Assembly: GCA_973895155.1 (NCBI GenBank) | Contig: OZ316893.1 | Span: 14,786,645-14,850,644 of the forward strand | Reading direction: 5' to 3' | Origin: Marsupella aquatica | Lineage: Eukaryota > Plantae > Marchantiophyta | Length of the DNA: 64,000 nt | Shown here: piece after piece, positions 1-64,000 of the stretch | Layout of the letters: every line of letters begins with the position of its first letter | Position numbering within the stretch: position 1 is the stretch's first letter | Program-made: the position numbers and the translations under genes | The notes under the pieces: generated by a model | Seen by the model: the letters and a program-made list of their open reading frames with translations, nothing else | Database searches by the model: none | What the model was told of the DNA's origin: nothing

Positions 1-98
1 ATGGTGGGAGGGCGAAGGGGTTCTCACACTTGTGTTCCCTTTCACCCTTTGTGTGGTCCTCACATGGTTTTTGTTCTCTTTCCCTTCCCCACTCCGTA

Positions 99-442
99 TG
101 TTGAGCATAGACGACATTCGTAACAACAAGCCCATGAACCATCCAACGCACAATAGTCGACACAGAGTGATACGTGGTTCACCTCCACATGAGGCTACGT
201 CCACGGGAACACACAAGAGCTTTACTGCACTCTAGGCCGACCGGCCATACCAAGCATCCACAGCACAAGCTCTCCCTATCTCTCAACTAGCTCCGTAACA
301 ATGAGCCTAAGTTCCACCAGGGTCTGGCATCAGCCCTGGCTATATACACAACAACACTACCGCTAACATTAGCTAAGTCCTAACCCGAGTTAGACTAACT
401 GTGGTTAGCTCATGAGTCACAAGACTAGAGCAATATCTAACA
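99..442 (-). repeat. 3' LTR of Copia element A (344 bp)
   Basis: Runs tgttgagcatag...atatctaaca; near-identical to 21579-21911; adjacent aactcccccttg is a PPT on the - strand. Confidence 0.95.
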
Positions 443-640
443 AACTCCCCCTTGACTCTTGTCTTGGGGACTGGACTAAATGCTACCATATGGAATCCTC
501 AGCGGGAAGTTCTAGACAATCACCAAACCAGGTCTCCCCCTAAAAACCACACGGGTTAACTAAGGGTTAACTAGAATTAAGCCGTAGCCATAACAGGATT
601 GAGTAACTCATATATATAAATCACATCTTGTTAAGTTACT

Positions 641-3075
641 CTACTTGTGCTGCAAATGCAAAACCTGCAAAGTAGCACGGAGTCTTGAGAAACTCTCCAA
701 AGGAATCACTTTGGTAAAGGCATCAGCGGGATTGAGCTTTCCATCAATCTTGACTAGCTCAAAAGTTTTATCAGACACTGCTTGCCTGATAAAATGGTAC
801 CTGATATCAATGTGCTTCACCCTGCTATCCATCACCTGGTTAGCAGCCAAGTGAAGAGCACTTTGACTATCACAATTTAGAGTCATTTTGCCATGCTCTA
901 AACCCATCTCCGCGATCAACTTATCCAACCATTGCTTCCTTTGCTGCTTCTGCTGCTGCAACATACTCTGCTTCTATAGTAGACTGAGAAATGCACTTCT
1001 GCAAGGTAGATTTCCAACTGATACATCCTCCTCCAAGAGTGTATACAAACCCAGTTGTAGACCTCCTTGTATCCAGACAGCCTCCATAGTCAGAATCTAC
1101 ATAGCCAACTAACGTTCTATCTGATCTGTTATCAAATAGTAATCCATAGTCATGTGTTCCCTTCACATACCTGAAAATCCATTTCACAGCTTTCCAGTGT
1201 ACCTTCCCTGGATTTGACATGAATCTGCTAACCTTGCCCATCGCTAGGGCCAAGTCAGGCCTAGTACAAGTCATCAAATACATCAAACTACCTATTGCCT
1301 TCTCATAAGGAATCTTAGTCATCAGACCTTTCTCCACAGCATCTGTAGGAGAGAAAGCCGATGATAACTTGAAATGTGAAGCTAAAGGAACACCCACTGG
1401 CTTACAATTCTCCATGTTGAATCATGCAAGTACTTTCCTCGCATACTGGCCTTGACTCAAGCACAACTGTCCAGTCTCAGAGTTCCTAAAAATCTCCATC
1501 CGTAAGATCCTCTTGGCCTTACCAAGATCCTTCATCCGGAATTCAGCACTCAATTTTGCCTTGAGACTGTCAACCTCAGATTGACCTTTAGCCACAATCA
1601 GCATGTCATCCACATAGATCACCAGAATGATGAAACCAAATACATCATTCTTGACTGATTTCGTATACACACAAGGATCATACACCATCCTTGTAAAACC
1701 TTGAGCAAACATGAAATCATCAAACCGCTTGTTCCACTGTCTGGGAGACTGCTTCAATCCATACAAGGACTTGAGCAATTTGCAAACTAAGTTCTCTTGG
1801 CCCTTTTTCATAAAGCCTAGTGGCTGTCTCATGAAGATCATCTCTTCCAAGTTGCCATAGAGAAAAGCAGTAACAACATCCATCTGATCCATCACCAGAC
1901 CAAAAAACACAACAAGCTGACACAAGATCCGAATTGTGGAATACTTAGCCACCGGTGAAAAGACCTCATTGTAATCCACTCCTTTCTCCTGAGTGAATCC
2001 CTTGGCAACAAGCCTTGCCTTGTAAATCTTATCTCCACCCTCTGAAGGACTATCCTTCAACTTGTAAATCCACTTGCTGTCCACCACTTGTTGACCTCTT
2101 GGAAGCTCCACCAGCTCCCATGTCTTGTTGTCACTCAAAGATTGCAACTCCCTCTCCATTGCTGCATTCCACTCATGCTTCTGCTCTGAAGCACAAGCCT
2201 CACTATACGAAGAAGGCTCTCCTTCTTCCAAGATCAAAGCCATATCATCTTCATCAGGTGCAATGTTAATATCATCTAGCTTAGATGAGTCTGCCCATTG
2301 ACCATACCTGGTAGGAGCTCTAGTAGAACGACTGGAAGTTCTTCTAGTAGATGACTCAGGCTGATCTGCTGCTGCTGCTGGCTGAATTTGAGGTACCCCA
2401 ACAACAATCTGCTCCTCTTGTTCCATCACAGGAACCAACTCCAAGCCTGAAGCTTCTCCATCTCTCCTGTCATGAACAACATCATGACTAATCTCCCCCT
2501 CAACCCGGTTCGGGATGGGAGATTTCCCCTTGTCAGTATGGGAGTCCTGAGAACTCTCCCCCTCCTTTGATGATCTGGATTCATTAAAGGACACATCTCT
2601 ACTAACAATTAGTTTACAGGTTACTGGATCCCATAACCTATAACCCTTCATACCTTTCTGATAGCCAAGGAAAATGCACTTCTTTGACTTGGACTCCAGC
2701 TTGGATCGAAGCTGGGAAGGTGTAAGCACATAAGCATCACATCCAAAAATCCTCAGATGTGAGTAATCTGTTGGACACCCGTACCTCATTTCAAATAGCA
2801 TCTTGAATCCAATAAAACTGGATGGAGAAAAATTTACCAAATAAGCTGCAGTGTTGACAGCTTCAGCCCAAAACTCATGTGGTAAGCATGATTGACTCAA
2901 CATACTCCTTGAGCGGTCCAATAGTGTTCGGTTGAGTCTCTCAGAAACACCATTCTGCTGAGGAGTATAACTTGTTGTGAGATGGCGGGTAATCCCCTGC
3001 TCCTTACAATACGTTCCAAATTCCCTGGAACTGTATTCACCGCCGTTATCCGATCGAAGATATCTCACCTTATTA
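641..3075 (-). pseudogene. Copia pol 3' part (integrase core, RT, RNase H) with a premature stop at 1422 and a frameshift near 960
   Basis: RSDNGGEY, TPQQNGVSER, YKARLVAKGF, YGLKQSPRQW, IYVDDMLI, GYVDSDY, KHIDIRYHFIR. Confidence 0.95.
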
Positions 3076-3079
3076 CACT

Positions 3080-3625
3080 ACTACTATTTGCCAATTTTGC
3101 GAAGGCATTTTATAAGAGGAAGAAAGCTTTGCAATATTAATCTCATCGCTAAACTTGCGATACGACACGCATCGTACTTAGCGAATCTATCCACATCGCA
3201 ACACATAATTGCGAAACTCACACAATTGCAATATTTTACGACACTTCACGTATCGCAAAACATTTTTGAAGTAATTATCAAATGTTGAACAATTTAGCGA
3301 TCTTTACCGCTTCACAAATTCATTGCGATGTGCCGGACAAATAAACAGTTGCGAATATTTTAGCATCTCAAAATGTTTTCCGAGTCTTATTGTCTCGCAA
3401 ATGAGCGATGTCTACGGAATGGCTAACTTGCGATAGTAATAGGCTCGCAAATCCTGTGCCTGTGTAGGGTCTCATTTTGCGAATGTTTTGGTTTCGCAAC
3501 CTTGAGAGCATGGTATCTTCGGAAGTTTGCGATGAGTTCATGATGGCAATTAGCGAGCATTTCAATATCGCAAAGTTAGCGATGAGTTTGCGGGGGTAGG
3601 GGTTTCACAAGATGTTTCGCAAAAT
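3080..3625. repeat. CACTA left subterminal repeat cluster (TTGCGA/TCGCAA in both orientations)
   Basis: Many ttgcga/tcgcaa occurrences next to the TIR; mirrored at 17770-18290. Confidence 0.8.
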
Positions 3626-4270
3626 ATTATGAGCGCTTCAAAGAGGTGGAAAAGGAATGGGATTGGGGAGGAAGGGTAAAGGAGGGAGGATACATGTAAT
3701 TTTTAGGGAGGGACAATGAAAAGGAGGAGGAAGGGAATGGGGCTAGGAGGGACAAGGAACGGAGGGATCCAAGGGGGAGGATACAGGTTTAGGGGGCACA
3801 AGGAAATGAGGGAGGAGGAAGGGTATGTAGATATAGTTTTAGGGAGGGTTTGGATTTAGGGAGTGAAAATAAAAAGGAGGGAGTTTAGGGTTTAGAGAGG
3901 GACAAGGAAAGGAGGGAGGGTATTGGTTTAGAGAGGGACAAGGAAATGAGGGAGGTTTAAGGGTATAGGTTTAGGAGGGAGGTGAGAAGCTAGGTTGTAT
4001 AGGTAAGAGTGGGGGACAGGGGTGGAAAGTAAGGAAAGTATAGGGTTGAAATAGAAAGGGGTTGGGACAAGGAGAGGAAGGAGGAAGGAGGGTTTAATAA
4101 GAGGGACAGACAATGAAAGAAAGGAGGAGGGAGGTGGGTACAAGTAATAAGGAGAACGGCTAGGGGGGGATTAGGAAAGCATGGAGGATAGAGGACTACA
4201 AGCAACATGAGTTTTCTTTGCATAAAGTCTACCAAAAGGTGGTTTGAGTGTGGGGTAGGGATGGGAGATA
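3590..4270. repeat. Purine-rich low-complexity tract (G/A on +) with scattered tttaggg-like words
   Basis: Direct base composition. Confidence 0.7.
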
Positions 4271-4425
4271 TAGAAAACAACATTTGAAAATGATATACTT
4301 ACAAAACATAAGTTTATTGATAATTGAGAAGCACATATTTCTCCATTCTACCGAGAAGAGAAATCTTCATATCATCAAATCTAACTATATATCCGTGTAG
4401 CTATATATCCACAAACACAGAGCCC

Positions 4426-6854
4426 TCAAACTTGGTCCTCATCATCTTCAGGTTGGGACACAACCAGAATATCAGGCTTTTCCCCAACGATTGAACGAGA
4501 CCGTGGCACATATGTGATGACAAGTGACCATTCCTCTGGGTTTGGGGGGTATGGAATACAGAAACATTGTTCTACATGACTTGGAAAAGTGAACGGCTCT
4601 GATGTTTGCCAATGACATGGCTGGAAACTAGTGGCAGACGTCTTCAGTCGTGTAAATCCACACTCATCTTGAACCACAGTAGGATTGTTACCTACAAGGT
4701 TCACTTTGAACCACTTGCACTTGAAGACATACTCTTCAAACTTTGATTGTGCATCATAAGATATCACTAGAATCTCTTCTATCTTTCCATAATGTGACAC
4801 AACATCTCGAATAATATTTGTGTCATGGCGACTGCTGCGGGAATCAGAGAATTGTCCTTGAACTCCACAATCAAAGGTACGACCCCTCTTCTCATCAAGG
4901 GAAGAAATCCTAAAATCCATCAAACCATAAGGATATGTTACACAAAAATAGACACAAACATATTCCAATTAATGGAACACACCAAGAATCTGCCTCTTCA
5001 ATATATGTGCTTGTATTACAAATGAATTAAATTAAACCAAGTGATTCAAATCAAAGGTTACTAAGGTAGATGGAGATCACCTGAAATGTCTTCCTTGTGT
5101 CCACATTGCTATCCTTGTTGTAACCACTCTCAAGGGACCATGAACAATGGTACGAACATCATCTGTGATAGCTGGAAAATGTAATACACTCTCTCCCCTG
5201 ACCACCATGTCATCCACCTCAACTAACTTCTCCTTCATATAGTCAAGGTACTTTGGAAAAATCCTTGGTCTTGTGCTGTTACTTTTGGCATCCTCATAGA
5301 AATCCCTCCATTCTTCCATCATAGTGTTGTTACTCAACATGAATGTGGTCAGTTGTTTCACCTCCACTGGTATCAACATGCGAGTTTTCCTAGCACCTGT
5401 TAAACGATCCTCTTCATCTTCCCTCTTCTCTACCCAAGTACGGGGAGAGGTACAATCAATTGTGGCCAATATGTTACTACAATAGAACATACTCTCAACT
5501 GCTAAGTATCATGTAGCCATGCTTCCCTCAACCCGTGCACGGTTACGTACATAACCTTTTAACATTGCCATGTATCGTTCTAGCCAATACATCCACCAAC
5601 AATGCACAGGACCTGCAATGGCCACCTCATGAACAAGATGAACAAGTAAATGCACTTGATAGTTAAAAAAGGAAGGAGGAAGGGCCTTCTCCAACTTGCA
5701 TACCACCTCTGTTGCCAAAACCTCCATCCCAGGGATCTCGTCAGTATATATCTCCTTAGAGCATACCCATCTCAATAGTTTTCCCAATGACCAAAGGGCA
5801 TCTTGCACTTCTTCACTTGCCAAACCTATTATGGCCACAGGCAATATGTGCTGCAATAACCTATGGTAGTCATGTGTCTTGAGATACCTTGGCCACTTAT
5901 GATTGTCCTCCATCCCAAAGGCCTTTCGGAGATTGGCACCATAACCAGTAGGAAACTGCATGTCTCCTATGCGATTCCGAAACTCCCTTCTCTGGCCAAC
6001 AGGAAGCACCCATGGAGCTGAAGGTCGATGCTCGATCCCTGTGACAGGATCACTTATGACCCACACGTCTGGATGCATCTCAAGATCCTCACAAGCCTCC
6101 CTGAAGTTAGTGTCTTTCTCTCCATAGAAAGCCTTTATCAAAGCCTTTCCCACATTTCCCTCAATGTGCATGGGGTCTAATAGATGGCGGATCTTCAACT
6201 CACCCCAATAGGGCAAAGTGGTTAATATACTCCACCTTGTCAAGCCACTACCCTCAAATTGCATGGGATCCTCTGGGTCTGCCACTCTTGCAGCCATGTC
6301 TTTCCAGTGTGTAAAAGTTGTTGGCTCAGGTACATCACGCTCGTCACCAAAGGGCATATCAATAGAGGAAAATAGTAGCGGGTCACGCCTCATCTGATGT
6401 CCCATTGGAAGAAACTTTGTATGCCCAAGATAAACAATCTTGCAAAGATGTGATGAATACTTGGCTACATCACCAAGGCTTGGGCCACAAGTGGAGCAAG
6501 CCTTGTAGCCTTGGGTTTGCAACCCACTCACAAAGCCAAATCCTGGTCATATAAACACACATTATGTTAGGATTAGCACATGGAAATGAGGGGATACCAT
6601 GCATTAGAATATGATGCATTTAAACAACAAAGTTCTTACCTGGGTAGTCATGCATGGTCCACATACAAACCCCTTTCAGTTTGAAAACCCGTGGGGTACC
6701 CCCTGTAGTCTTTCGACCATCATATGCCCATACTCCTTCCCATAATTTCTAGAGTTCCTGAACCAGTAATGTCAAATAGGTGTCCATGTTCTTCACCTTC
6801 TTTGGCCCTGGGATAATCAAAGATAGCAACAAAAAACACTTTTTCATGGACAAC
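4426..6854 (-). pseudogene. CACTA transposase (TnpD/Tnp2), 3' exons: Transposase_21 C-terminal part and DUF4218/DUF4216-like regions
   Basis: SMKKCFLLLSLIIPGPK, WTMHDYP, SGLQTQGYKACSTCG, RHLLDPMHIEGNV, LKTHDYH, HLLVHL, WMYWLERYM, FKCKWF, EPFTFPSHVEQCF; GT-AG introns near 6545-6640 and 4910-5080; premature stops. Confidence 0.9.
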
Positions 6855-9800
6855 TGTCACCTGCTCATCAAACGATTTACACGACAAATACGGTATTTAC
6901 TCATACTAAAATCGTTTGTTATCGTATGACGGGAACGTGGAGGGACGCTATTAGGATTCTATTGCATGTAGGATGAGTATGTTTATTTCCGCTCCCAAAA
7001 ATGTAGTTTTTGATCAAGTCTACCGACTAGTCCCGCTACTTTTGATCAAGTCCCATGGACTACGCCACACACACACTCCTACTGGTCGCTGGTGGAGTGC
7101 TGTCACCACCCCTACTCACATGGTCAACCAATCCGTGCAAGTACTCTTTAGACACTTCTTGGGGAAAGAACACAGTCGTGAACCCGAAAAAATAACGCCA
7201 CACCTAAACTTGAGGAATCAAACCAAATCCATATCTTTTGGCAAAACGTCGTAACACATTGCAAGGACAACCCGGCCTCTTGCCGTCTGCCCAACTACTG
7301 CCTCACCGGGGCAAGTGTTACACCTCTACCTCACTACTCTGGCTTGATTCCCCCTTCTGGCTATGAGCTAACTTCCCTAAGCAAACACTAGACTAAGTTC
7401 CCCCCCACTACTCCGGGGCTCTCCCCCTAAATACCAAAAACACACCAAGGCACCCCTCCCGGGGCCACAATGATGGCGGCCTACCCTAGCAGTGCCGCTA
7501 AACCCTCCACTAAGAAACCTCTAAACTAAAACCATGTGGCACACACATGCTTCTAAACCCTAAACTAAAAATAGGGCCGACGATGCCTTCGACGGCGCCC
7601 CAACATTGCTCCGTGAACCATGAAATTGCAAGGAACCCCACAATGGCCGAAATTAGGCGCCCTTCCACTTGCACTTATGAGTTCACCCCTAGATAGCTCT
7701 CCTCCTCATGATAATGAATCACTCAACCGCTCTTGAAACGGACAACGGACGACCAAGTTATGGTCGTTTTAGTATCCCGTAAACCCAACTTCGTCGGGCC
7801 CTAACTTGCTCATCCTAGCTCCGTTTGAGGAGCGCTGCCTCTTGTTGGAATCAGCTCCGCGAGCTCTTTCCAACAAGCCCGTGAGTGACCCCTCACAAAA
7901 AAGTTGGAAAGTCAAGGGGCCGTACAACCACGTCCGTACGACCACTCTAATCCTCCTCCTCTTCACTCACGGTGCCCTGGCTTGAGCCCCGTGAGTGGGC
8001 CTCCTCATCACTCTCCACTAGAGTGAGTGCCACTTCACTCCTCTTTTGCTTTACTGGGGTACTCCTTGTGCTAGTGCTCCCCTGCTTTCTCAAATTGGCC
8101 AAGGCCTGCCACACCTTAATGTACCCCTCACCAATGGTGTCCTTCCATAAGGCCGCCTCTTCACCGGACAGCAACTCCAACGGTAAAACCTGCCCGGTGG
8201 CCATGGGAGTCCCAGGGGTGACAGATCGGGGTGGCATCCCCGTGTTGACCTGAGCTTCTCGTAAAGATTTACGTACCTCCCTGAGCTTTTTCTCTAAGCC
8301 CTTGCTCTTCTCTTGGCTCTTCTTGGCTGCATCCAACAGGGGTCCATACTTCCCACTGACTTCCTTCACCACCATCTCAATGGCCTTGGAGATCAAATCC
8401 GGGAAAAGTGTGGAGCTAGGTGTGCAGGGGCTCTTCCGTTTCCCCAGACTCAAGGCCTCACTCCTCTTAGCCCTTGTCTCAAAGATCACCATTTGACTCC
8501 GTAGTGCTCCCACCTGGGCTCTTAACTCCACCACTTCTCCAGAATTCTGCTTCTCGTTGGCCAATGCCTGTTTCAATACTCCAACCTCTTCCACTTCCTT
8601 GGCCTTGATGGACAAGGCTCCCTTCAAGTTGGAGATCTCTTCGTGAGCTGCTTGGAGGAGTTTAACCTTCTCATGAATGGCCTCCTCCTTGGCCTTGATC
8701 ACCTCCTTCATAGACAGGGCACTCTGCTCCAAAGTCTCTACTCTGGCGGTGGCCTGCTTGAGAGAATCTCTCAATGCGTGGACTAGCTTGAGTCCCTCAT
8801 GGACTCCCTCCCGGAAATCCCGTAACTCCGCCAGGTAGACATCAGGAATACCGTAGACCAGGGGCTCCTCCGGATTTCCCACAAGTGATTCAAGCCACTC
8901 CATTGTGGAGTCCTCATCCTGGTTTTCTTCCTCTCTATTATCATCCCCAACCGCCGACGATGATCCCTCCATTAGTTTCCCCAAGATGGTAGTGGCAATA
9001 CTCCTAATTTCCGTGGTAAGGGATGATCCAGTGTCTTCCTGTCCCAGGGAAACAATCCACCTTTTTGCTCTGGCTAGCAAAAATGACCCCATCAAATGTA
9101 CAGCCCCACCTGGTTTCACACTCCCGGGATCGGCGTCCAATAGCTTCTTCAACCCGTAGTACCACCATCCGTACACATGATTGGGCTGGATAGTTCTTGA
9201 TGTCCATAGCTACCACAAAATGCTCTCCATTCACCACCCCGGATTGCACATTACCAAGGACCCGTTGATGAACCTTGGCTAGAAATCCCTTGTGCTCAGC
9301 ATCCTTGACGGCGGAAAGAGGAATGGAAGTAGTGGAGGTGGGATTAATCACCCAACCGACCACCATTGTCAATGTGAGTTCTCCCCTTATGTTCCGAGGT
9401 GTGAATGAGAATTGCTGGTTCTCCAGAAACAGAAGCTTAGCTAACTCCATATGGGGCACTACCCGTTGGAGATATTCAAAGTAGATTCCTTCCGTACGTA
9501 ACTCCATCCCGACCCAATGTTCCAACTCTTCCCCGAAGGGATTGTAATCTCCACCTTCATGAACTCCGTGAGCCTGGTGGCTTGAAAAATATTCCTACAA
9601 TCCTCCATCACCTTGGCGGAGGTTTTGGGATAAATTCGACGAAAAACCTTCCTCATAACTAGTGCTGGACTTGCTGCCGGTCCAGTACTCATCGTAGCGT
9701 CTCTCTCTTCTCTCTCTCTTGCAATCAATGTCCCAACGTAGTCACGGTAAGCAGCCTTGTATCTCCGAATGTGTGCCGCACTAAACTCCGGTTGATCCAG

Positions 9801-11210
9801 CATCCATGCATCCAAAAATCAAATCCTCAATCACCAAATCCCATCAACCGTAGCAATGTCAATTCCCTGGCCCGAAGCGGCCCCCGTATCCCGATCAATC
9901 AATTACTCTCAATTCCCTCAGAAGCCACTCCGTGCTGCTGCCGCTAATGCCCGGAAGAATCACGCCACCAAGCCCCACCAATCTACCATGAGAGAGAGAG
10001 CTTCAAAAATAATTAGAATGTGGAGAGAGCTCGGCAATGAGAGAACTTGCTTTCGGCAGAGTAAGAAGTCGCAAAGAGAAGGGAGGGAGAGAAAAAAATG
10101 AATACAAAGGAAAGGGAAGTAAACCCCTTTCTTCACCCTCCTCATTGAGTTTTTTCTCCCGGCTCCCCTCACGCCATGCGCCCCGGCTCGCGGCCCTATG
10201 AAGGGCTCGCGTATGCCGACACGCGGCCCTCCTCATCGACGTCCCCGCACCTCGCTGCAGGCGCCCAGTCCTCCAAGGCCGGGGGAATTTAATTCCCCCC
10301 TACTCGCAGCCCCTCATGCGGGCCCTTCCCATGGGAGCTTAATTGCCCCCCCCACTTCACGATCTTCTCCTCCCGGCTGTGCCCCGGCTCGCCTCTCGCC
10401 CCAGCTTGCCTCGCGCCTCGCTCGACTCACCTGGGCTCGCCCACTCGCGGGCTCCTCCCAGCTCCGGCACCCCGCCCGGTACCTCCTGGCTCCCCACAAG
10501 CCATGCGCCCCGGCTCGCGCCCTCTGGCTCGGGTTCTGCTGGTGGGCTCGCAGCCCTATGCAGGGCTTGCTCCCTCCTTGCGGTACCCTCTTTACTCGTG
10601 GAGCCCCGCTTAGCACCCTCGCCCCGGCTGCGCTGCGCTTTCTCCCCCTCGCTGCTGCATCTACTTGCGGCTGCGGCTGGTGGGCTTGCGGCCCTCCGTT
10701 TGTTCACTCGTGGGGCCCCTTTTAAGAGGGCTCCTTGAGAGGGGTTTAATGCCCCCCAACTCCTTCTCGCCATGCGCCCCGACTGACCTCCGTGACCCGG
10801 CTTACCTCATGGAGATGCCAGGTGGCGTCCACAGGGGCTGCCCCGTATGGACCCCTTTACTCCAAAAACTTTTAACCTCTCAAAAGAACTCATTCTCTTC
10901 TTTTGGCCCTTGTTGTGGTTATACCCATTTAACCCCAAAAAGAAAAGTTCACCTCTTGGACTTATAGGGGGAACCTGACAATGGTTCAAGCAAAATGGCA
11001 AGGCCACCTTTTTGCCCCCCCCTCCAGGTTGCCATGACCATTTAGAACAATTCTGAGAAGGACATAAAGTAAAGTCCTCTTGCAGCACCTACTTGAAAGG
11101 ACAGAATTAATGCAAAAAATTTTAAAAATGGCTTATTTACATTGATTATTTACATGGCACAATCGAGTAAACAATTATTGAAGATTTTTAGTAACGGGAG
11201 CCCCGTCACA
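6855..11210. mobile_element. 4356-bp insertion with TG..CA ends and a 5-bp TSD; probable giant solo LTR of a Gypsy-type element
   Basis: ACAAC TSD at 6850-6854 and 11211-11215; splits the transposase exactly at NYNLPPWL|SMKK; no gag/pol; 6855-8010 recurs inverted at about 22862-24037. Confidence 0.8.
7947..9815 (-). pseudogene. Frameshifted ~620-aa frame of unknown function with a coiled-coil C-terminal half, inside the TG..CA insertion
   Basis: Three overlapping ORFs (9459-9815, 9004-9525, 7947-9176) read as one protein-like sequence; heptad-rich E/K/A/L stretch; ends in EEEED*. Confidence 0.6.
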
Positions 11211-12179
11211 ACAACCATGGTGGAAGGTTGTAATTCATGAGAACCACAAGCCAGACCGATGTAGGTCTCCCCTTCCCTCCAAGTGAATGAGGGCTAACTC
11301 CATCTGATGCCAACCCCAGTCGCAAATGCCGAGGGTCACGCTCAAAATCTGGCCATGTTGATTCCACATGTTTATGAGCAGGAGAGTCAACTGGTAATCG
11401 CATGACATCGGGCTCCGAATGATGTTTCTTGTGCCATACCATCAACTCGGCCAAGTCAGAACATCTATACATCTGCAACAAGCGAGGAATTATGGGGAAC
11501 CAACGAACTGCTTTCCTTGGTACCTTCTGGGTTAGCATGTTTGGCTCATACCGTGGCTCATGACACACTGTACATTATGTGATATGGGTTGTATCCCCGT
11601 GAAATAACATGCAATCATTCACACAGGCATGAATAATATGGTAATCCATGCCAATGGATGAGAGAACCTTCTTTGCATCCTTCCAAGTCCCTGGCAACAC
11701 ATTCTCCGAGGGTAACATCAAGTCATGACAATATTCAAATATGTATGATAACATAGAATTGCTTGCCTTGTGTGTTTGGCTTGAATGTTCAAGAGCCCCA
11801 ATATGGCAGAAAGACGGCTCAACCGAGCACCCTCAAAAATAGGTGTTCGAGCATGTTCCTCTGCCTCTTTCCATTGTTGTTGTCCCTCTAGAGTATGTTA
11901 TGGCCGTGGGTCATTTGAAGGGCCAGCCTCATGACCAATGTGAGGCACATCATCCTCAACATCGGCACCAAACCAATCAACCATGAAGTCATCCATGGCT
12001 CTATCTTGATCATGCATGACCTGGTCATCAGTCCGAGGTGCAGCTTGCTCATCAGCACCACCTACATCATTACTTGATGAGGAATCACCCTCTGATGGTT
12101 GTCCCTCTTCTGGCATACCCATCTCCCAATATGTTGCTCTCAACCTTCGTGGTAACATTTGTTGAGATGGTTGCGCATT
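11211..12179 (-). pseudogene. CACTA transposase 5' exon (Transposase_21 N-terminal half)
   Basis: AG acceptor at 12180-12181; GMDYHIIHACVNDCMLF, CHEPRY, RWFPIIPRL, RHLRLGLASDGVSP, NYNLPPW; stops and a frameshift. Confidence 0.9.
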
Positions 12180-12392
12180 CTATGCACATTACAACCAAAA
12201 AACCTCCTCATGTATATTTGACCAAGTACAACAAATTAAAATAGACTTAACACCATTCATTCAAGACATTAACAATTAAAGTAAATGCATGGGCTAAAAC
12301 CTTATTACTCCAAAATGAGCCCAAAGGCCATATATATATAATAGTAAATGGGAAGTCCAAAACAGGTGCAAGAGGATAAAGGACATGATTTC

Positions 12393-13223
12393 CTAATCCC
12401 ACTCATAGTGTGTGAATAACTCATCTCCTGCTCTAATGGTCCTAGTAGCAAGAACTAAGCAATGGTCCTTATGATATGTCGTGCCATATGGTGCCGGCAT
12501 TGGACCATCAGTAAAAACCCACTCACAATTGGCCCTACGCTTGGGCCGAGTCCCCACAGTACTATTTATGAAACCAACAATATTCCCATTACGTATGGGA
12601 TCACCGTCTATCACCCGCTGCTCACTATACCTTCTAGTGCTACCATCAAAAGTATCCATCTCTAGAGCATATGTTTTCCACTCAGGATGTTGTGCAAGGA
12701 TCATGTTCCAATGTCTTCTCTTGTAGATGGGTCCACCGTATGGGAACAAAGTAGGACCATCTCTACCACGAACACTTGACCCACCCTCCTCATCCATGAT
12801 GATATCCTCACAAGCAAATACTCCATATCCATGTCTCTCTCCAAGTGTGGAAGTTTTCACAATCCAACGTCTACCCCAAACCACAATCTCCTCATCAAAA
12901 TCTGTAAAATAAGGCAAGCCAAGAGTGATAGGTTCCCAATCCTTGATGATAGAGGCACACTTGCCAGTGAATGAACAAACACCCCACCTACCCTGAACTA
13001 GTGTTCTGGATGGGTCATTGGGTGCTCGTGGCCTCCTGTTGGACGGGGGCCTGGACCGGGGTCTTCATGTCTCAGTGGGCACATGAGGGTGTTCCCCTTC
13101 TGTCCCATGACTGGTACTGATTCCCAAACCCAAGGCTTGTGAAAGTGCATTGCCTATAGCATCTAAAACTCCTTGTGATGGGACATAGGGTGGTGATGTC
13201 ACCAATCTACGCATACTGGATCC
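12393..13223 (-). CDS. SET-domain protein exon within the CACTA element (one TGA at 13065-13067 upstream of the SET domain)
   Basis: STLGERHGYGVFACEDI...PYGG...IDGDPIRNGNIVGFINST...ANC...LATRTIRAGDELFTHY match SET motifs GxGVFA, (R)FINHS-like and GEELxxxY; phase-0 AG acceptor at 13224-13225. Confidence 0.8.
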
Positions 13224-13334
13224 CTATTCCATGCAAACACCCACAAACAACCAAATGTGTAAACCATATGTGTAAACATTGATTCACCTCTAAAAATAAC
13301 AGTAAAGAACGACAATCAATTGAAACAAACTTAC

Positions 13335-13559
13335 CATGTGGGATGAAGAAGCCCCGGGAGTAAGACCTCTATGACGTCCATATCTCTCGATATGTTGAGC
13401 ACACACATAAGATTTTTGAGAAATTTGGCCCACACATCTGGTGCAGTCACAAAGTCTTCGGGGTGGACCACGAGGACCGGTAACCTCGGGCTGAGGAGGA
13501 GGGGGTATATCGTCATCGGAGGAGTACTCACTACTGGATAGTTTAGAGGAAAAGGACAT
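13335..13559 (-). CDS. CACTA exon 1 with a transposase-associated Zn-ribbon-like motif (CxCxxC...H)
   Basis: MSFSSKLSSSEYSSDDD...RRLCDCTRCVGQ...CAQHIERYG; phase-0 GTAAGT donor at 13334. Confidence 0.65.
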
Positions 13560-13664
13560 ATCCACTGCCACATTACATTGCATGTAGGGCATGATTAGGA
13601 AAAATTAGGCCATATATAAAGCAATTTTTAAAAAAATGAACTCAAAAAACAATTAGGTTGGTTT

Positions 13665-14720
13665 ATACATGGGGTTTTATTACCCTTTATATTTGTTAGC
13701 ATGAAACCCAAATTAAGGTGAGTGTCATGCAAGAAGAAACCACATTATAACCTTTGGGAAAATTGTAATACCCTATGTCCTAAGTGAGGTTAGATTATTA
13801 CCTGAATGAGACCCGGGCTCAACAGTGCCTATAGGTCACGTGGCTTTTGGAACATTTGCCAAATCTAGAAGTAGGAGGAAAATACTGGAAACAAAATGTA
13901 AGTTTGGATGGTAATTAGCAGCCGTCAAGTTGTGGAATCTTAGACATTTACCCATATATATCATGGCACAACAAAGAAGGGCAAGCATAAAAATTTGTAC
14001 TAACAACATTGACTGTATACATGATGTTATACCTTTTATATGCCCGGGTTCCCACAATGCATATGCATTAGACAAAAGTTGAGGTAGTAGTGCTGGCCCT
14101 GCGTTGTATCATGATTACATGGGTTTTCCCCTCAATTGTTAGCATAAAACCCTAAACCCTTATCCCTCCTCGAGTGAAAGGTGAGTGTCATGCAATAAAA
14201 ACCCACCCTAGACCCCTAGGAAAACTCTAAAGGTCTAAGCCCAGAATGAAGTTGGACAATTACCTGAATGAGATCAGCACTCAATAGTGCCTGTAGGTCG
14301 TGTGGCTCAATGAACATGAGCTGAATCTAGAAGCACGAGGAAAATACTGGAAACAAAAAGTAAGTTTGGATAGCCATTAGCTTCTCTCAAGTTGTAGACC
14401 CCCAAACATGTGCATATACATATTCTTGCACAACAAAGAGGGGCAAGGTTTATGAACAATCTCTTTATCAAACCCTGCTAACATACATGTTTAAATATAC
14501 CTTTTAGATGTCCGGGTTCCCACAATGCATATGCATTAGACAAAAGTTGAGGAAGCAGTGATGGTCCTGCACTGGATCATGATTACATGGGCTTTCCCTC
14601 AATTGTTAGCATAAAACCCAAAACCTCATCCCGCTTCAAGTGAAAGGTGAGTGTCATGCAATAAAAACCCACCATAGACCCTTGGGAACTCTAAAAGCGT
14701 AAGCCAATGAAGTTAGCAAA
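13665..14720. repeat. ~465-bp tandem duplication (about 2.2 copies) between the divergent CACTA genes
   Basis: ggtgagtgtcatgcaa at about 13718, 14180 and 14647; ggttcccacaatgcatatgcattagac at about 14047 and 14515. Confidence 0.8.
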
Positions 14721-15349
14721 AACCTAAAGGGTCAATTCCCTTCAACCATCCTATGCTTCTCTCTACCATAATTATATGTCACCCCTCTTGGTTACCCTCC
14801 TAAGATACCATAAAAGTAACCCAAGATACTATAAAACTGAAACCTCTCTTTCAAACCCTCCTAAGTTGGCCTAAACCCCAAACCCAAAACATAAAACCCC
14901 TCCTAGCTCTTACCTTCCAATACATATAACCCCAACCTTCATAAATAAAACCCCCTGCAAACCCAAAACATAAAACCCCTCGTATCTAAGCCAATCTAAG
15001 CCCAACCTTCACAAAAGAAACCCTCCCCTAACCAGGCCAAACCCCCTCCTCTTACCCTCCAATATAACTCCTTCAATTTTCTAACCCCCCGATCCTTATC
15101 TGATCACATCCCACTAAAATGCAACATAATCCTCTACTTCTACCCCATTTAATGTTCATAAGCCCCCTTAGTATCCCTAACAATACATCAAATACGCATG
15201 CGAGACGGGGGTTATGGCAAAACCAAATAGCAAAGGCGTTTGCGAATCCTGAAGCTTCGCAAAGATTTCATTTGCGAAGCTTTTTGCGAAGGCAGATGCA
15301 TCGCAAATTGCGATGTGAAACGAATCGCAAAGCCTAATATTTTGAATCC

Positions 15350-17570
15350 TTATGGATTGCCAAGCGCGGACAAGGCGGATTCAGTTCATTCAGGCCTGAG
15401 GAGAGCAACGAGGGCAAGGGCGGAGCGATGGCGAGCAAAGAGGGGACTGGTGGTGATGGAGGAGCTTCTGGCAGCAGCGGAGGCAACCGAGGGGGGGGGG
15501 GAATCGATTGAAGGCAATTGTGGATGAGCATTTTTCGGTTGCACAGTTGAGTCAAATTGATTTCAGCAGTCCAGCAGGGCTGGCATCATTGAGTGCCCTT
15601 CTGGGCCAAGCCTTGCAAGCAGGTCTCACTATAGGGCAAGCAACAGTAGAGGAGGATGCAAGGAAGGCAGCAGAGCAGGCGGCTGCTGAGAGGAAGCGAA
15701 AGAGGGACGAGAGAGCTCAGGCTAGAGTGCTCTCGCCTCAAGCATTGGAAAAGAAGAGGAGGAAAGATGAGAGAGACCTGATCAGGAAATAGAGGGAGGA
15801 GCAAAGAAAGAAGGAGGCAGCAAGGAGGAAGATGCCTCTTATTACTTTAGAGGATGAGGGGATTCCCACCGAGCTTGCTTACAATGGGGCCAAGAGCACA
15901 ATCAGGCACATTGTATCCACAAATTTTGCAAGAGGAGTCGAGTGGGGCACTCACTCAAAGGCAGAGTAGAAGCGAGTCATCAATCAGGTGAAAGATGCAT
16001 TTCGAAATGGAGGAGAGATGGATTCACAGTGGCTTGCTGACAAAATTTCAAACTCCATGTCACAAGCTAGATACCATGATAGAATGAAGATCAGGTCTCA
16101 CCTTAGAGATTTGGAGGAGTATAGGAATTTGCAGAGGCCGCTGCAATTCTCAGAAGATATCTGGCAGGCCTTCTACCAGACAGAGGTGAAGTTGAAAGCA
16201 GCCAGGCTCCTCAATGATTTCACAGAGAAGCTGGCAAAGGCTTGAAGGGCAAAGGAGGCCGGGAAGTCTGACCGAGACCTGAAGGTGATGGAGCAGAAGG
16301 TAGCCCAGCTCCAATAGGTTGTAGCAGAAGTAGGCGATCCACCCAACAAGTTCCTGAAGGCAGTTGAGCGAGTCCGAGACAAGCCCAACATCACCCACAG
16401 GCTGGGTCAAGGTGGCCTCCCTGGCCTCAAAGCAGCATTTGTGAGTGCACCTCCCTCTCCTCCCTTGACTTCTTGCTACTCCAATTCCTATTCCAACACA
16501 CTTGCAATGAGCCAACTCTTTCTTGCATTTCCACCAAGTAGTTACAATTAGACTTGTTGTGTAAGATTAGGTCACGTACAGTTGCTTCCCTCTCGGGGTT
16601 TTGCCATGACAGAGTTTGCGATGCATTTGCGATGCGAGTAGCTTCGCAAATCCTCCACAAACCTTATTATATGCCTTTTTTTTGCTTACGTTTGCGAAGG
16701 CGTTGCAAAGACGTTCGCATCGCAACAAGCTTTGCAAACATAATTGTCCTTATGATTGCAAAGCTGACGCCTTCGCAAAATTTCAAAAAATTGAATTTTT
16801 AAATTTTCCGGTCGTTTAAGTGTTCTTTGAGGGTCTTCCCCATATATGCCACCCTCCATAAACCCAAAACCTTGATGCACCACCCCACCAGCCCCAACAA
16901 ACCCCCTAATTTTTAGAAGCCATGTGAATCGGGTTATGGGTTGGTGTTAACCCAATTGTGCTGGTTTTGTTTTGGCTTAGTACAAGAGGTACAAGAGGAA
17001 GATTACGGCGGCTGAGATGGAGGTGGGCCAGAAACATGGGAAGGAGCATCTCTTTCAGCAAGTTGATGAATTACTGGTGAGCATTTTTAGGTTATTACAT
17101 TCATTGCAATTTTGAATGAATATCTCTTTTGTTCACACTTGTAAAGAATATGAGACTAACAAACACCCTGGTTTGCTAATGGAAGCAGGGAGGGGAGGAT
17201 GGTGACTCCCATACCGAGGGTGGCACCGATAGTAGTGATGAGGATGTGGAGGGGACAGGGGAGGGGAGCACATCTCCTGCTACTCAAGCCAGGCCAACTA
17301 GCACTGGAGACCAGTCATTTGCATCAGCACGTTCCAGTGGTGCTGGGGGTGGTAGCACGGCAAGCCAGGGCGGTGGAGGTGGGGATGAGGACGAGGATGA
17401 GGATGAGGGTGACCAAGAGGACGAGGAAGTCCAGGTTGCACCCCCCCAAGAGCATGCAAGGGCAGGGAGAAGGCCAAGGGGAAGAAGGCAAGGAGGGGCA
17501 GGAACACTCCTTTCTAGCTCTATGTAGACAGGTTGTAGCTAGAGCACTTACATTGAGTTCACATGCATAG
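15350..17570 (+). pseudogene. CACTA second gene (TnpA/ORF2-like), multi-exon, divergent from the transposase
   Basis: Continuous protein-like frame 15500-16440 through TAG/TGA stops, ending HRLGQGGLPGLKAAF|gtgag; further exons near 16980-17076 and 17190-17570 with an acidic D/E tail; start uncertain. Confidence 0.6.
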
Positions 17571-17769
17571 CGACCAGCATGCATGGCCGTGGCGCTTTAG
17601 CTAAGGGTTTTTACCCTTCCATTTTGTAACTTTTGTACTTTTTCAGTAATGCCATTTTAATTGCGGCAGACTGGGTCAACATCACTTTCCTCCCTCCTTC
17701 AAAACCCATGAATGGTCTCCCTCACCCTCACCCTAACCCAAATACACAAAAACCCATAAAAAATACATT

Positions 17770-18290
17770 TTGCGAAGCTTTTGAGAACCAACCCCCATCT
17801 CAAAGAGCTACGGCGAACGTATCGCAACAATTCCGAGAACAAAAGCATCGCAAAGCTTGCAATGTTGTCTACATCACAACCCTAGCAAAGACTACCTCTC
17901 CGCACATTTGCGAGTTAAATGCCTTCGCAACAAAGCGGTCATCCAATTTTTGCAATCTTGCGAGTTAGTTTGCATTGCAAGTTATAGAGAAATTCAACAT
18001 CGGAAATTGCGATGTAAATGTTATCGCAACACGAGCGATCCATTTGTTCTCGCAAAATAATGAAATTGGTCGTTTCTCAATATTTGCAAGGATAATGCCG
18101 TCGCAACGTTGCGGAGATGTTGCGAAGTATTTAGAATCACAAGTTGCGAAGTAGTTGCGAAGGGCCGTTTGCGAAGGATTTAAGATGGGAAGTAGCGAAG
18201 ACGTTGCGATGCGAGTAAGTTTGCAAAGTGGGTATTTTGGATTTTGTTTCCTTTATATGATGCGAAGGGTGACGGTTCGCAAAAGAGGTG
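17770..18290. repeat. CACTA right subterminal repeat cluster (TTGCGA/TCGCAA)
   Basis: Dense motif cluster next to the right TIR. Confidence 0.8.
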
Positions 18291-18308
18291 CATAGTGTTG
18301 TAGTGTTA

Positions 18309-19932
18309 CCAGTCTGATTCTTAAAAGTGGCAAAAACATCAGACTTATTGTGTAAAAAGTATATCCACACATACCTTGAGTAATCGTCAATGAACGTGAC
18401 ATAGTATAACCGTCCAGAATGTGAGGGAGTAGGGGCTGGACCCCACACATCACTATGTACATACTCAAGTACCTCCTTGCTGGTGTGTGTTCCAACTCCG
18501 AAGGGTTTCCTTTGTTGCTTCCCTAGCACACAATGCTCACAAAATTCCAACTTACAAGATTGCAAATTAGAAAGTAATCCTTTCTTCTGAGGAATAACCA
18601 AACTTTTTTCACTCATGTGGCCCAAGTTTATGGAAGTGCCCGTCTCCTCATGAGATAAGGTTACATTGGCTTCATCACATACTACTTTGCCCTCCAAAAC
18701 GTATAGATTGCAATGTCTCTTTCCCTTCAATACAACTTTAGTACCAGTTGAAACCTGAAGGACACCATTAGCAAAACTCCACTGATGGCCATTTGCCTCT
18801 AAAACTCCAAGTGAAATGAGATTTTTCATCATGCTAGGAATATGTCTCACATTCTTCAATGTTCTCACAGCACCATCAAACATCTGAAATCTTACAGATC
18901 CAAGTCCAACAACTTGACATGGGATTCCATTTCCCATCAACACTGACCCATTGGAAACCGTGTAAGAATTGAAACAATCTCTTCTAGAGCAAATGTGAGA
19001 AGTACATGCACTATCTAGAATCCAGTCATCACTACCTGGATTTGACACTACGTTGAGAGGATAACTTTGACATCACAATATGTCATCATCATCGAGTAAA
19101 TCTACCTCATGCGAGCTCGATGTTGCGCTAGCAGAGGCAGTAGGGACCTTTACTCGACAATCCCTTTCATGTGGCCTAGCTTGCCACAATTCTAACATGC
19201 AAGAGGCTTCCTCTCTTGCAATTTCTCTCTGGATTTAGATCTCCCCCGTGATGTAGATCTAAACATGTTCTGCCTATTCGAGCGTTGTGCTGCTCTTCCC
19301 CTGTTCATATTGAGCGCAGTGCCAAAAGAAGATGCTGTCTATGATTGACCCAACTTCTTCTGAGCATCATCAGACAGTAAAGAGCTCACCACCTCATTAT
19401 ACAAAATGGATTTCAGATCTCTGTACAAGAGCACCTGTTTCAAGCCCTAATATGACGGCGGTAAGGAGCTTAGCAGAAGCAAGGCCTTATCCTCATCTTC
19501 AACTTCTTTTCCCAGGTTTGATAGATCCACCGCTAGACTATCAAATTCATCCAGATGATCCTGCATCTTGCTCCCTTCCTTGAGCCTGAGGCTCATCAAG
19601 AGAGACTTTTTGATAACCGGTCTGACGCATCTTCCCGGTAGTACTTCTCTCTTAGAGCCTTGAACAGTGACGCACAATCCGCATAATCATCCAGCTGCTT
19701 GATGATGTGCGGCTTGAGATATAGCATCACTGCATTGACAGCAATCACCTGCTCCTGTCTCCATTGTCTCACAGAAATCTCCTCCTCTCCATCATACTGC
19801 TCTCACGATGAAAGTAGATGAGCTAAGCCCATGGCCCGTAGAACACCCTTCACTTGCTTCTCGCACAGCATGTAATCAGTACGACCATCGTACTTCTCCA
19901 CCTCAAACTTCACTCCTCCAAATCTAGCCATC
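18309..19932 (-). pseudogene. Copia A gag, protease, GAG-pre-integrase and integrase N-terminus (frameshifted)
   Basis: VKFEVEKYDG, EDKALLLLSSLPPSY, WILDSACTSH, LGHMSEK, CEHCVLGKQ, LEYVHSDVWGP, YYVTFIDDYSR. Confidence 0.9.
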
Positions 19933-21564
19933 TCCATCTTCTTCCCTACTACCGACAGCTTTGGTAGTAGTACAACTTCCTCCACTGCACGCCGCACCAG
20001 TGATCTTACCAGTGTCACAAGTTCCTCCTCAAACGGTAGCAGCTCCTCCTCAGACTCACCGTCTGATCATCGCGATCCTGAAGCTCCACCGACGCCAATT
20101 CTTCCAGTATCCTCCGAGTCACTCATATGAAACAATCACGAAAAAACATTTTTTTTTAAACTTCTCATAAAACTCAACACTCAACACCGCCGCGTAGCCT
20201 ACGAAGCTAGGAATCAAAATTCAACGGAAAAGTTATTCAAATTTTGGCCGGGGTGGGTAAAACCTTGGGAAACTCCCCCGTTTTGACCACCTCGGAGAAT
20301 AATCAAAATACCCAGTACAACCCGTCGAAGGAATCGCAATGTGATCCGTGCGCCGCGTTGCTAACTCCAGTGGCAACGTCCGTGTCGAAAAAGAACCAAA
20401 AAAGTTACCGTTCGGTGGATGGAATCTTTGTCGGACGGCCAAAAAACAGCTCTCTGTTTTTCGGGAATATTCCTGCACAGTCCGACAGGTCTCATAGGGG
20501 GCCGTTCCCCCTGTCCAAGCGGTTAAAATGCCGGGTCACCGATCCTGGGAAAGCCAATTTGAAGAGCCGGGGAAAAAGGGTTAAAAATAGGGCTCTAAAG
20601 GGGGTGCAAAGCCCCTTATGACCCAAAAATATGGACCCTATATAACGATCGGGAGTACGCGGGCAGGGCGTATGAAGGGGTGAACAGGGAATGGCAGCGG
20701 AGCAGCTACGGCTGCATACGCAGCCTAATACAGGTTCGGGGGGGGGGGGCCAAACGGCGCCGTGCGCCGGGGAGGGGCGCCGGCGCTCCCAAGTGTCGCA
20801 AAGGTTTTAAAGGGGGTAAAAAAATGGCGTGTGTATAAACACGAAAAAATCACCCTATAGTAACCTAAAAAAGGCACCCAAAGTAAAAGAAAAGCCCGGT
20901 TACACACCTCGCCGCCGTTTCCAATGAGAAAACAAAAAGTTACCGACGGGATATGTTGCCGAATCACACCGGCGCCGTCTGCTACTCCAGCACTGTAAAA
21001 ACTTCCGTTGTGTCACCTTCACTCCGCGTCAAGTGCCAATCCCGGGCTCAAAACAATCACCTCGCCGCGATCAAACCATTGAGCCGTAGCACTTCGCGTC
21101 TCTTCCACTGAGTCGGACATCACGAAGAGAAACCCGGTTCAGATGTGAACAAGCTCCATAGCTTGTGAAAAAACCTGGATGCCTCCTTCACTCGTCACGA
21201 TGTACTCGGTAACAACTCGACAGCAATCCAGCTACCGAAACGACCAGCTCGCATCACCCTTCAACTTGAGCTATAATGTGCGATCCCCCGATCACCGCAA
21301 AGCTCACACCGTTGAAAAACACAAACTCTGGTCTCTCCCCCGAAATATCATCGAACACGAATAAACCCTGAACAACGCAAACTTCAATTCCTCCGCATTA
21401 CGGATACCGATCAGCGAGTTCTAACCACCGTTAGAAAGCCCTCTCACTAACCTATCCGCACAGCCACACACATTCGAGTTTCATGCGACGAAACTCCGAA
21501 TGTGCCACCGACAATGAACGCTGGAAAAACCTGTCACAAAAAAACCTCGTCACCTCCCAGGCAT

Positions 21565-21576
21565 GCTCTGATACCA
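21565..21576 (-). promoter_or_regulatory. Primer-binding site (initiator tRNA-Met)
   Basis: Reverse complement reads TGGTATCAGAGC, 2 nt inside the LTR. Confidence 0.9.
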
Positions 21577-21578
21577 CT

Positions 21579-21911
21579 TGTTGAGCATAGACGACATTCG
21601 TAACAACAAGCCCATGAACCATCCAACGCACAATAGTCGACACAGAGAGATACGTGGTTCACCTCCACATGAGGCTACCTTCACGGGAATACACAAGAGC
21701 TTTACTGCACTCTAGGCCGACCGGCCATACCAAGCATCCACAACACAAGCTCTCCCTATCTCTCAACTAGCTCTGTAACAATGAGCCTAGGTCTGGCATC
21801 AGCCCTGGCTATATACACAACAGCACTACCGCTAACATTAGCTAAGCCCTAACCCGAGTTAGACTAACTGTGGTTAGCTCATGAGTCACAAGACTAGAGC
21901 AATATCTAACA
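21579..21911 (-). repeat. LTR shared by two tandem Copia A units (5' LTR of the first, 3' LTR of the second)
   Basis: PBS on its left and PPT plus RNase H end on its right; differs from 99-442 by an 11-bp indel and a few substitutions. Confidence 0.9.
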
Positions 21912-22231
21912 AACTCCCCCTTGACTCTTGTCTTGGGGACTGGACTAAATGCTACCATATGGAATCCTCAGCGGGAAGTTCTAGACAATCACCAAACCAG
22001 GTCTCCCCCTAAAAACCACACGGGTTAACTAAGGGTTAACTAGAACTAAGCCGTAGCCATACAGGAATGAGTAATCCATATACAAATTATAGTCACACAT
22101 TGCTAAATAACTCTACTTGCACTACAACTGCAAAACCTGCAAAGTAGCACGGTGTCTTGAGAAACTCTCTAAAGGAATCACTTTGGTAAAGGCATCAACG
22201 GGATTGAGCTTTCCATCAATCTTGACTAGCT
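21912..22231 (-). mobile_element. Truncated second Copia A unit (PPT, 3' UTR, RNase H C-terminus)
   Basis: Repeats 443-759; LVKIDGKLNPVDAFTKVIPLESF; breaks at 22231. Confidence 0.9.
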
Positions 22232-24037
22232 TACGGTTTTGAGGCCGTACGGACGTCCGTACGGAAGGAGGTCCCGGCTTTGCAAGGGAAGGAGGAGGTA
22301 GTAGCACATACGAGGAAACCGTGATCCGTGTTTTGCAAAGCCGGGGGAAACGTGTTGTACGGACGAAATGAAGGTAGACGGTGCCCTGTAAAAACTTAAA
22401 CGATCATATCTTGGCCATTTGACCTCCATTTTGTGCACCGTTTATGGAGTCGTGATCAGGAAGAGGAGGGCTCCTCAGATATGTTTTCAGAAATGAAATC
22501 TGAGAAAATTTTAGTTTCGACAATTATAGGGGCCCCCTCCTTTTACAACGAACCGGTGGTGGCAAACAGGAGGATCGAGGCTCAAGCCAAGGCACCGTGA
22601 GTGAGGAGGAGGAGGACTGATGAGGAGACCAACTCACGGGGCTCAAGCCAAGGCACCATGAGTGAGGAGGAGGAGGACTGATGAGGAGACCAACTCACGG
22701 GGCTCAAGCCAAGGCACCGTGAGTGAGGAGGAGGAGGACTGATGAGGAGACCAACTCAAGGGGCTCAAGCCAAGGCACCGTGAGTGAGGAGGAGGAAGAC
22801 TGATGAGGAGACCAACTCACGGGGCTCAAGTCAGGGCACCGTGAGTGAGGAGGAGGAGGACTGATGAGGAGACCAACTCACGGGGCTCAAGCCAAGCACC
22901 GTGAGTGAGGAGGAGGAGGACTAGGGTAGCCATACGGACCTATCGTACGACTTCTGGATTTTAAATTTTTTTGGAAGGGTGCAATCACGGGCTTGTTGGA
23001 AAGAGCTTGCGGAGCTAATTCCAACAAGAGGCGGCGCTCCTCAAACGGAGCCAGGATGAGTAAGTTAGGGCCCGGCGAAGTTGGTAAGTAAATGATATTG
23101 AAACGGCCATAACTTGGTCGTTTGGTGTCCGTTTCGAGAGCGGTTTTGTGATTCATGATCAGGGGGAGTAGGGCTACCCAGGGGTGAGCTCAGAGGTGCA
23201 ATCGGAGTGGCACCTAGTTTCGGAAATTATGGGGTCCCTTGCATTTTTTGCGGTTCACGAAGTGATGTTGGGGCACCGTCGAAGGCACCATCGGTCCCAT
23301 TGTTAGATTAGGGTTTTAGGAGCATGTGTGTGCCGCATGCTTTAGAATTAGGGATTTTCTTGTGTGAAAGTTTATGCAGGGTTTTAGCGGCACCGCTAGG
23401 GTGGCCGACACCATGGTGATCCCGTGAGGGGTGCTTTGGTGTGTTTTTTCAGTATTTAGGGGGAGAGCCCCGGAGTAGTGAGGGGGGGAACTCAGTCTAG
23501 TGTTTGCTTAGGGAAGTTAGCTCATAGCCAGAAGAGGGAATCAAGCCAGAGTAGTGAGGTAGAGGTCTAGCACTTGCCCCAGTGAGGCAGTAGTTGGGCA
23601 GACGGCAGGAGGCCGGGTTCTCCTTGCAATGTGTTACAACATTTTGCCAAAAGATATGGATTTGGTTTGATTCCTCAAGTTTTGGTGTGGTGTTACCTTT
23701 TTTGGTTCATGATTGTGTTCTTTCCCCAAGAAGCGTCTAAGGAATCCTTGCACGGTTTGGTCAACCATGTGAGTAGGAGGGGTGGTGACAGCACTCCATC
23801 GACGACCAATAGGAGTGTGTGTGTGTGGCATAGTCCATGGGACTTGATCAAAAGCAAAGCGGCTAGTCAGTAGACTTGATCAAAAATTACATTTCCGGGA
23901 GCGGAAATAAACATACTCATCCTACATGCAATAGAATCCTAATAGCGTCCCTCCATGTTCCCGTCATACGATAACAAATGATTTTAGTATGAGTAAATAC
24001 GTATTTGTCATGTAAATCGTTTGATAAGCAGGTGACA
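22232..24037. mobile_element. Truncated inverted relative of the 6855-11210 LTR-like element
   Basis: About 22862-24037 is the reverse complement of about 6855-8010 and ends in ...gcaggtgaca. Confidence 0.85.
22579..22922. repeat. 61-bp tandem repeat, about 5.7 copies
   Basis: ctcaagcc-type unit starts at 22581, 22642, 22703, 22764, 22825 and 22886. Confidence 0.95.
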
Positions 24038-24049
24038 TGACACCCATGT

Positions 24050-24354
24050 GACTTCTTGTATTATTCTCCCTTAGATCTCGCTGATCAACCCATTGGCTTT
24101 CTTAGTTTAGAAAAACTAATATTAACTAGCCAGTTACCTAGTTTAGTGGTTCTGTGGATCATTCGTATACTTTTGTTGTGAATCAGATTGAGTCACATCA
24201 CGGCTTAGCCGTTATGGTGTTCATGCCGACCCTGAGCCCTTTTGTATTTAACATCTCCCTGATGGTTTGAGCCTAGAAATGGTGAGACTTCAAACCATTT
24301 CTAGGCTTCGGATTTTACTAATTATGATGAAACATTTGCTCTAGTTGTCCATTG
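24050..24354 (+). mobile_element. Remnant of old Copia element D: end of the 5' LTR plus an RT fragment
   Basis: 24050-24253 matches 44851-45075; YDETFALVVH just before the Sola-like insertion. Confidence 0.75.
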
Positions 24355-24404
24355 ATCAGCCTATGCATTAAAAGTGTATTTTCTTTTGTTCACAAATCAG
24401 TCTT

Positions 24405-24495
24405 GAAATGTACACTTTCATGTCCCCAAATGTACACTTTAAGAAACCCAAATATACACTTTTTGGTCCCTAAATAAACACTTTATAGGCCAAAT
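24405..24495. repeat. Left subterminal AAATGTACACTTT repeats of the Sola-like element
   Basis: 4 degenerate copies. Confidence 0.75.
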
Positions 24496-24759
24496 CATAT
24501 TATTATTATATTAATAAGTAATACATATTATATCATTTATTGATTCACAAAGAATAATAGGATAGAGATCATTATTTATTAATTCACAAAGAATAGTAGG
24601 ATAGAGATCATACTTATAAAAACATTTCAGCACAAAGAAACCCTTGAATATGTGTGAACAAAATGACATAACTCCAAATAGATTATAAAATAATATACAA
24701 TTATCTCCAAATTTACAATGTCTTTCTTCTATCTAAGGGGCTTAACATGAGTCAGATCT

Positions 24760-25839
24760 CTAAACAAAGTGCTCCTTACAATGTGAATTTGAGCACGTGC
24801 CCCTGTCTTCTTTACTATCTACCCTAGTGTCACGGTTGCAAGTCCCTTTATCTTTAGGGAGCTGAAACTTGGTGATGTTGTTCCTAATGGCTATAATCTC
24901 CCGCAAAAAGTGTCTGGGATTTTCTCTATGTGGACCTGAATAGTCCCTTCCTACAAATGCTTTAGCAAGTGACGTGACAAGTGCATCATCAAGTTCTGCC
25001 TCAAGACGTAAACTACATATACAATGCTTCACGTTCCAAGGAATCTCATTGCTATTGAGGTCCAACACACTATGCGTAAACTGTGACTTCCAAATTTTTG
25101 TTGCACATCTCTTACTAAGTTGATCATAAGTAATTTCATTTTTTACCTTGTCTCTCTTTATGTGCAATAGAGACCACAGTGGAGAGTTAAGAAGAAGATA
25201 ACATCTAATGTCACTTGCATGGGATAGTTTCTCAAGACAAGGCCAAAGAATTGTTAGAAGAAAATTATCTCCACCATTGGCATGCGTGTAGGGCACTAGA
25301 AATAGTCCGGTCATGCTTGGGTTGGCAAATGCCTTAAGGGGGGAGTCATCCACAAGGAGGGTGTTGGTTTCATCATATAGATTTCCAAATCCACTCCATA
25401 CCACCCGAAAATCCTTCAGTAGCACATTTGCCTTTCCGTTTGTAATGTCACGCCTTTGAATGCCTGTGTCAAAGGCTTCCACCTGTGTGAATACAAACTT
25501 AAGTTTCAACCGCTCCTCAGCAGTGAACATCAAGTTCAGCATTTTCACTGTTCGATGTACCCCAGCACATGTCCAAATTGCAACGTCAAATCGGTCAAAA
25601 ACCAACTTTAGAAACTCATGGAGCCCTGGCCTTTCTGTGTACATGCGACTAATTCCATTTTTTCTATCCCAATGCACTCCACTTGGGGTCACAACATTTC
25701 TGGATTTGCCCTTGCTTTGGAATTCAACTGAATCCCAAAGTATTTTGTTAAGATCCAAAATCAGCAATTTGCGCTTGATGGAACAAAGTCTTGGTTCTGC
25801 AAGTGCAACAAATACCAATCTTAGAGAAAAAAACCACAT
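24760..25839 (-). CDS. FCP1/SCP (NIF) family HAD-fold phosphatase-like protein, transposon cargo
   Basis: KRKLLILDLNKIL, ERPGLHEFL, FDVAIWT, LLKDF, NTLLVDDSP..A..NP; motif I is DLN rather than DxD; probable acceptor near 25799, so the true start is uncertain. Confidence 0.85.
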   Translation of the reverse strand: MWFFSLRLVFVALAEPRLCSIKRKLLILDLNKILWDSVEFQSKGKSRNVVTPSGVHWDRKNGISRMYTERPGLHEFLKLVFDRFDVAIWTCAGVHRTVKMLNLMFTAEERLKLKFVFTQVEAFDTGIQRRDITNGKANVLLKDFRVVWSGFGNLYDETNTLLVDDSPLKAFANPSMTGLFLVPYTHANGGDNFLLTILWPCLEKLSHASDIRCYLLLNSPLWSLLHIKRDKVKNEITYDQLSKRCATKIWKSQFTHSVLDLNSNEIPWNVKHCICSLRLEAELDDALVTSLAKAFVGRDYSGPHRENPRHFLREIIAIRNNITKFQLPKDKGTCNRDTRVDSKEDRGTCSNSHCKEHFV

Positions 25840-26012
25840 TTGAAGTTTGGATAGAGATCATCTCTGTCAACCCAACACAAGTGGCCAACCACAAAGAAAA
25901 TATATTTGCATACTGATCATATTCATTGAGAAACCGTAAAGAGGAGATGGATATTGATACTGATGCTCTAATTGTTAAACTTGAAGTATAATTATACAGA
26001 CTATATTATATC

Positions 26013-29000
26013 TGTTGCAAACCATATACTCCAACAATGTAATGAATCTTATTCATGTGTCCAATATATATACATGAGGTAGTTGAGTTAGATCTTGGTT
26101 AGATCTTAACTCGGGTTAAGATATCTAATCCTAGTTAGGGTATAACACTCCCCCTTGGGTGTTATAGTTTTTGATGAAATTATAACAACCAATCTAAGTT
26201 GCTATCAGTTAGATATCTTCTACCTATGTTATATTGTGAGATGATGGAGGTGCAACCTCATTAAAACCTTCCCTACTAACATCATGGAAGGAAAGAGTAT
26301 TGCCACCTTCCATCTCTTTTGTATGATCTATTTTGTATGTATGTAAGATCTAGAGTACAATACTGGTTTAATTGTGTTTTCTATGTTGTTAAGCTCCATA
26401 GAGGTTGTTGTCTCCATTGTCTTCATTGTAGTGTATGTGAGTTATTGATGTTCTTGAGAATGTCTTGATCTCCTTTGTGGTAGTATTGATGGTTTGCTTC
26501 TTCATAGTAAGTAGTCATTCATCTTCAATAGTGTTGTTGTAGAAAAATCCATTCTCCCCCTCAATGTTAGAATCCTGCATCAGTTTCTTAAGACTTCGCA
26601 TCCCTAAGAGGTGAGTTAGTGTTCTATGAGTAGATGGGGGTAGAGATTTTGTTAGGATGTCAGCCAGGTTCTTGTCTCCTGAAATCCATTGTATGTCAAT
26701 GTCTTTTCCTTGTTGTTCATGTGAGAAAAAGAACTTGGGTGCAATATGTTTTGTGCGTTCACCTTTTATAAATCCTGATTTGATTTGAGTGATGCATGAC
26801 ATATTGTCTTCAAATATAGTTGTAGGCATGGTTAAGCGTTGTTTACCTGTTTGAATAAGAATATGGTCTAGTACTTGCCGTAGCCATAAACATTCTCTAG
26901 TAGCCTCATAAAGGGCAATAATTTCTGAATGATTTGAAGAAGTTGTTGCAAGTGTTTGCTTAGTACTTCTCCAAGATATTGGTGTTGATCCCATTAAGAA
27001 TATATATCCTGTTTGAGATCTACCGTCATGTGGATCAGAAAGGTATCCCGCGTCAACATATCCTGTCAACTTATGGTTATCCTCATTAGGAAAATATAGG
27101 CCGAGGTCGGATGTACCATTAAGGTATCTGAAAATTCGTTTTACCCCGTTCCAATGTCTTATAGTGGGCTGAGAACTATGTCTCGCCAGTAGGTTGACAG
27201 AAAATGCTATGTCTGGTCTTGTTTGATTAGATAAAAACATAAGAGCACCGATAGCCGAAAGGTATGGCATATCTGAACCTAATATAGGTTCGAATTCTTC
27301 TCTTTTTCTAAACATATCCTTATCCTTATCAAGGGTACGGATGTCCATGGGGGATTTAACAGGCTTCAACATATTCATTCTGAATTGTTGTAATATTTTC
27401 TTTGTGTAAGTAGTTTGGTGTAAAAGAATGCCTTTTTCCAAATGTTCAAATTGTAGTCCAATGCAATAAGAAGTTCTGCCCATGTCTCTCATTTCAAATA
27501 CGCTTTTTAGCGTTTGCATTGACTCATTCATCATCTTTTTCGTACCAAGGAGGTTGAGGTCATCAACATATATAGCGATGATTATGAATTCAGGTCCTTC
27601 ATGCTTTATAAATAAGCAAGGAGCTATTTTGGAATTCTTATATCCCATGGATATCATTTGATTTTTAAATCTTTGGTACCATGTACGTCCACTCTGTTTG
27701 AGTCCATAAATGGAACTAAGGACTTGAACTGCATACCAAGTCTTTGCTCCGGTTGCCTTATGGTCCTTTCTAGGTTCTTTTAATGCAATTGCTTTAGAAG
27801 CATTGTGGAGTACCAATTTGTTCATATAGTCAAATGATTTTGCACTTTTATCATTGTGCATATGTGGATTATGTTTTGAATTTGCATGGAAGTTTACTCT
27901 CTCAATGAGTTCAGGCGGGGCTTCCATATAAATCACGTTGTCCAGTTTACCATAAAGGTAAGCAGTAACAACGTCCATTTGGTGCATTAACAGGTTGTTG
28001 TTTATGGCAAATGCTATCAAATAGCGGTATGTGGTGACGTCCATGACCGGTGAGTATGTCAGGTCATAGTCAGTTCCATAAACTTGTGTGTAGCCTTTAG
28101 CAACCAGCCTAGCTTTGGACCACTTAGAATTGGCGTCTATCACTACCAAGAAGTATCGAAATGGTCCACTTGGTGGGTCTATTGGTCCACATATGTCCGC
28201 ATGGAGTCTCTCAAGGAATGCGGGGATATGGTTTTCGGTTTTTGGGATGGAGGGGGCTGTAATCATCTTGCCCTGGGAGCAGGCGATGCATGGTTTTTGG
28301 AATGACCTTGGGTGACAGGTCTTTGGTATTCCTGTTGAGTTGTTGACTATCCTATGGAACATGCTGGTTCCTGGGTGTCCCAATCTCATGTGCCATGTCT
28401 CGGTGATATCTTTGGTTTCTACCCCTAGGTTGTAACTTTGGTTTTGGGTGATGTAGAACCCTGAAGGGTGGGGAGAGATGGTTTCTCTAATGATTATCCC
28501 TCCTTCTGAGTGTGATGTTAGTTGCAATACTTCTTGTGAGTTTTGGGTGTTTGTTTGGATATGGTAGTTGTTGGCTCTAATATCTTGGAAACTTAAAAGG
28601 TTCCTTCTTGCTTTGGGGGCATATATGGCAGATGGGCATCTGATTATAGTGCCTCCCAGAAGAGTTAAGGTAGCTCTTCCGTGGCCTTCTTCTATTTGGC
28701 TTTCTCCGGTTATGGTGATGATTTGCCTTTGTGAGGGGATAATTTCGTGGAAATATTTTCTATCTCGGAGGATAGTGTGTGATGTTGCGCTGTCTATGAT
28801 GCATACATCTATATCCTCTAGGTCCATTGGGGGGTCTACCATATGAATTTCTGGTATAATCTCAGGTGATTCAAGGTAAACTCCATGGGTTTCATATTTT
28901 GATCCATCCAAACTTTGCTTGTAGAGTTTCACAAGATGGGCTGGGGCATGGCATACCTTTTGGGTGTGACCTTTTGTACCGCACCTGAAGCATGTGATTG

Positions 29001-31244
29001 AGCTGTTTGAGTTGTTTCTTGGCTTCTCTTGGTAGTTGTTGCGGCCTCGTTCCCATGTGTTCCTTCCTTGGGAGTTGTTTCTTCCACGGCCCCTTCCTCG
29101 GTTGCTGAATCTGCTGGATCCTCCTCTGTAGGAGTAGTTTGATCGTCCTCGCATCATTCCTCTTCCCCTATATGAGCCTCTCCCCCTGAATTTACTTGTA
29201 TTTCTATCATAAGGTGTGGTCATGTTAGCTTCTTTTTGTTTCTCGTTTATAATTAAGTTCGTCTCGGTGGTAGCAGGTATGGGGAGTGTACCCGGGGGTC
29301 TATCCTTTGCATTTGTCATGAGTAGGATTGAGTTTTGTTCTGCCAAGAGCATGTGTGCTATTAATGCTGAGTATTTAGTGAATGCCATATTTCTATACTG
29401 GTTTGAGATTACTAAGTTTGTAGGGTGAAATGTTGCTAGTGTCTTTTCGATTTGTTGTTTATCATTCACTAGTTCACCGCACATTTGGAGTTCGTTCGAG
29501 ATGCGGAACATCTCGCTGTTGTATAAGTCTACCGTTTTGAAATCTTGCACTCTTAAGGTTACCCATGCTTGTAGCGCGTTTGGTAAGTTTATAGTTGTTA
29601 TGTGTTCAAATCTCTCTTTCAATGCATTCCATAGGAGCCTTGGGTTGTATATCGTCTTGTATTGTTGTTTTAATGGTTCTACTAATTGGTGTCTTAGTAG
29701 GACTAATGCTTGTGCCACCTGGTATTGATCCACCCCAATATCCGTATGTATGGTTTCTGGGATCCTCTTTGCCGTGAGGTTGACCTCCACGTCTATTGTC
29801 CAATCATTGTAGTTCTTCCCGTCAATTCTCAGTGCTGGGAATAACAGTTTCTCCATTGCCATCTTGGGGCTAATATGGGCTCGTGAGGTGTCGGGTGGGT
29901 ATAAGTTTCTATTGTGCACTTATTGTGGTTTGTAATCACTGGGAATGGAGTTTTGCACTTAGCTGTTTTTGTGTGGTATTTCTTCGATGGTAGACTTGTC
30001 CTTATGGTCTCGGGCAGATCGTCTTTGCTTGCTCACGGGGAGGAGCTCCTCCTTTGATTCGTCTTCTCGGTCTCCCGGTTCTCTTTCTGATTCTTCCTAG
30101 TTTCGTTCTTATGGGTCTCCATTCGAATCTGGTTCAATGGGGTCGATCGTTCTTACGCCGTCTTATCGTCTCTGGGTAATTCGTGAATCGTTTGCTGCTG
30201 TTCCGTGTTTCCTTCTTGTTTGTTTCGCTCGGGCCTGAGTGCAGATTGTGCTCCTGTCCTTATGAGTCCCCTTGCTTCCCTGCAGCTTTCTTTTGGTATC
30301 TACTTTTCTTCAGGTCTTGTCCCGGTATTGTTAGATTCTTTCTTCTTCGGTGGGGGGAATTGGGAATCGCTGCTTTTTGTTTTCTTCAATATAGCATTTC
30401 TGAATCTGGGGATTCGTGTGTTTTGATTTTGAGTAATTACGATCGGATCCTGGTCTGGGCCTCGATTTTCTTCTTTTCCCTTCCAACGAGTTCCAGCTCT
30501 TGTTTATGGCTGAGGCTATTCTGCGTTCCTCTCCAGGTCCTGATCTTTGCTTTACCTTCGGGTTCGCGCTCCCTCCTATTGATTTCTCAATTTCTCTTAT
30601 CTGTTTTTCAATTTCCCATGTTCGGGGTTACTCCCAGATCGGTCTCTCCTGCTCTGCTGTCAATGTCTGTGTGACATCAGGTTTCGATCTGCGCTGGCCT
30701 GTCCTCCTTTGCTTTCTTTACTTCGTTTCTTTGATTACGACATTCCTTCTTGTCTGCTTCAATTTTGTCTTTCTCTCTTGTTTCCTTTCGTTTCAATTCA
30801 TTTGCATTAGGCTGCGGTTGGCCCTTCGTGTTTCTGTTTTCCTTCTGTCTCTCAGGTCCTCTCCTATTATGTCAGTGTCCTTTTAATTCTCGCCTTTTGC
30901 TCGCTGGCTCACGAGATCTCTCAATGGTGGTCTATCGTTCTCAAGCCATAGACAAAACCGGGAGCCCATATTGTTCTACTTGAGGTTTCTATCGAGAAAT
31001 GGCCCTCAAATGTGGCCAAAAGTGCTCAACTTTTGGGAAAAACTCTTCGGATCTCCCCTTATGGTTTAGCACCTCTTCGTGAAAAAAATTTGCATTCGTG
31101 TTGATAACGTGTTGCAAACCATATACTCCAACAATGTAATGAATCTTATTCATGTGTCCAATATATATACATGAGGTAGTTGAGTTAGATCTTGGTTAGA
31201 TCTTAACTCGGGTTAAGATATCTAATCCTAGTTAGGGTATAACA
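26013..31244 (-). mobile_element. Ty1/Copia element, Bianca-like, recent insertion with an internal integrase deletion
   Basis: Identical 135-bp LTRs (26013-26147, 31110-31244); ATATC TSD; PPT at 26148; non-canonical PBS CGTTATCAACACG. Confidence 0.95.
26515..29919 (-). CDS. Copia gag-pol polyprotein (1134 aa) lacking the integrase core
   Basis: CFRCGTKGH zinc knuckle, IIDSATSH protease, WHMRLGHP, CIACSQGK, LHADICGP...IDANSKWS fused directly to RT KARLVAKGY; YVDD; KHIAPKFFFSHE. Confidence 0.9.
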   Translation of the reverse strand: MHNRNLYPPDTSRAHISPKMAMEKLLFPALRIDGKNYNDWTIDVEVNLTAKRIPETIHTDIGVDQYQVAQALVLLRHQLVEPLKQQYKTIYNPRLLWNALKERFEHITTINLPNALQAWVTLRVQDFKTVDLYNSEMFRISNELQMCGELVNDKQQIEKTLATFHPTNLVISNQYRNMAFTKYSALIAHMLLAEQNSILLMTNAKDRPPGTLPIPATTETNLIINEKQKEANMTTPYDRNTSKFRGRGSYRGRGMMRGRSNYSYRGGSSRFSNRGRGRGRNNSQGRNTWERGRNNYQEKPRNNSNSSITCFRCGTKGHTQKVCHAPAHLVKLYKQSLDGSKYETHGVYLESPEIIPEIHMVDPPMDLEDIDVCIIDSATSHTILRDRKYFHEIIPSQRQIITITGESQIEEGHGRATLTLLGGTIIRCPSAIYAPKARRNLLSFQDIRANNYHIQTNTQNSQEVLQLTSHSEGGIIIRETISPHPSGFYITQNQSYNLGVETKDITETWHMRLGHPGTSMFHRIVNNSTGIPKTCHPRSFQKPCIACSQGKMITAPSIPKTENHIPAFLERLHADICGPIDPPSGPFRYFLVVIDANSKWSKARLVAKGYTQVYGTDYDLTYSPVMDVTTYRYLIAFAINNNLLMHQMDVVTAYLYGKLDNVIYMEAPPELIERVNFHANSKHNPHMHNDKSAKSFDYMNKLVLHNASKAIALKEPRKDHKATGAKTWYAVQVLSSIYGLKQSGRTWYQRFKNQMISMGYKNSKIAPCLFIKHEGPEFIIIAIYVDDLNLLGTKKMMNESMQTLKSVFEMRDMGRTSYCIGLQFEHLEKGILLHQTTYTKKILQQFRMNMLKPVKSPMDIRTLDKDKDMFRKREEFEPILGSDMPYLSAIGALMFLSNQTRPDIAFSVNLLARHSSQPTIRHWNGVKRIFRYLNGTSDLGLYFPNEDNHKLTGYVDAGYLSDPHDGRSQTGYIFLMGSTPISWRSTKQTLATTSSNHSEIIALYEATRECLWLRQVLDHILIQTGKQRLTMPTTIFEDNMSCITQIKSGFIKGERTKHIAPKFFFSHEQQGKDIDIQWISGDKNLADILTKSLPPSTHRTLTHLLGMRSLKKLMQDSNIEGENGFFYNNTIEDE

Positions 31245-31290
31245 ATATCAAATTGATAAGGTACGTCACATCGCTCAATCTAGACCTTGG

Positions 31291-34200
31291 CTAACAATGC
31301 GATCCATATTCATCAATCAAGATATCATCACCGAGCTCTTGTTGGATCTCATAATTGACATCGGAGGTACTCTCCTCTATCCAATAAGGTGCAGACCAAA
31401 CCGGAGTTATCAATCCCAATTCTCCACTTCTATAAGTTGGATCTTTCTTGTGCTTTTTGTATGAGTCATTGTTCAAAATTGATTGAGCAGCATCCAATGC
31501 AACTTCAGTTCCTACATCGGGTCCACTTTTCCACACGTAACATCGACAATCATATTCAAGTGACTTATATCCAGTTGATCCTACTCTCTTCCCTTTCTTT
31601 TTTGAGAGTGGAAGGATAACAGGACTTCTTGATTGTGATCGAACAAACACCAATTTGTCATCAGAAGCGGAAAAGAGTGTATCGGGACAAATTGAAGCAC
31701 CTGCCTGGTTGTCAGCAGTCGTGGATGCACTTGCTTCATTCATAGGAATGTCAGCTATTTGGATGGGCTGCGGTCTCAATCCCAATGTGTCGAGTTCATT
31801 GGACTCACCATGCCTCTCCGCACCTTGATTGAGAAGGTTGTTTGAAGACAGTTTTTCAAACGTATCAACTTCCATCTCTTGTCCAGGCAATTGTGGATGG
31901 AGACCATCTCTATCCAAGTTATCATCATACTGGCCCTCGTTGGGTCCCATGGGGGCAACATCTATAATTGGTGAACTACAAGGTGCAGATCCAATAATCA
32001 TATCGTCTTCCACAAGGTCAATATTTTCACCCTCGCCAACTCGATCATCCAAATTCTTCACGTATGCCTCCTCCGATGGCCCATCGTCTTTGACTGATTG
32101 GTCAGCTCCATCTTCTTGATCACCATCTTCTTGATCACCATCTGATTCATCGTCAATAGCAACAGCGACAGAAGAGGGTTTCCAATGTCTAGAACTTCCA
32201 CCGACATAGCGATCATAACGATCTTTGATGGTGGGAACCTTCTCACAAAGGAACGAAGCATATGCTTCCACAAAATGTCTCTCATGTTGAGAGTCACAAT
32301 AAACAAAACATTCACGTTGAGAAAAAAAGGATGCCTTCATCACTTGACCGCTAGAGAAAAAGTCAAGAATCAAATCCCTCGGCTCGGACAGTGTTTGGAT
32401 GATCTTTTGGATCATCCGTGTGGGTTTGGCGTGAGGATTCACCCACCCACCCCGAGCGCCGACCGTCTCAAATTGAGGTGCCATGTGCAGAAGTATTGCC
32501 GCCTCTTCTGGGGTCATCATATTTCTTAGATCTTCATGTAATGACTCCTCGTCCGCGTCCTTTGCCTTTCCCTTTCCCTTGACCTTCTCAACCATGAAAT
32601 CAGTATCCTTTTCACCGTACACCCATTTTGGCTTCATCTGGTTGGGCTTGAACACTTCATCCCAGCTGACGTTCTCTTTGCAAGAAATTCCCGCAAAGAT
32701 AACTTCTTCTATTCCTCCCTTCCAACATGAGTCGTGAGGGTGAGGTTGATCATCTCGGTAATAACTCCCATACTCAATGTGAATAGTCAAAGTTTTTGAA
32801 TGTCCTAATTTACGAAGAGCGCTTAGGACATTCAGTACAAGGTAACCCGGATGGACAGTTATCATCACAACAATGGTGGGATTCTATGGTAGCTCTACTA
32901 TGTATTGGAAGAGTACCAAAATCTCTGCTTCGGTCCACTCCTTCTGTTGAAGTCGGCTAAAATCAACAATTGCAAGAGGGCATGTTGGAGATTGTTCTTC
33001 CAACGACTCCGGATTGACTGTCTTCATTAGGTTGTTACTAAAAAATGTGACCCACGGTTGGGTCCGAGAACTTATCCCCCCACCAAACTTCTGACAGTAA
33101 ATATCTGACGCATCACCAATGTCATTGGCAATATCTCACTCTCCTTTGTATGATTAGATTTCAATAAATTTGTCAACCATACTTCACCAGCCGCTCTTCG
33201 GCACCTGTTCAACTCCGACTCGGCACCTAACAATGGGAGGACCTCAATTACTTTAACCCAATCACTATCTGCTAGGAAGTTTTTCGGATCCTTCTTGAAG
33301 TAGTAATCTCCAATAAGAGACTTTAGTTTGATCAATATCTTCACCTCCTTTGCAAAGTCCTCCATTGCTGGAACATCTGACTTATTTGTCGGATCCTTCT
33401 TCAATAAAACCTGACCTGACTTCACCTTGTTCAAAATTCTGGTCAAATCTCTACTTGATATTTCACCATCAAAACAATGAAACATTGCAACCGTTATACC
33501 CTTTTTGGACCTTTTGTTTCCCTGTGTACTAGCTCCATCAGGAAGATGTCCATCAATCCACATCTGGCACACTAACCGCCAGAGCTCGAAAAGATCATTC
33601 TCGGCAAAGAGCAACCGATATACATTTTTCAAGTTTTTTCTCCCCATGGTCATCCTTGCCAATGCCAAATAATCCTACAGTCAAAATTAGGGGAAAATAA
33701 GTTATCTACAATCAATGAGATTTGACAACAAACTATCACTTGAATTGCTTGTTGGACAGAGACCATCTCCATCCAAGTCATAACTAAAAGTAAAAGGAAG
33801 AGAAATCTTTGGAATGGACGATGACACTCTTGGACAGAGATCATCTCCATCCAAGTTATAACCAAAAGTAAAAGGAAGAGAAATCTCTGGAATGGACGAT
33901 GACACTCTTGGACAGAGATCATCTCCATCCAAGTCATAACCAAAGTAGAAGGAAGAGAAATCTCTAGAATGGACGATCACACTCTTGGACAAAGACCATC
34001 TCCATCCAAGTCATAACCAAAAGTAGAAGGAAGAGAAATCTCTAGAATGGACGATGACACTCTTGGATAGAGACCATCTCCATCCAAGTCATAACCAGAA
34101 ATATATTGAACTAAAATCAATGTAATGGACGGTCACACTCTTGGACAGAGACCATCTCTGTCCAAACAAGAAAAGTGTTTCTCACCTGAAATTTTTGATT

Positions 34201-35802
34201 CTCTTGGGCGTTTGACTTGTTGTCCCCGTGCTTTGGCTTTCTTGGTCCTCCGCATTCAAGGAATTGTTTCCTTGCATGAACAATTGTATCTTTGAAGCAC
34301 GATTGAAACACCATCGTCGAATTGATGGCATTTGATCTCATTGAGTGCTCAACCAATATAGCCGATGGTGTAAGGTCTGACAATAATCTAGACTTCCTAT
34401 ATTTTAACTTTTTTGCCAACATTGTGAGCTTGGCATCAGTTTTGGCCCATTCGAGAACCCACTTGGCCGCCCTAGCCGAATGTTGCCCACTGATGGCAAA
34501 GAAACCAATCTCGCCTTTCTTCACTCCTGCAAGAAAGTCTTTGCGGTCGTTCTCCGTGCTGTCAAAATGGAGCAACTTTCTAAGCTTCAGACTATAAGGA
34601 AGGAGGTCCGCGATGTGAGGTTCATGTCCGGGGTTTTTGACCATGGATTTGGCTATGTGCTTCACATGGGTACTACTGAGCATCCTGTAACATAATCTTG
34701 CAGGTGCAGGCACAATTTTCTCCACTAGAATAGAAAACAGTTCATTTATCCCAAAAGTATAGTACTGCTCTATTCTCTGGAGAACATCATTTCCTTCTAA
34801 GACTTTCTTCTCCTCAGGGGCATCAAGTTTGTCTCCCTCATCTTCTGGGAGCATCTGTACGTCCGCAGGGGTTGACCGCAAAAGAGACTTGTCAATTTTC
34901 TGTTTCTTCGCTACTGGCTTCTTCTCGGGTTCCTTCGGCAATGTCTCAATTTTCTCGCGACCCTTCCTCTCTCTTAGTCTTCGCTTCCCTACCACTTGTT
35001 TGGTGCTTGTCCCAGTCGTTGTTCCTGCAGTCCCTGTTGTTGTCTCCTGAGATATTTTTCTAGGTTTGGGAACTTCGTTGGGAACTTCTTTGTTAACAAC
35101 TACTGGAAGCTCGTTCACCACTACTGGTGCAACATTTGTAGGCTTGGGTAATGATTCCACCCACTTTTTTGCATTATCCATCGCAAACTCCTCTACAAAT
35201 GCAATTTGCTTGTCAAGGCAAACACCTGATTCCGCAGATAGGAATCCTGCCTTGTCAAGCAAATTATTTAAAATCCATGTCACCGGAAATGTATAATTCC
35301 CTTGGTGTTTATGGATATTCAGCTTCACATATTGAAACCCATACATGATGTCAAGTGGAAGAATCCCCTTCACTCCAGCAATCACCTTTTGAGTTGAATA
35401 CGACTTAGGGAAAAAGCCCATTGCCATCACGCCAAGTTCTCCAACAGCAGACCACTCAACATTGAACTCTGAAGAATACGCCTTTGATGGTAGATGTAGC
35501 TTAACCCATCGTATCCTTTCATGGAGCTCAAGAATGATGGAAACAAACCCTCTTCCTTCAATTCCAATGAAGACTACAAGTCCGAGTACAAGAGTCTCTT
35601 GATCTTTTGTTCTGACCTTTATGCACAAAATGGGATCCCGTCTCTCTGACGTGATAAGGAAATCAAAATCAACTCTAGAGAACTCAAGGCCCCAACAAAA
35701 ATCTGGTTTGCTCTGCTCCAACAAGACTCCCTCGGAGCAGTCTGATTCTGAAATTGCTGGTTTCAATCCATTTAGATCGCTCCCTGCAATAGTCCCATCC
35801 AT
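31291..35802 (-). pseudogene. Two-exon ~1330-aa cargo gene: ParB/Srx-like domain plus beta-class N4/N6 DNA-methyltransferase-like domain; one frameshift (near 33100) and one TAG (near 32885)
   Basis: Exon 1 35802-34186 (RMLSSTHVKHIAKSM...FFAISGQHSARA); phase-0 GT-AG intron 34185-33675; exon 2 has LAIVDFS and NPHAKPTRMIQKIIQTLSEPRDLILDFFSSGQ, resembling HPxxKPxxL...S.PGDLVLDPFxGSG. Confidence 0.65.
33752..34165. repeat. 78-bp tandem repeat (5-6 copies) in the intron, each carrying the element's palindrome
   Basis: ttgga(c/t)a... at 33752, 33830, 33908, 33985, 34063 and 34141. Confidence 0.9.
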
Positions 35803-35860
35803 GCATATTAGTTTGGAAAATCATAATTTGTAATCGACAAAGATGAGGTTCTCTCACAGT

Positions 35861-36400
35861 TTGGACAGAGATGATCCCTATCCAATTGGACAGGGATGAT
35901 CTCTATCCTCTACTTGGATAGGGATGATCTCTGTCCAATTTGTAACAAAGATAATCTTTGTTCGATCAAAGGATACTGACAATCTTTATTAGGAATTGGA
36001 CAGGGATGATCTCTATCCTCTACTTGGATAGGGATGATCTCTATCCTCTACTTGGATAGAGATGATCTCTGTCCAATTCCTAATAAAGATCATCTTTGTT
36101 CGATCAGAGGATACTGACGATCTTTATTAGGAATTGGACAGGGATCATCTCTATCCTCTACTTGGATAGGGATCATCTCTATCCAATTAAAAATAAAGAT
36201 CCTCAACATCCTCTGATAGGACAGTTTTGATCCTCTGGTTGGACATCCTCTATCGTCATTTTGGAAATAGATGATCCCTATCCAATTGGACAGGGATGAT
36301 CTCTGTCCTCAATTTGGACAGAGATCATCTCTATCCAATTCCTAATAAAGATCACTATCTTCTACTTGGACTCTACTTGGACAGGGATGATCTCTGTCCA
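35861..36400. repeat. Cluster of GGAYAGRGAT-N-ATCYCTRTCC palindromes upstream of the ParB/MTase-like gene
   Basis: For example ttggacagagatgatccctatccaa; more than 10 copies. Confidence 0.9.
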
Positions 36401-37442
36401 CTGCACAAATATTCAACTTATTACCGAGATACTTTCTTGGATTGAGCAATTGGAAGGCTCTGGAATCCTCGAGGGCCGTGTCTACCACATCCTCAATGGA
36501 GGAGAGGTCTATCTCCTCTGTTGGTTCAACGACCAAAGACACATGAATAGGTCTAGATGGATCCATCTTGTGACACGTGGAGGATCATAGAGCGTTAGAT
36601 CTAGGGCAATTAACATGGCGGCTAGGGCAGAAACTCTAGTGTGAAGGCGGAGGTGGAGTGGAGCCTAGGGAGACTGGAAGCGAATGAGGCGGAAGAGCGG
36701 AGGCGCAGGAGCGGAGGTGCAGGAGCGGAGGTGCAGGAGCGGAGGAGCGAAGAAGAGGAGGAGGGAAGAAGAATGAGGCCCAAGTGGGACCTCTTGCCTC
36801 CTTTACCCCCCCCACACCAAGGCGAGGCAAGGACGACTCAACACGTGGGAGGCCGAGCTGCAAACCCTAAACGCAAGGCTGCGTAAATTGTGCCGCCCGA
36901 CTTGGTTGTGTGGCGTGGGTGACCTAATCCACTCGACCCTAAACTCTGCCACTGCTTAAGGCTGATCACGCATCGCCTTATCCGTAAGAGTGATCTTGAA
37001 TAAATGGTATAAGAGACTTGGGCTGCTCCGGTTGGTCCTCATTTGGTATTTTCATTTCTAGATTTTCATTCAGTCTCTCAACCAGGTCCGTTCATTACGG
37101 AGCCCCATTGAGCCACTCTTGTTTTCTAGACAGAACATTTAGTTTTAATTTCTTCCACACCCCTGAAGCATTTAGTTTACCAGCTTATTGAGAACTACCC
37201 CTTCAACAAAGTATTTTATTACTTGGTTTGACAACATAAACTAAGTGAGTTTTGTGTTCAAGAATCATTTCCATTACAGGTAACTTTCAACTTAATTATA
37301 GAATATTCCATTGGTATCAAATTTAGGAATTGTATATCTAAGTTACTTGAGGTTGGGGTATCCAGCCCAACTCATGATTGGGATCATCTCAATCGAACCT
37401 TTCTTTGGTCAAACATTAAATTAGTGTGTAGAGGTTAATTGT

Positions 37443-38430
37443 CCGTACAAGGGTCATCCCTGTTAGCTGTTTTGATAGGGATCATCCCTATGTGCTGTTT
37501 GGATAAGAATGATGTTTGTCCACCGTTTGGATAGAGATGATCCCTGTCCACCGTTTGGATGGGGATGATCCCTGTCCGGCTTTTGGATAAGAATGATGTC
37601 TGTCCACCGTTTGGATAGAGATGATCCCTGTCCACCGTTTGGATAGGGATGATCTTTGTGCACCGTTTGGATGGGGATGATCCCTGTCCACCGTTTGGAT
37701 AGGGATGATCTCTGTCCACCATTTGGATGGGGATGATCCCTGTCCGGCTTTTGGATAGAGATGATCCCTGTCCACCATTTGGATAGGGATGATCCCTGTC
37801 CACCATTTGGATAGCGATGATCCCTGTCCACCATTTGGATAGAGATGATCCCTGTCCACCGTTTGGATGGGGATGATCTTTGTCCATCGTTTGGATGGGG
37901 ATGATCCCTGACCGGCTTTTGGATAGAGATGATCCCTGTCCACCATTTGGATGGGGATGATCCCTGTCCGCCATTTGGATAGAGATGATCCCTGTCCACC
38001 GTTTGGATGGGGATGATCCCTGTCCGGCTTTTGGATAGAGATGATCCCTATCCGCCATTTGGATGGGGATGATCCCTGTCCGCCATTTGGATAGGGATGA
38101 TCCCTGTCCGCCGTTTGAGGTATTTGCTTTATGGGACCCCAATATGAAAGGTTTTACTTTCAGATAGGACCGTTGAGTGATCCTAAGTGATCCGGACCTT
38201 GAATCATCCATGTCTATTGTTTGGACAGTGATAGACCCTATCCGCCATTTGGACAAGGATCAGCTGTGTCCGCCATTTGGACAATGACAGACCCTATCCA
38301 CCGTTCTGACAGGGATCATCCCTGTCCGCCATTTATAGGGATCATCTATGTCCATTGTTTGGACAGTGATAGAACCTATCTGCCGTCTGGACAGGGATCA
38401 TCCCTATCCAACGTCTAAATAGGGATCAGG
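37443..38430. repeat. 28-bp tandem array (about 30-35 units) with a palindromic core, in the probable first intron of the transposase gene
   Basis: Unit ccgtttggatagagatgatccctgtcca; putative donor at 37280, acceptor at 38583-38584. Confidence 0.95.
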
Positions 38431-38584
38431 GATCTTAGGGCTAGATAAGGATTGTTTAGGGACCTATTATTTTGCTTGATGGGGATGATCCCTATTTGCG
38501 CACTGTCCTTGGATAGGGTTCACACCTATCTGCTTCCTAGTTGGGACCATTGTTAACTAATACCTTACATTTCAAATTGTGCAG

Positions 38585-41500
38585 GTGAACACGTTGTAGG
38601 AATGACCGGAATATTTTTGAGAGGAGACAATGTGATATTGACAATTGGTGGTTACGATGTTGCAAGCAGGACAGTTCAAAAAATCAACCCGCAAGATAGT
38701 GTTCAAAAGATATTGTTGAGAGAGAATCGAATGGGCGTTCTCATTGAAAAAGTTTTTGACCGAACCACAAAACTACCATTTCCAATGCCTCGGGCAGAAA
38801 ACCTTTTTGATGCCATTGATTCTTGCGTTATTTGGGATTTGTCTTGCGCATGTCTATCAACGATAACAAATTCTCAAAAATGCATTAGTGTAGGTAGTTG
38901 TTCAAATCGACCGGAGAGTAATTTGGAAAAAAATCCAATTGTAGAGGAGGACTCATCGACCACTCTGAGGCAAGGGGATGAGGTTGAAATGTTCATATTT
39001 GGGTGTTGTGTAGCCCTTGGAGTTGTTTTCAATACAAATCCAATGGAAAGATGTCACAACATTTTACTTGGTGAATCACGGATCAGTGTGAGGGTCACTG
39101 ATGTCATTCATGGGAGTAGGGTTTTACCTTACAAACACAGCGGGGCTGAAACAATTGACGAGCCAAAAGACTCATGGGTTCTCTGGGATGTGGCAGGTGT
39201 CCGAAGTAGAAAGAGTTTCTCAAAGAAGGATGCGGGCGATGATATCAACATAGAGCGGAGTTTTGTTGCAGAGTCTCCCTCAGCTGAAATTTCTAAAAAT
39301 AATTGTGACTATTTCCAACGGTCAAATTGGATGTCAGAGTTGGTCGAACTATACATCGGTTCAGATCGAACCAATAGGGTTGCCACGGGGACCATCACTG
39401 TGCCTCAAGAAATGGCGGCGGTTGACGATGAAATCCTTGGTGAGGACCATGTAGGGATTGTTGTGAAAGATGTGGTGGAATCACAATACTTTCCCAATTT
39501 CCATAGGGGAGTAATTACTTTGGTTTGGTGGCGGATTGATTCAACAAAACTACTTGCAAACGGGAAATTTTTGTCGGACATTTTGGTTGAAGGTTCAGAG
39601 AGGATGGAGACGGTGGATAGGGATGATCTCTATCCAAATGTAAATGATAGGGGAATGCCGCGCACAAGGCCATACAATTTCAACAAGAGGACTCATGTAG
39701 ATCCGATTGAAAAGAAGAGAAGGTTGTTGGAAACCAAGGCAGTTTCAAAAACAACGGAAGCTTCGATTGATAAAATTAAAAGAGAGAATTGTTGCAAGCA
39801 GAAATGTTGTCTGACTATGCCAAGAGAAGACAGAAGATATCCGGATAGAATTTCACGGGATGTCTAGCGAGTCAAAATCATCACACATTTTCAACCTCTT
39901 CCAATACAGAGAAGATGATGTTCGTGATAAGGGGCACCATGTTCTCAAAGGTATGGTCGTATGTAGACATGCATTTGCAATCATCCATGGCTTTAGCCAC
40001 ACGAAATATTATGATTACAAAAGGAGATATGTGGAGGGTTGCAAAATTGGGTTCCATGGAAACACGGGCTCCATGAAAACAAGGTCAAATACCTTGCATG
40101 CACGAGCTCTGTTGGAGGATTTTTTGACTCGAAATGCAGAGCCCATGCCTCATATACCTTATGCTGGGGCTCATGGGACAGACTCCATTGAGTATCGTCT
40201 TCCAGCATGTTACAAGAAGTTGGAGATTTTGGAAGATGTGAGAACAAAGATGAAGGAAGAGGGGCTTCCTCCAGTTACAGAGAATACTCTGTACAAGATT
40301 TGGAGATAATCATTCGCAAACTTCAGTTTCCATAAAGATGGTGCATTTGCCAAGTGTACTCTTTATTGTGAATACAAAGATAGTTTGATGCGAGAAAGAA
40401 GGAAAACAGAGCGTGCTGAAATTGAAGAAAAATGAGCGCAACATCTTCAATTCGTGAGCAGATGTCACGTAGATATGTTTACTATATTCATCAAGTGATG
40501 GCTAAGCAACATCCAGGGGAATATCTTTGCATCATTCACGACAAGATGGATCAATCAAAGACTTGGATTCCAAAAATGGTCAGTACTCCTAAATCACTTT
40601 CGGGTCATGGGATGCCACTACCTATTGCTCTCACAGGGATGTTGACCCACGGAAGGGATCCAGGAGTCTATGCACACTTTAGTGTCACTGGCCTTTGGCC
40701 AGAAGATGCTGATTTCACGGTGACATCCTTGGCTAAGTGTCTTCGAGACCTTGAAGAGTACAATGGAGACAAGACAAGTGACATGTTGGATGGCCTTTAT
40801 TTGGAACCTCATAGACCTTTCTTTCAAGCCCTTCTTGACTTTGATGCATTTTTTAAGGGATATTTGGAACCAAAGAGTATTCCAATGAATAGGTATATTG
40901 GTTCTGAAGATGCAGCCGAGAGTCAGACGGAGACGGTCTCCACCCAACATGGTGAGGATCAAGGAGGGGACATGCATGGGGAACAAGGCAGTCCATCTTT
41001 CAAGCCCTTGCCAAGGCACCTAACACTGCAAATGGATAACTCAGCAAAGGATAACAAAAACCAGACTGTCATGGCATTTTGTAGTGAGCTTGTGAGTAGA
41101 GGAGTATTTGAAACTATTCAAATGTCTTTTCTAATGGTTGGTCATACACACGAAGATGTTGATGCACTCTTTTCGAAGGTATCATATCAAGTTCAGCACA
41201 AGGAAGTTGCAACTCTCCTTGCTCTTATGGCAGAGGTTTGGGAATGTGAGAGCATTCATCTAGTTCCCAGATTGATACAAGAAGTTGCATCTTACAAAGA
41301 ATATCTTCAAACTTTCAAAGTTAAAGATATTCATAGATCTGACAACAAATTCTCTTCTTTTACCTAGTGGAGAGCCCTTAGCTAAATTCATTGGAGAGAT
41401 ACACAAAAAATCTGAAGAGATTATCCCATTTCTTAACAAGTACCTTGATTTTTTGAGAAGGAGTTGCACTGATGAGACATCTATAGCATATAAGGAAAGA

Positions 41501-42229
41501 TTTCCTCTTGTGAAATATTGGGAGAGAATTGTGGAGTTGTTGACAAATGGGCTTGCACTAGAAGGGGAGGGAAGTACTCAATTTCCCTTGAAAAACGGAT
41601 TTTGGCCTAAGACTAACCACGGCACTGGTTACAAGGTCAACCAACCGAAACAAAGTGGTCTTCCAAGTGAAGATGAGGAGAATGCGGAGATGACGGCTCG
41701 TCAAAATGAGGTCTTGGAAGAGATGGAAGATCAAGCAGCACCATTTGTTGGATCTCGAGCTGAGAGAGAACAAGGACGGTGGATTCCCCTACAGGATATT
41801 CGTGAAGGGAACTTTGTATTTCTTTGACCTGAGGATGACTGGGAGAATAAAAATGGTGGAGGTCATTTTTGGTTGGTGAGAGCTTTGGGTTCGGTGGACC
41901 CTCAGCATGAAGTCCCAACTACATCTCCAACAAACCCTCCTATGCCTCAACAATATGCTCCAATGTTTCCAGTCGAATGGTGGAGGCCTAAACACTCTAA
42001 ACTTGATGTGACTGAGAGTGCACGGTATCTAAACTACTTCATGTCCACTAAGACATGGGAACGAGATCCAGGGTTTGGTGAGAACGCTCAACATTGGCAA
42101 TATGCAAATTCTGCAATGTACGGTTTTAAATCTGGCATGAAAGAAGGAAACATGGCGGGCAGAGGTTTGAAGATTCCTCGAAATGTTCTACAAACTGTCC
42201 AAAGTTATCTCCAAAGGATGGACAAGTAG
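38585..42229 (+). pseudogene. Sola-like DDD transposase with three N-terminal Tnp1/TnpA(Transposase_23)-like repeats; several frameshifts and stops
   Basis: CCKQKC, VCRHAF..IHG, IIHDKMDQ, LTLQMDNSAKDNKN, FLMVGHTHEDVDALFS; ORFs 38602-39867, 39860-40309, 40432-41367, 41285-41827 and 41873-42229. Confidence 0.8.
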
Positions 42230-42514
42230 ACTTAGTTGTTACTTGCGAAGCTATAATAATTAAATTAATTTAGATAGTTACTTACCTAGTTTTTATGTAA
42301 ATAGTCAACACTCATTCAAACATAGTAACTTACGTACTAGTTATTTACTATTCTAATAGTTTTAATGTGAGACCATGTCATTGAGTGTTAGTTATACTAT
42401 CTCCTCATTTTCTAAATTTTTGATCATTATGAATATGAATGTTTGCTTTTTTGCATAATTAAAAATATTTTTCTATTCATTCCTTTCTTTTAAATGATTA
42501 TAATAAGATTTGGT

Positions 42515-42830
42515 AGGAAAATGTACACTTTTTAGGCCAAATGTACACTTTGTTGCACTCAAAGTTACACTTTCTAGACAAACTGCACTTAAATGTACAC
42601 TTTTTAAGCCAAATGTATGTTTCTTTCACTCAAATGTACATTTTTAGAGCCAAATGTACCTATTTTGATGTTCAAATATACACTTTTTATTGCCCAAATG
42701 TACACTCTTTAGGCCAATTGTACACTTTTCTATCCCCAAATGTACACTTTTCATTGGCCAAATGTACACTTTTTCTCGCCCAAAAGTACACTTTTCATTG
42801 CCCAAATGTACATAAATCAAATAATAATAC
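42515..42830. repeat. Right subterminal CCAAATGTACACTTT repeats (~20-bp period)
   Basis: About 14 degenerate copies before the right TIR. Confidence 0.85.
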
Positions 42831-42855
42831 ACTTTTAATGAATAGGCTGACATTG

Positions 42856-44075
42856 GTCCACCGTATGATTAATTGTTCCTATAGCATTGCTTTAGGATGG
42901 CCAATCCCTCACATGGAGGTCATTACAACATTTCTTAAATTGGAACACACAAGGAGCTAATTTTTATGAGACATATCCTAATCTTGATATTTTCCAACAA
43001 CAAGGTCAATGATCAGTCTTTATCCTCTTGTTTGTTGACTATCTCCTCATCACAGGCAACAGTGCCTCATTTATCTTTGTCATCAAAACTCAACTTCAGA
43101 CTAAGTACAAAATGAAAGACCTAGGTCCTATTCACCGTTATCTTGGAGTGGATTTTCTCTTGCTTCAGTTGGAATTTTACTCCACCAAACCGACAACACT
43201 CGAGCTATTGTTTGTGAGCACGGAATCAATGGAAGATATGTACTTGACTTGTGCACACTCCACTCCCAAATGGACTCACGCTCTCTGCCAACACAGGTAT
43301 TGACAATATTGATCGAATTCTCTAAGCTAGTTGGAAAGCTTATTTATCAATCTCACACATATATACTCGGCATTATATTTTGTTTAGTAGGGCTTTTTAG
43401 TCTATTCATGGCTCAGCCACAACAACTTCACTTTGACTCAACCATGCATATTGTGCAGTACCTCAACTCAACTAAGACTGTGGAATCTTCTTTCCACTAG
43501 GCTCTTCTCTCCATCTTCAAGGATTTGATCACTGACTCAGACTAGGGAAATGCATGCATGTCCTGACACTAGGCATTCCACAGGAGGATACCTTTACACT
43601 TTGTCAGGTCCACCACTATCCTGGAGCTCTAAACGACAACCTACTGTTTTGCGCTCTTCCACTAAGGCTGAATACAAGGCACTATCAGACTGAGGTCAAG
43701 AGTGGGTGTACCTCAAGCGGTTGCTTCAAGAACTCCACACTAACAACATACCAGCAGCAAAGATACATTGCTCAAACTCAGGTATTCAATCTGACATGAC
43801 GTACAACTTCCTCAACTCCGATTCTTCAAGACTTACACATTCACTGTGAGAATATGAGTGCACTCAAGCTTGCCATGAACGGGGCGAGGAATTTAGTGTT
43901 CCATGCATGGACAAATCACCTTGAGATTCATCATCTCTTTGTTAGAGAAAAAGTACTTGACGGTGAGATCTCCATTCATCATATATGCATCATGAGAAGA
44001 ACAGCCAGCAAACATCTTTACCAAAGTGCTACCAAGAACAATGAAAGTTCAAGCAGCACAAAAAGTCTATAGGAC
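42856..44075 (+). pseudogene. Highly degenerate Copia RT/RNase H (element D)
   Basis: GWPIPHMEVITTFL, LFVDYLLITG, YKMKDLG, YLGV, HLEIHHLFVREKV. Confidence 0.85.
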
Positions 44076-44120
44076 TGAGATTGACTTATGCACTGAAACA
44101 AGAATATCTCAGTAAGTTAT

Positions 44121-45075
44121 TGTTTATAGTTGGAATCAATACATTTTGAGAATTAGACTGCATTCTCAACCTAGATCATTTTCTCTAGCTGATCCAACCA
44201 GTGACCCCTAGCAGTCTCCTGGGCAAGATAATCAGTGGCTTATCTTAAAGTCTTAAAAGATTTGTGTCTATTTCCTCAGAAACCCACAACAAGAGGCTCG
44301 ACCTTGATTCTCCTAGCTAGTAAAGATGCCTATAAGTCAACCTTGAGCAACTGCATAGTACCTTTGTGGTGGATCTTCAAAGGCAAATGAAAGGGATTGG
44401 GCTCAACATACTGCCCGATTCCAGAACCTTCAAATCCAGGTTCTATCACAGGCATCATTCTCACAGGGTTGTTCTCCATCAAATTGGGTCCATCTGTTTT
44501 TTCAAAAGGACCAAATGATGTATTTCCTAATTCTCCATGTAAGGGACCAATCTCTCTCAAAGTCTCTCCGTCATCTGCTCGATCAGATTTGCAATCTAGC
44601 AAATCATGCAAGAACTGCATATATAAAGGCCGAGTCCAGTTAGGAGTCCCATTAGAGCAATAGAAAGACAGATAAGAGATTCACACAAACCTTGGCTCTT
44701 GTGAGCCACCTGTTTTTGCTCACAGAATTTTGTAGAAGGCTCATGTCAAGCTCAAAACAAGGATCTCCAGTAAGGATACCAATACTTAGGTGCAGTATGT
44801 CTTCAGTGAGATCCCAGGCAAAGAAGAGGTGTTGAATTCTGTCCTCATAAGACTTCTTGTATATTCTCCCTTAGATCTCTATAATCAACCCGTTGGCTTT
44901 CTTAGTTTAGTAGAACGGATATTAACTAGCTGTTTACCCAATTTAGTGATTATAGTGGATCCCTTGTCGATCTCCATGCATTTACCTTAGTTTTCTGTGA
45001 ATTAGATTGAGTCCTGTCATGGTTACTTAGCCATTATGGTGTTCAAGCCCACCCTGCACCATTTTGTATTTAACA
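44121..45075 (+). repeat. Probable 3' LTR of Copia D (start uncertain)
   Basis: Follows RNase H; TATA-like tatataaa near 44620; 3' part matches 24050-24253 and ends ...tttaaca. Confidence 0.55.
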
Positions 45076-45997
45076 TCTGACCCTTTGATGAGAGCCAAAC
45101 AAGCAATATATATTAACTACATGTAAGATTTCTACATAATCATCTCTGAATATGACTTGACCCACCTGATCTGGCCACATTCCAAACAATAATTTTTCTA
45201 TTGCATTTGGTTCAAGAGATTATTAGCAACTCATAATTGTCTCATTATCAAAGTGGGTATCAAAGCAAATTTGGAGCAAAACACATCTCAAATACCTTAT
45301 AGCAGTTTCATCCCCTACTAAACTTGCAAATACTTAGGGGCTTCTTGTATGGGAAGGGTCCTCTCTTTTATGGCCCTTAGCACTCCTCCATTTATTATCA
45401 CAAAAAGGTGAATTGCCTTTCTCCACAAAATCTGCTACACTAACATGTGAAGTGCATAAGCTTTTGCTTGTCCACTATTGTTGTTTCCACAACCAGAATT
45501 CATAACACTAATTATAATTCACAGAGGCCCAGTTAAACAAAATGTGTAAATACTCTCTTTTGTTTCATTCAAAATTCAAAGGTTGGAACATGAAGGGCCA
45601 AACAGTTTATGGCCTTTGCCCTTGGATCTCCTCATATGTTGTAGTCGAGCCTACCTCAAGTGGGGGTTGAGGCTTGAAAGTCTCATTCACTCGTACATTG
45701 TCATTTCGGTTAACTTAAAGGAGTATTTTCTGAGGACCTCGCAAATGCAAGATGGTTCTTAAGGCCTAGAAAACACGGCCCTTTACATAATTAACTGGTG
45801 GTGACTCCTGAGTGACCGCAAGACTTTCCCCTGAGTGAGGTAGTCTTGACTACACTAATTTAGGATCTAGAAGGGCAAGGCATAGAAACTTTCTGGCCCT
45901 TTACTGTCTTGACCTTTCATATTCAAATAAAACAACCACAAGCAGGTAGTAAATTTTGCGTAACCTCAATTCCTTGGATAGTTCCCTGTATACTATT

Positions 45998-46290
45998 ATC
46001 AATCTATTCATTAAAAGTGAATTATTATTCAATTTATGAACATTTGGGTAACAAAAAGTGTACATTTGGCTTTCAAAAAGTGTACAATTGGACAAGAAAT
46101 AAACATGTTGGCCATCAGATGTACCACCATGTTCATCCTTGTAAATGAACTAGGACTAGACTACTTTTAGGGGTAAAGATCAATTTTGTGCCCTCAAGTT
46201 TACAATTGACCATTTAGGTGTAAAGTATTGTACTACAATGTACCTTTTGGGGTTTTAAAATGTACATTTGGAGACCAAAAAATGAATATT
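45998..46290 (-). mobile_element. Decayed inverted fragment of the Sola-like right end (TIR plus subterminal repeats)
   Basis: atcaatctattcattaaaagtgaattattattcaatttatgaacatttggg resembles the reverse complement of 42800-42851. Confidence 0.7.
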
Positions 46291-48378
46291 TAGAGGCCTA
46301 AAAGTATGTAGCACGCAAGGATAGAACCGGGACACAGGCTCCTTAGCGCTTTCAACATGTATCCAAGGGTAGGATCGAGTTGTTATAGCAGATCCTGATG
46401 TTTGCGGGTAGAATCGAGTTGTTATAGGAGATCCTGATGTTTGCCAAAGTTTAACATTTTGAAGGGCCACATTCTCAAGGGTCAATGCACATGCAAGAGA
46501 GCCTAACCTGAGAGAGGACCTCAACTCACCCTTGATCGGTGCCTACATAACAGTAGACTGCCCTGATTTGGCCACATTAATTTAGGGACAACTCTATTAA
46601 ATGAAATCTGTCAATGAAGTCGGCCACTCTATTATGGACAACTCTATCTTATGAAATCTTTCAATGAATTCGGTCCCAGTTGAATGAAATCTTTCAATGA
46701 AGGCAGAGATTCATGACAAATCACATCCATCCAACACGATCATTTAGGGGGGCTAGTTCTCGACGTCATTCTTATTGATTCTGCTCTTTTCCTTGAGCGG
46801 TCGTCGCGCAATGGAATTTCACCGTACCGGATTCCGTGGCATTGATTGATTTGAATGTTCGCTGGCTCGGCCGGATCTCAACCTGTAAATTGAGCAGATT
46901 TTGCTCGACACATGGGCCGAAATCCTTCGAACAGATTGCGCGACTTGGACTTGTTTTGCAACAGCTCTCTGATTTGGATGGCCAATGAATGGACAGTAGT
47001 ACTCGCGGCAACTATGGCAGTCATCGATCACGGATTCTGGATTGACTCCACTGGCTTTGACGAGAGGTCATCGATCACGTATTCTGGATTCATTCCACTC
47101 GCTTCGGCTCTCGTCAGAGTCCTGGCAACAATGTACTCGATCAGTTCTTGCTATCGATCCATGAAACTGACTTCCGTCAACTTCACTCGTGCGAATCACC
47201 TCAGCAATATAATGAGACTGGCGGAAACTCCTAACTTGAGGTGGATCACTCGAGGTGGATCAATTTGTTTTAGAGCCTGTTTACAAATTGGATCATTGCA
47301 GTTGTCTTAAGGTCTCGGGCGTGGCTACATTTCTTTTGAACGAGTAAATGTATTTCAAGTTTGTTGCATGTGAACGCATGAATGAACGAGGAGGTGTAAT
47401 TCAAGTTTGTTGCATATGAACGAGTGAATGAATGAAAGACTGGATGGACGAGTCTGCAGGTTCTGAATTGGCAGGCAGGTTATTCATCAATCTGTTGTGC
47501 AAGGGACAAAGAAAGTACAGCAATTGAAGCTTTTAGTGCACAACGTAGAATAGAAATGAGAGTAAAGCAGCGATGTGGCAAATTAAGTGAACTATATATA
47601 AGTATGCCCAGTCAATCGAGTCGAAGTTTCCTCTCTCCAGCTAATTAATTCTAAAGTAGTGATTGTTGCGATACTGAACATGAGTGGAGAGGAACCGATT
47701 ATAAACCGAACGTCTCCAATCAATACCGTTCATCATCATTGTCCATAGTCAGCCCAACCGCAACATGGACCAGATGAAACGTGCTTTCAGTGAGCTAGTA
47801 CAGTACGTACTGTTGGAGCTAACTTCCAAGCGATTCGAGGGAGTACGTACTGTTCTGCTCACCACCTCTAATTGTACTGACGGCAATATAATTGAACGAA
47901 AGTAATGGGAAGGAGACTTAAAAAGCGGCAATTTGTATCAGTCACGCCACAGGTCTTCGCCAGTCAGTGAGGGTAAACAACTGGAACACAATGTCCAGTA
48001 CGGACCTGGACCATTTGGTACAACTGGGACATACTGCAACACGTACAATGCTCCAGTAAGCCGACGACTGCAGCAAATGAAGGAGAGTGCCCGAAAAGTC
48101 TGATATCTTGATGTAACAATCACCTTCTCATGCAACTTCTGGCACTTAGCTCGATCATTTGCTGACATTGAAAGGTTTTTCGTGCTTTTTTGGGATTCAA
48201 GAGGTCTGATGTTGTAAACATGATTCTGTTGACAGATTACTTTCGCGGAATCGATGAGAGGTTGGAACGGTGGAGATTAGTTCCTGGGTGGATGCCTTGA
48301 AGACGGATGTTCAGCCTCCAGCTCCAGCAGCAAGTAGTATCAGCAATTGATCAGCTAATTCGAAGTGCATCCTAAAGC

Positions 48379-51300
48379 ATGGTGTATCCCACAGGTCCGC
48401 CAATTTGTGGGAGTCCTGCAGACCCCACATGCAAGGTTCGGATCACGAGTGTTCGTGACGTGGGGCTGATTATCGTATACGCATATTGGGGCTTGAACAT
48501 TTTGTCGTACACGATTTGGGTGTCTTACAAATCGAGGAGACTCAAGAAGGACCCCGTTCAGCCTTTCGTCATCTCACAAAAGAAAACGAAGGGAGGAAAG
48601 ACGAAGGAGCAAACGAGGACTGTGTGCGATGACATTGTGGTGAAAGTGGAGAAAGGGGATGAGCTTCGAGTGCTGCTGGACGACGTTAAGGAGGTCCGGT
48701 TCACGGGGTACAAGCGGACGTTCTTTGGAGAGTACTGTTGGTATTTGGCGTGCCTGACTTGTGTCCATTGGATTGCCCTCTGGCTCGTTCTGCTGGTTGA
48801 TACGTACAACAAGTGTCAGGTGAAGGGCATCGACGGCCTCTGCTTCTATGGCAACCACTTCATCTTCGGTACCTACGAGTCCAACGCCACGGTACAACTC
48901 ATGTCATTCTTTTGTCGAAGATTTCATTTCACGTCTGTCTGTCTGGCAATTGGACATACTTATGTGCCCTTTAGAAGCGAGACTCTTCCTTGCTTAGGAA
49001 ATTGAGTACCAGCTAGGCTACTTCAGAGGAGGTTGCAGAAGAATAAAATGAAAACAGTGAGTGATTGAATAAAAGTACATATATGAGTTGTTAAGTAAGA
49101 GAGAGCATTGAGACAAGAGAAAGAGAGGCAGAAAGAAAAGGGCAATACAGGTCCCGTTAGAGAGAATGAATTGGAGGTCGGTTCAAGCCACAAGTTACCG
49201 AGCAAGTTACAAATTGGACGCTCCGTTCACTCCCTCTAGCAGTTTGTTGAAGGACTCATAATTTGCTGAACGGAACTCCATATTCTTTTGTGTTTGCTCA
49301 GCAAGTTGCTTTCAGCAAATGATTCATAGTGCTCCCAATTCATTTCTATCTGCTGACTCATTTTTGTTTGGAACGCAACTTGATTATAGAGTATGAATCC
49401 GAGCAAAGCACTTTTCGGGAGTCAGGAAACAGAAATGAATTGGGAGTCGACTCAGAGTAGGCACTAGCTTTTGAAAAAAACAGTCTTTTCCTATGAGAGT
49501 GAGTTTGATCTGGCCTCGATCAGACTGAGTGATTCAGAACATAGCTGCGCAAGGTCGCTTCCTAAGACATTTGTTAGTGTGTCTAAAACCAATTTTGTTG
49601 ACATTGCGAAGTGAAAAACTAATGGGGAATGATGTATGTCAGGTTTTCTTCGTTCTCTGGTGGCTACTAGCCATATGGTACTTCTTCTGGATGCTGAATC
49701 GTGACCAAGTGCACAACTGGTTCCGCATGCCTTGCAAGCTTTCGGAGGCTCGTGTGGTGCACGCATGGGCGCCGAACCAGCAGGAAATTCTTAGTACCAA
49801 TGTGTCTTTCGTCGTGCGCTTAACCCGCAGGATCAAGGTAGGCGACGACCCTGGTGGGCCATTAGTTTCTCAGCCAATTGAGCTTCTACACATTCAGCAG
49901 TTCCACTTTTGGACATTGAATCTGACGTGGCGCATGACTTAACATATTTCAAGGAAGGCCATCAGCGATTTTAGTGGCTGGCCTTCCTTGAAATGATTGA
50001 CCAGTCTTGCATTCCTCAACGGAAAGAAAACCTTTTAATTGTGGGTCACCGATCCTCAGTTATAATTGGTTTGCTTAGTTTTCGTTGTCTTCTGGCTGGG
50101 CTAATCCCATTAATACAGAGTATCATGCAGATTAGTTCTACGTACAGTATTGTTCCTCGTTGATACAGTAATCGGTATTGAGTTAGAGTGGAGATTTCCA
50201 CGGCTGTACTGCTGCTGGCGCAAATTCTGGATTATTGCATCCAGGCAAATTCCCTTTTTAAATGCAAGTGAAGCATGTTTTCTCTCAGGGAATTTGATTT
50301 TTCCCTAAGCTCAATAAACATTCTTCCTCCAGTAGAACAAAAAAACAAAACAATTAACGCCCATGTGTAGCAATAACCACGCAATCCGAAAGCAAAAATT
50401 AGTGTCGAAATTTTCGAAAGTTTTCTGACCATTTTAATGAGCTCAATTCTTTGAGTGCTTGAGTGACTATGTGGCTGACTGTATTAGGTGTCCTGCGTTT
50501 GAGAGTTTTTCAATTAAGTACTGTATTCATTCACGTTGTAATTCGCTTCAATTTTCGAGTAGATTGATTTAAGTGCCACTTTCTCAAAGTTGAGAAATTC
50601 TGCTCATCAAATCTACTCGAAAAGAAGTCCTGCGTAATCGATACTCTGTATCTCTGGAGTTGCACTACTATAGCCCACAGGACGCAATGAAGGAGGTGTA
50701 CGTGACTAGGTCTCTTATCTATGTTACCCTGGTTTTGAATTCGTTCTTAAGTTGAGGGTCATGATGGGGTTTATTTGCTTCTGATCAGGATTCGGTAATA
50801 CCGCAAGAAAGGCAAGGCCACTCTGAAACGGTTGTCATCCAGAAAACCGGTGCTGGGTTATGCTATTTCCTTTTCCAAGGGCACCGATATTTGTTGAACG
50901 GGAATGTAGCCCGTCTATCAAATTATGCTGTTGGCAACACATACTCCGACTTTCTCCAGGTCCTTCATTCTCATTCCTACTCCTCTTGCTTGACAGAGAC
51001 TAAAGCGGGCTCTTTATTTGCAACGTGTCATGGAAATCAGCACTAGCAGCAAGCTGTATCGTTTTGGATTCAGGAGGTTCTTTTCAGATAATCGTTTTTG
51101 CTGGCTATTCAGTCCATCTGTGGTTAGTCACGCAGTCCTGGTATGACGCATTCCCTTCCTCGTGCCGTCCAAGGAGTATTAGTATGTGACAGGGATTAAG
51201 GATTTGTCAAACCAACTGTGCGTGATGTTTTGGATTTTGTAGAGCATAACTGTTGAATCATTTGATCTTCAAATTACCAGAAAGTTGCCTCTCAAGCATG

Positions 51301-54300
51301 AAGATAGTAGCTGTGGTCAAATAATTGAACATGCTGCTGCTTCAATGACACGATAGTCTGCGGCACCTTGATTACGGAAATTACTGTCAATGAATTTGGA
51401 TGGTATATGATAGATTAGAGTCAGTGAATTTGGATGGTATATGATTGATATTGGAAAAACTTGATTGTAATATCAGGAGAGATTGCTCCAGTGTTAGTAT
51501 GTTAACGGTGCCACCTCTCGTCGCTCACAATACAAGATATAACTAGCACCAGTTGGGTCATTTGACTATAAGGTCTTGCTGCTGATCTTAAGTCGTCCCT
51601 CTACAGTATCTCGTCAAGATTCTGTTTTGTTGTGACCAAAAGAACTGTTCTCTGGATAGATATGTCTGTTTTACATCTATTTCTCAAACTCCTACCTGTG
51701 CCTCTGTTGAAGTGTCGTTTGGAAGGAAACCAAATATGCAACTTTACTGATTCACATCACTCTATCTGTTTGTAGAGAAGTTCAACACTTTGTCCAATAA
51801 TGAACTAGTTCTTGTTGACATTCACTTATTTTATAACGTACAGGCTTCAGAAGGACTCTCCAGAAAAGTGGCTGAAGAACGACTGGAGCTGCTGGGACCC
51901 AATGAAATACCATTCAGGGCTGAACCCTTTTGGTTCACTGTATATGACGAAGTTTTCACTCTTTTCCATGCATACCAGACCATCATGTACCTTGAGTGGC
52001 TTTGGTTTGCATATCTTTTCGTGGCAGCAATTCTTATCACTGTTGTCATACTCAGCGCTTGCATCACCATATATACTCGCCGAAAATCTCAGCTTGCGAT
52101 TGCTAAGGTAATGGTCACAATATTCTTTCACTTACGATCATTTTTGAACTCTAGTGTCAAAAGAAAGAATTCGAATGTTTTTTACTTGCTGATGGGAAGG
52201 AGCTGAACTTTTGCATGTAGATAACTGACAGTAAGACAGACGCAGTGGTGATGCGGAGTGGGAAGTGGGTTGAGATAGCGTCTCGGGAATTAGTTCCTGG
52301 AGACGTCCTGAAGATCAAGAATGACTGGCTTCTTCCTTGTGATGTAGTAATTATTAGAGGTGCATAATCCTCTATTTTTACTTTTCAGTCGATAAAGAAG
52401 AATTGTAAGAAGCATGAATGAAATTGAAAGTTTTAAGGTTGATGGGAACGCAAATGGACCATGGGACCAGTAATATGGAGCACGTTGATTAAAGGACCCT
52501 AAAGTTCCAAATATACTAGTTGATCAACAACTAGTATCACCAAAAGTCAATCATAATCAGTTTAGCTGAATGTGAACAGCGTGGCATCTGAGGAAATATG
52601 ATGAGTAAGAAAAGATCAAGTATCTCCTATTAAAGTCGTAATATAGTTGTTTCTATGAAGATGTCCTGGCAAATAAGAAAGATTGACTTGAAGGGCAAGA
52701 AGGACTTACAATCTTTCTTATTGTCAGGAAATCTTTCTAAAACTACGATATAATTACGTTTCATGGCATAATAGACAAATATAGCTTGGTTTCAGGATCC
52801 GATTGGTTAATAAATTTAGCTTCCATCATTGCCTCAGAGAATTGACGACTGGAAGAGCAACTTAGTGGGCACGTTTTGCAAGGAGTTTCGAGCTTTAGGG
52901 TCGTGGATAGCTTTAGTGTGGGACACTATCCTTCTCCATCCAGGCTCTTAAACAAACGTGAGAAACTTGCAGGGTTTTCTGTTTGTGATGAAAGCAACTT
53001 AACAGGGGAAGCGATGCCAATACAAAAATATGCTCCCACCAACGGACAAGATATTTACGATCCAGACGGCCATGGAGCACGTCATACACTGTTCTCAGGT
53101 ACAACAGTTCTCCAAGCCGGAACAAGTCCTTCTGATGAGGTGGTGGGAGTCGTTAGCGCTACAGGTAATTTACTACCAGATTCAATTTCTTTTCCAAATC
53201 CTTAATAAAGTACATTTGTTATTCAGTTGCAATGGCTTCTGGTAGGATTTATAAAATATGATTTCCAGTTTTCGAAAGCTCGCTGGCTTTCCATCCATGA
53301 TACCAGTTCAGTGCACTAACTACTGAAACACTGGAGTCAGTCTACTTGTGAGGTTGCAAGCTCTACTTAAGATAGCATCTTGAGAAAAACTTCAAAGAGA
53401 GCAGAATCCATCCTGACTCTTCGTAATATTTTCCGGTTTCTAATGTCTCGTCATGCCATGACATAAATCAGGCATGGCTACGTCAAAAGGAAACCTTTTG
53501 ACAAGCATTCTTTATCCAGAGCGCATGGTGTTCAAGTATGATGAGGAGCTTCCCATCGTGGTCTTGGTTCTTCTGTGCTATGCTTGTGTGTGCTTTGTAA
53601 TTTCTCTGCTGTTCCAGGTGAGCACGAATAGCTCATCTACTCGTAAGAATTCACCTCTCTTGTTGGCGTCAATCAGTGTGTTCGCTGTTTCTCTTGAATA
53701 GCTTCATGGAGGAACTTGTTCAGTGAAAAGTTGCACTGCTTGGAAAGAAACATTCTTGTGTCCGATCGTTATTAGACTTTGCCGCCAGAAATAAGGATGA
53801 AGACGGGACCATTCGGACCAGATGAAACTGATAAGCTGAAACTTCGCAGCAACACAATGGCCAACAGAGCATATGGATCACCAAGTTTGTGTATTGCACA
53901 GCAATCTTGAGCCAGACTGTATCTCCTCTGTTACCGGTCGCTCTGGAAGTGGGCCAACTTCATGCAGTGGATCGGCTAAAGGTTAGTGCTTTTGAGCTAT
54001 AATATTCTGGTTAGCACATGCGTTCACTCTCTGAGGACTTCATTGTTGTCATGGCTGGAAAAATCTCTTTTAACGATACAACTTGTGTGTTTTTGTAGAC
54101 CTCGGTTAGAAACTAAGCAATGACTCGTCCATGATTCTCAAGCACCTAACTACATTGTTTGAAACAGCAAGTTGGAATCCACTGTCTGAACCCAAAGCGG
54201 ATAGCAATTGCTGGGAAGATCCGAGTTTTTTGCTTTGACAAAACTGGCACTCTCACCAAGAATGGACTCGACTTTATTGGTATACAAAGTAGCCACATAA

Positions 54301-57300
54301 ATGCGGGAGATCGAAAGCCAGCATTTCAAGATCAGATTTGTATGGAGGATGTCGACATGCTCACTATGCATGGTCTAGCCACCTGCCATGGTGTCACTCG
54401 ATTTGGAGACCAATACGTGGGCAATGAAGTTGAGGTATTGTCTTTCGTTTCTGGATCATATTCCAAAGATAATTTGACAGAATGATAATGGCATCTGCTT
54501 ACTGCACAATGTCCAACCCACTTCTGCTTGATGCTGCATTTCAGTCAGACTTTGCACATTCTTCTAGCCTATTACGTAGTGTCAAACTAGTCTTGGTCTT
54601 GTGCTTTCTTGTGGCTCACCGACTACTTTTGAACTTTGTTACTCGGCCCTTCAAGTTAAGTGGACATTCAACTCAATTTGATGCTAGTCTCGTAGTCAGA
54701 GTTTGGCAGTTCAACGAGGTACTGAAGCCATCAGGTTTTCGGACCAATGCAGGTACGGATGTTTTCAGCCACTGGATGGGACCTTGTTGAGACTCCCGGA
54801 CAGCACCCGGTGGTTCGTAGAGGGGGTAACGAACTTACCATTATCAAAAGGCATGAGTTTGATCATTCTCGAGCTACAATGAGCGTTATTGTCCAAGATG
54901 CTGGAGGCGAGTGTTTTGTTTACTGTAAGGTAAAAGAGTGTGTTATCTACTTGATAATGTTAATTGTAATATAGATGTCTCCTTTCAAAGAATGAAAGCA
55001 CTAGCATAACATTGCTCTGGTTTCTGCACCAGGGCTCGTTTGAGAAGATTGGAGAAATAAGTGATATAAACAGCCTTCCAGAGGACTATCTTAAGGTTGC
55101 ACAGGGCCATTCTCTTAATGGTTGCTACACTCTGGGTTTGAGTTACAGGTCTGGTCTCTGGTTTCGTCCTTCCCATGTTCTCTTGTGCACTCAGGGTGTA
55201 GCATTCTCTTAAATTTCAGGTCACGTTGATGGTCATTTCCTGCATGCATCCGTTTCTTTCTGATATATTCTTGCTCTTTGGGACCCCAAGATAGCTCCTC
55301 GGCGACCATGACATTTATTGTCTATAATCATACTCTTGTGAGCTAGTGCTTGGTTTGATGTGACCTTATGATGAGTTTTCCCTCGGGGAAACAATTCTAC
55401 ATTTGACCATGACTCGAGGAAATGTAGCCTCTCTCTCCAGCTTCATGTCGTTAATTTTGAGTTCACGGATATGTCTGTTGCTTTGCATTCGCTTACTTCA
55501 TGATACTTATTGATCAGTCTCATTTGTCTCCGTGGGCAGGAGTCTTGGGAAACCTGAAATCATCGATAACGTATTGTTCTTGCCAAGAGAAGAGCTGGAA
55601 ACAGGCCTCCGTTTCCTGGCACTCGTCATGTTCCGTAACGAGCTGAAAGCTGACTCTCGAGGTGCCATTGAAGCTCTAAAATCTGGGGAGGTAAGAATTG
55701 AAGCAGGACATCAACTTTGCAGCATATACCCCATGCCACAAATTTGTTGAAACTGAAGTAAATGTGCTGCATGCTTTGTTCACAGGTACGCACCCTGATG
55801 GTGACGGGAGACAATGCCCAAACTGGATATTATATTGCTAAACAATGTGCACTTGTGGAAGAGCATGTACCAGTGATGCTTTCTGAACTGGACTCAGTTG
55901 GCAGGTACTACAACCATGGACATACCTTCTAGTTCCCCTCTGAAATTATGAGCATTGACTTCTAACTGAATGACTAAATTGACCATGGGTACCGATCAAT
56001 GCATACATGGGAACGAAAGCAGAGCGCAACTATAGACCATCATAGTTGGGCCACCCGTTATTAGTGATTACATATCGTCTTCAGTGGAGAAAGCATAAGC
56101 AGAATTCTCCTTCCTCTTGGTAATTTTTGGACTTGACAAAATTTCAATCAGAGGGAGGTACTCCGTTGCAGCGTTTTTTAATGATAATTCATGATGCAGA
56201 GTGACGTGGTCAACAATGGGTACCAATCCGGGTCACAACCAGAGAAAACTGACAACTGAGGAACTCCTAAGAGAAAACTCAAAAGCCTTGGAAATGGGCA
56301 CTCTGGAGCTAGCAGTAACAGGCAAAGCTTTCAGTGTGCTTCTCCAGACTGAAGTGATGATGAAACTTCTCTTCTACACACGCATATTTGCTCGCTTCAC
56401 TCCACAGGATAAGGTAGATTTTCATTCTACACTTGTTAAATGAAACACTAAGCAGTACCCTCAATAGGGTCCTCCAGATTGAACCATAGCAAAAGTTAAC
56501 TGAGAATCACTTGCTAATGTAATGTGCAGGTGAAAGTCACAAATATGCACAGGGATCGGGGACTAGTGGTTGGCATGTGTGGGGATGGCGGTAATGACTG
56601 TGGTGCACTGAGATCTGCACATGCTGGGGTTGCACTCAGTACTGCTGAAGCATCAGTTGTTTCACCTTTCACTTCAGAATCCAAATCGGTGAGCCATTTC
56701 AGAGAATTTTATATCTTAGCAATTATCTCCTGGCTCAATTAGTTTCATTTCTCACGTCTGGACCTTTTTCACGCATGAGTTTTATAATTATTGCCCAAAT
56801 CTCGGATCTCCAGACAGCAATCTCTTCAGTTTTAACGGAAAAATGAGGTTAGAAACCACTAGATATTAGTCGTACAGACGCATTATCGATTTTTAATGTG
56901 AAGCTGATGGTAAGATGGTAAGTTGTACAGTATCGGTCGTCAAGTCATTTTGGTAGCACCTCAGGACACTTAATAACCATTGCTGATGTGTATCTCTTTA
57001 GGTTGCTTCAGTGGTGGAACTTCTACGAGAGGGTCGAGGAGCCCTACACACATCATTTGCTTGCTACAAATTTCTCATTATGTATGGATTGACATTTTCC
57101 GTCTTCAAGCTTGCATGCAACTGGTAAACGGTCCTTCCTGTCTCCACTGCTCTGGAGATAATGAGTTCCAGATAAAGGTTTTGAACAAGATGGATTCAAG
57201 GAGTAGAATCTTGTTGACGTCCAAAGGGAAAACATTAATTTTCATAACTTTCTTTGGCCCTAGGTTACTGGAGACAAGTAGTTTCCCGTTGCAAGTATCA

Positions 57301-60273
57301 TGAGAATCACAGCTCGATTACTGACAATTTTAGTAGTCAAATGTTTTTAATTCTATGTTCTTTAGCTGCATGTGATTAATCAAGACTTGCTTCTCTGAAT
57401 TGGGGCAACGAAGGTAAGTCTTGCAGACAGACTTCCTGGCATTAGTGAATATCTCAGTCAGTATCATTCCGGAAGATGTACTTGCAGGTACGGTGTGATT
57501 GCCTGTCAAATGGATTACTTGATTATTGATGGAGTTGCTGTCATAGCCTTGGGCTATTCCATGACTCTGAGTCAGCCTTCCAAAACACTTCAGAGGGTGA
57601 GTTAACATATCAGCTTCACCAACCTTCTTTTCCAAAAGCACTTTATCGTCAAGAGCATTGTCTCTTTATCCATTTAGATCGCTGCATTGTCAAGCATAAC
57701 ATGTAGAGAAATTTGAGATTTGTTTTCTATCCACCTTCGATGAGATTGAGAGAATTATTACTCAGGATTTGAAGCTGCAGAAACTCTACGGCTATCCTCA
57801 TAATTTCTGGACATCCATCTGCATGCAGGAGCGGCCCACGTCTTCTTTACTTGGTGCACATAGCGTGGCTTCTGTCCTTGGTGTCTGGACAATTAACGTC
57901 CTTTTCTTGATTGCTGCTCTTATGTACATGGCGTCGTTACCGGGTTATGTGCAGTGGCCAGCACAGTAAGATCTTCATCCCGAGAAGCACCCTTATAAAC
58001 TTCAGCAGTCACCGATGTTTGCCAGTAACTGCCAAAGATATTTCGTCAAGATTAGGATAGTTTAAGAAACTCACTACTTTGCTTCTCCTCTTCGGTGTGC
58101 TAAATGCATGTGATGACTGAGATGATTGGCTGAACCTCAGGACTGGAGGCTATTCTTTCTGAACGGTGCATTTTCGAATGCGTGCAGATACTCAACGGGT
58201 GCAAGTTGGTGGCTACTAGGAGATAACTGGGAATCAAGCGTGATATTTTTCACCCTGTACCTTCAGTTTGTGACAACCGCTTTTTCGTTCACGTTTGGTG
58301 CCACTTTCCGGAGGAGTGTTTTATGGAACTACGGTCTCACGGTACTGTAAGCATAAACTCATATTTTCCTTACGTTGTCACATTCATTCAGAGAGCTGTC
58401 TGGAATGCTAGCCAGCGTGCATGGCTCCAGGCATTGCATCTACAGAAATTTGACTCTGAGCAAACAGGCATGAAAATCATGTCTCCAAACTTAGTGCTTC
58501 AGGAAGGGTGCACAATGTCTTGCATTGTGCTCGATGGTTTGTGGAGAGAAAACTTACCAATTTAGAAGGGGTGACCGGGTGGTGCAGGCAGCATGGGCAA
58601 CAATTGTATGCGTTGTTTCGTGTGTGATTCTCCTTCCTAGCAATGGCTTCACTCAGCTCTTTCACATGTCCAGCGAACAGTTCAACCGTCCTGGAGCACC
58701 AAATGTGGTGTGGCAGACGTACCAGGTGCTTACAAACAAATACATCTCTCTTCACCAATCAACCATATCTAACTTTTTCCTCACTCTGTGTCCTTTGCTC
58801 ACTTTCTGTTTCCTTTGCAGTACAAAGTATCTGTTGTTGTTAATTAATGCATTTTCCTGGAGATCGCCAGAGGAGCCCAATCATCTTCTTAACACATCTA
58901 GGCATGTAATTTTGTTCAGTCTTTTATGACCGGTTCTCTCGGTCAGGGGCCTGGTTTATGTGGGGCCTGGTTTATGTTAATCATCTTCTTAGGCCTGGTT
59001 TATGTTTAATCATCTTCTTAACACATCATGTTTAATCATCTTCTTAACACATCTAAGCGTGTAATTTTGTTCAGTCGTTTATGACCGGTCCCCTCGGTCA
59101 CGGGCCTGGTTTAAGTTTAATCATCTTCTTAACACATCTAGGTGTGTAATTGTGTTCAGTCGTTTATGACCGATCCCCTCGGTCACGGGCCTGGTTTATG
59201 TTTAATCATCTTCTTAACACATCTAGGCATGTAATTTTGTTCAGTCGTTTGTGACCGATCCCCTCAGTCAGGGGCCTGGTTTATGTTTGGTCCGGTACCA
59301 AATGGGAAGGAAAAGTGGGGGAAGAGGAAGATTGTTTTAGGCAACTTGTAGATTTGTTATTATTTTGCCATGGAAGGGAGGGGCTGGCTTGTGCAAGGAG
59401 TGGGGTTGCCCCCATGGTGACAGATGAGGGCAAAGGCAATGGGGGTGGGGCTTAGAGATAAGCACATTACAAAGCCCTTCTGGCAGTTACAGCCTCTAGA
59501 TTTACTGTTGGGATTTTTCCAAATGATGCTTGGATAGGCCACAGTATGTAACCATGCAACTAGGATGGATGCGGCTACTTTTGAGACCCAAAGAGGGACC
59601 ATTTACACAAAGGCAAGATACTACATGAGTTCAAGGCCACATTTTAAAATGGTGGATTTGGGCTGCCATGGTCCATCCAAGTTGTTTGTCAAACGCTGTG
59701 TCGCATCCCTCCTTCATTTCCTGGAATTTTTACTTCTTTTCCTTTTGGGTTTTTGTTTCTTGGTTGTTGCTGTAGGGGAGACATTCTCTCTCCAAACTTG
59801 GTTCAATAATGACATAAGTTGTAATGAATAACTGGCAGGCAAAAGGAGGGCTACCCAGTCCTGCTATGAGTTTCAGTGAAAGGCTACGCCTTTGGATCCT
59901 CATCCTTGTGAACATAAGTTGCATTGTACTTTGGACCAAGGTGATATATGTTACCCCTATGCCCCTCTCTTCCTCTTTGTATTTGTGTGGTGTGTGTAGC
60001 TTTGTGGACCATTAATTCAGATGACTAGTTTCAATCATTCAAATTTTGAATAGGTTTTATCCTCACTTTATTGTTGTGTACTTGCAGTCACAATTGAACT
60101 GTAAATAAATGATAAGTAAGCAAAGTTTGGACAGATGAGAACAATCCCCTTGAATGCCTTATGGTGTCTCATCAACAATTTGATTGGGATGCATGCAGGT
60201 GGTGATTAATGGCCCTGTTGCAAAATTAGTGGCCAAAAGATTTCCCTCTCCAGCTATCAAATTCCAGATGTAG
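48379..60273 (+). CDS. P5-type (P5B/ATP13A-like) P-type ATPase, 22 exons: 48379-48891, 49643-49837, 50789-50959, 51844-52107, 52221-52359, 52973-53164, 53472-53617, 53850-53981, 54168-54434, 54753-54929, 55033-55148, 55540-55690, 55786-55904, 56200-56413, 56530-56688, 57002-57123, 57488-57596, 57829-57965, 58188-58341, 58588-58725, 59839-59940, 60199-60273
   Basis: [29 protein letters not shown]|[51 protein letters not shown]; GT-AG junctions keep the frame. Confidence 0.92.
58879..59288. repeat. 85-bp tandem repeat in ATPase intron 20
   Basis: aatcatcttcttaacacatcta at 58879, 59034, 59119 and 59204. Confidence 0.85.
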
Positions 60274-63200
60274 ACTGCCACTACAAATTTTAAAACGGAG
60301 TCTAGATAATTTCAAGTTGGATACATTGCCAATCAAAGAATGTACTGTAGATTTTTCTTTTGAGGTTTATCAGGGCACGCTTAGCTTGATCCAAATCTTG
60401 CTTCACACTCCTGAAAGTACGACACTATTTCCTTTTTTAGCATGTGAACAACTTTTGATGTTTTGATGTTATTCTTCTATGCAAAGTCAAAATCTTGTTG
60501 TTGTGTCATGTTCCTTACAGTTTCAAGCATGTCCAATGCTGACTCTTCCATTCGTCTTGGACCTTGTGATCCCCCCACAAAACATTGATTCATGGTTCAG
60601 GTAGTTACTTTGGTAGTGCCCACCATTGGAAGGCAATACTGGTGGGGAGCATTGTATAAAATGATCCCATCATTTATCTTTTTTTTATTAAATTCATGAA
60701 CCACTAGTAATACTAGTAATATCTAGATTAAACTCATGAACCACTAGATATTACTAAGGTATCCTTCAAAACCACTAGATATTAGAAAATTTAGCACAAT
60801 GGAGCACAATGTGTAACCATGCAACCTTGATGGATCTGAAGCTTGTTGACCCAAGCGAACAACTATTTGCACAAAGACAATCCAATATTTGAGTTCAAAG
60901 CAATGCTTAAAATGGTCCATTCAGGTTGATGGTCTATCTCAGTTCATTGTCAAATGTTATGGTCCATCTGGGGTTTATTTTCTAGTAATTCATAGTTCTG
61001 GGTACCATTACAATTGTTAAAGTAAATACCCACTTCAATAAGTTTTACAAAAATGGTATTTAGGCACTCATTAACAACAAATTCAGATAGAGAAGTCATT
61101 TTCGAGTTGTCAGTGTTAAACCAAAATTTTAAGTATGCAATCCAGGTGGTTAGAATGCATTTTTCATAGATCTCATGCAAGCTTACAATCCTGTATACCC
61201 GAGTGAATCACTTGGGATGGGCTCTATGCATTCTTGACTCAAAGAGAAGAACTCATTAACTCTGCCTTGATTCTCCCCCACAGCCGACCGGAAGTAGTAC
61301 CCTGCAATTTAACATTTTTGGCAGCCTCCTGGCCACTATCACTTTTCAGGCCAAGGCTCTCACACTCGCTGCCTGTGCCCGGAAGTGATTTCCTTAATTA
61401 ACGGGATTTACTTAATGTTACCTGTACTTGAAGGGTTTTTAACTTACACTCAATGCCGGGGTCCACTCTGCAATGCATGTGGGCGACAACTCAACTGAAT
61501 CTTGAATATGTCAAACTAAGGTACTCTGCACAAGAAAGTACTCTGCGCACTCCATTGCCAACTGCACCAGAATGAAGGCTTGTGTGTGTGGTAGACCATG
61601 GCTTGTTCATGGAGATAGCAGTGCAAACTTTAGTATCATTTGCCAGCGCCTCAAATCTATGAACCAGGCACAACATACATAGTTCACAAGAGAACCCGGA
61701 ATATAGCTACCCCTAGGTGTAACAAAGAACCTGTCATTGCACATGCACTGTATAATAACAAGTACAAGGTAAGTCACATTGTCCCAATAAGTATAGTACG
61801 TTTTCTACACATACTTGAAGGGTCCTACAAAAGGTCGAAGGCCGGAAATGGCTCATGGATTGATTCCCGCGCATTTATTTATCGGCCGGGACCCGCAGTA
61901 GAGGCCGGTAGGTCCATTTTTCTGTTTTATAGAAAAAGGGCGATACCTTAGTAATACCTGCACATGTGGATCCAGTATGCAAGGAAATACCTGCAAGCAT
62001 TGATCAAGTGAATTTACCGAGGAATTTATGTGTCACATCTTACATAGCCATATCTATAATTTCATATGACATATGAGTCTAAGTATGATGGCTCTGTCTC
62101 ATACTTGAGTTTCTCTATTCTTGTACAAATGGAATTAAACTATTGCTTATGAGCTGCATGTATGAGTCTAAGGTTCTTGTTCTTCAAACCTAAGTAACTC
62201 ACTATGGCACTATGGTGGGCAGCCTGGAATTTGAGAGGGCATAGTGGCCAAAGTATGATAAATAAGTGACTAATGTCACTTTGCCAGTCAGACATCCAGC
62301 TAATATTCAAGATGCAGCCAACGGAAATGTACATGATGAGCTTGTACTAGAGGATTGTGAGGAGGTGCAGGAGGATTCAAGTAATTATGAGAAGGTATTA
62401 TAGTAGATTTATGGTAAAGTTGAGAGCATTCCTCAGTTGAGTAGCATTGGAGTGACTAGCTTCTTGAAATTAGGAGACAATATGTTTTCACTTGGGGTTG
62501 GTTATGAGTTTGTACAAATTTTAAAAATTCATTGCTGAATATGTCGAATCCATCAACAAATTGTACCTGGGGCTGACCGTAGCTTGAAGAGGAAAGAGTC
62601 ATTTGTTGACAAGATGTGGAAGAGGAGAAGGCGTTCAAAAAATTCGCACAGAAACTCAAATTGGCCTAAGGCATCTTTGCAACTCCTTTTGTGAAGGTTG
62701 TTATTATGCAAGAGTCAATTCAAAAGAAGCTTGGCAGGGCTGCTTTGGCATGCATGCATTTGAACCAGGAGCATGATTGGCATTTGACAACATCAACGGG
62801 CAATACAAGAAGCCTACAAAATAGGTTAGCAGTCAAAAGACAAACAATATTGATATTCAGAACATTGATCCATGTGCAACAATGACACACTACTTCCAAA
62901 GGTGAAACCAACTGAGGAGAAAAAGTCCCAGAAAAAGTGGGAGAAAAAGTCTCATGTCAAATGAGCATCTAACCACCTGTTGAGAAGAAGGGCATTGTTC
63001 AGCAAGTTCAAAAAGGAGTAGGAGAGAAGACAATTGTGGCTAGAATAAATCCCATGTCACTAACTCAAGTGTCATGGGACCTTTGGTATAACCTAGTATT
63101 TTTGTAAAAATCCAGCGTCTTACATCTACAACTATAATACTGAATCCCGCCTAATTTCGTCCTTTGTCCGTTTATGAAAATCAGAAATGGCAAGATCCAA

Positions 63201-63789
63201 TCTTGATTGTCCATTGAACTGATTATTTATATCCCACCATCAGATGCACACAAAACCATATCATCATCTCTTCTGTCTCACACTAATAGGCGTAGTAGCA
63301 GGTTCAAGGTACACCTGCCCAAAGTACATGCACATAGGACAAAAGGCACCTTACACATGCTCACATTACATGCAATAAGACTAATGTACTTGAAAGTACC
63401 ATGAATATGGGTTGTACTAGAATGTACAACCAATTATTATGCTCCCCAAAAAATGATGCTAAGTATGCAAATGATGTGGAGAGTAGAGAGAAACTGGTCG
63501 GGAGTAAGGAAAGTGGGGGGAGAGATAAAGGAAAAACAAAAGAAAAGATAAAAGTTAGGATAGGAAGAGATATTAGAATGTGGGAAGAGAGGAGAAAGGG
63601 AGAAAAAGTAAATTTAGTGTTTTTAAGCCTCCAAACATTTAAAAAATATACCTAAATATTTGTAAATATATTGTGTCAAAATGATGAGATTTTCACACCA
63701 AATGTGACAAAACTCTCGATGCTTTTTTATCATGATTGTCTTACAAAATTTTCCATATATAGTCCCAAGGCCTTACATGGAAGCAAATC

Positions 63790-64000
63790 TCTTTCTCACA
63801 TTGTCATCTTTATCTCACCTCGACATCTTTTATCTACTCAACATCTTTTTCTCACCCTCAAAATCGTTTTTCATCTCGCCATCTTTTTCTCACCTTGACA
63901 TCTTCATCACAACACAACATTTTCCCCTCACCCTTGCCATTATTTTTCCTCTTTGACATCCTTCCTCACCTTGACTTCTTTTCCTCACCTTGACATCTTT
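63790..64000. repeat. Degenerate ~21-bp tandem repeat (ctcaccttgacatcttt) running off the window end
   Basis: Repeated ctcacc(t)tgacatc/ctt words. Confidence 0.6.

Follow-up and report, generated by a model that had tools for sequence, protein, structure and literature searches.

A broken CACTA transposon copy from a bryophyte family whose conserved SET-fold exon follows a Cys/His first exon and precedes those of the transposase

The window, that is, the whole stretch of 64,000 nucleotides of Marsupella aquatica DNA analysed here, contains a broken copy of a bryophyte family of CACTA transposons, in which a conserved exon with a SET fold lies between a Cys/His first exon and the exons of the transposase, TnpD. 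Positions 3076-18305 form a single CACTA element: CACTAC termini stand at 3076 and, inverted, at 18305, a 3-bp TTA target-site duplication lies on either side, and the insertion splits the integrase frame of a copia element, which reads ...FATFKNQTG on one flank and NKVRYLRSDNGGEY on the other. Subterminal TTGCGA repeats reach 24 per kb at the 3' end and 12.9 per kb at the 5' end, against a background of 0.17-0.2 per kb in the middle of the element and the rest of the window. The 5' terminus is common to four other loci (L006, L007, L033 and L036). TnpD is recognised on the minus strand, as is SET, by the Pfam profiles PF02992 (63.7 and 33.3 bits), PF13960 (90 bits) and PF13952 (27.9 bits, under its cut-off of 30.6). 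The element is a member of the CACTA/EnSpm DNA transposons, and the first-pass annotation was right to place SET within a CACTA element defined by its target-site duplication and on the transposase strand. From 5' to 3' the order is divergent gene, repeats of about 465 bp, exon 1, intron, linker and SET exon, spacer and TnpD, with the following parts:

3073-3075 (no strand): TTA target-site duplication at the 3' end of the element
3076-3700 (minus): 3' terminus with the CACTAC inverted repeat and subterminal TTGCGA/TCGCAA repeats
4426-6854 (minus): 3' exons of TnpD (end of Transposase_21, DUF4218, DUF4216), inner boundaries approximate
6855-11210 (minus): nested retroelement-like insertion splitting TnpD, with TG...CA ends and a 5-bp duplication, ACAAC
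11211-12179 (minus): first TnpD-specific exon (exon 3), with an acidic N-terminal part and the start of Transposase_21
12180-12392 (minus): non-coding spacer of 213 nt from the SET stop to the TnpD acceptor
12393-13010 (minus): SET domain with a family-specific N-terminal extension, ending 3 residues past the invariant Tyr
13011-13223 (minus): 5' part of exon 2, a low-complexity linker with an in-frame TGA
13224-13334 (minus): intron 1, 111 nt, GTAAGT...GAATAG, phase 0
13335-13559 (minus): exon 1, with ATG, an acidic/Pro stretch and a putative zinc site, C-x-C-x2-C-x13-H-I-x3-G; candidate shared first exon
13715-14690 (no strand): three diverged copies of a unit of about 465 bp between the two divergent genes (repeat families D4, D13, D16 and D18)
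15457-17520, end approximate (plus): second conserved gene in divergent orientation, broken in the window copy, with a coiled-coil exon to about 16449, a small exon at about 16981-17076 and an acidic last exon
16600-18305 (minus): 5' subterminal TTGCGA repeats and 5' terminus CACTACAAC
18306-18308 (no strand): TTA target-site duplication at the 5' end of the element

The span 12393-13559, earlier described as one stretch, does hold the SET gene, but as two exons around the 111-nt GT-AG intron. The copy is dead, a point that the first-pass annotation missed, as it did the likely shared first exon. An in-frame TGA at 13067-13065 interrupts the linker upstream of the SET domain, so that the window copy cannot make the two-exon protein; database proteins of the family read through at this position. 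Its TnpD is disrupted by stops and a frameshift within exon 3 as well as by the 4.36-kb insertion, and the stop at 11900 is read as a sense codon by contigs from three of four sequencing runs, which cover this stretch deeply and with many variants and whose kind (DNA or RNA) is not on record. The window contributes a full-length copy bounded by target-site duplications, of a lineage sister to the Sphagnum elements.

A frame without stops (13064-12393, minus strand) carries the motifs GYGVFA, PYGG, GNIVGFINST and ATRTIRAGDELFTHY. The SET profile PF00856 matches at 26.6 bits (cut-off 22.4), with an E-value of 8.5e-6 and coverage of positions 1-104 out of 105 in the profile, and 23 of the 38 distant relatives scanned match SET at E<=0.01. 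With an alignment of 96 sequences, AlphaFold2 gave a model with a pLDDT of 91.6 and a pTM of 0.87; an earlier model from 27 close sequences had reached a pLDDT of 47.5. In a Foldseek search of the PDB with 293 matches at E<=0.001, every match listed was a SET protein, and the best structural superposition (VIA-align) had a Z-score of 12.2 and an rmsd of 2.5 over 124 residues. By sequence profile, the PDB match to SET came with the 96-row profile only, a single sequence or a narrow profile giving no SET match. The window protein is a member of the SET fold family, in agreement with the compact SET fold without internal stops proposed at first pass; a SET profile match, whose absence was to count against that proposal, is present. 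Set1, EZH2, SET8, SET7/9, NSD2 and LegAS4 are tied at Z 12.2-11.2, within about 1 Z unit, and PR-domain proteins also appear among the fold matches at Z 10-11. Because LegAS4, Set1, EZH2 and SET8 are tied, neither origin nor substrate follows from the modelled fold, and no subfamily or substrate is readable from its matches. A Pfam scan of the full-length homologue P0067 found none of the flanking domains of the histone methyltransferase subfamilies (SET1, E(z), SET2, SUV39, SET8 and ATXR5), and the protein is classed neither with any of these nor among the active methyltransferases.

The comparison set consisted of 36 metagenome loci, 24 of which extend far enough downstream to judge TnpD. 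The TnpD exon directly follows SET in 21 of these 24, starting 139-150 nt past the SET end where both ends could be measured; the remaining three have a truncated SET that runs into unrelated sequence, at a junction that two of them have in common. Exon 1 is found upstream of SET in all 19 informative loci. In addition, nine gene models of Riccia sorocarpa (P0070, P0071, P0130, P0155, P0161, P0162, P0169, P0189 and P0245) pass from SET-family into TnpD-type sequence, so that the linkage is seen also at 35-45% identity. By the Nei-Gojobori method, comparison of the window with three single loci gives a dN/dS of 0.20-0.22 for SET (Fisher p<1e-11), and comparison with 22 loci a median of 0.23; the values are 0.11 for exon 1 and 0.10-0.16 for the core parts of TnpD. 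The spacer behind SET has a DNA identity of 47-52% to six relatives, as against 79-81% for SET. Since the 36 loci are closely related and come from a small number of samples, they amount to about one independent contrast with the window, to which the Riccia evidence is added. Among themselves they have a dS of about 0.06-0.10 and a SET dN/dS of 0.79, like decaying copies. The first-pass annotation had called for dN/dS across CACTA copies, and the result is purifying: the transposon-borne SET gene that it described is neither neutral nor confined to a single copy. Within the clade of the window and the Sphagnum-type loci and in the Riccia models, SET is almost certainly, as judged from these comparisons, a standing part of the family under purifying selection and not a passenger. 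The lower dS of SET (0.63-0.68 vs 0.9-1.3) was also considered as a possible mark of an alternative exon; this was rejected, as four-fold sites do not differ (p 0.36-0.66).

A search with the SET part matched 59 of 85 candidate proteins, with names from five Sphagnum species and Calypogeia fissa, and the best relatives are 70-82% identical to the window. P0067 (343 aa), which represents a cluster of 360 sequences, is a full-length protein comprising exon 1, linker and SET. A profile search extended the family to 131 clusters at 50% identity, with a few spurious ones at the tail. Of 30 representatives examined, 13 bear an organism name, in each case a liverwort (Riccia sorocarpa in 11, Calypogeia fissa in 2), and eight of these 13 had been chosen for showing a Cys/His or TnpD part. 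In a tree built by a quick method and midpoint-rooted with no outside SET as root (75 rows, after 25 of 96 alignment rows covering fewer than 140 columns had been dropped and four added), the window falls into a group with unnamed proteins and one from Calypogeia (support 91), this group adjoins a Sphagnum clade (96), and the Riccia proteins fall in deeper lineages. No link to a transposase was seen for the deepest members of the family (P0143-P0195). Two of the deep-branching members with an NS-type SET, P0146 and P0149 from Calypogeia fissa, lack both the Cys/His exon and a transposase part; they are possibly domesticated copies or cargo of other elements. Pattern scans, which reach close relatives only, found none of 43 candidate stretches in viral contigs and none of 25 in prokaryotic contigs to be related.

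Between element copies attributed to a leafy liverwort and to peat mosses (P0049, P0067; window SET span 12393-12947), the SET protein is 70-80% alike, and intron 1 of the window (13224-13334) is 65-68% identical to that of Sphagnum-type loci (L003-L018). Such closeness of both coding and intron sequence between such distant hosts hints at a possible horizontal transfer. Many gene models of Sphagnum and Riccia annotated as 'SET domain-containing' are probably parts of transposons and would inflate counts of host methyltransferases. Another gene model, P0072 of Sphagnum balticum (1720 aa), combines WRKY and DEMETER-type domains with a piece 96% identical to TnpD of the family, which probably reflects an insertion that the gene caller fused into the model.

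In the canonical SET motif, the active-site Asn is followed by His (NH), and Arg stands three residues before it. Within the family, the residue after N149 is Ser in 88 of 93 alignment rows and His in none, and the position three before N149 is Gly in 83 of 93. The alignment thus presents NS for NH as a trait of the family and not as decay of the window copy. The other catalytic positions are well kept: G63 of the GxG motif in 84 of 86 rows, N149 in 84 of 93 and Y202 in 70 of 74, and G63, Y/F91, Y114, N149, E197 and Y202 all together in 51 of the 65 rows spanning them. Conservation of GxG, Asn and the active-site Tyr positions extends across about 25-80% identity. The tail after Y202 has at most six residues in 39 of 70 rows, the window protein ends three residues after this Tyr, and there is no post-SET. 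These counts bear out the kept catalytic Tyr, the change of NH to NS and the missing post-SET read from the window at first pass. A small residue predominates at position 200, two residues ahead of the Tyr; under the Phe/Tyr-switch rule this would permit di- or trimethylation.

The closest solved match, both by profile (E 2e-7) and by Foldseek (E 5.5e-8), is LegAS4. Y91, Y114, N149 and Y202 align with its Tyr135, Tyr159, Asn181 and Tyr220 (numbering matched by hand), which are four of the six residues changed in a catalytically defective LegAS4 allele (10.64898/2026.05.29.728679). The sixth changed residue, Tyr231 in the cSET helix, has no counterpart in the family, because most members end a few residues after the Tyr. 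LegAS4 is described as an H3K14 methyltransferase (10.64898/2026.05.29.728679); since in the alignment this active enzyme has Phe and not His after the Asn, the missing His is not decisive for SET activity. Catalysis by the SET protein is thus plausible as a prediction. The post-SET is described as always contributing to the cofactor site (PMC3868588), and activity would probably depend on the conserved N-terminal extension, on a second subunit or on a partner. Biochemically, the family raises the question of SAM binding by a SET domain that has NS in place of NH and lacks the post-SET lid.

The donor of exon 1 is GT in phase 0 in all 19 loci with exon 1, and GTAAG in the window, also in phase 0. 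In 20 of 21 sequences, the window among them, an AG acceptor stands right before the start of the TnpD similarity, in the same phase; in the window it reads GCATAG (phase 0). These conserved in-phase sites suggest that exon 1 may join either SET or TnpD. Among database proteins with exon 1, the linker follows at this same junction in 11 of 14, and none of the 14 has the joint of exon 1 to exon 3; contigs of the four runs (run kind not on record) contain no joint at the predicted splice sites. The spacing C-x-C-x2-C-x13-H-h-x3-G in exon 1, a pattern written after the sequences had been seen, is that of PF13963, the domain opening TnpD of angiosperms. Compared with PF13963, exon 1 has no Pfam hit and HHalign probabilities of 1.8% and 18.7%, ranking 7 of 1260 window pieces. 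The simplest reading would make exon 1 the first exon of the transposase and SET an alternative last exon inside its first intron.

The second gene (15457-17520, plus strand) has a DNA identity of about 74% in 11 loci and a dN/dS of 0.18 relative to L029. Its main exon is intact at L029:386-1615 and L035:658-1884 (both minus strand), and is interrupted by four stops in the window. The gene starts with a coiled coil and bears a THRLGQGG motif reminiscent of TnpA. It has no Pfam match, and in a comparison with the C-terminal part of P0083, which is presumably TnpA-like, 98 of 1000 shuffles reach the observed score. Its identification as TnpA is unsupported, as there is no Pfam match and the pairwise likeness to P0083 is not significant. 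Short parts of the neighbouring repeats of about 465 bp (13715-14690) match L005 and L036. The nested insertion (6855-11210) holds a 420-aa coiled-coil frame, and over its first 1.2 kb matches 22576-24037 as an inverted copy. Elsewhere in the window, an intron-less 365-aa frame (24760-25857, minus strand) carries a NIF/FCP1-type phosphatase domain (PF03031, 58 bits) amid retroelement sequence, and a 1134-aa copia-like frame (26515-29919, minus strand), read by eye, seems to pass from the integrase start straight into reverse transcriptase, which would fit an in-frame internal deletion.

The explanation preferred here starts from the SET fold inside a CACTA element bounded by target-site duplications and takes its retention by purifying selection, as a standing family part, to be close to certain. 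Exon 1 and exon 2 would very probably form a protein of about 350 aa with a zinc module, linker and SET domain, as gene models and splice sites indicate. The joining of exon 1 to exon 3, with SET skipped, would probably yield TnpD with the same zinc module. Methyl transfer, for which the SET product is a predicted SAM-dependent lysine methyltransferase, is moderately likely, and would probably involve a partner or second subunit that completes the SAM pocket in place of the absent post-SET lid. These steps taken together have somewhat less than an even chance. The further step to a histone substrate and an anti-silencing role is drawn by analogy and is doubtful; by it, the SET product would methylate proteins in the element's own chromatin, keeping the element transcribed and mobile, and the common Cys/His module would, by conjecture, bring SET and the transposase to the same site or partner. 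The first-pass reading of a transposon-borne methyltransferase able to alter the element's chromatin is therefore supported in part: the SET-fold gene on the transposon is established, while its activity, a histone target and any chromatin effect are predictions. Precedent for both splicing and anti-silencing is described for Spm (10.64898/2026.08.24.746577; PMC13547354). Bryophytes are reported to silence transposons partly through H3K27me3 (10.1101/2022.10.24.513474). If the proposal is true, a transposon-encoded histone writer would add a route beside the plant anti-silencing that acts through DNA methylation (VANC, TnpA), and the tractability of Marchantia and Physcomitrium would make self-chromatin rewriting by transposon SET genes directly testable. 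The boldest form of the proposal, which is rather unlikely as a whole, is that bryophyte CACTA elements have carried their own lineage of lysine methyltransferases without post-SET since at least the early liverwort radiation, as an exon that the transposase gene can switch in or out. Splicing would then join a zinc module to one of two partners, the cutter or a chromatin writer marking the element's own nucleosomes, and the unit would have moved between liverworts and peat mosses.

Other explanations of how SET came to stand next to TnpD concern its origin and its gene. The broken state of the window copy and the dN/dS near 1 among close loci would fit a fragment of a host gene captured recently and neutrally by this copy, in the manner of Pack-CACTA elements. 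Such a capture is, however, extremely improbable: the position and splice sites recur in relatives, dN/dS is about 0.2 between lineages, the linkage is present in Riccia, and a canonical host SET gene is absent among the named homologues; for the clade of the window and the Sphagnum-type loci it is ruled out by TnpD following in 21 of 24 loci together with the dN/dS of 0.20-0.22. A better case can be made, catalysis aside, for SET and TnpD as two separate head-to-tail genes. All 21 sequences have a Met at residue 8 of exon 3, where TnpD could start, from a separate promoter or a non-coding exon; this Met recurs in two of the three Riccia models of that lineage, Arabidopsis En/Spm families are described as using spliced as well as split-gene layouts, the latter in four families (PMC13547354), and the protein joining exon 1 to exon 3 was not found among the database proteins with exon 1. 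Against this stand the conserved in-phase acceptor right before exon 3, the residues N, P and S kept before its Met between the window and most loci, and a spacer of merely 139-216 nt. TnpD would moreover lack the N-terminal Cys/His domain (PF13963) that 11 of 18 longer TnpD hits carry, and the two-gene layout appears improbable on balance, if less so than a capture.

What the SET product does is open to two further readings. It could be selected and yet be catalytically dead or dependent on a partner, a pseudo-methyltransferase that would bind histone tails or act as a decoy for host silencing complexes. The family-wide changes of His to Ser and of Arg to Gly in motif II, the absence of the post-SET tail and the PR-domain proteins among the fold matches are consistent with such a role, whereas the retention of GxG, Asn and three active-site Tyr across the family, and the activity without this His of LegAS4, the closest solved relative by profile, argue for an enzyme; we give a dead or dependent protein a limited chance. 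An active lysine methyltransferase might instead modify the TnpD of the element, the product of the second gene or a host silencing protein, and so tune transposition directly. A chromatin-reading domain is absent, the fold matches name no histone site, and one unit producing SET and TnpD would put both together; the listed solved neighbours are, on the other hand, mostly histone methyltransferases, and a non-histone target seems unlikely.

SET on DNA transposons is already in print, and the land-plant CACTA layout with a selected SET exon is a variant of this arrangement. HarbingerS elements and the MuDR elements of an oomycete (Phytophthora) carry SET genes (PMC12730594), as do Helitrons and the red-algal Plavaka elements of the EnSpm/CACTA superfamily (10.1101/2025.02.11.637652), and the available text of the two papers reports a function for none of them. 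A land-plant CACTA with SET was not found in the literature searched, which lay outside Repbase, most subscription journals and bioRxiv supplements, among them the EnSpm set curated for the Bostrychia paper. A close counterpart, Plavaka PAG2, is likewise a PF00856 accessory gene on an EnSpm-superfamily transposon, with its function also described as untested, but it pairs SET with a DNA methylase domain (PF01555), as part of a cassette of three genes (10.1101/2025.02.11.637652). The SET of the window has no methylase partner, PF01555 giving no Pfam match in window pieces or full-length homologues, and is set apart by its layout, lying after a Cys/His exon on a Transposase_21/TnpD-type element of land plants. 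HarbingerS, Phytophthora MuDR and SET-bearing Helitrons share with it a DNA transposon's own gene for a SET-type lysine methyltransferase, but belong to other superfamilies and hosts, and a shared-exon layout is not described in the available text on them (PMC12730594; 10.1101/2025.02.11.637652).

A parallel in gene organisation is provided by TnpA and TnpD of En/Spm in maize and of Arabidopsis Spm3, where one unit gives a transposase and a regulatory protein by alternative splicing, and TnpA of Spm3 is reported to lower CG methylation on cognate copies (PMC13547354; 10.64898/2026.08.24.746577). In the window, where alternative splicing is predicted from splice sites, the second product would be a SET-fold protein and not the DNA-binding TnpA, for which PF03004 found no Pfam match in the element. 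With the compact SET enzymes LegAS4/RomA of Legionella, SET8 and those of giant viruses, the protein shares a minimal core with GxG, YxG, IDG, GNxxxYIN and GxExxxxY, and the matches to viral SET models have E-values as low as 1e-7; it differs in its identity of 18-30%, in having no ankyrin or cSET part and in an added N-terminal hairpin with helices. VANC has an unrelated fold and acts on DNA methylation through sequence-specific DNA binding. As an element-encoded protein of VANDAL MuDR transposons that serves the epigenetic state of its own element, VANC offers the analogy for the anti-silencing role that the SET product may have (PMC12730594).

Follow-up and report, generated by a model that had tools for sequence, protein, structure and literature searches.

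Among flowering plants, a handful of systems (VANC, TnpA) provide the demonstrated cases of transposon proteins that bind and protect the element encoding them, and VANC21 motifs form dense tandem arrays in introns and upstream regions (PMC5735166, in its available text). Among brown, red and green algae, accessory genes that pair a ParB-like domain with a methylase have been proposed to play the same role. In the 21.5-kb Ectocarpus element Sola1-1_Ec32, an 1104-aa ParB-like plus N4C/N6A methyltransferase (MTase) protein is encoded opposite the transposase and, according to the available part of the report, is proposed to bind, and to modify, the element that carries it (PMC12477816). In Bostrychia, the Plavaka genes PAG2/PAG3 encode a ParB-like domain and adjoin tandem inverted-repeat arrays, for which the accessible text offers a self-binding hypothesis (bioRxiv 2025.02.11.637652). 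The core idea is therefore already published for Ectocarpus Sola1-1 and red-algal Plavaka, and the sequence-only reading of the present locus, which took Sola elements to encode a transposase only, is outdated in this respect on the available Ectocarpus text (PMC12477816).

Here we describe a 64-kb stretch of liverwort DNA (the window) that holds a decayed copy of a transposon, likely of Sola type. In the reading that we prefer, at a probability of roughly 45%, its cargo would be a ParB/methylase-fold scaffold that lacks the enzyme motifs, binds the element's own palindromes and probably counters host silencing. Compared by description, the locus resembles the Ectocarpus element in being a giant Sola with a ParB-MTase gene opposite the transposase; that element is from a brown alga, however, and the available text on it mentions no FCP1-like domain, palindrome array or loss of motif IV. 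The Bostrychia elements, as far as their accessible description goes, are likewise giant DNA transposons that encode a ParB-like domain, have repeat arrays beside its gene and include a PF01555 methylase in the cassette, but they belong to red algae, use an EnSpm/Plavaka transposase and divide these functions between separate ParB-2OG oxygenase and methylase-SET genes. VANDAL/VANC and Spm/TnpA share with the window an accessory protein encoded by the element and dense short motifs, spread by tandem repetition, within introns and upstream DNA (PMC5735166; bioRxiv 2026.08.24.746577; both in their available text). VANC, as described there, has DUF1985/DUF287 domains and 9-bp motifs in one orientation, in contrast to the 21-bp palindrome and ParB/MTase folds of the window, and Pfam DUF1985/DUF287 was found in none of the window frames or relatives scanned. 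The anti-silencing function of VANC and TnpA is demonstrated in that literature, whereas the window system is known from its sequence. What is new here is a land-plant branch with lost motifs and a phosphatase-like domain, together with a candidate site that can be defined. In this family the candidate site is precise: a 21-bp palindrome present in about 50 copies and absent from the flanks. With this site, relatives in sequenced liverworts and the loss of the enzyme motifs, the hypothesis raised for algae becomes open to direct testing in tractable land plants.

Terminal inverted repeats (TIRs) of 26 bp bound the element at 24355-42851, and ATTG on either side marks one insertion site, in line with the earlier claim that the TIRs and a 4-bp target-site duplication set the boundaries and place the cargo inside (Table 1). 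The accompanying claim, that a split Copia reverse transcriptase (RT) is restored across the site, stood in part. Aligned separately to another Copia pol frame in the window, the flanks gave RT residues 360-376 (left) and 383-406 (right), which are consecutive (weak scores of 23 and 39), but the host Copia is decayed, with stops and a frameshift close to the site, so that the restoration amounts to adjacent residues and no open frame. A second Copia of 5.2 kb, overlooked in the sequence-only reading, is nested inside the transposon and is no member of its family; other copies lack it, as seen from a joint 25996>31245 in sequencing run X2 and a loose end at 26012 in run X1. With the nested Copia subtracted, the element measures ~13.3 kb (13265 bp), and coding exons make up 8796 bp. 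The present copy is broken by stops and frameshifts in cargo and transposase alike; in cargo exon 3 the frame shifts near 33103 and meets a stop at 32884-32886. The 22-bp repeats near the left end are likely transposase sites.

Table 1. Features of the element and its insertion site (window positions)
Feature	Position	Strand	Basis or remark
Left target-site duplication ATTG	24351..24354	.	Sequence
Left TIR, 26 bp	24355..24380	+	2 mismatches to right TIR
Left subterminal 22-bp repeats, unlike palindrome	24406..24485	+	Likely transposase sites
NIF/FCP1/UBLCP1-like HAD phosphatase-fold exon; separate gene or cargo's last exon	24760..25796	-	Pfam NIF
Single palindrome, immediately upstream of NIF exon	25849..25869	.	
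Nested Copia LTR retrotransposon	26013..31244	-	LTRs identical at 135/135 positions, flanked by a 5-bp duplication; deletion has removed the integrase core
Cargo exon 3: helical domain, predicted beta-class amino-MTase fold, acidic linker, GPY/F-like stretch	31291..33674	-	
Intron B, GT-AG, phase 0	33675..34185	-	78-bp x5.3 array with 6 palindromes
Predicted ParB/Srx-fold domain, signature ISGQHS	34186-34833	-	Within cargo exon 2
Cargo exon 2, coding for an N-terminal domain with no assigned fold, a lysine-rich linker and the predicted ParB/Srx-fold domain	34186..35783	-	
Intron A, GT-AG, phase 1, predicted	35784..36424	-	12 palindromes, 25/28-bp spacing, higher-order repeats
Predicted cargo exon 1, ATG at 36566	36425..36566	-	Splice phases agree
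Main array of the palindrome (27 matches): 23 units at a 28-bp period and further decayed copies	37469..38497	.	Upstream of transposase coding exon
Sola-like DDD transposase, split into five frames	38585..42229	+	Pfam DUF7869
Right subterminal 22-bp repeats x10	42519..42812	+	
Right TIR	42826..42851	-	2 mismatches to left TIR
Right target-site duplication ATTG	42852..42855	.	Sequence

On the plus strand Pfam DUF7869, which we take to be tied to Sola transposases, was matched above its cut-off (E 4.4e-40), while NIF and N6_N4_Mtase were matched on the minus strand, confirming that a transposase lies opposite a ParB/MTase-like gene and a NIF exon. A candidate DDD triad (D39/42-D204-D244/246) was assigned by motif in the DUF7869 core of frame 40426. 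The element thus has TIRs, a DDD-type transposase (its triad being a motif assignment) and a 4-bp duplication, a Sola feature in the available text of PMC10741241, and is likely a Sola-type DNA transposon, as had been proposed, present in multiple copies. The N-terminus of the transposase comprises three internal repeats; a TNP1/EnSpm-like match in this region (E 0.03) was not reproduced on single repeats and was rejected.

The 21-bp palindrome has the consensus GGAYRGRGAT-S-ATCYCYRTCC, with two 10-bp half-sites, and is spread across the element as the earlier reading had stated. Within the 64-kb window all 48 matches to a stricter pattern and all 50 to a looser one (<=3 mismatches) fall inside the element, and 50 Markov simulations of the element yielded a mean of 0.02 palindromes and a maximum of 1. 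The palindromes occupy at least six separate places with differing repeat periods, and 46 of the 48 are non-coding, chiefly in the cargo-gene introns and upstream of the transposase, which gives the element the VANC-like trait of dense, element-specific motifs in non-coding DNA. The two coding exceptions lie in frame in coding linkers, at 31895 (the acidic linker of cargo exon 3) and at 39615 (the transposase N-terminus), and two half-sites are found close to the element's left end. That the palindrome has nothing to do with the cargo protein, and is instead a target of the transposase or of a host factor, forms an RNA hairpin or is simply a repeat amplified in place, strikes us as quite improbable. 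In favour of this view, the predicted RNA fold is stabler for the sense strand in two of three arrays (-162.5 vs -119.5 and -372.7 vs -274.9 kcal/mol), tandem copies are not independent events, and no match to the window's palindrome occurs in two relatives, L001 and L002, whose contigs of <1.7 kb carry the ParB exon (intron B of L001 is short and has no array). The third array, however, reverses the folding preference (sense -279.2 vs -287.3 kcal/mol), variation in the palindrome arms of the cargo introns is mixed on the sense strand (16 wobble-type and 10 mismatch-type changes), and an unrelated algal transposon group, by its available description, also pairs ParB genes with inverted-repeat arrays.

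According to the gene model, a single gene interrupted by two GT-AG introns carries the ParB-like and MTase-like parts on separate exons. A ParB-like and an amino-MTase domain are thereby combined across from a DNA transposase, as in the algal ParB-MTase accessory genes. The joint at intron B is spanned by the Calypogeia protein P0010, and many relatives terminate there; the C-terminal stretch of exon 3 is of the integrase-type GPY/F-like kind. A Pfam scan of the window frames returned no ParB match. The ParB fold proposed earlier is supported by structure search at moderate scores: the domain was modelled at pLDDT 94.5, ranks 1-9 in Foldseek were Noc, ParB and PadC (best E 3.4e-3, none reaching E 0.001), and the eight best VIA rows were all ParB/Srx-fold chains (Z 7.2, rmsd 2.9, 94 aligned; a Z that the tool calls middling). 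In the signature, G, Q and H are conserved in 51, 50 and 54 of 54 sequences. A confident helical domain follows at approximately residues 190-360; no helix-turn-helix match was obtained for it, the fold lists being taken up by the ParB and MTase domains.

The cargo shares with bacterial ParB/Noc the predicted ParB/Srx fold and repeated palindromic (parS-type) sites. Phage ParB-methylase proteins are a further parallel, in that a viral entry named ParB/Sulfiredoxin aligns with the Riccia model along 688 columns at E 1.3e-4. One could envisage in early land plants a transposon-borne ParB/parS-like system in which a clamp would load on the arrays and spread over the element, the dead methylase would mask DNA from host methyltransferases and the phosphatase-like domain would engage RNA polymerase II; such a eukaryotic anti-silencing machine, assembled from disarmed enzymes of bacterial and host origin, is a scheme that we regard as rather unlikely. 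Bacterial ParB signatures (GCHR, DGQQR/DGQHR) include a nucleotide-binding arginine, whereas all 54 cargo sequences have another residue after G-Q-H (Ser in 50, Thr in three, Leu in one), and the cargo is a spliced eukaryotic gene with no ParA partner.

The window's MTase part matches Pfam N6_N4_Mtase below cut-off (E 1.6e-4), and the beta-class amino-MTase fold foreseen in the sequence-only reading is supported on the model of a Riccia relative, P0142. A structure search with this model recovered M.RsrI (E 2.1e-6), its 11 best rows in the structure comparison were all amino-MTases (MboIIa at Z 13.1, rmsd 4.2, 185 aligned), and motif IV precedes motif I, with Z 11-13 against ten amino-MTases; the window's link to this relative consists of short matches (31% across 67 aa at E 5e-9; 22% across 138 aa). 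Eukaryotic beta-class enzymes share the fold, including Marchantia MpDN4MT1 and rotifer N4CMT (structure match Z 11.7), but these are described in the available texts as active host enzymes that keep SPPY, in contrast to a transposon-borne cargo without it. Motif I (FxGxG) is shortened yet recognisable, reading DFFSSG in the window, while DFFSGG accounts for 37 of the 43 motif matches from relatives. At the motif-IV position we find D-F-S in the window, D-F-G in L001 (register to Riccia by inspection) and D-[LV]-[TA]-H-P in 23 of 24 Riccia matches, and [DNS]PP[YFW] (DPPY/SPPY type) occurs nowhere among the proteins compared.

An MTase with a non-standard active site could nevertheless write 4mC/6mA in or near the GATC-centred palindrome and so shield the element, the mechanism proposed for Ectocarpus in the available text of PMC12477816. 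The fold and SAM-side elements are retained, most Riccia copies having HPxxK ahead of motif I as well as DFFSG; the window, L001 and Riccia all have an Asp where motif IV would lie, and the T accompanying the central GATC is present in 43 of 48 palindromes. We consider such an active writer distinctly improbable, since the cargo lacks the Pro-Pro-aromatic residues with which N4CMT and CcrM grip their target base (PMC10406627, available text), the residues after the Asp vary by subfamily (DFS, DFG, DLTHP), unlike an active site, and the Pfam matches found for 32 of 50 all lie below cut-off.

The NIF exon scored above cut-off with Pfam NIF (E 1.2e-15), matched HAD-IIID (E 4.8e-15) and UBLCP1 (E 1.9e-8), and aligns at 35% identity with the NIF portion of Riccia P0137. 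Phosphatases of the FCP1/SCP/UBLCP1 type carry a DxDx(T/V) motif. DxDxT is absent wherever examined, the window reading D-L-N-K-I and 22 of 23 relatives D-x-E-G. The first Asp is kept, a later Lys and DD are retained in the window, and residual activity is possible judging from these residues. With an MTase lacking motif IV and a phosphatase lacking DxDxT, the enzymatic chromatin-control system of the sequence-only reading is doubtful, and a self-binding, non-catalytic scaffold appears likelier than a methylase. Loss of the enzyme motifs across the family while the predicted folds are kept suggests that the conserved function may be binding and not the writing of methyl marks.

For such a self-binding scaffold we propose that the ParB domain and the following helical domain, as a dimer, would read the two 10-bp half-sites in a parS-like manner, with specificity arising from the dense arrays. 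The methylase-like domain may serve as a DNA- or base-binding module, the CTD-phosphatase-like domain might connect the complex with phosphoproteins such as RNA polymerase II, and the bound scaffold would keep the element transcribed despite host silencing. This anti-silencing outcome is a probable one by analogy with VANC and TnpA only. Observed/expected CG is 0.40-0.63 in the element and 0.51-0.60 in the remaining window; the element is thus as CG-poor as its surroundings and shows no sign of long-term protection.

Two other roles for a self-binding protein were weighed. ParB-fold proteins spread on DNA and bridge it, and the cargo might instead be a transposition helper that bridges or compacts the 13-kb element, allowing the transposase to pair its distant ends, with no role in silencing. 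Sites throughout the element, among them the two in-frame palindromes and the half-sites near the left end, would suit this role, as would an element large for Sola (PMC10741241, available text), but the big arrays gather near the 5' parts of both divergent genes, the ends carry 22-bp repeats of their own and the MTase-like and phosphatase-like domains are left unexplained, and we judge the role unlikely. The anatomy would fit equally well a self-limiting regulator, in which the array-bound protein represses or times both divergent genes and caps transposition; KorB, labelled a transcriptional repressor, is among the Foldseek and VIA matches, and an acquired N4C methylase is reportedly linked to transposon control in rotifers. 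We find this improbable, since the family looks abundant and the plant self-binding accessory proteins that have been tested activate their elements (PMC5735166; bioRxiv 2026.08.24.746577; available texts).

A full HMMER search returned 99 cargo relatives, the named ones coming from two liverworts (Riccia, Calypogeia) and a lycophyte (Diphasiastrum). Riccia gene models unite ParB, MTase and FCP1-like domains, and the ParB and MTase domains occur together in 12 of 52 dispersed Riccia models. In the sequencing runs, the cargo, the ends and the transposase each lie on many variant contigs whose summed depth is far above that of the flank. The cargo is thus conserved family-wide; of a one-off capture, a neutral cargo and unsupported folds, the outcomes that the sequence-only reading had set against its own proposal, none was found. 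ParB residues are 41-47% identical to those of L001 and L002, with synonymous sites saturated. Word-based protein searches gave no matches for the window's ParB part (among longer proteins only) or MTase part, and a PDB-sequence profile search gave nothing meaningful. Cargo relatives were present in none of 36 candidate stretches of viral contigs and in two of 244 from metagenome contigs, each on a contig not long enough to reveal neighbouring genes; of 30 relative representatives looked up, seven carried an organism name, none algal. ESM Atlas clusters of DUF3723, a Starship gene, appeared at 0.80, a level often reached by shuffled proteins, with no Pfam support, and serve as no more than a lead.

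Copies were compared from the sequencing runs outside 35851-38499, a stretch that includes the big arrays. Among the differences listed (40 each out of totals of 947 and 491), 25 fall in cargo exons (9 synonymous, 16 non-synonymous) and 39 in the transposase (16 and 23), counts that mostly record this copy's private decay and are no measure of family-wide selection. Cargo coverage in runs X6 and X7 (organisms C and D) was low and may stem from admixture, and neither organism is counted as a further host. Organisms A and B, which may include the source sample, are one organism or very near relatives, given that X1 and X2 have identical right flanks.

The element is real and well bounded, as the sequence-only reading had proposed from its TIRs, ATTG target-site duplication and split Copia reverse transcriptase. 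The two flanks, each aligned separately, yield consecutive residues of one Copia reverse transcriptase, which places the insertion within a decayed Copia, and 22-bp short repeats lie beneath both ends. A second Copia nested inside the element is a deletion derivative that inserted recently: its short LTRs are identical, and its single 1134-aa frame lacks the integrase core and continues directly into the reverse transcriptase. The corresponding empty site is present in other copies among the public-run contigs, so that the transposon proper measures 13,265 bp. A solitary terminus of a related element, with 4 mismatches in its TIR and the same kind of 22-bp subterminal repeats, is 83% alike over 97 bp; no partner end was found for it within the 64-kb window.

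Coordinates of features in the window
Feature	Position	Strand	Remarks
Sola-like element	24355-42851		26-bp TIRs with 2 differing positions; ATTG each side
Nested second Copia	26013-31244		LTRs 135/135 identical; 5-bp duplication
Cargo gene, three predicted exons	36566-36425, 35783-34186, 33674-31291	-	GT-AG introns, phases agree
Cargo N-terminal domain	35164-35783	-	~200 aa
Integrase-C-terminal-like stretch	31294-31563	-	Pfam Integrase_p58_C E 0.004, below cut-off
NIF-domain exon	24760-25796	-	Further downstream of cargo exons, same strand
Transposase N-terminus	38620-39561	+	Three internal repeats of ~75 aa
Solitary related terminus	45998-46300
CACTA-type transposase frames	4426-6546	-	Transposase_21, DUF4218, DUF4216
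SET-domain frame	12393-13064	-	Pfam E 8.5e-6, above cut-off
P-type ATPase-like gene exons	48376-58929	+	Cation_ATPase_N E 1.6e-5
Tandem array	22579-22922		61 bp x5.7
Tandem array	59028-59288		85 bp x3.1

The plus-strand transposase, divergent from the minus-strand cargo gene as claimed, is broken into five frames and has a DUF7869 core (E 4.4e-40), which we take to be tied to Sola, with candidate DDD residues at Asp39/42, Asp204 and Asp244/246. The element is consistent with the Sola superfamily as described in PMC10741241, sharing its 4-bp duplication, its TIRs and its DDD type of transposase, no subgroup being assigned. The internal repeats of the transposase N-terminus score 104 and 56 in two pairings (shuffle maxima 41 and 44) and 36 in the third (maximum 52); this region has only a weak TNP1/EnSpm-like match.

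The evidence points to a family of cargo genes and against their being a one-off capture. Many variant contigs cover the cargo, ends and transposase (up to 26 and 33 at the sites listed, none spanning two genes). In public run X2 the flank has a summed depth of 122, compared with 990-12,577 for the nested Copia, 93,069 for the right end and 10,343-156,779 for the bins of the cargo; this depth does not equal copy number and serves solely as a sign of many copies. Searching 1.8 billion representatives with the ParB exon gave 99 relatives. Of 30 looked up, seven carry an organism name (Riccia sorocarpa 4, Calypogeia fissa 2, Diphasiastrum complanatum 1); the nearest of these is a Calypogeia protein at 51%, which suggests that the element's host is probably a liverwort or a plant related to one. 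The lycophyte Diphasiastrum protein scores E 3.7e-40 against a profile built without it. A Riccia MTase-region query retrieved 52 models across eight contigs, automatic gene models probably of decayed copies, of which 2 combine ParB, MTase and NIF, 23 join MTase to NIF and 10 join ParB to MTase; among 50 scanned, N6_N4_Mtase occurs below cut-off in 32 and NIF in 19. Against L001 and L002, two short related loci carrying the ParB exon, synonymous sites are saturated yet ParB residues are 41-47% identical, which points to long purifying selection. Intron B of the predicted gene is supported by relatives that end at the same point and by one Calypogeia protein that continues across the joint, and a frameshift near 33103 is absent from other copies in the public-run contigs. 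A conserved N-terminal domain preceding ParB is common to many relatives and gave no family match. The cargo frame terminates in a short integrase-C-terminal-like stretch, deeply covered in other copies and not seen in the scanned Riccia models.

Structure prediction supported the proposed ParB fold. The window domain (pLDDT 94.5) matches one clan throughout at moderate scores: Noc, ParB and PadC lead in Foldseek (best E 3.4e-3, none reaching 0.001), and in VIA the first 8 rows consist entirely of ParB/Srx chains (best Z 7.2). The signature G-Q-H is kept and the following Arg is absent in 54/54 sequences; in the sulfiredoxin account, as far as available, the His-Arg at that position contacts phosphates. 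Another pocket Arg and an Asn are conserved, so the domain may still bind nucleotide. The amino-methyltransferase claim stood for the fold and not for catalytic motif IV. A model of P0142, a Riccia relative to which the window MTase and helical pieces are homologous, matches beta-class enzymes (RsrI E 2.1e-6; Z up to 13.1) at a mean pLDDT of 65.2. At the motif-IV position, in a register set by inspection, 23/24 Riccia copies read D-[LV]-[TA]-H-P, the window D-F-S and L001 D-F-G, and (D/N/S)PP(Y/F/W) was not found in any collected cargo-family protein examined. The accessible text on N4CMT and CcrM has these residues gripping the target base (PMC10406627). An atypical active methylase, which the fold would suit and the altered motif would not, is among the least likely readings. 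The NIF domain is closest to UBLCP1/HAD-IIID (35% identity with the Riccia domain). Where the window has D-x-N at the phosphatase motif, 22/23 relatives have D-x-E, which makes phosphatase activity uncertain but not impossible.

The 21-bp palindrome, two 10-bp arms around one central G or C, is spread across the element as first described. All 50 loose and 48 stricter matches lie inside it (chance expectation by simulation, 0.02), as do 76 of 77 exact half-sites; both the nested Copia and the remaining 45 kb are free of full matches. The palindromes form separate arrays (periods 78, 25/28 and 28 bp) plus single copies and occupy no fewer than six separate places, tandem copies being non-independent events. 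Exons make up two thirds of the element and only 2/48 palindromes are in-frame coding, both within variable linkers; others occupy both cargo introns and non-coding DNA near the starts of the two divergent genes. That the palindromes have no relation to the cargo is improbable to the same degree as an active methylase. In the likeliest reading, the ParB and helical domains would bind the two half-sites as a dimer, with the disarmed methylase and phosphatase folds serving as binding modules, and the outcome, at a probability of ~0.45, would be protection of the element from silencing, by analogy with the anti-silencing proteins VANC and TnpA (PMC5735166; bioRxiv 2026.08.24.746577). Counting against this reading, the P0142 fold-search lists hold no helix-turn-helix match for the helical domain, the array is absent at the short loci L001 and L002, and CG depletion in the element resembles that of the rest of the window. 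A cargo that helps transposition is an unlikely alternative, and one that acts as a self-limiting regulator is slightly less likely still.

The premise that Sola elements usually encode only a transposase does not hold: the available text on a 21.5-kb Ectocarpus Sola1 family describes a 1104-aa ParB plus N4C/N6A methylase gene opposite the transposase, as here, for which its authors propose self-binding and self-modification (PMC12477816). In the part available on Bostrychia Plavaka elements, ParB genes likewise adjoin tandem inverted repeats (bioRxiv 2025.02.11.637652), and a ParB-type HTH fused to chlorophyte Dam is noted in the accessible portion of Iyer 2016 (PMC4738411). The main texts of mostly open papers contained no land-plant version of the accessory gene, no FCP1-like domain in a ParB-methylase transposon and no loss of motif IV; such cases may be recorded in Bostrychia Supplemental Table 6 or in the supplements to the Ectocarpus paper. 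The window element carries a variant of a recently described kind of transposon accessory system, one with a putative function.

Elsewhere in the window, a SET-domain frame ~6 kb from CACTA-type transposase frames on the same strand may be the chromatin-type accessory gene of a second transposon; a search of 2500-17000 gave no matching CACTA ends. The window also contains exons of a P-type ATPase-like host gene and two unrelated tandem arrays.

Follow-up and report, generated by a model that had tools for sequence, protein, structure and literature searches.

To our knowledge, only a few systems of transposon-encoded counter-silencing are known (VANC, TET/JBP, SET and DAM-LTR). The targets of VANC are described as tandem repeats within introns and intergenic DNA (PMC5735166). 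Bacterial-type amino-methyltransferases described as 4mC writers, MpDN4MT1 and N4CMT, carry an SPPY motif. MpDN4MT1 keeps it as TSPPY, and the Marchantia MpDN4MT1 preprint makes no mention of ParB. The DPPY residues of such enzymes are reported to hold and stack the target base (PMC10406627), and the GxxR arginine of ParB to be needed for NTP binding (10.1101/2025.10.10.680097). Sola transposons have been reported in a moss.

The window (the whole stretch of 64,000 nucleotides analysed, from Marsupella aquatica contig OZ316893.1) contains a Sola-like transposon in which a broken transposase gene accompanies a gene for a ParB-like domain fused to a methyltransferase-like domain. The features are collected in the table.

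Features of the transposon and of its fusion gene (positions in the window)
Feature	Position	Strand	Details
Sola-like TIR DNA transposon	24355..42851	.	13.3 kb when the nested copia element is left out
Second accessory gene	24760..25857	-	NIF/FCP1-like phosphatase fold; first motif DLNKI; one palindrome at 25847
Nested copia-type LTR retrotransposon	26013..31244	-	identical 135-bp LTRs; 5-bp duplication ATATC
Fusion gene	35802-34186 + 33674-31291	-	two exons
Exon 1	34186..35802	-	539 codons, ends at GT donor; unassigned N-terminal domain, low-complexity linker rich in Lys, ParB/Srx-superfamily domain
ParB/Srx-superfamily domain (predicted)	about 34830-34186	-	CYR, SGQHS and E-x-S-x-R-x-N motifs
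Motif CYRMLS	34692-34675	-	exon 1
Motif ISGQHS	34494-34477	-	exon 1
Intron	33675..34185	-	511 nt, phase 0, GT-AG (AG at 33675)
Six 78-bp repeats in the intron	33675..34185	-	one palindrome per repeat
Exon 2 helical domain	33076..33674	-	bears the frameshift near 33102-33106
Exon 2 methyltransferase-fold domain (predicted)	32220..33075	-	beta-class amino type; DFSR replaces DPPY; NPHAKP; DFFSSGQ
Motif DFSR	32964-32953	-	exon 2
Motif NPHAKP	32439-32422	-	exon 2
Motif DFFSSGQ	32364-32344	-	exon 2
Exon 2 C-terminal part	31291..32219	-	acidic linker, then conserved domain of ~90 residues ending DEYGS; no family match for this domain
Palindromes upstream of the fusion gene	35861..36401	.	12 copies
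28-bp tandem array upstream of the transposase	37423..38411	.	23 copies of the same palindrome
Transposase gene, broken	38557..42229	+	weak Transposase_23 match in the N-terminal part; DUF7869 core

The TIRs are identical at 23 of 25 positions. They are flanked directly by a 4-bp target duplication (ATTG), with a second 4-bp match (GTCC) lying 4 bp further out; in a boundary-shift check, a 4-bp match occurred at 2 of 13 shifts. The transposase matches DUF7869 (E=4e-40) and shows three acidic motifs (HDKMD, QMDN and GHTHEDVD); we tentatively take DUF7869 to be the Sola-type transposase. The TIRs, the 4-bp duplication and this transposase bear out the location of the fusion gene in a transposon, as proposed in an earlier note on this DNA. 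Many contigs related to the transposon were found across four runs. The linkage of transposase and fusion gene is known from this one element. The copia element is inserted 46 bp beyond the stop of the fusion gene and is not part of the fusion-gene system; in one run (X3) this site is empty. CpG depletion does not discriminate, since it is just mildly lower in the transposon (0.39-0.62) than in two other elements (0.27 and 0.29) and the nested copia element is similar (0.47).

The spliced ParB/methyltransferase fusion is a family trait. The joining of the two exons had been proposed from the window alone and is supported by a phase 0 intron with GT-AG borders, by homologs without an intron that carry both domains on one uninterrupted chain (P0047 and P0049), and by a distant DNA copy (L001) with the same intron position (at 99-208). 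P0047, for example, matches both exons (E=2e-34 for exon 1, E=5e-31 for exon 2), and the P0003 gene model also has its intron at this position. The L001 intron is 111 nt long and has no array of repeats like that of the window intron. The window copy itself is dead. The frameshift and the stop that the earlier note had wished to see repaired were located near 33105 and at 32886-32884 (TAG), and both are private to this copy.

Named relatives of the fusion protein are liverwort proteins (Calypogeia and Riccia, the latter with several dispersed copies), and many database homologs are fragments. No close relative was found in viral contigs, prokaryote contigs, phage records or 251 genomes; a single phage match at E=7 was dismissed as noise. 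Of 602 prokaryote genomes, 41 gave matches, all short and weak, and a metagenome scan gave one locus of 1.8 kb, a length too small to bear on transposase linkage.

The resemblance of exon 2 to methyltransferases of the N6_N4_Mtase type, noticed earlier, is beyond chance. Pfam N6_N4_Mtase matches the window protein at E=1.6e-4, which is under the curated cut-off, and the family profile matches M.RsrI at E=2.7e-5. The domain model (pLDDT 86) matches CcrM in Foldseek (E=2.3e-10) and in VIA (Z 18.2, rmsd 3.4, 215 residues aligned), where CcrM ranks above PvuII (15.5) and N4CMT (15.4). The model predicts a permuted Rossmann fold, with the catalytic segment N-terminal to the SAM-binding segment. A strand ending at D38, together with the whole-domain match, suggests that D-x-x-R occupies the DPPY position.

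The D and the R are invariant (17 of 17 homolog rows) and the motif [DNS]PP[YFW] occurs in none of the 62 proteins compared. For the conservation counts, near-duplicates (P0046, P0014 and P0059) were removed, as was P0041, a repeat artefact. The degeneration of DPPY/SPPY to DFSR had thus been read correctly and is family-wide, which rules out decay of this copy as its cause. Between the two options offered at that time, a divergent 4mC/6mA writer or a pseudo-enzyme, the latter is favoured because PPY is absent from every homolog, not just from the decayed copy. The FFSSG reported in place of FxGxG is present in the window copy but is atypical: 30 of 34 rows have G instead of the second S, giving the family form FFSGG. 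The suggested tie to MpDN4MT1 and N4CMT is not supported, given the TSPPY of the former, the lack of PPY in this family and the lower rank of N4CMT relative to CcrM. No MpDN4MT1-type protein was found among the relatives. The columns of the substituted motifs are kept among homologs at 20-59% identity. The invariance of these motifs over deep divergence, the conserved intron and the uninterrupted full-length homologs point to long selection.

For the ParB part the evidence is indirect. Pfam gave no ParB match for the window protein, searches of PDB, PHROGs and NCBIfam with this part gave none either, and its AlphaFold model (pLDDT 40) was uninformative in a fold search (best Z 3.7). With hhalign there was no signal against canonical ParB (19.75, shuffled maximum 19.6), and the best profile match was the DndB/DGQHR set (28.5, shuffled maximum 18.8). 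The Atlas model of P0003, a homolog 59% identical to exon 1, was used for structure comparison. Of its ten match rows, seven are clusters with ParB_N, DndB or DUF3723, and an eighth bears the name ParB; the TM scores by query range over 0.46-0.64, with the aligned parts under the tool's naming bar. DUF3723 is the best feature match (0.96, TM 0.53-0.56). When ten proteins were submitted to Pfam, DndB scored 13.8 and 13.0 bits in two of them (cut-off 29.1) and DUF3723 was absent from the results. A ParB N-terminal fold is thus predicted for exon 1 via P0003 and the profile comparison, a route by which the ParB/Srx-like assignment of the earlier note stands, although Pfam does not see it in the window protein. 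The likening of SGQHS to GxHR is right as to the presence of a motif, but this is of the GQH (DndB/DGQHR-like) kind: the ParB GxxR position reads GQHS in 11 of 11 homologs and the arginine of the NTP-binding P motif is missing. The helical domain of exon 2 is possibly DNA-binding, since the P0003 Atlas model aligns there to ParB_N+HTH clusters.

All 44 copies of a 25-bp palindrome, TTGGAYAGRGAT[GC]ATCYCTRTCCAA, lie within the transposon, the consensus being derived from the same repeats that were counted and tandem copies being non-independent events. There are none in the nested copia element, in the rest of the window or in 20 shuffles. The intron, the region upstream of the fusion gene and the intergenic array together hold 41 of them. 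The half-sites vary independently of each other, a pattern more in keeping with a protein site than with a hairpin; hairpin repeats were ruled out because the arms do not co-vary. The protein that binds the palindromes could be the transposase rather than the fusion protein. The transposon also contains subterminal AAATGTACACTTT repeats.

Both catalytic signatures are replaced throughout the family, and no palindrome lies outside the transposon. We tentatively favour, at a little short of an even chance, a product that is a self-recognising, non-catalytic DNA-binding pseudo-enzyme acting on the transposon's own palindromes. Binding of these, rather than DNA methylation, is predicted because no homolog retains the catalytic motif. 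ParB and beta-class enzymes dimerise, and the fusion protein may do likewise. The dimer would load on the palindromes in its own intron, in the upstream region and in the array that precedes the transposase. Recognition of the palindrome sequence would fall to the helical domain, and the retained pocket would hold SAM or a flipped base but transfer no methyl group. In this way the transposon would stay transcribed and be protected against cytosine methylation by the host, much as VANDAL elements are by VANC. In support, a phage ParB is described as activating a DNA-modifying enzyme even with mutated NTP-binding residues (PMC13229309). Against it, the most conserved residues of the methyltransferase-fold domain are those of the old active site (D38, R41, K217, F239, F240 and G243), a pattern that also fits an enzyme.

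An architectural or dosage cofactor, without any anti-silencing role, is unlikely but deserves consideration. It would bind the palindromes or the subterminal repeats to bridge or compact the transposon for the transposase, or it would repress its own and the transposase promoters, as DndB does in the dnd operon. DndB, from the nearest profile match, is indeed described as a transcriptional repressor, 35 of the 44 palindromes fall in the stretch that separates the two divergent start regions, and DUF3723 is described as an auxiliary gene conserved in fungal Starship elements. This would not account for the retention of a methyltransferase fold whose pocket is conserved, and many transposons of the Sola kind, described as 2-9 kb long, do without such a gene.

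We consider it rather improbable that D-x-x-R is the site of a rewired, active enzyme transferring methyl groups to an exocyclic amine (4mC/6mA in DNA, or RNA) and so marking the transposon's own sites. GATC is central in 38 of the 44 palindromes, the Asp at the catalytic position is invariant, and the SAM-pocket motifs persist (K of motif X in 35 of 36 rows, DFFSGG as the majority spelling of motif I, D or N of motif III in 16 of 16). Moreover, retrotransposons with adenine methyltransferases have been described (10.64898/2026.05.21.726589), and ParB-N6N4-methyltransferase fusions are described as common in bacteria and phages. Against such an enzyme, no row retains either proline or the stacking aromatic, motif I is one residue short relative to M.RsrI, and a small residue stands where motif II should have its acid, the next position being Asp in 18 of 30 rows. 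That the gene is a passenger of no use to the transposon, whether captured from the host or the decayed remains of a phage-type ParB-methylase, is very improbable: the window copy is broken and many homologs are fragmentary, but the breaks are private to this copy and Riccia has several dispersed ones.

If the self-recognising pseudo-enzyme is real, it would add a further counter-silencing system, made of two bacterial modules, in a group of plants that already has a bacterial 4mC writer at work. The idea is directly testable since it comes with a candidate binding site. A selected methyltransferase fold with an invariant D-x-x-R would represent a new reader or a new chemistry, and the ParB-fold link suggests what DUF3723, a Starship auxiliary gene as yet without a known function, might do. 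A broader, doubtful proposal is that a eukaryotic 'ParB-parS'-like module resides in Sola-like transposons of bryophytes: a protein with ParB and methyltransferase folds that loads on the transposon's own palindrome arrays and spreads, then shields from silencing or writes a bacterial-type mark via a new D-x-x-R active site, Starship DUF3723 being the same kind of self-recognition factor.

Compared with known systems, the element shares TIRs, a 4-bp duplication and putative DDD-type transposase motifs with Sola transposons as described, but has two accessory genes. With CcrM, M.RsrI, M.MboIIA and M.PvuII (Pfam N6_N4_Mtase) the fusion protein shares the whole-domain fold and the order of motifs, catalytic before SAM-binding. 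It differs in having D-x-x-R for DPPY/SPPY and a motif I one residue short, in its low identity (10-16%), and in being a spliced fusion carried by a transposon. MpDN4MT1 (Marchantia) and N4CMT (bdelloid rotifer) likewise represent a bacterial-type beta-class fold in a eukaryote, the former also in a liverwort, but they keep the SPPY that is absent here. Bacterial and phage ParB-N6N4-methyltransferase fusions are described with the same domain order, ParB then methyltransferase; here both signature motifs are changed and there are an extra helical domain of ~200 residues and N- and C-terminal domains. DndB/DGQHR and fungal DUF3723 have a GQH-type motif, as here, but the arginine of GQHR is Ser in this family, the rows compared have no methyltransferase fusion, and the fusion family stays below the Pfam cut-offs. 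Fungal DUF3723 is described as riding large mobile elements, as the fusion gene does. Finally, Pfam finds no VANC family match in the fusion protein and VANDAL is Mutator-like, of another superfamily. Nevertheless, both are accessory genes encoded by their element, with a short motif amplified in tandem repeats in intron and intergenic DNA, which in this transposon is a long palindrome and a putative target.

The two exons of the gene are, by sequence comparison, parts of one protein: the gene model of the Calypogeia protein P0003 has a splice site at the same place, matches to four further homologs (P0001, P0052, P0053 and P0055) end at the exon junction, and a distant DNA copy (L001) contains a GT-AG intron of identical position and phase. 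In addition, all domains stand together in the unbroken chains of two proteins, P0047 (1009 aa; E=2e-34 to exon 1, E=5e-31 to the beginning of exon 2) and P0049 (1219 aa); their sequences may originate from transcripts. The ParB-like/methyltransferase-like fusion proposed in the earlier note is thereby upheld, and every motif it named is found in the window gene.

The reading frame of exon 2 shifts near 33105 and is interrupted by a TAG at 32886-32884; four added bases would give a reading of about 1,334 codons. Both breaks are private to this copy, since contigs of four runs aligned on the element have four extra bases at 33102-33106 and, among the matches listed, a different base at 32886 in almost the whole covering depth of three of them (1818/1818, 7465/7549 and 3206/3206; the figures add up contig depths and do not give copy numbers; the fourth run has no coverage there).

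Coordinates of the features in the window
Feature	Position	Strand	Details
Sola-like element, TIR bounds	24355-42851		TIRs 23/25 identical; ATTG flanking both sides
Exon 1	35802-34186	minus	
Intron	between exons 1 and 2	minus	511 nt; GT-AG; phase 0
Exon 2	33674-31291	minus	
N-terminal domain	35802-35200	minus	conserved; common to P0001 and P0004; no family match
C-terminal DEYGS domain	31600-31291	minus	conserved in 12 sequences; no family match
Single palindromes in coding sequence	31893; 39613		gene under study; transposase N-terminal part
Nested copia-type element	26013-31244		identical LTRs; ATATC duplication
NIF/FCP1-like phosphatase gene	24760-25857	minus	Pfam E=1.2e-15
Third end	45997-46300		similar to right end of element
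SET-domain ORF	12393-13064	minus	E=8.5e-6
CACTA-type Transposase_21/DUF4218 ORF	5509-6546	minus	near SET-domain ORF
Inverted repeat pair, about 1 kb	6893-7910; 22959-24000		15-17 kb apart; other elements
Direct repeats	99-759; 21579-22231		other elements

Exon 2 is predicted to adopt a beta-class amino-methyltransferase fold. In Pfam the only sign is a sub-threshold match on the SAM-binding segment, which 11 of the 22 family members compared show at E values no higher than 0.1; the family profile reaches M.RsrI at E=2.7e-5. A confident model (40-row alignment, pLDDT 86, pTM 0.86) has beta-class enzymes as its top structural matches: CcrM (Z 18.2), BceJIV (16.6), RsrI (16.0), PvuII (15.5) and, lower than CcrM, the rotifer N4CMT (15.4); MTA1/METTL3 follow near 12. 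The methyltransferase-like fold is supported.

The degenerate catalytic motif seen earlier proves to be family-wide. At the DPPY position, inferred from the model strand end and the whole-domain structural match, the family motif is D-[FL]-x-R, with both Asp and Arg present in 17/17 rows, and a PPY-like motif is absent from all 62 proteins compared. Motif I is DFFSGG (G in 30/34 rows, S in the window copy), one residue shorter than that of RsrI. In the columns that we take to be motifs X, III and II, the Lys is retained in 35/36 rows, D/N occurs in 16/16, and the acid is displaced, with Asp one place later in 18/30. The SAM pocket therefore appears to be under selection while the catalytic loop has been replaced. 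In DPPY, the Asp and Pro form hydrogen bonds to the target amine, and the Tyr stacks against the base (PMC10406627), so standard methyl-transfer catalysis is unlikely.

For exon 1, the ParB-like signature holds in part. Pfam finds no ParB-type match in the window protein, our structure prediction of this part gave no usable ParB fold, and a profile of 11 sequences was silent against 20 canonical ParBs. Three weaker lines agree on a predicted ParB-fold kinship: weak DndB Pfam matches across this domain in 2 of 10 proteins (E 0.03, 0.05); a score of 28.5 over 77 columns for the same profile against 13 DndB/DGQHR proteins (60 block shuffles never exceeded 18.8); and the P0003 Atlas model, whose closest feature match is DUF3723 (0.96, with 188 in common) and whose closest structures are clusters of ParB_N, DndB and DUF3723 (TM 0.46-0.64, 207-266 residues), the alignment extending into the helical part. 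DUF3723, a fungal Starship auxiliary family, thus clusters with ParB/DndB folds in this search; the accessible portions of two papers describe it as a Starship gene and leave ParB unmentioned (10.1101/2021.12.13.472469, 10.1101/2025.11.25.690456). GxxR reads GQHS in 11/11 sequences, and since its arginine is required for NTP binding (10.1101/2025.10.10.680097), NTP switching is doubtful.

A phmmer search of 1.84 billion representatives gave 40 matches. Within the domain, family identities range over 20-59%. Among 34 proteins looked up, those with an organism name come from Calypogeia fissa (3) or Riccia sorocarpa (2, and one cluster member), which makes a bryophyte the probable host of the window. 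In two sets of 301 prokaryote genomes only short weak matches occurred (31/301 and 10/301), and no donor was found there.

The element includes a NIF-like gene, the fusion gene and a broken DUF7869 transposase in divergent orientation, and AAATGTACACTTT repeats near both ends. Its 4-bp duplication and putative DDD transposase agree with Sola transposons (PMC10741241). The copia-type element, 46 bp beyond the stop of the fusion gene, is very young, with identical LTRs. Run X3 has an empty site at the insertion point. Its 1134-aa ORF apparently misses the integrase core (Pfam). The first motif of the NIF/FCP1-like product is DLNKI instead of the consensus DxDxT. This product, too, may therefore be a pseudo-enzyme, with the tail of RNA polymerase II as its possible target. 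The third end points to an adjacent related or truncated copy, and the SET-domain and CACTA-type ORFs are possibly another chromatin-enzyme-carrying transposon.

A 25-bp palindrome, TTGGAYAGRGAT[GC]ATCYCTRTCCAA, has 44 occurrences when up to 4 mismatches are allowed, the consensus being drawn from the same, non-independent repeats. The intron contains 6 of them, the stretch upstream of the gene 12 and an array before the transposase 23; the other 3 are single, and the nested copia and the window beyond the element have none. It is the core common to differently built repeats (28, 78 and 110-138 bp), and its arms vary independently.

The gene family is real and conserved, and its product may be grouped with the accessory chromatin proteins that transposons encode. 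Quite possibly the product is a self-recognising, non-catalytic protein that would bind the element's own DNA and keep it active. This reading starts from the observed splicing pattern, motifs and palindrome layout and from predicted folds; that the protein binds, dimerises and counters silencing is inferred. A role as an architectural factor or repressor is rather unlikely. A rewired active enzyme, compatible with the retained pocket and at odds with the replaced loop, is unlikely, and a mere passenger highly improbable in so conserved a family.

Family and element are undescribed in the literature searched; Repbase, subscription journals, the journal version of the Marchantia preprint on MpDN4MT1 (10.1101/2021.02.12.428880) and supplements, notably of PMC4738411, could hold the family. 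The literature compared also includes PMC12730594. Among known systems, chlorophytes have a ParB-HTH-fused Dam and DIRS1 methyltransferases are inactive (PMC4738411), retrotransposons carry adenine methyltransferases (10.64898/2026.05.21.726589), and a phage ParB activates a DNA-modifying enzyme despite mutated NTP-binding residues (PMC13229309). For the self-recognising protein, the comparison is with VANC21 of VANDAL transposons, which removes methylation and whose binding motifs have been multiplied into tandem repeats within its element's introns and intergenic DNA (PMC5735166).
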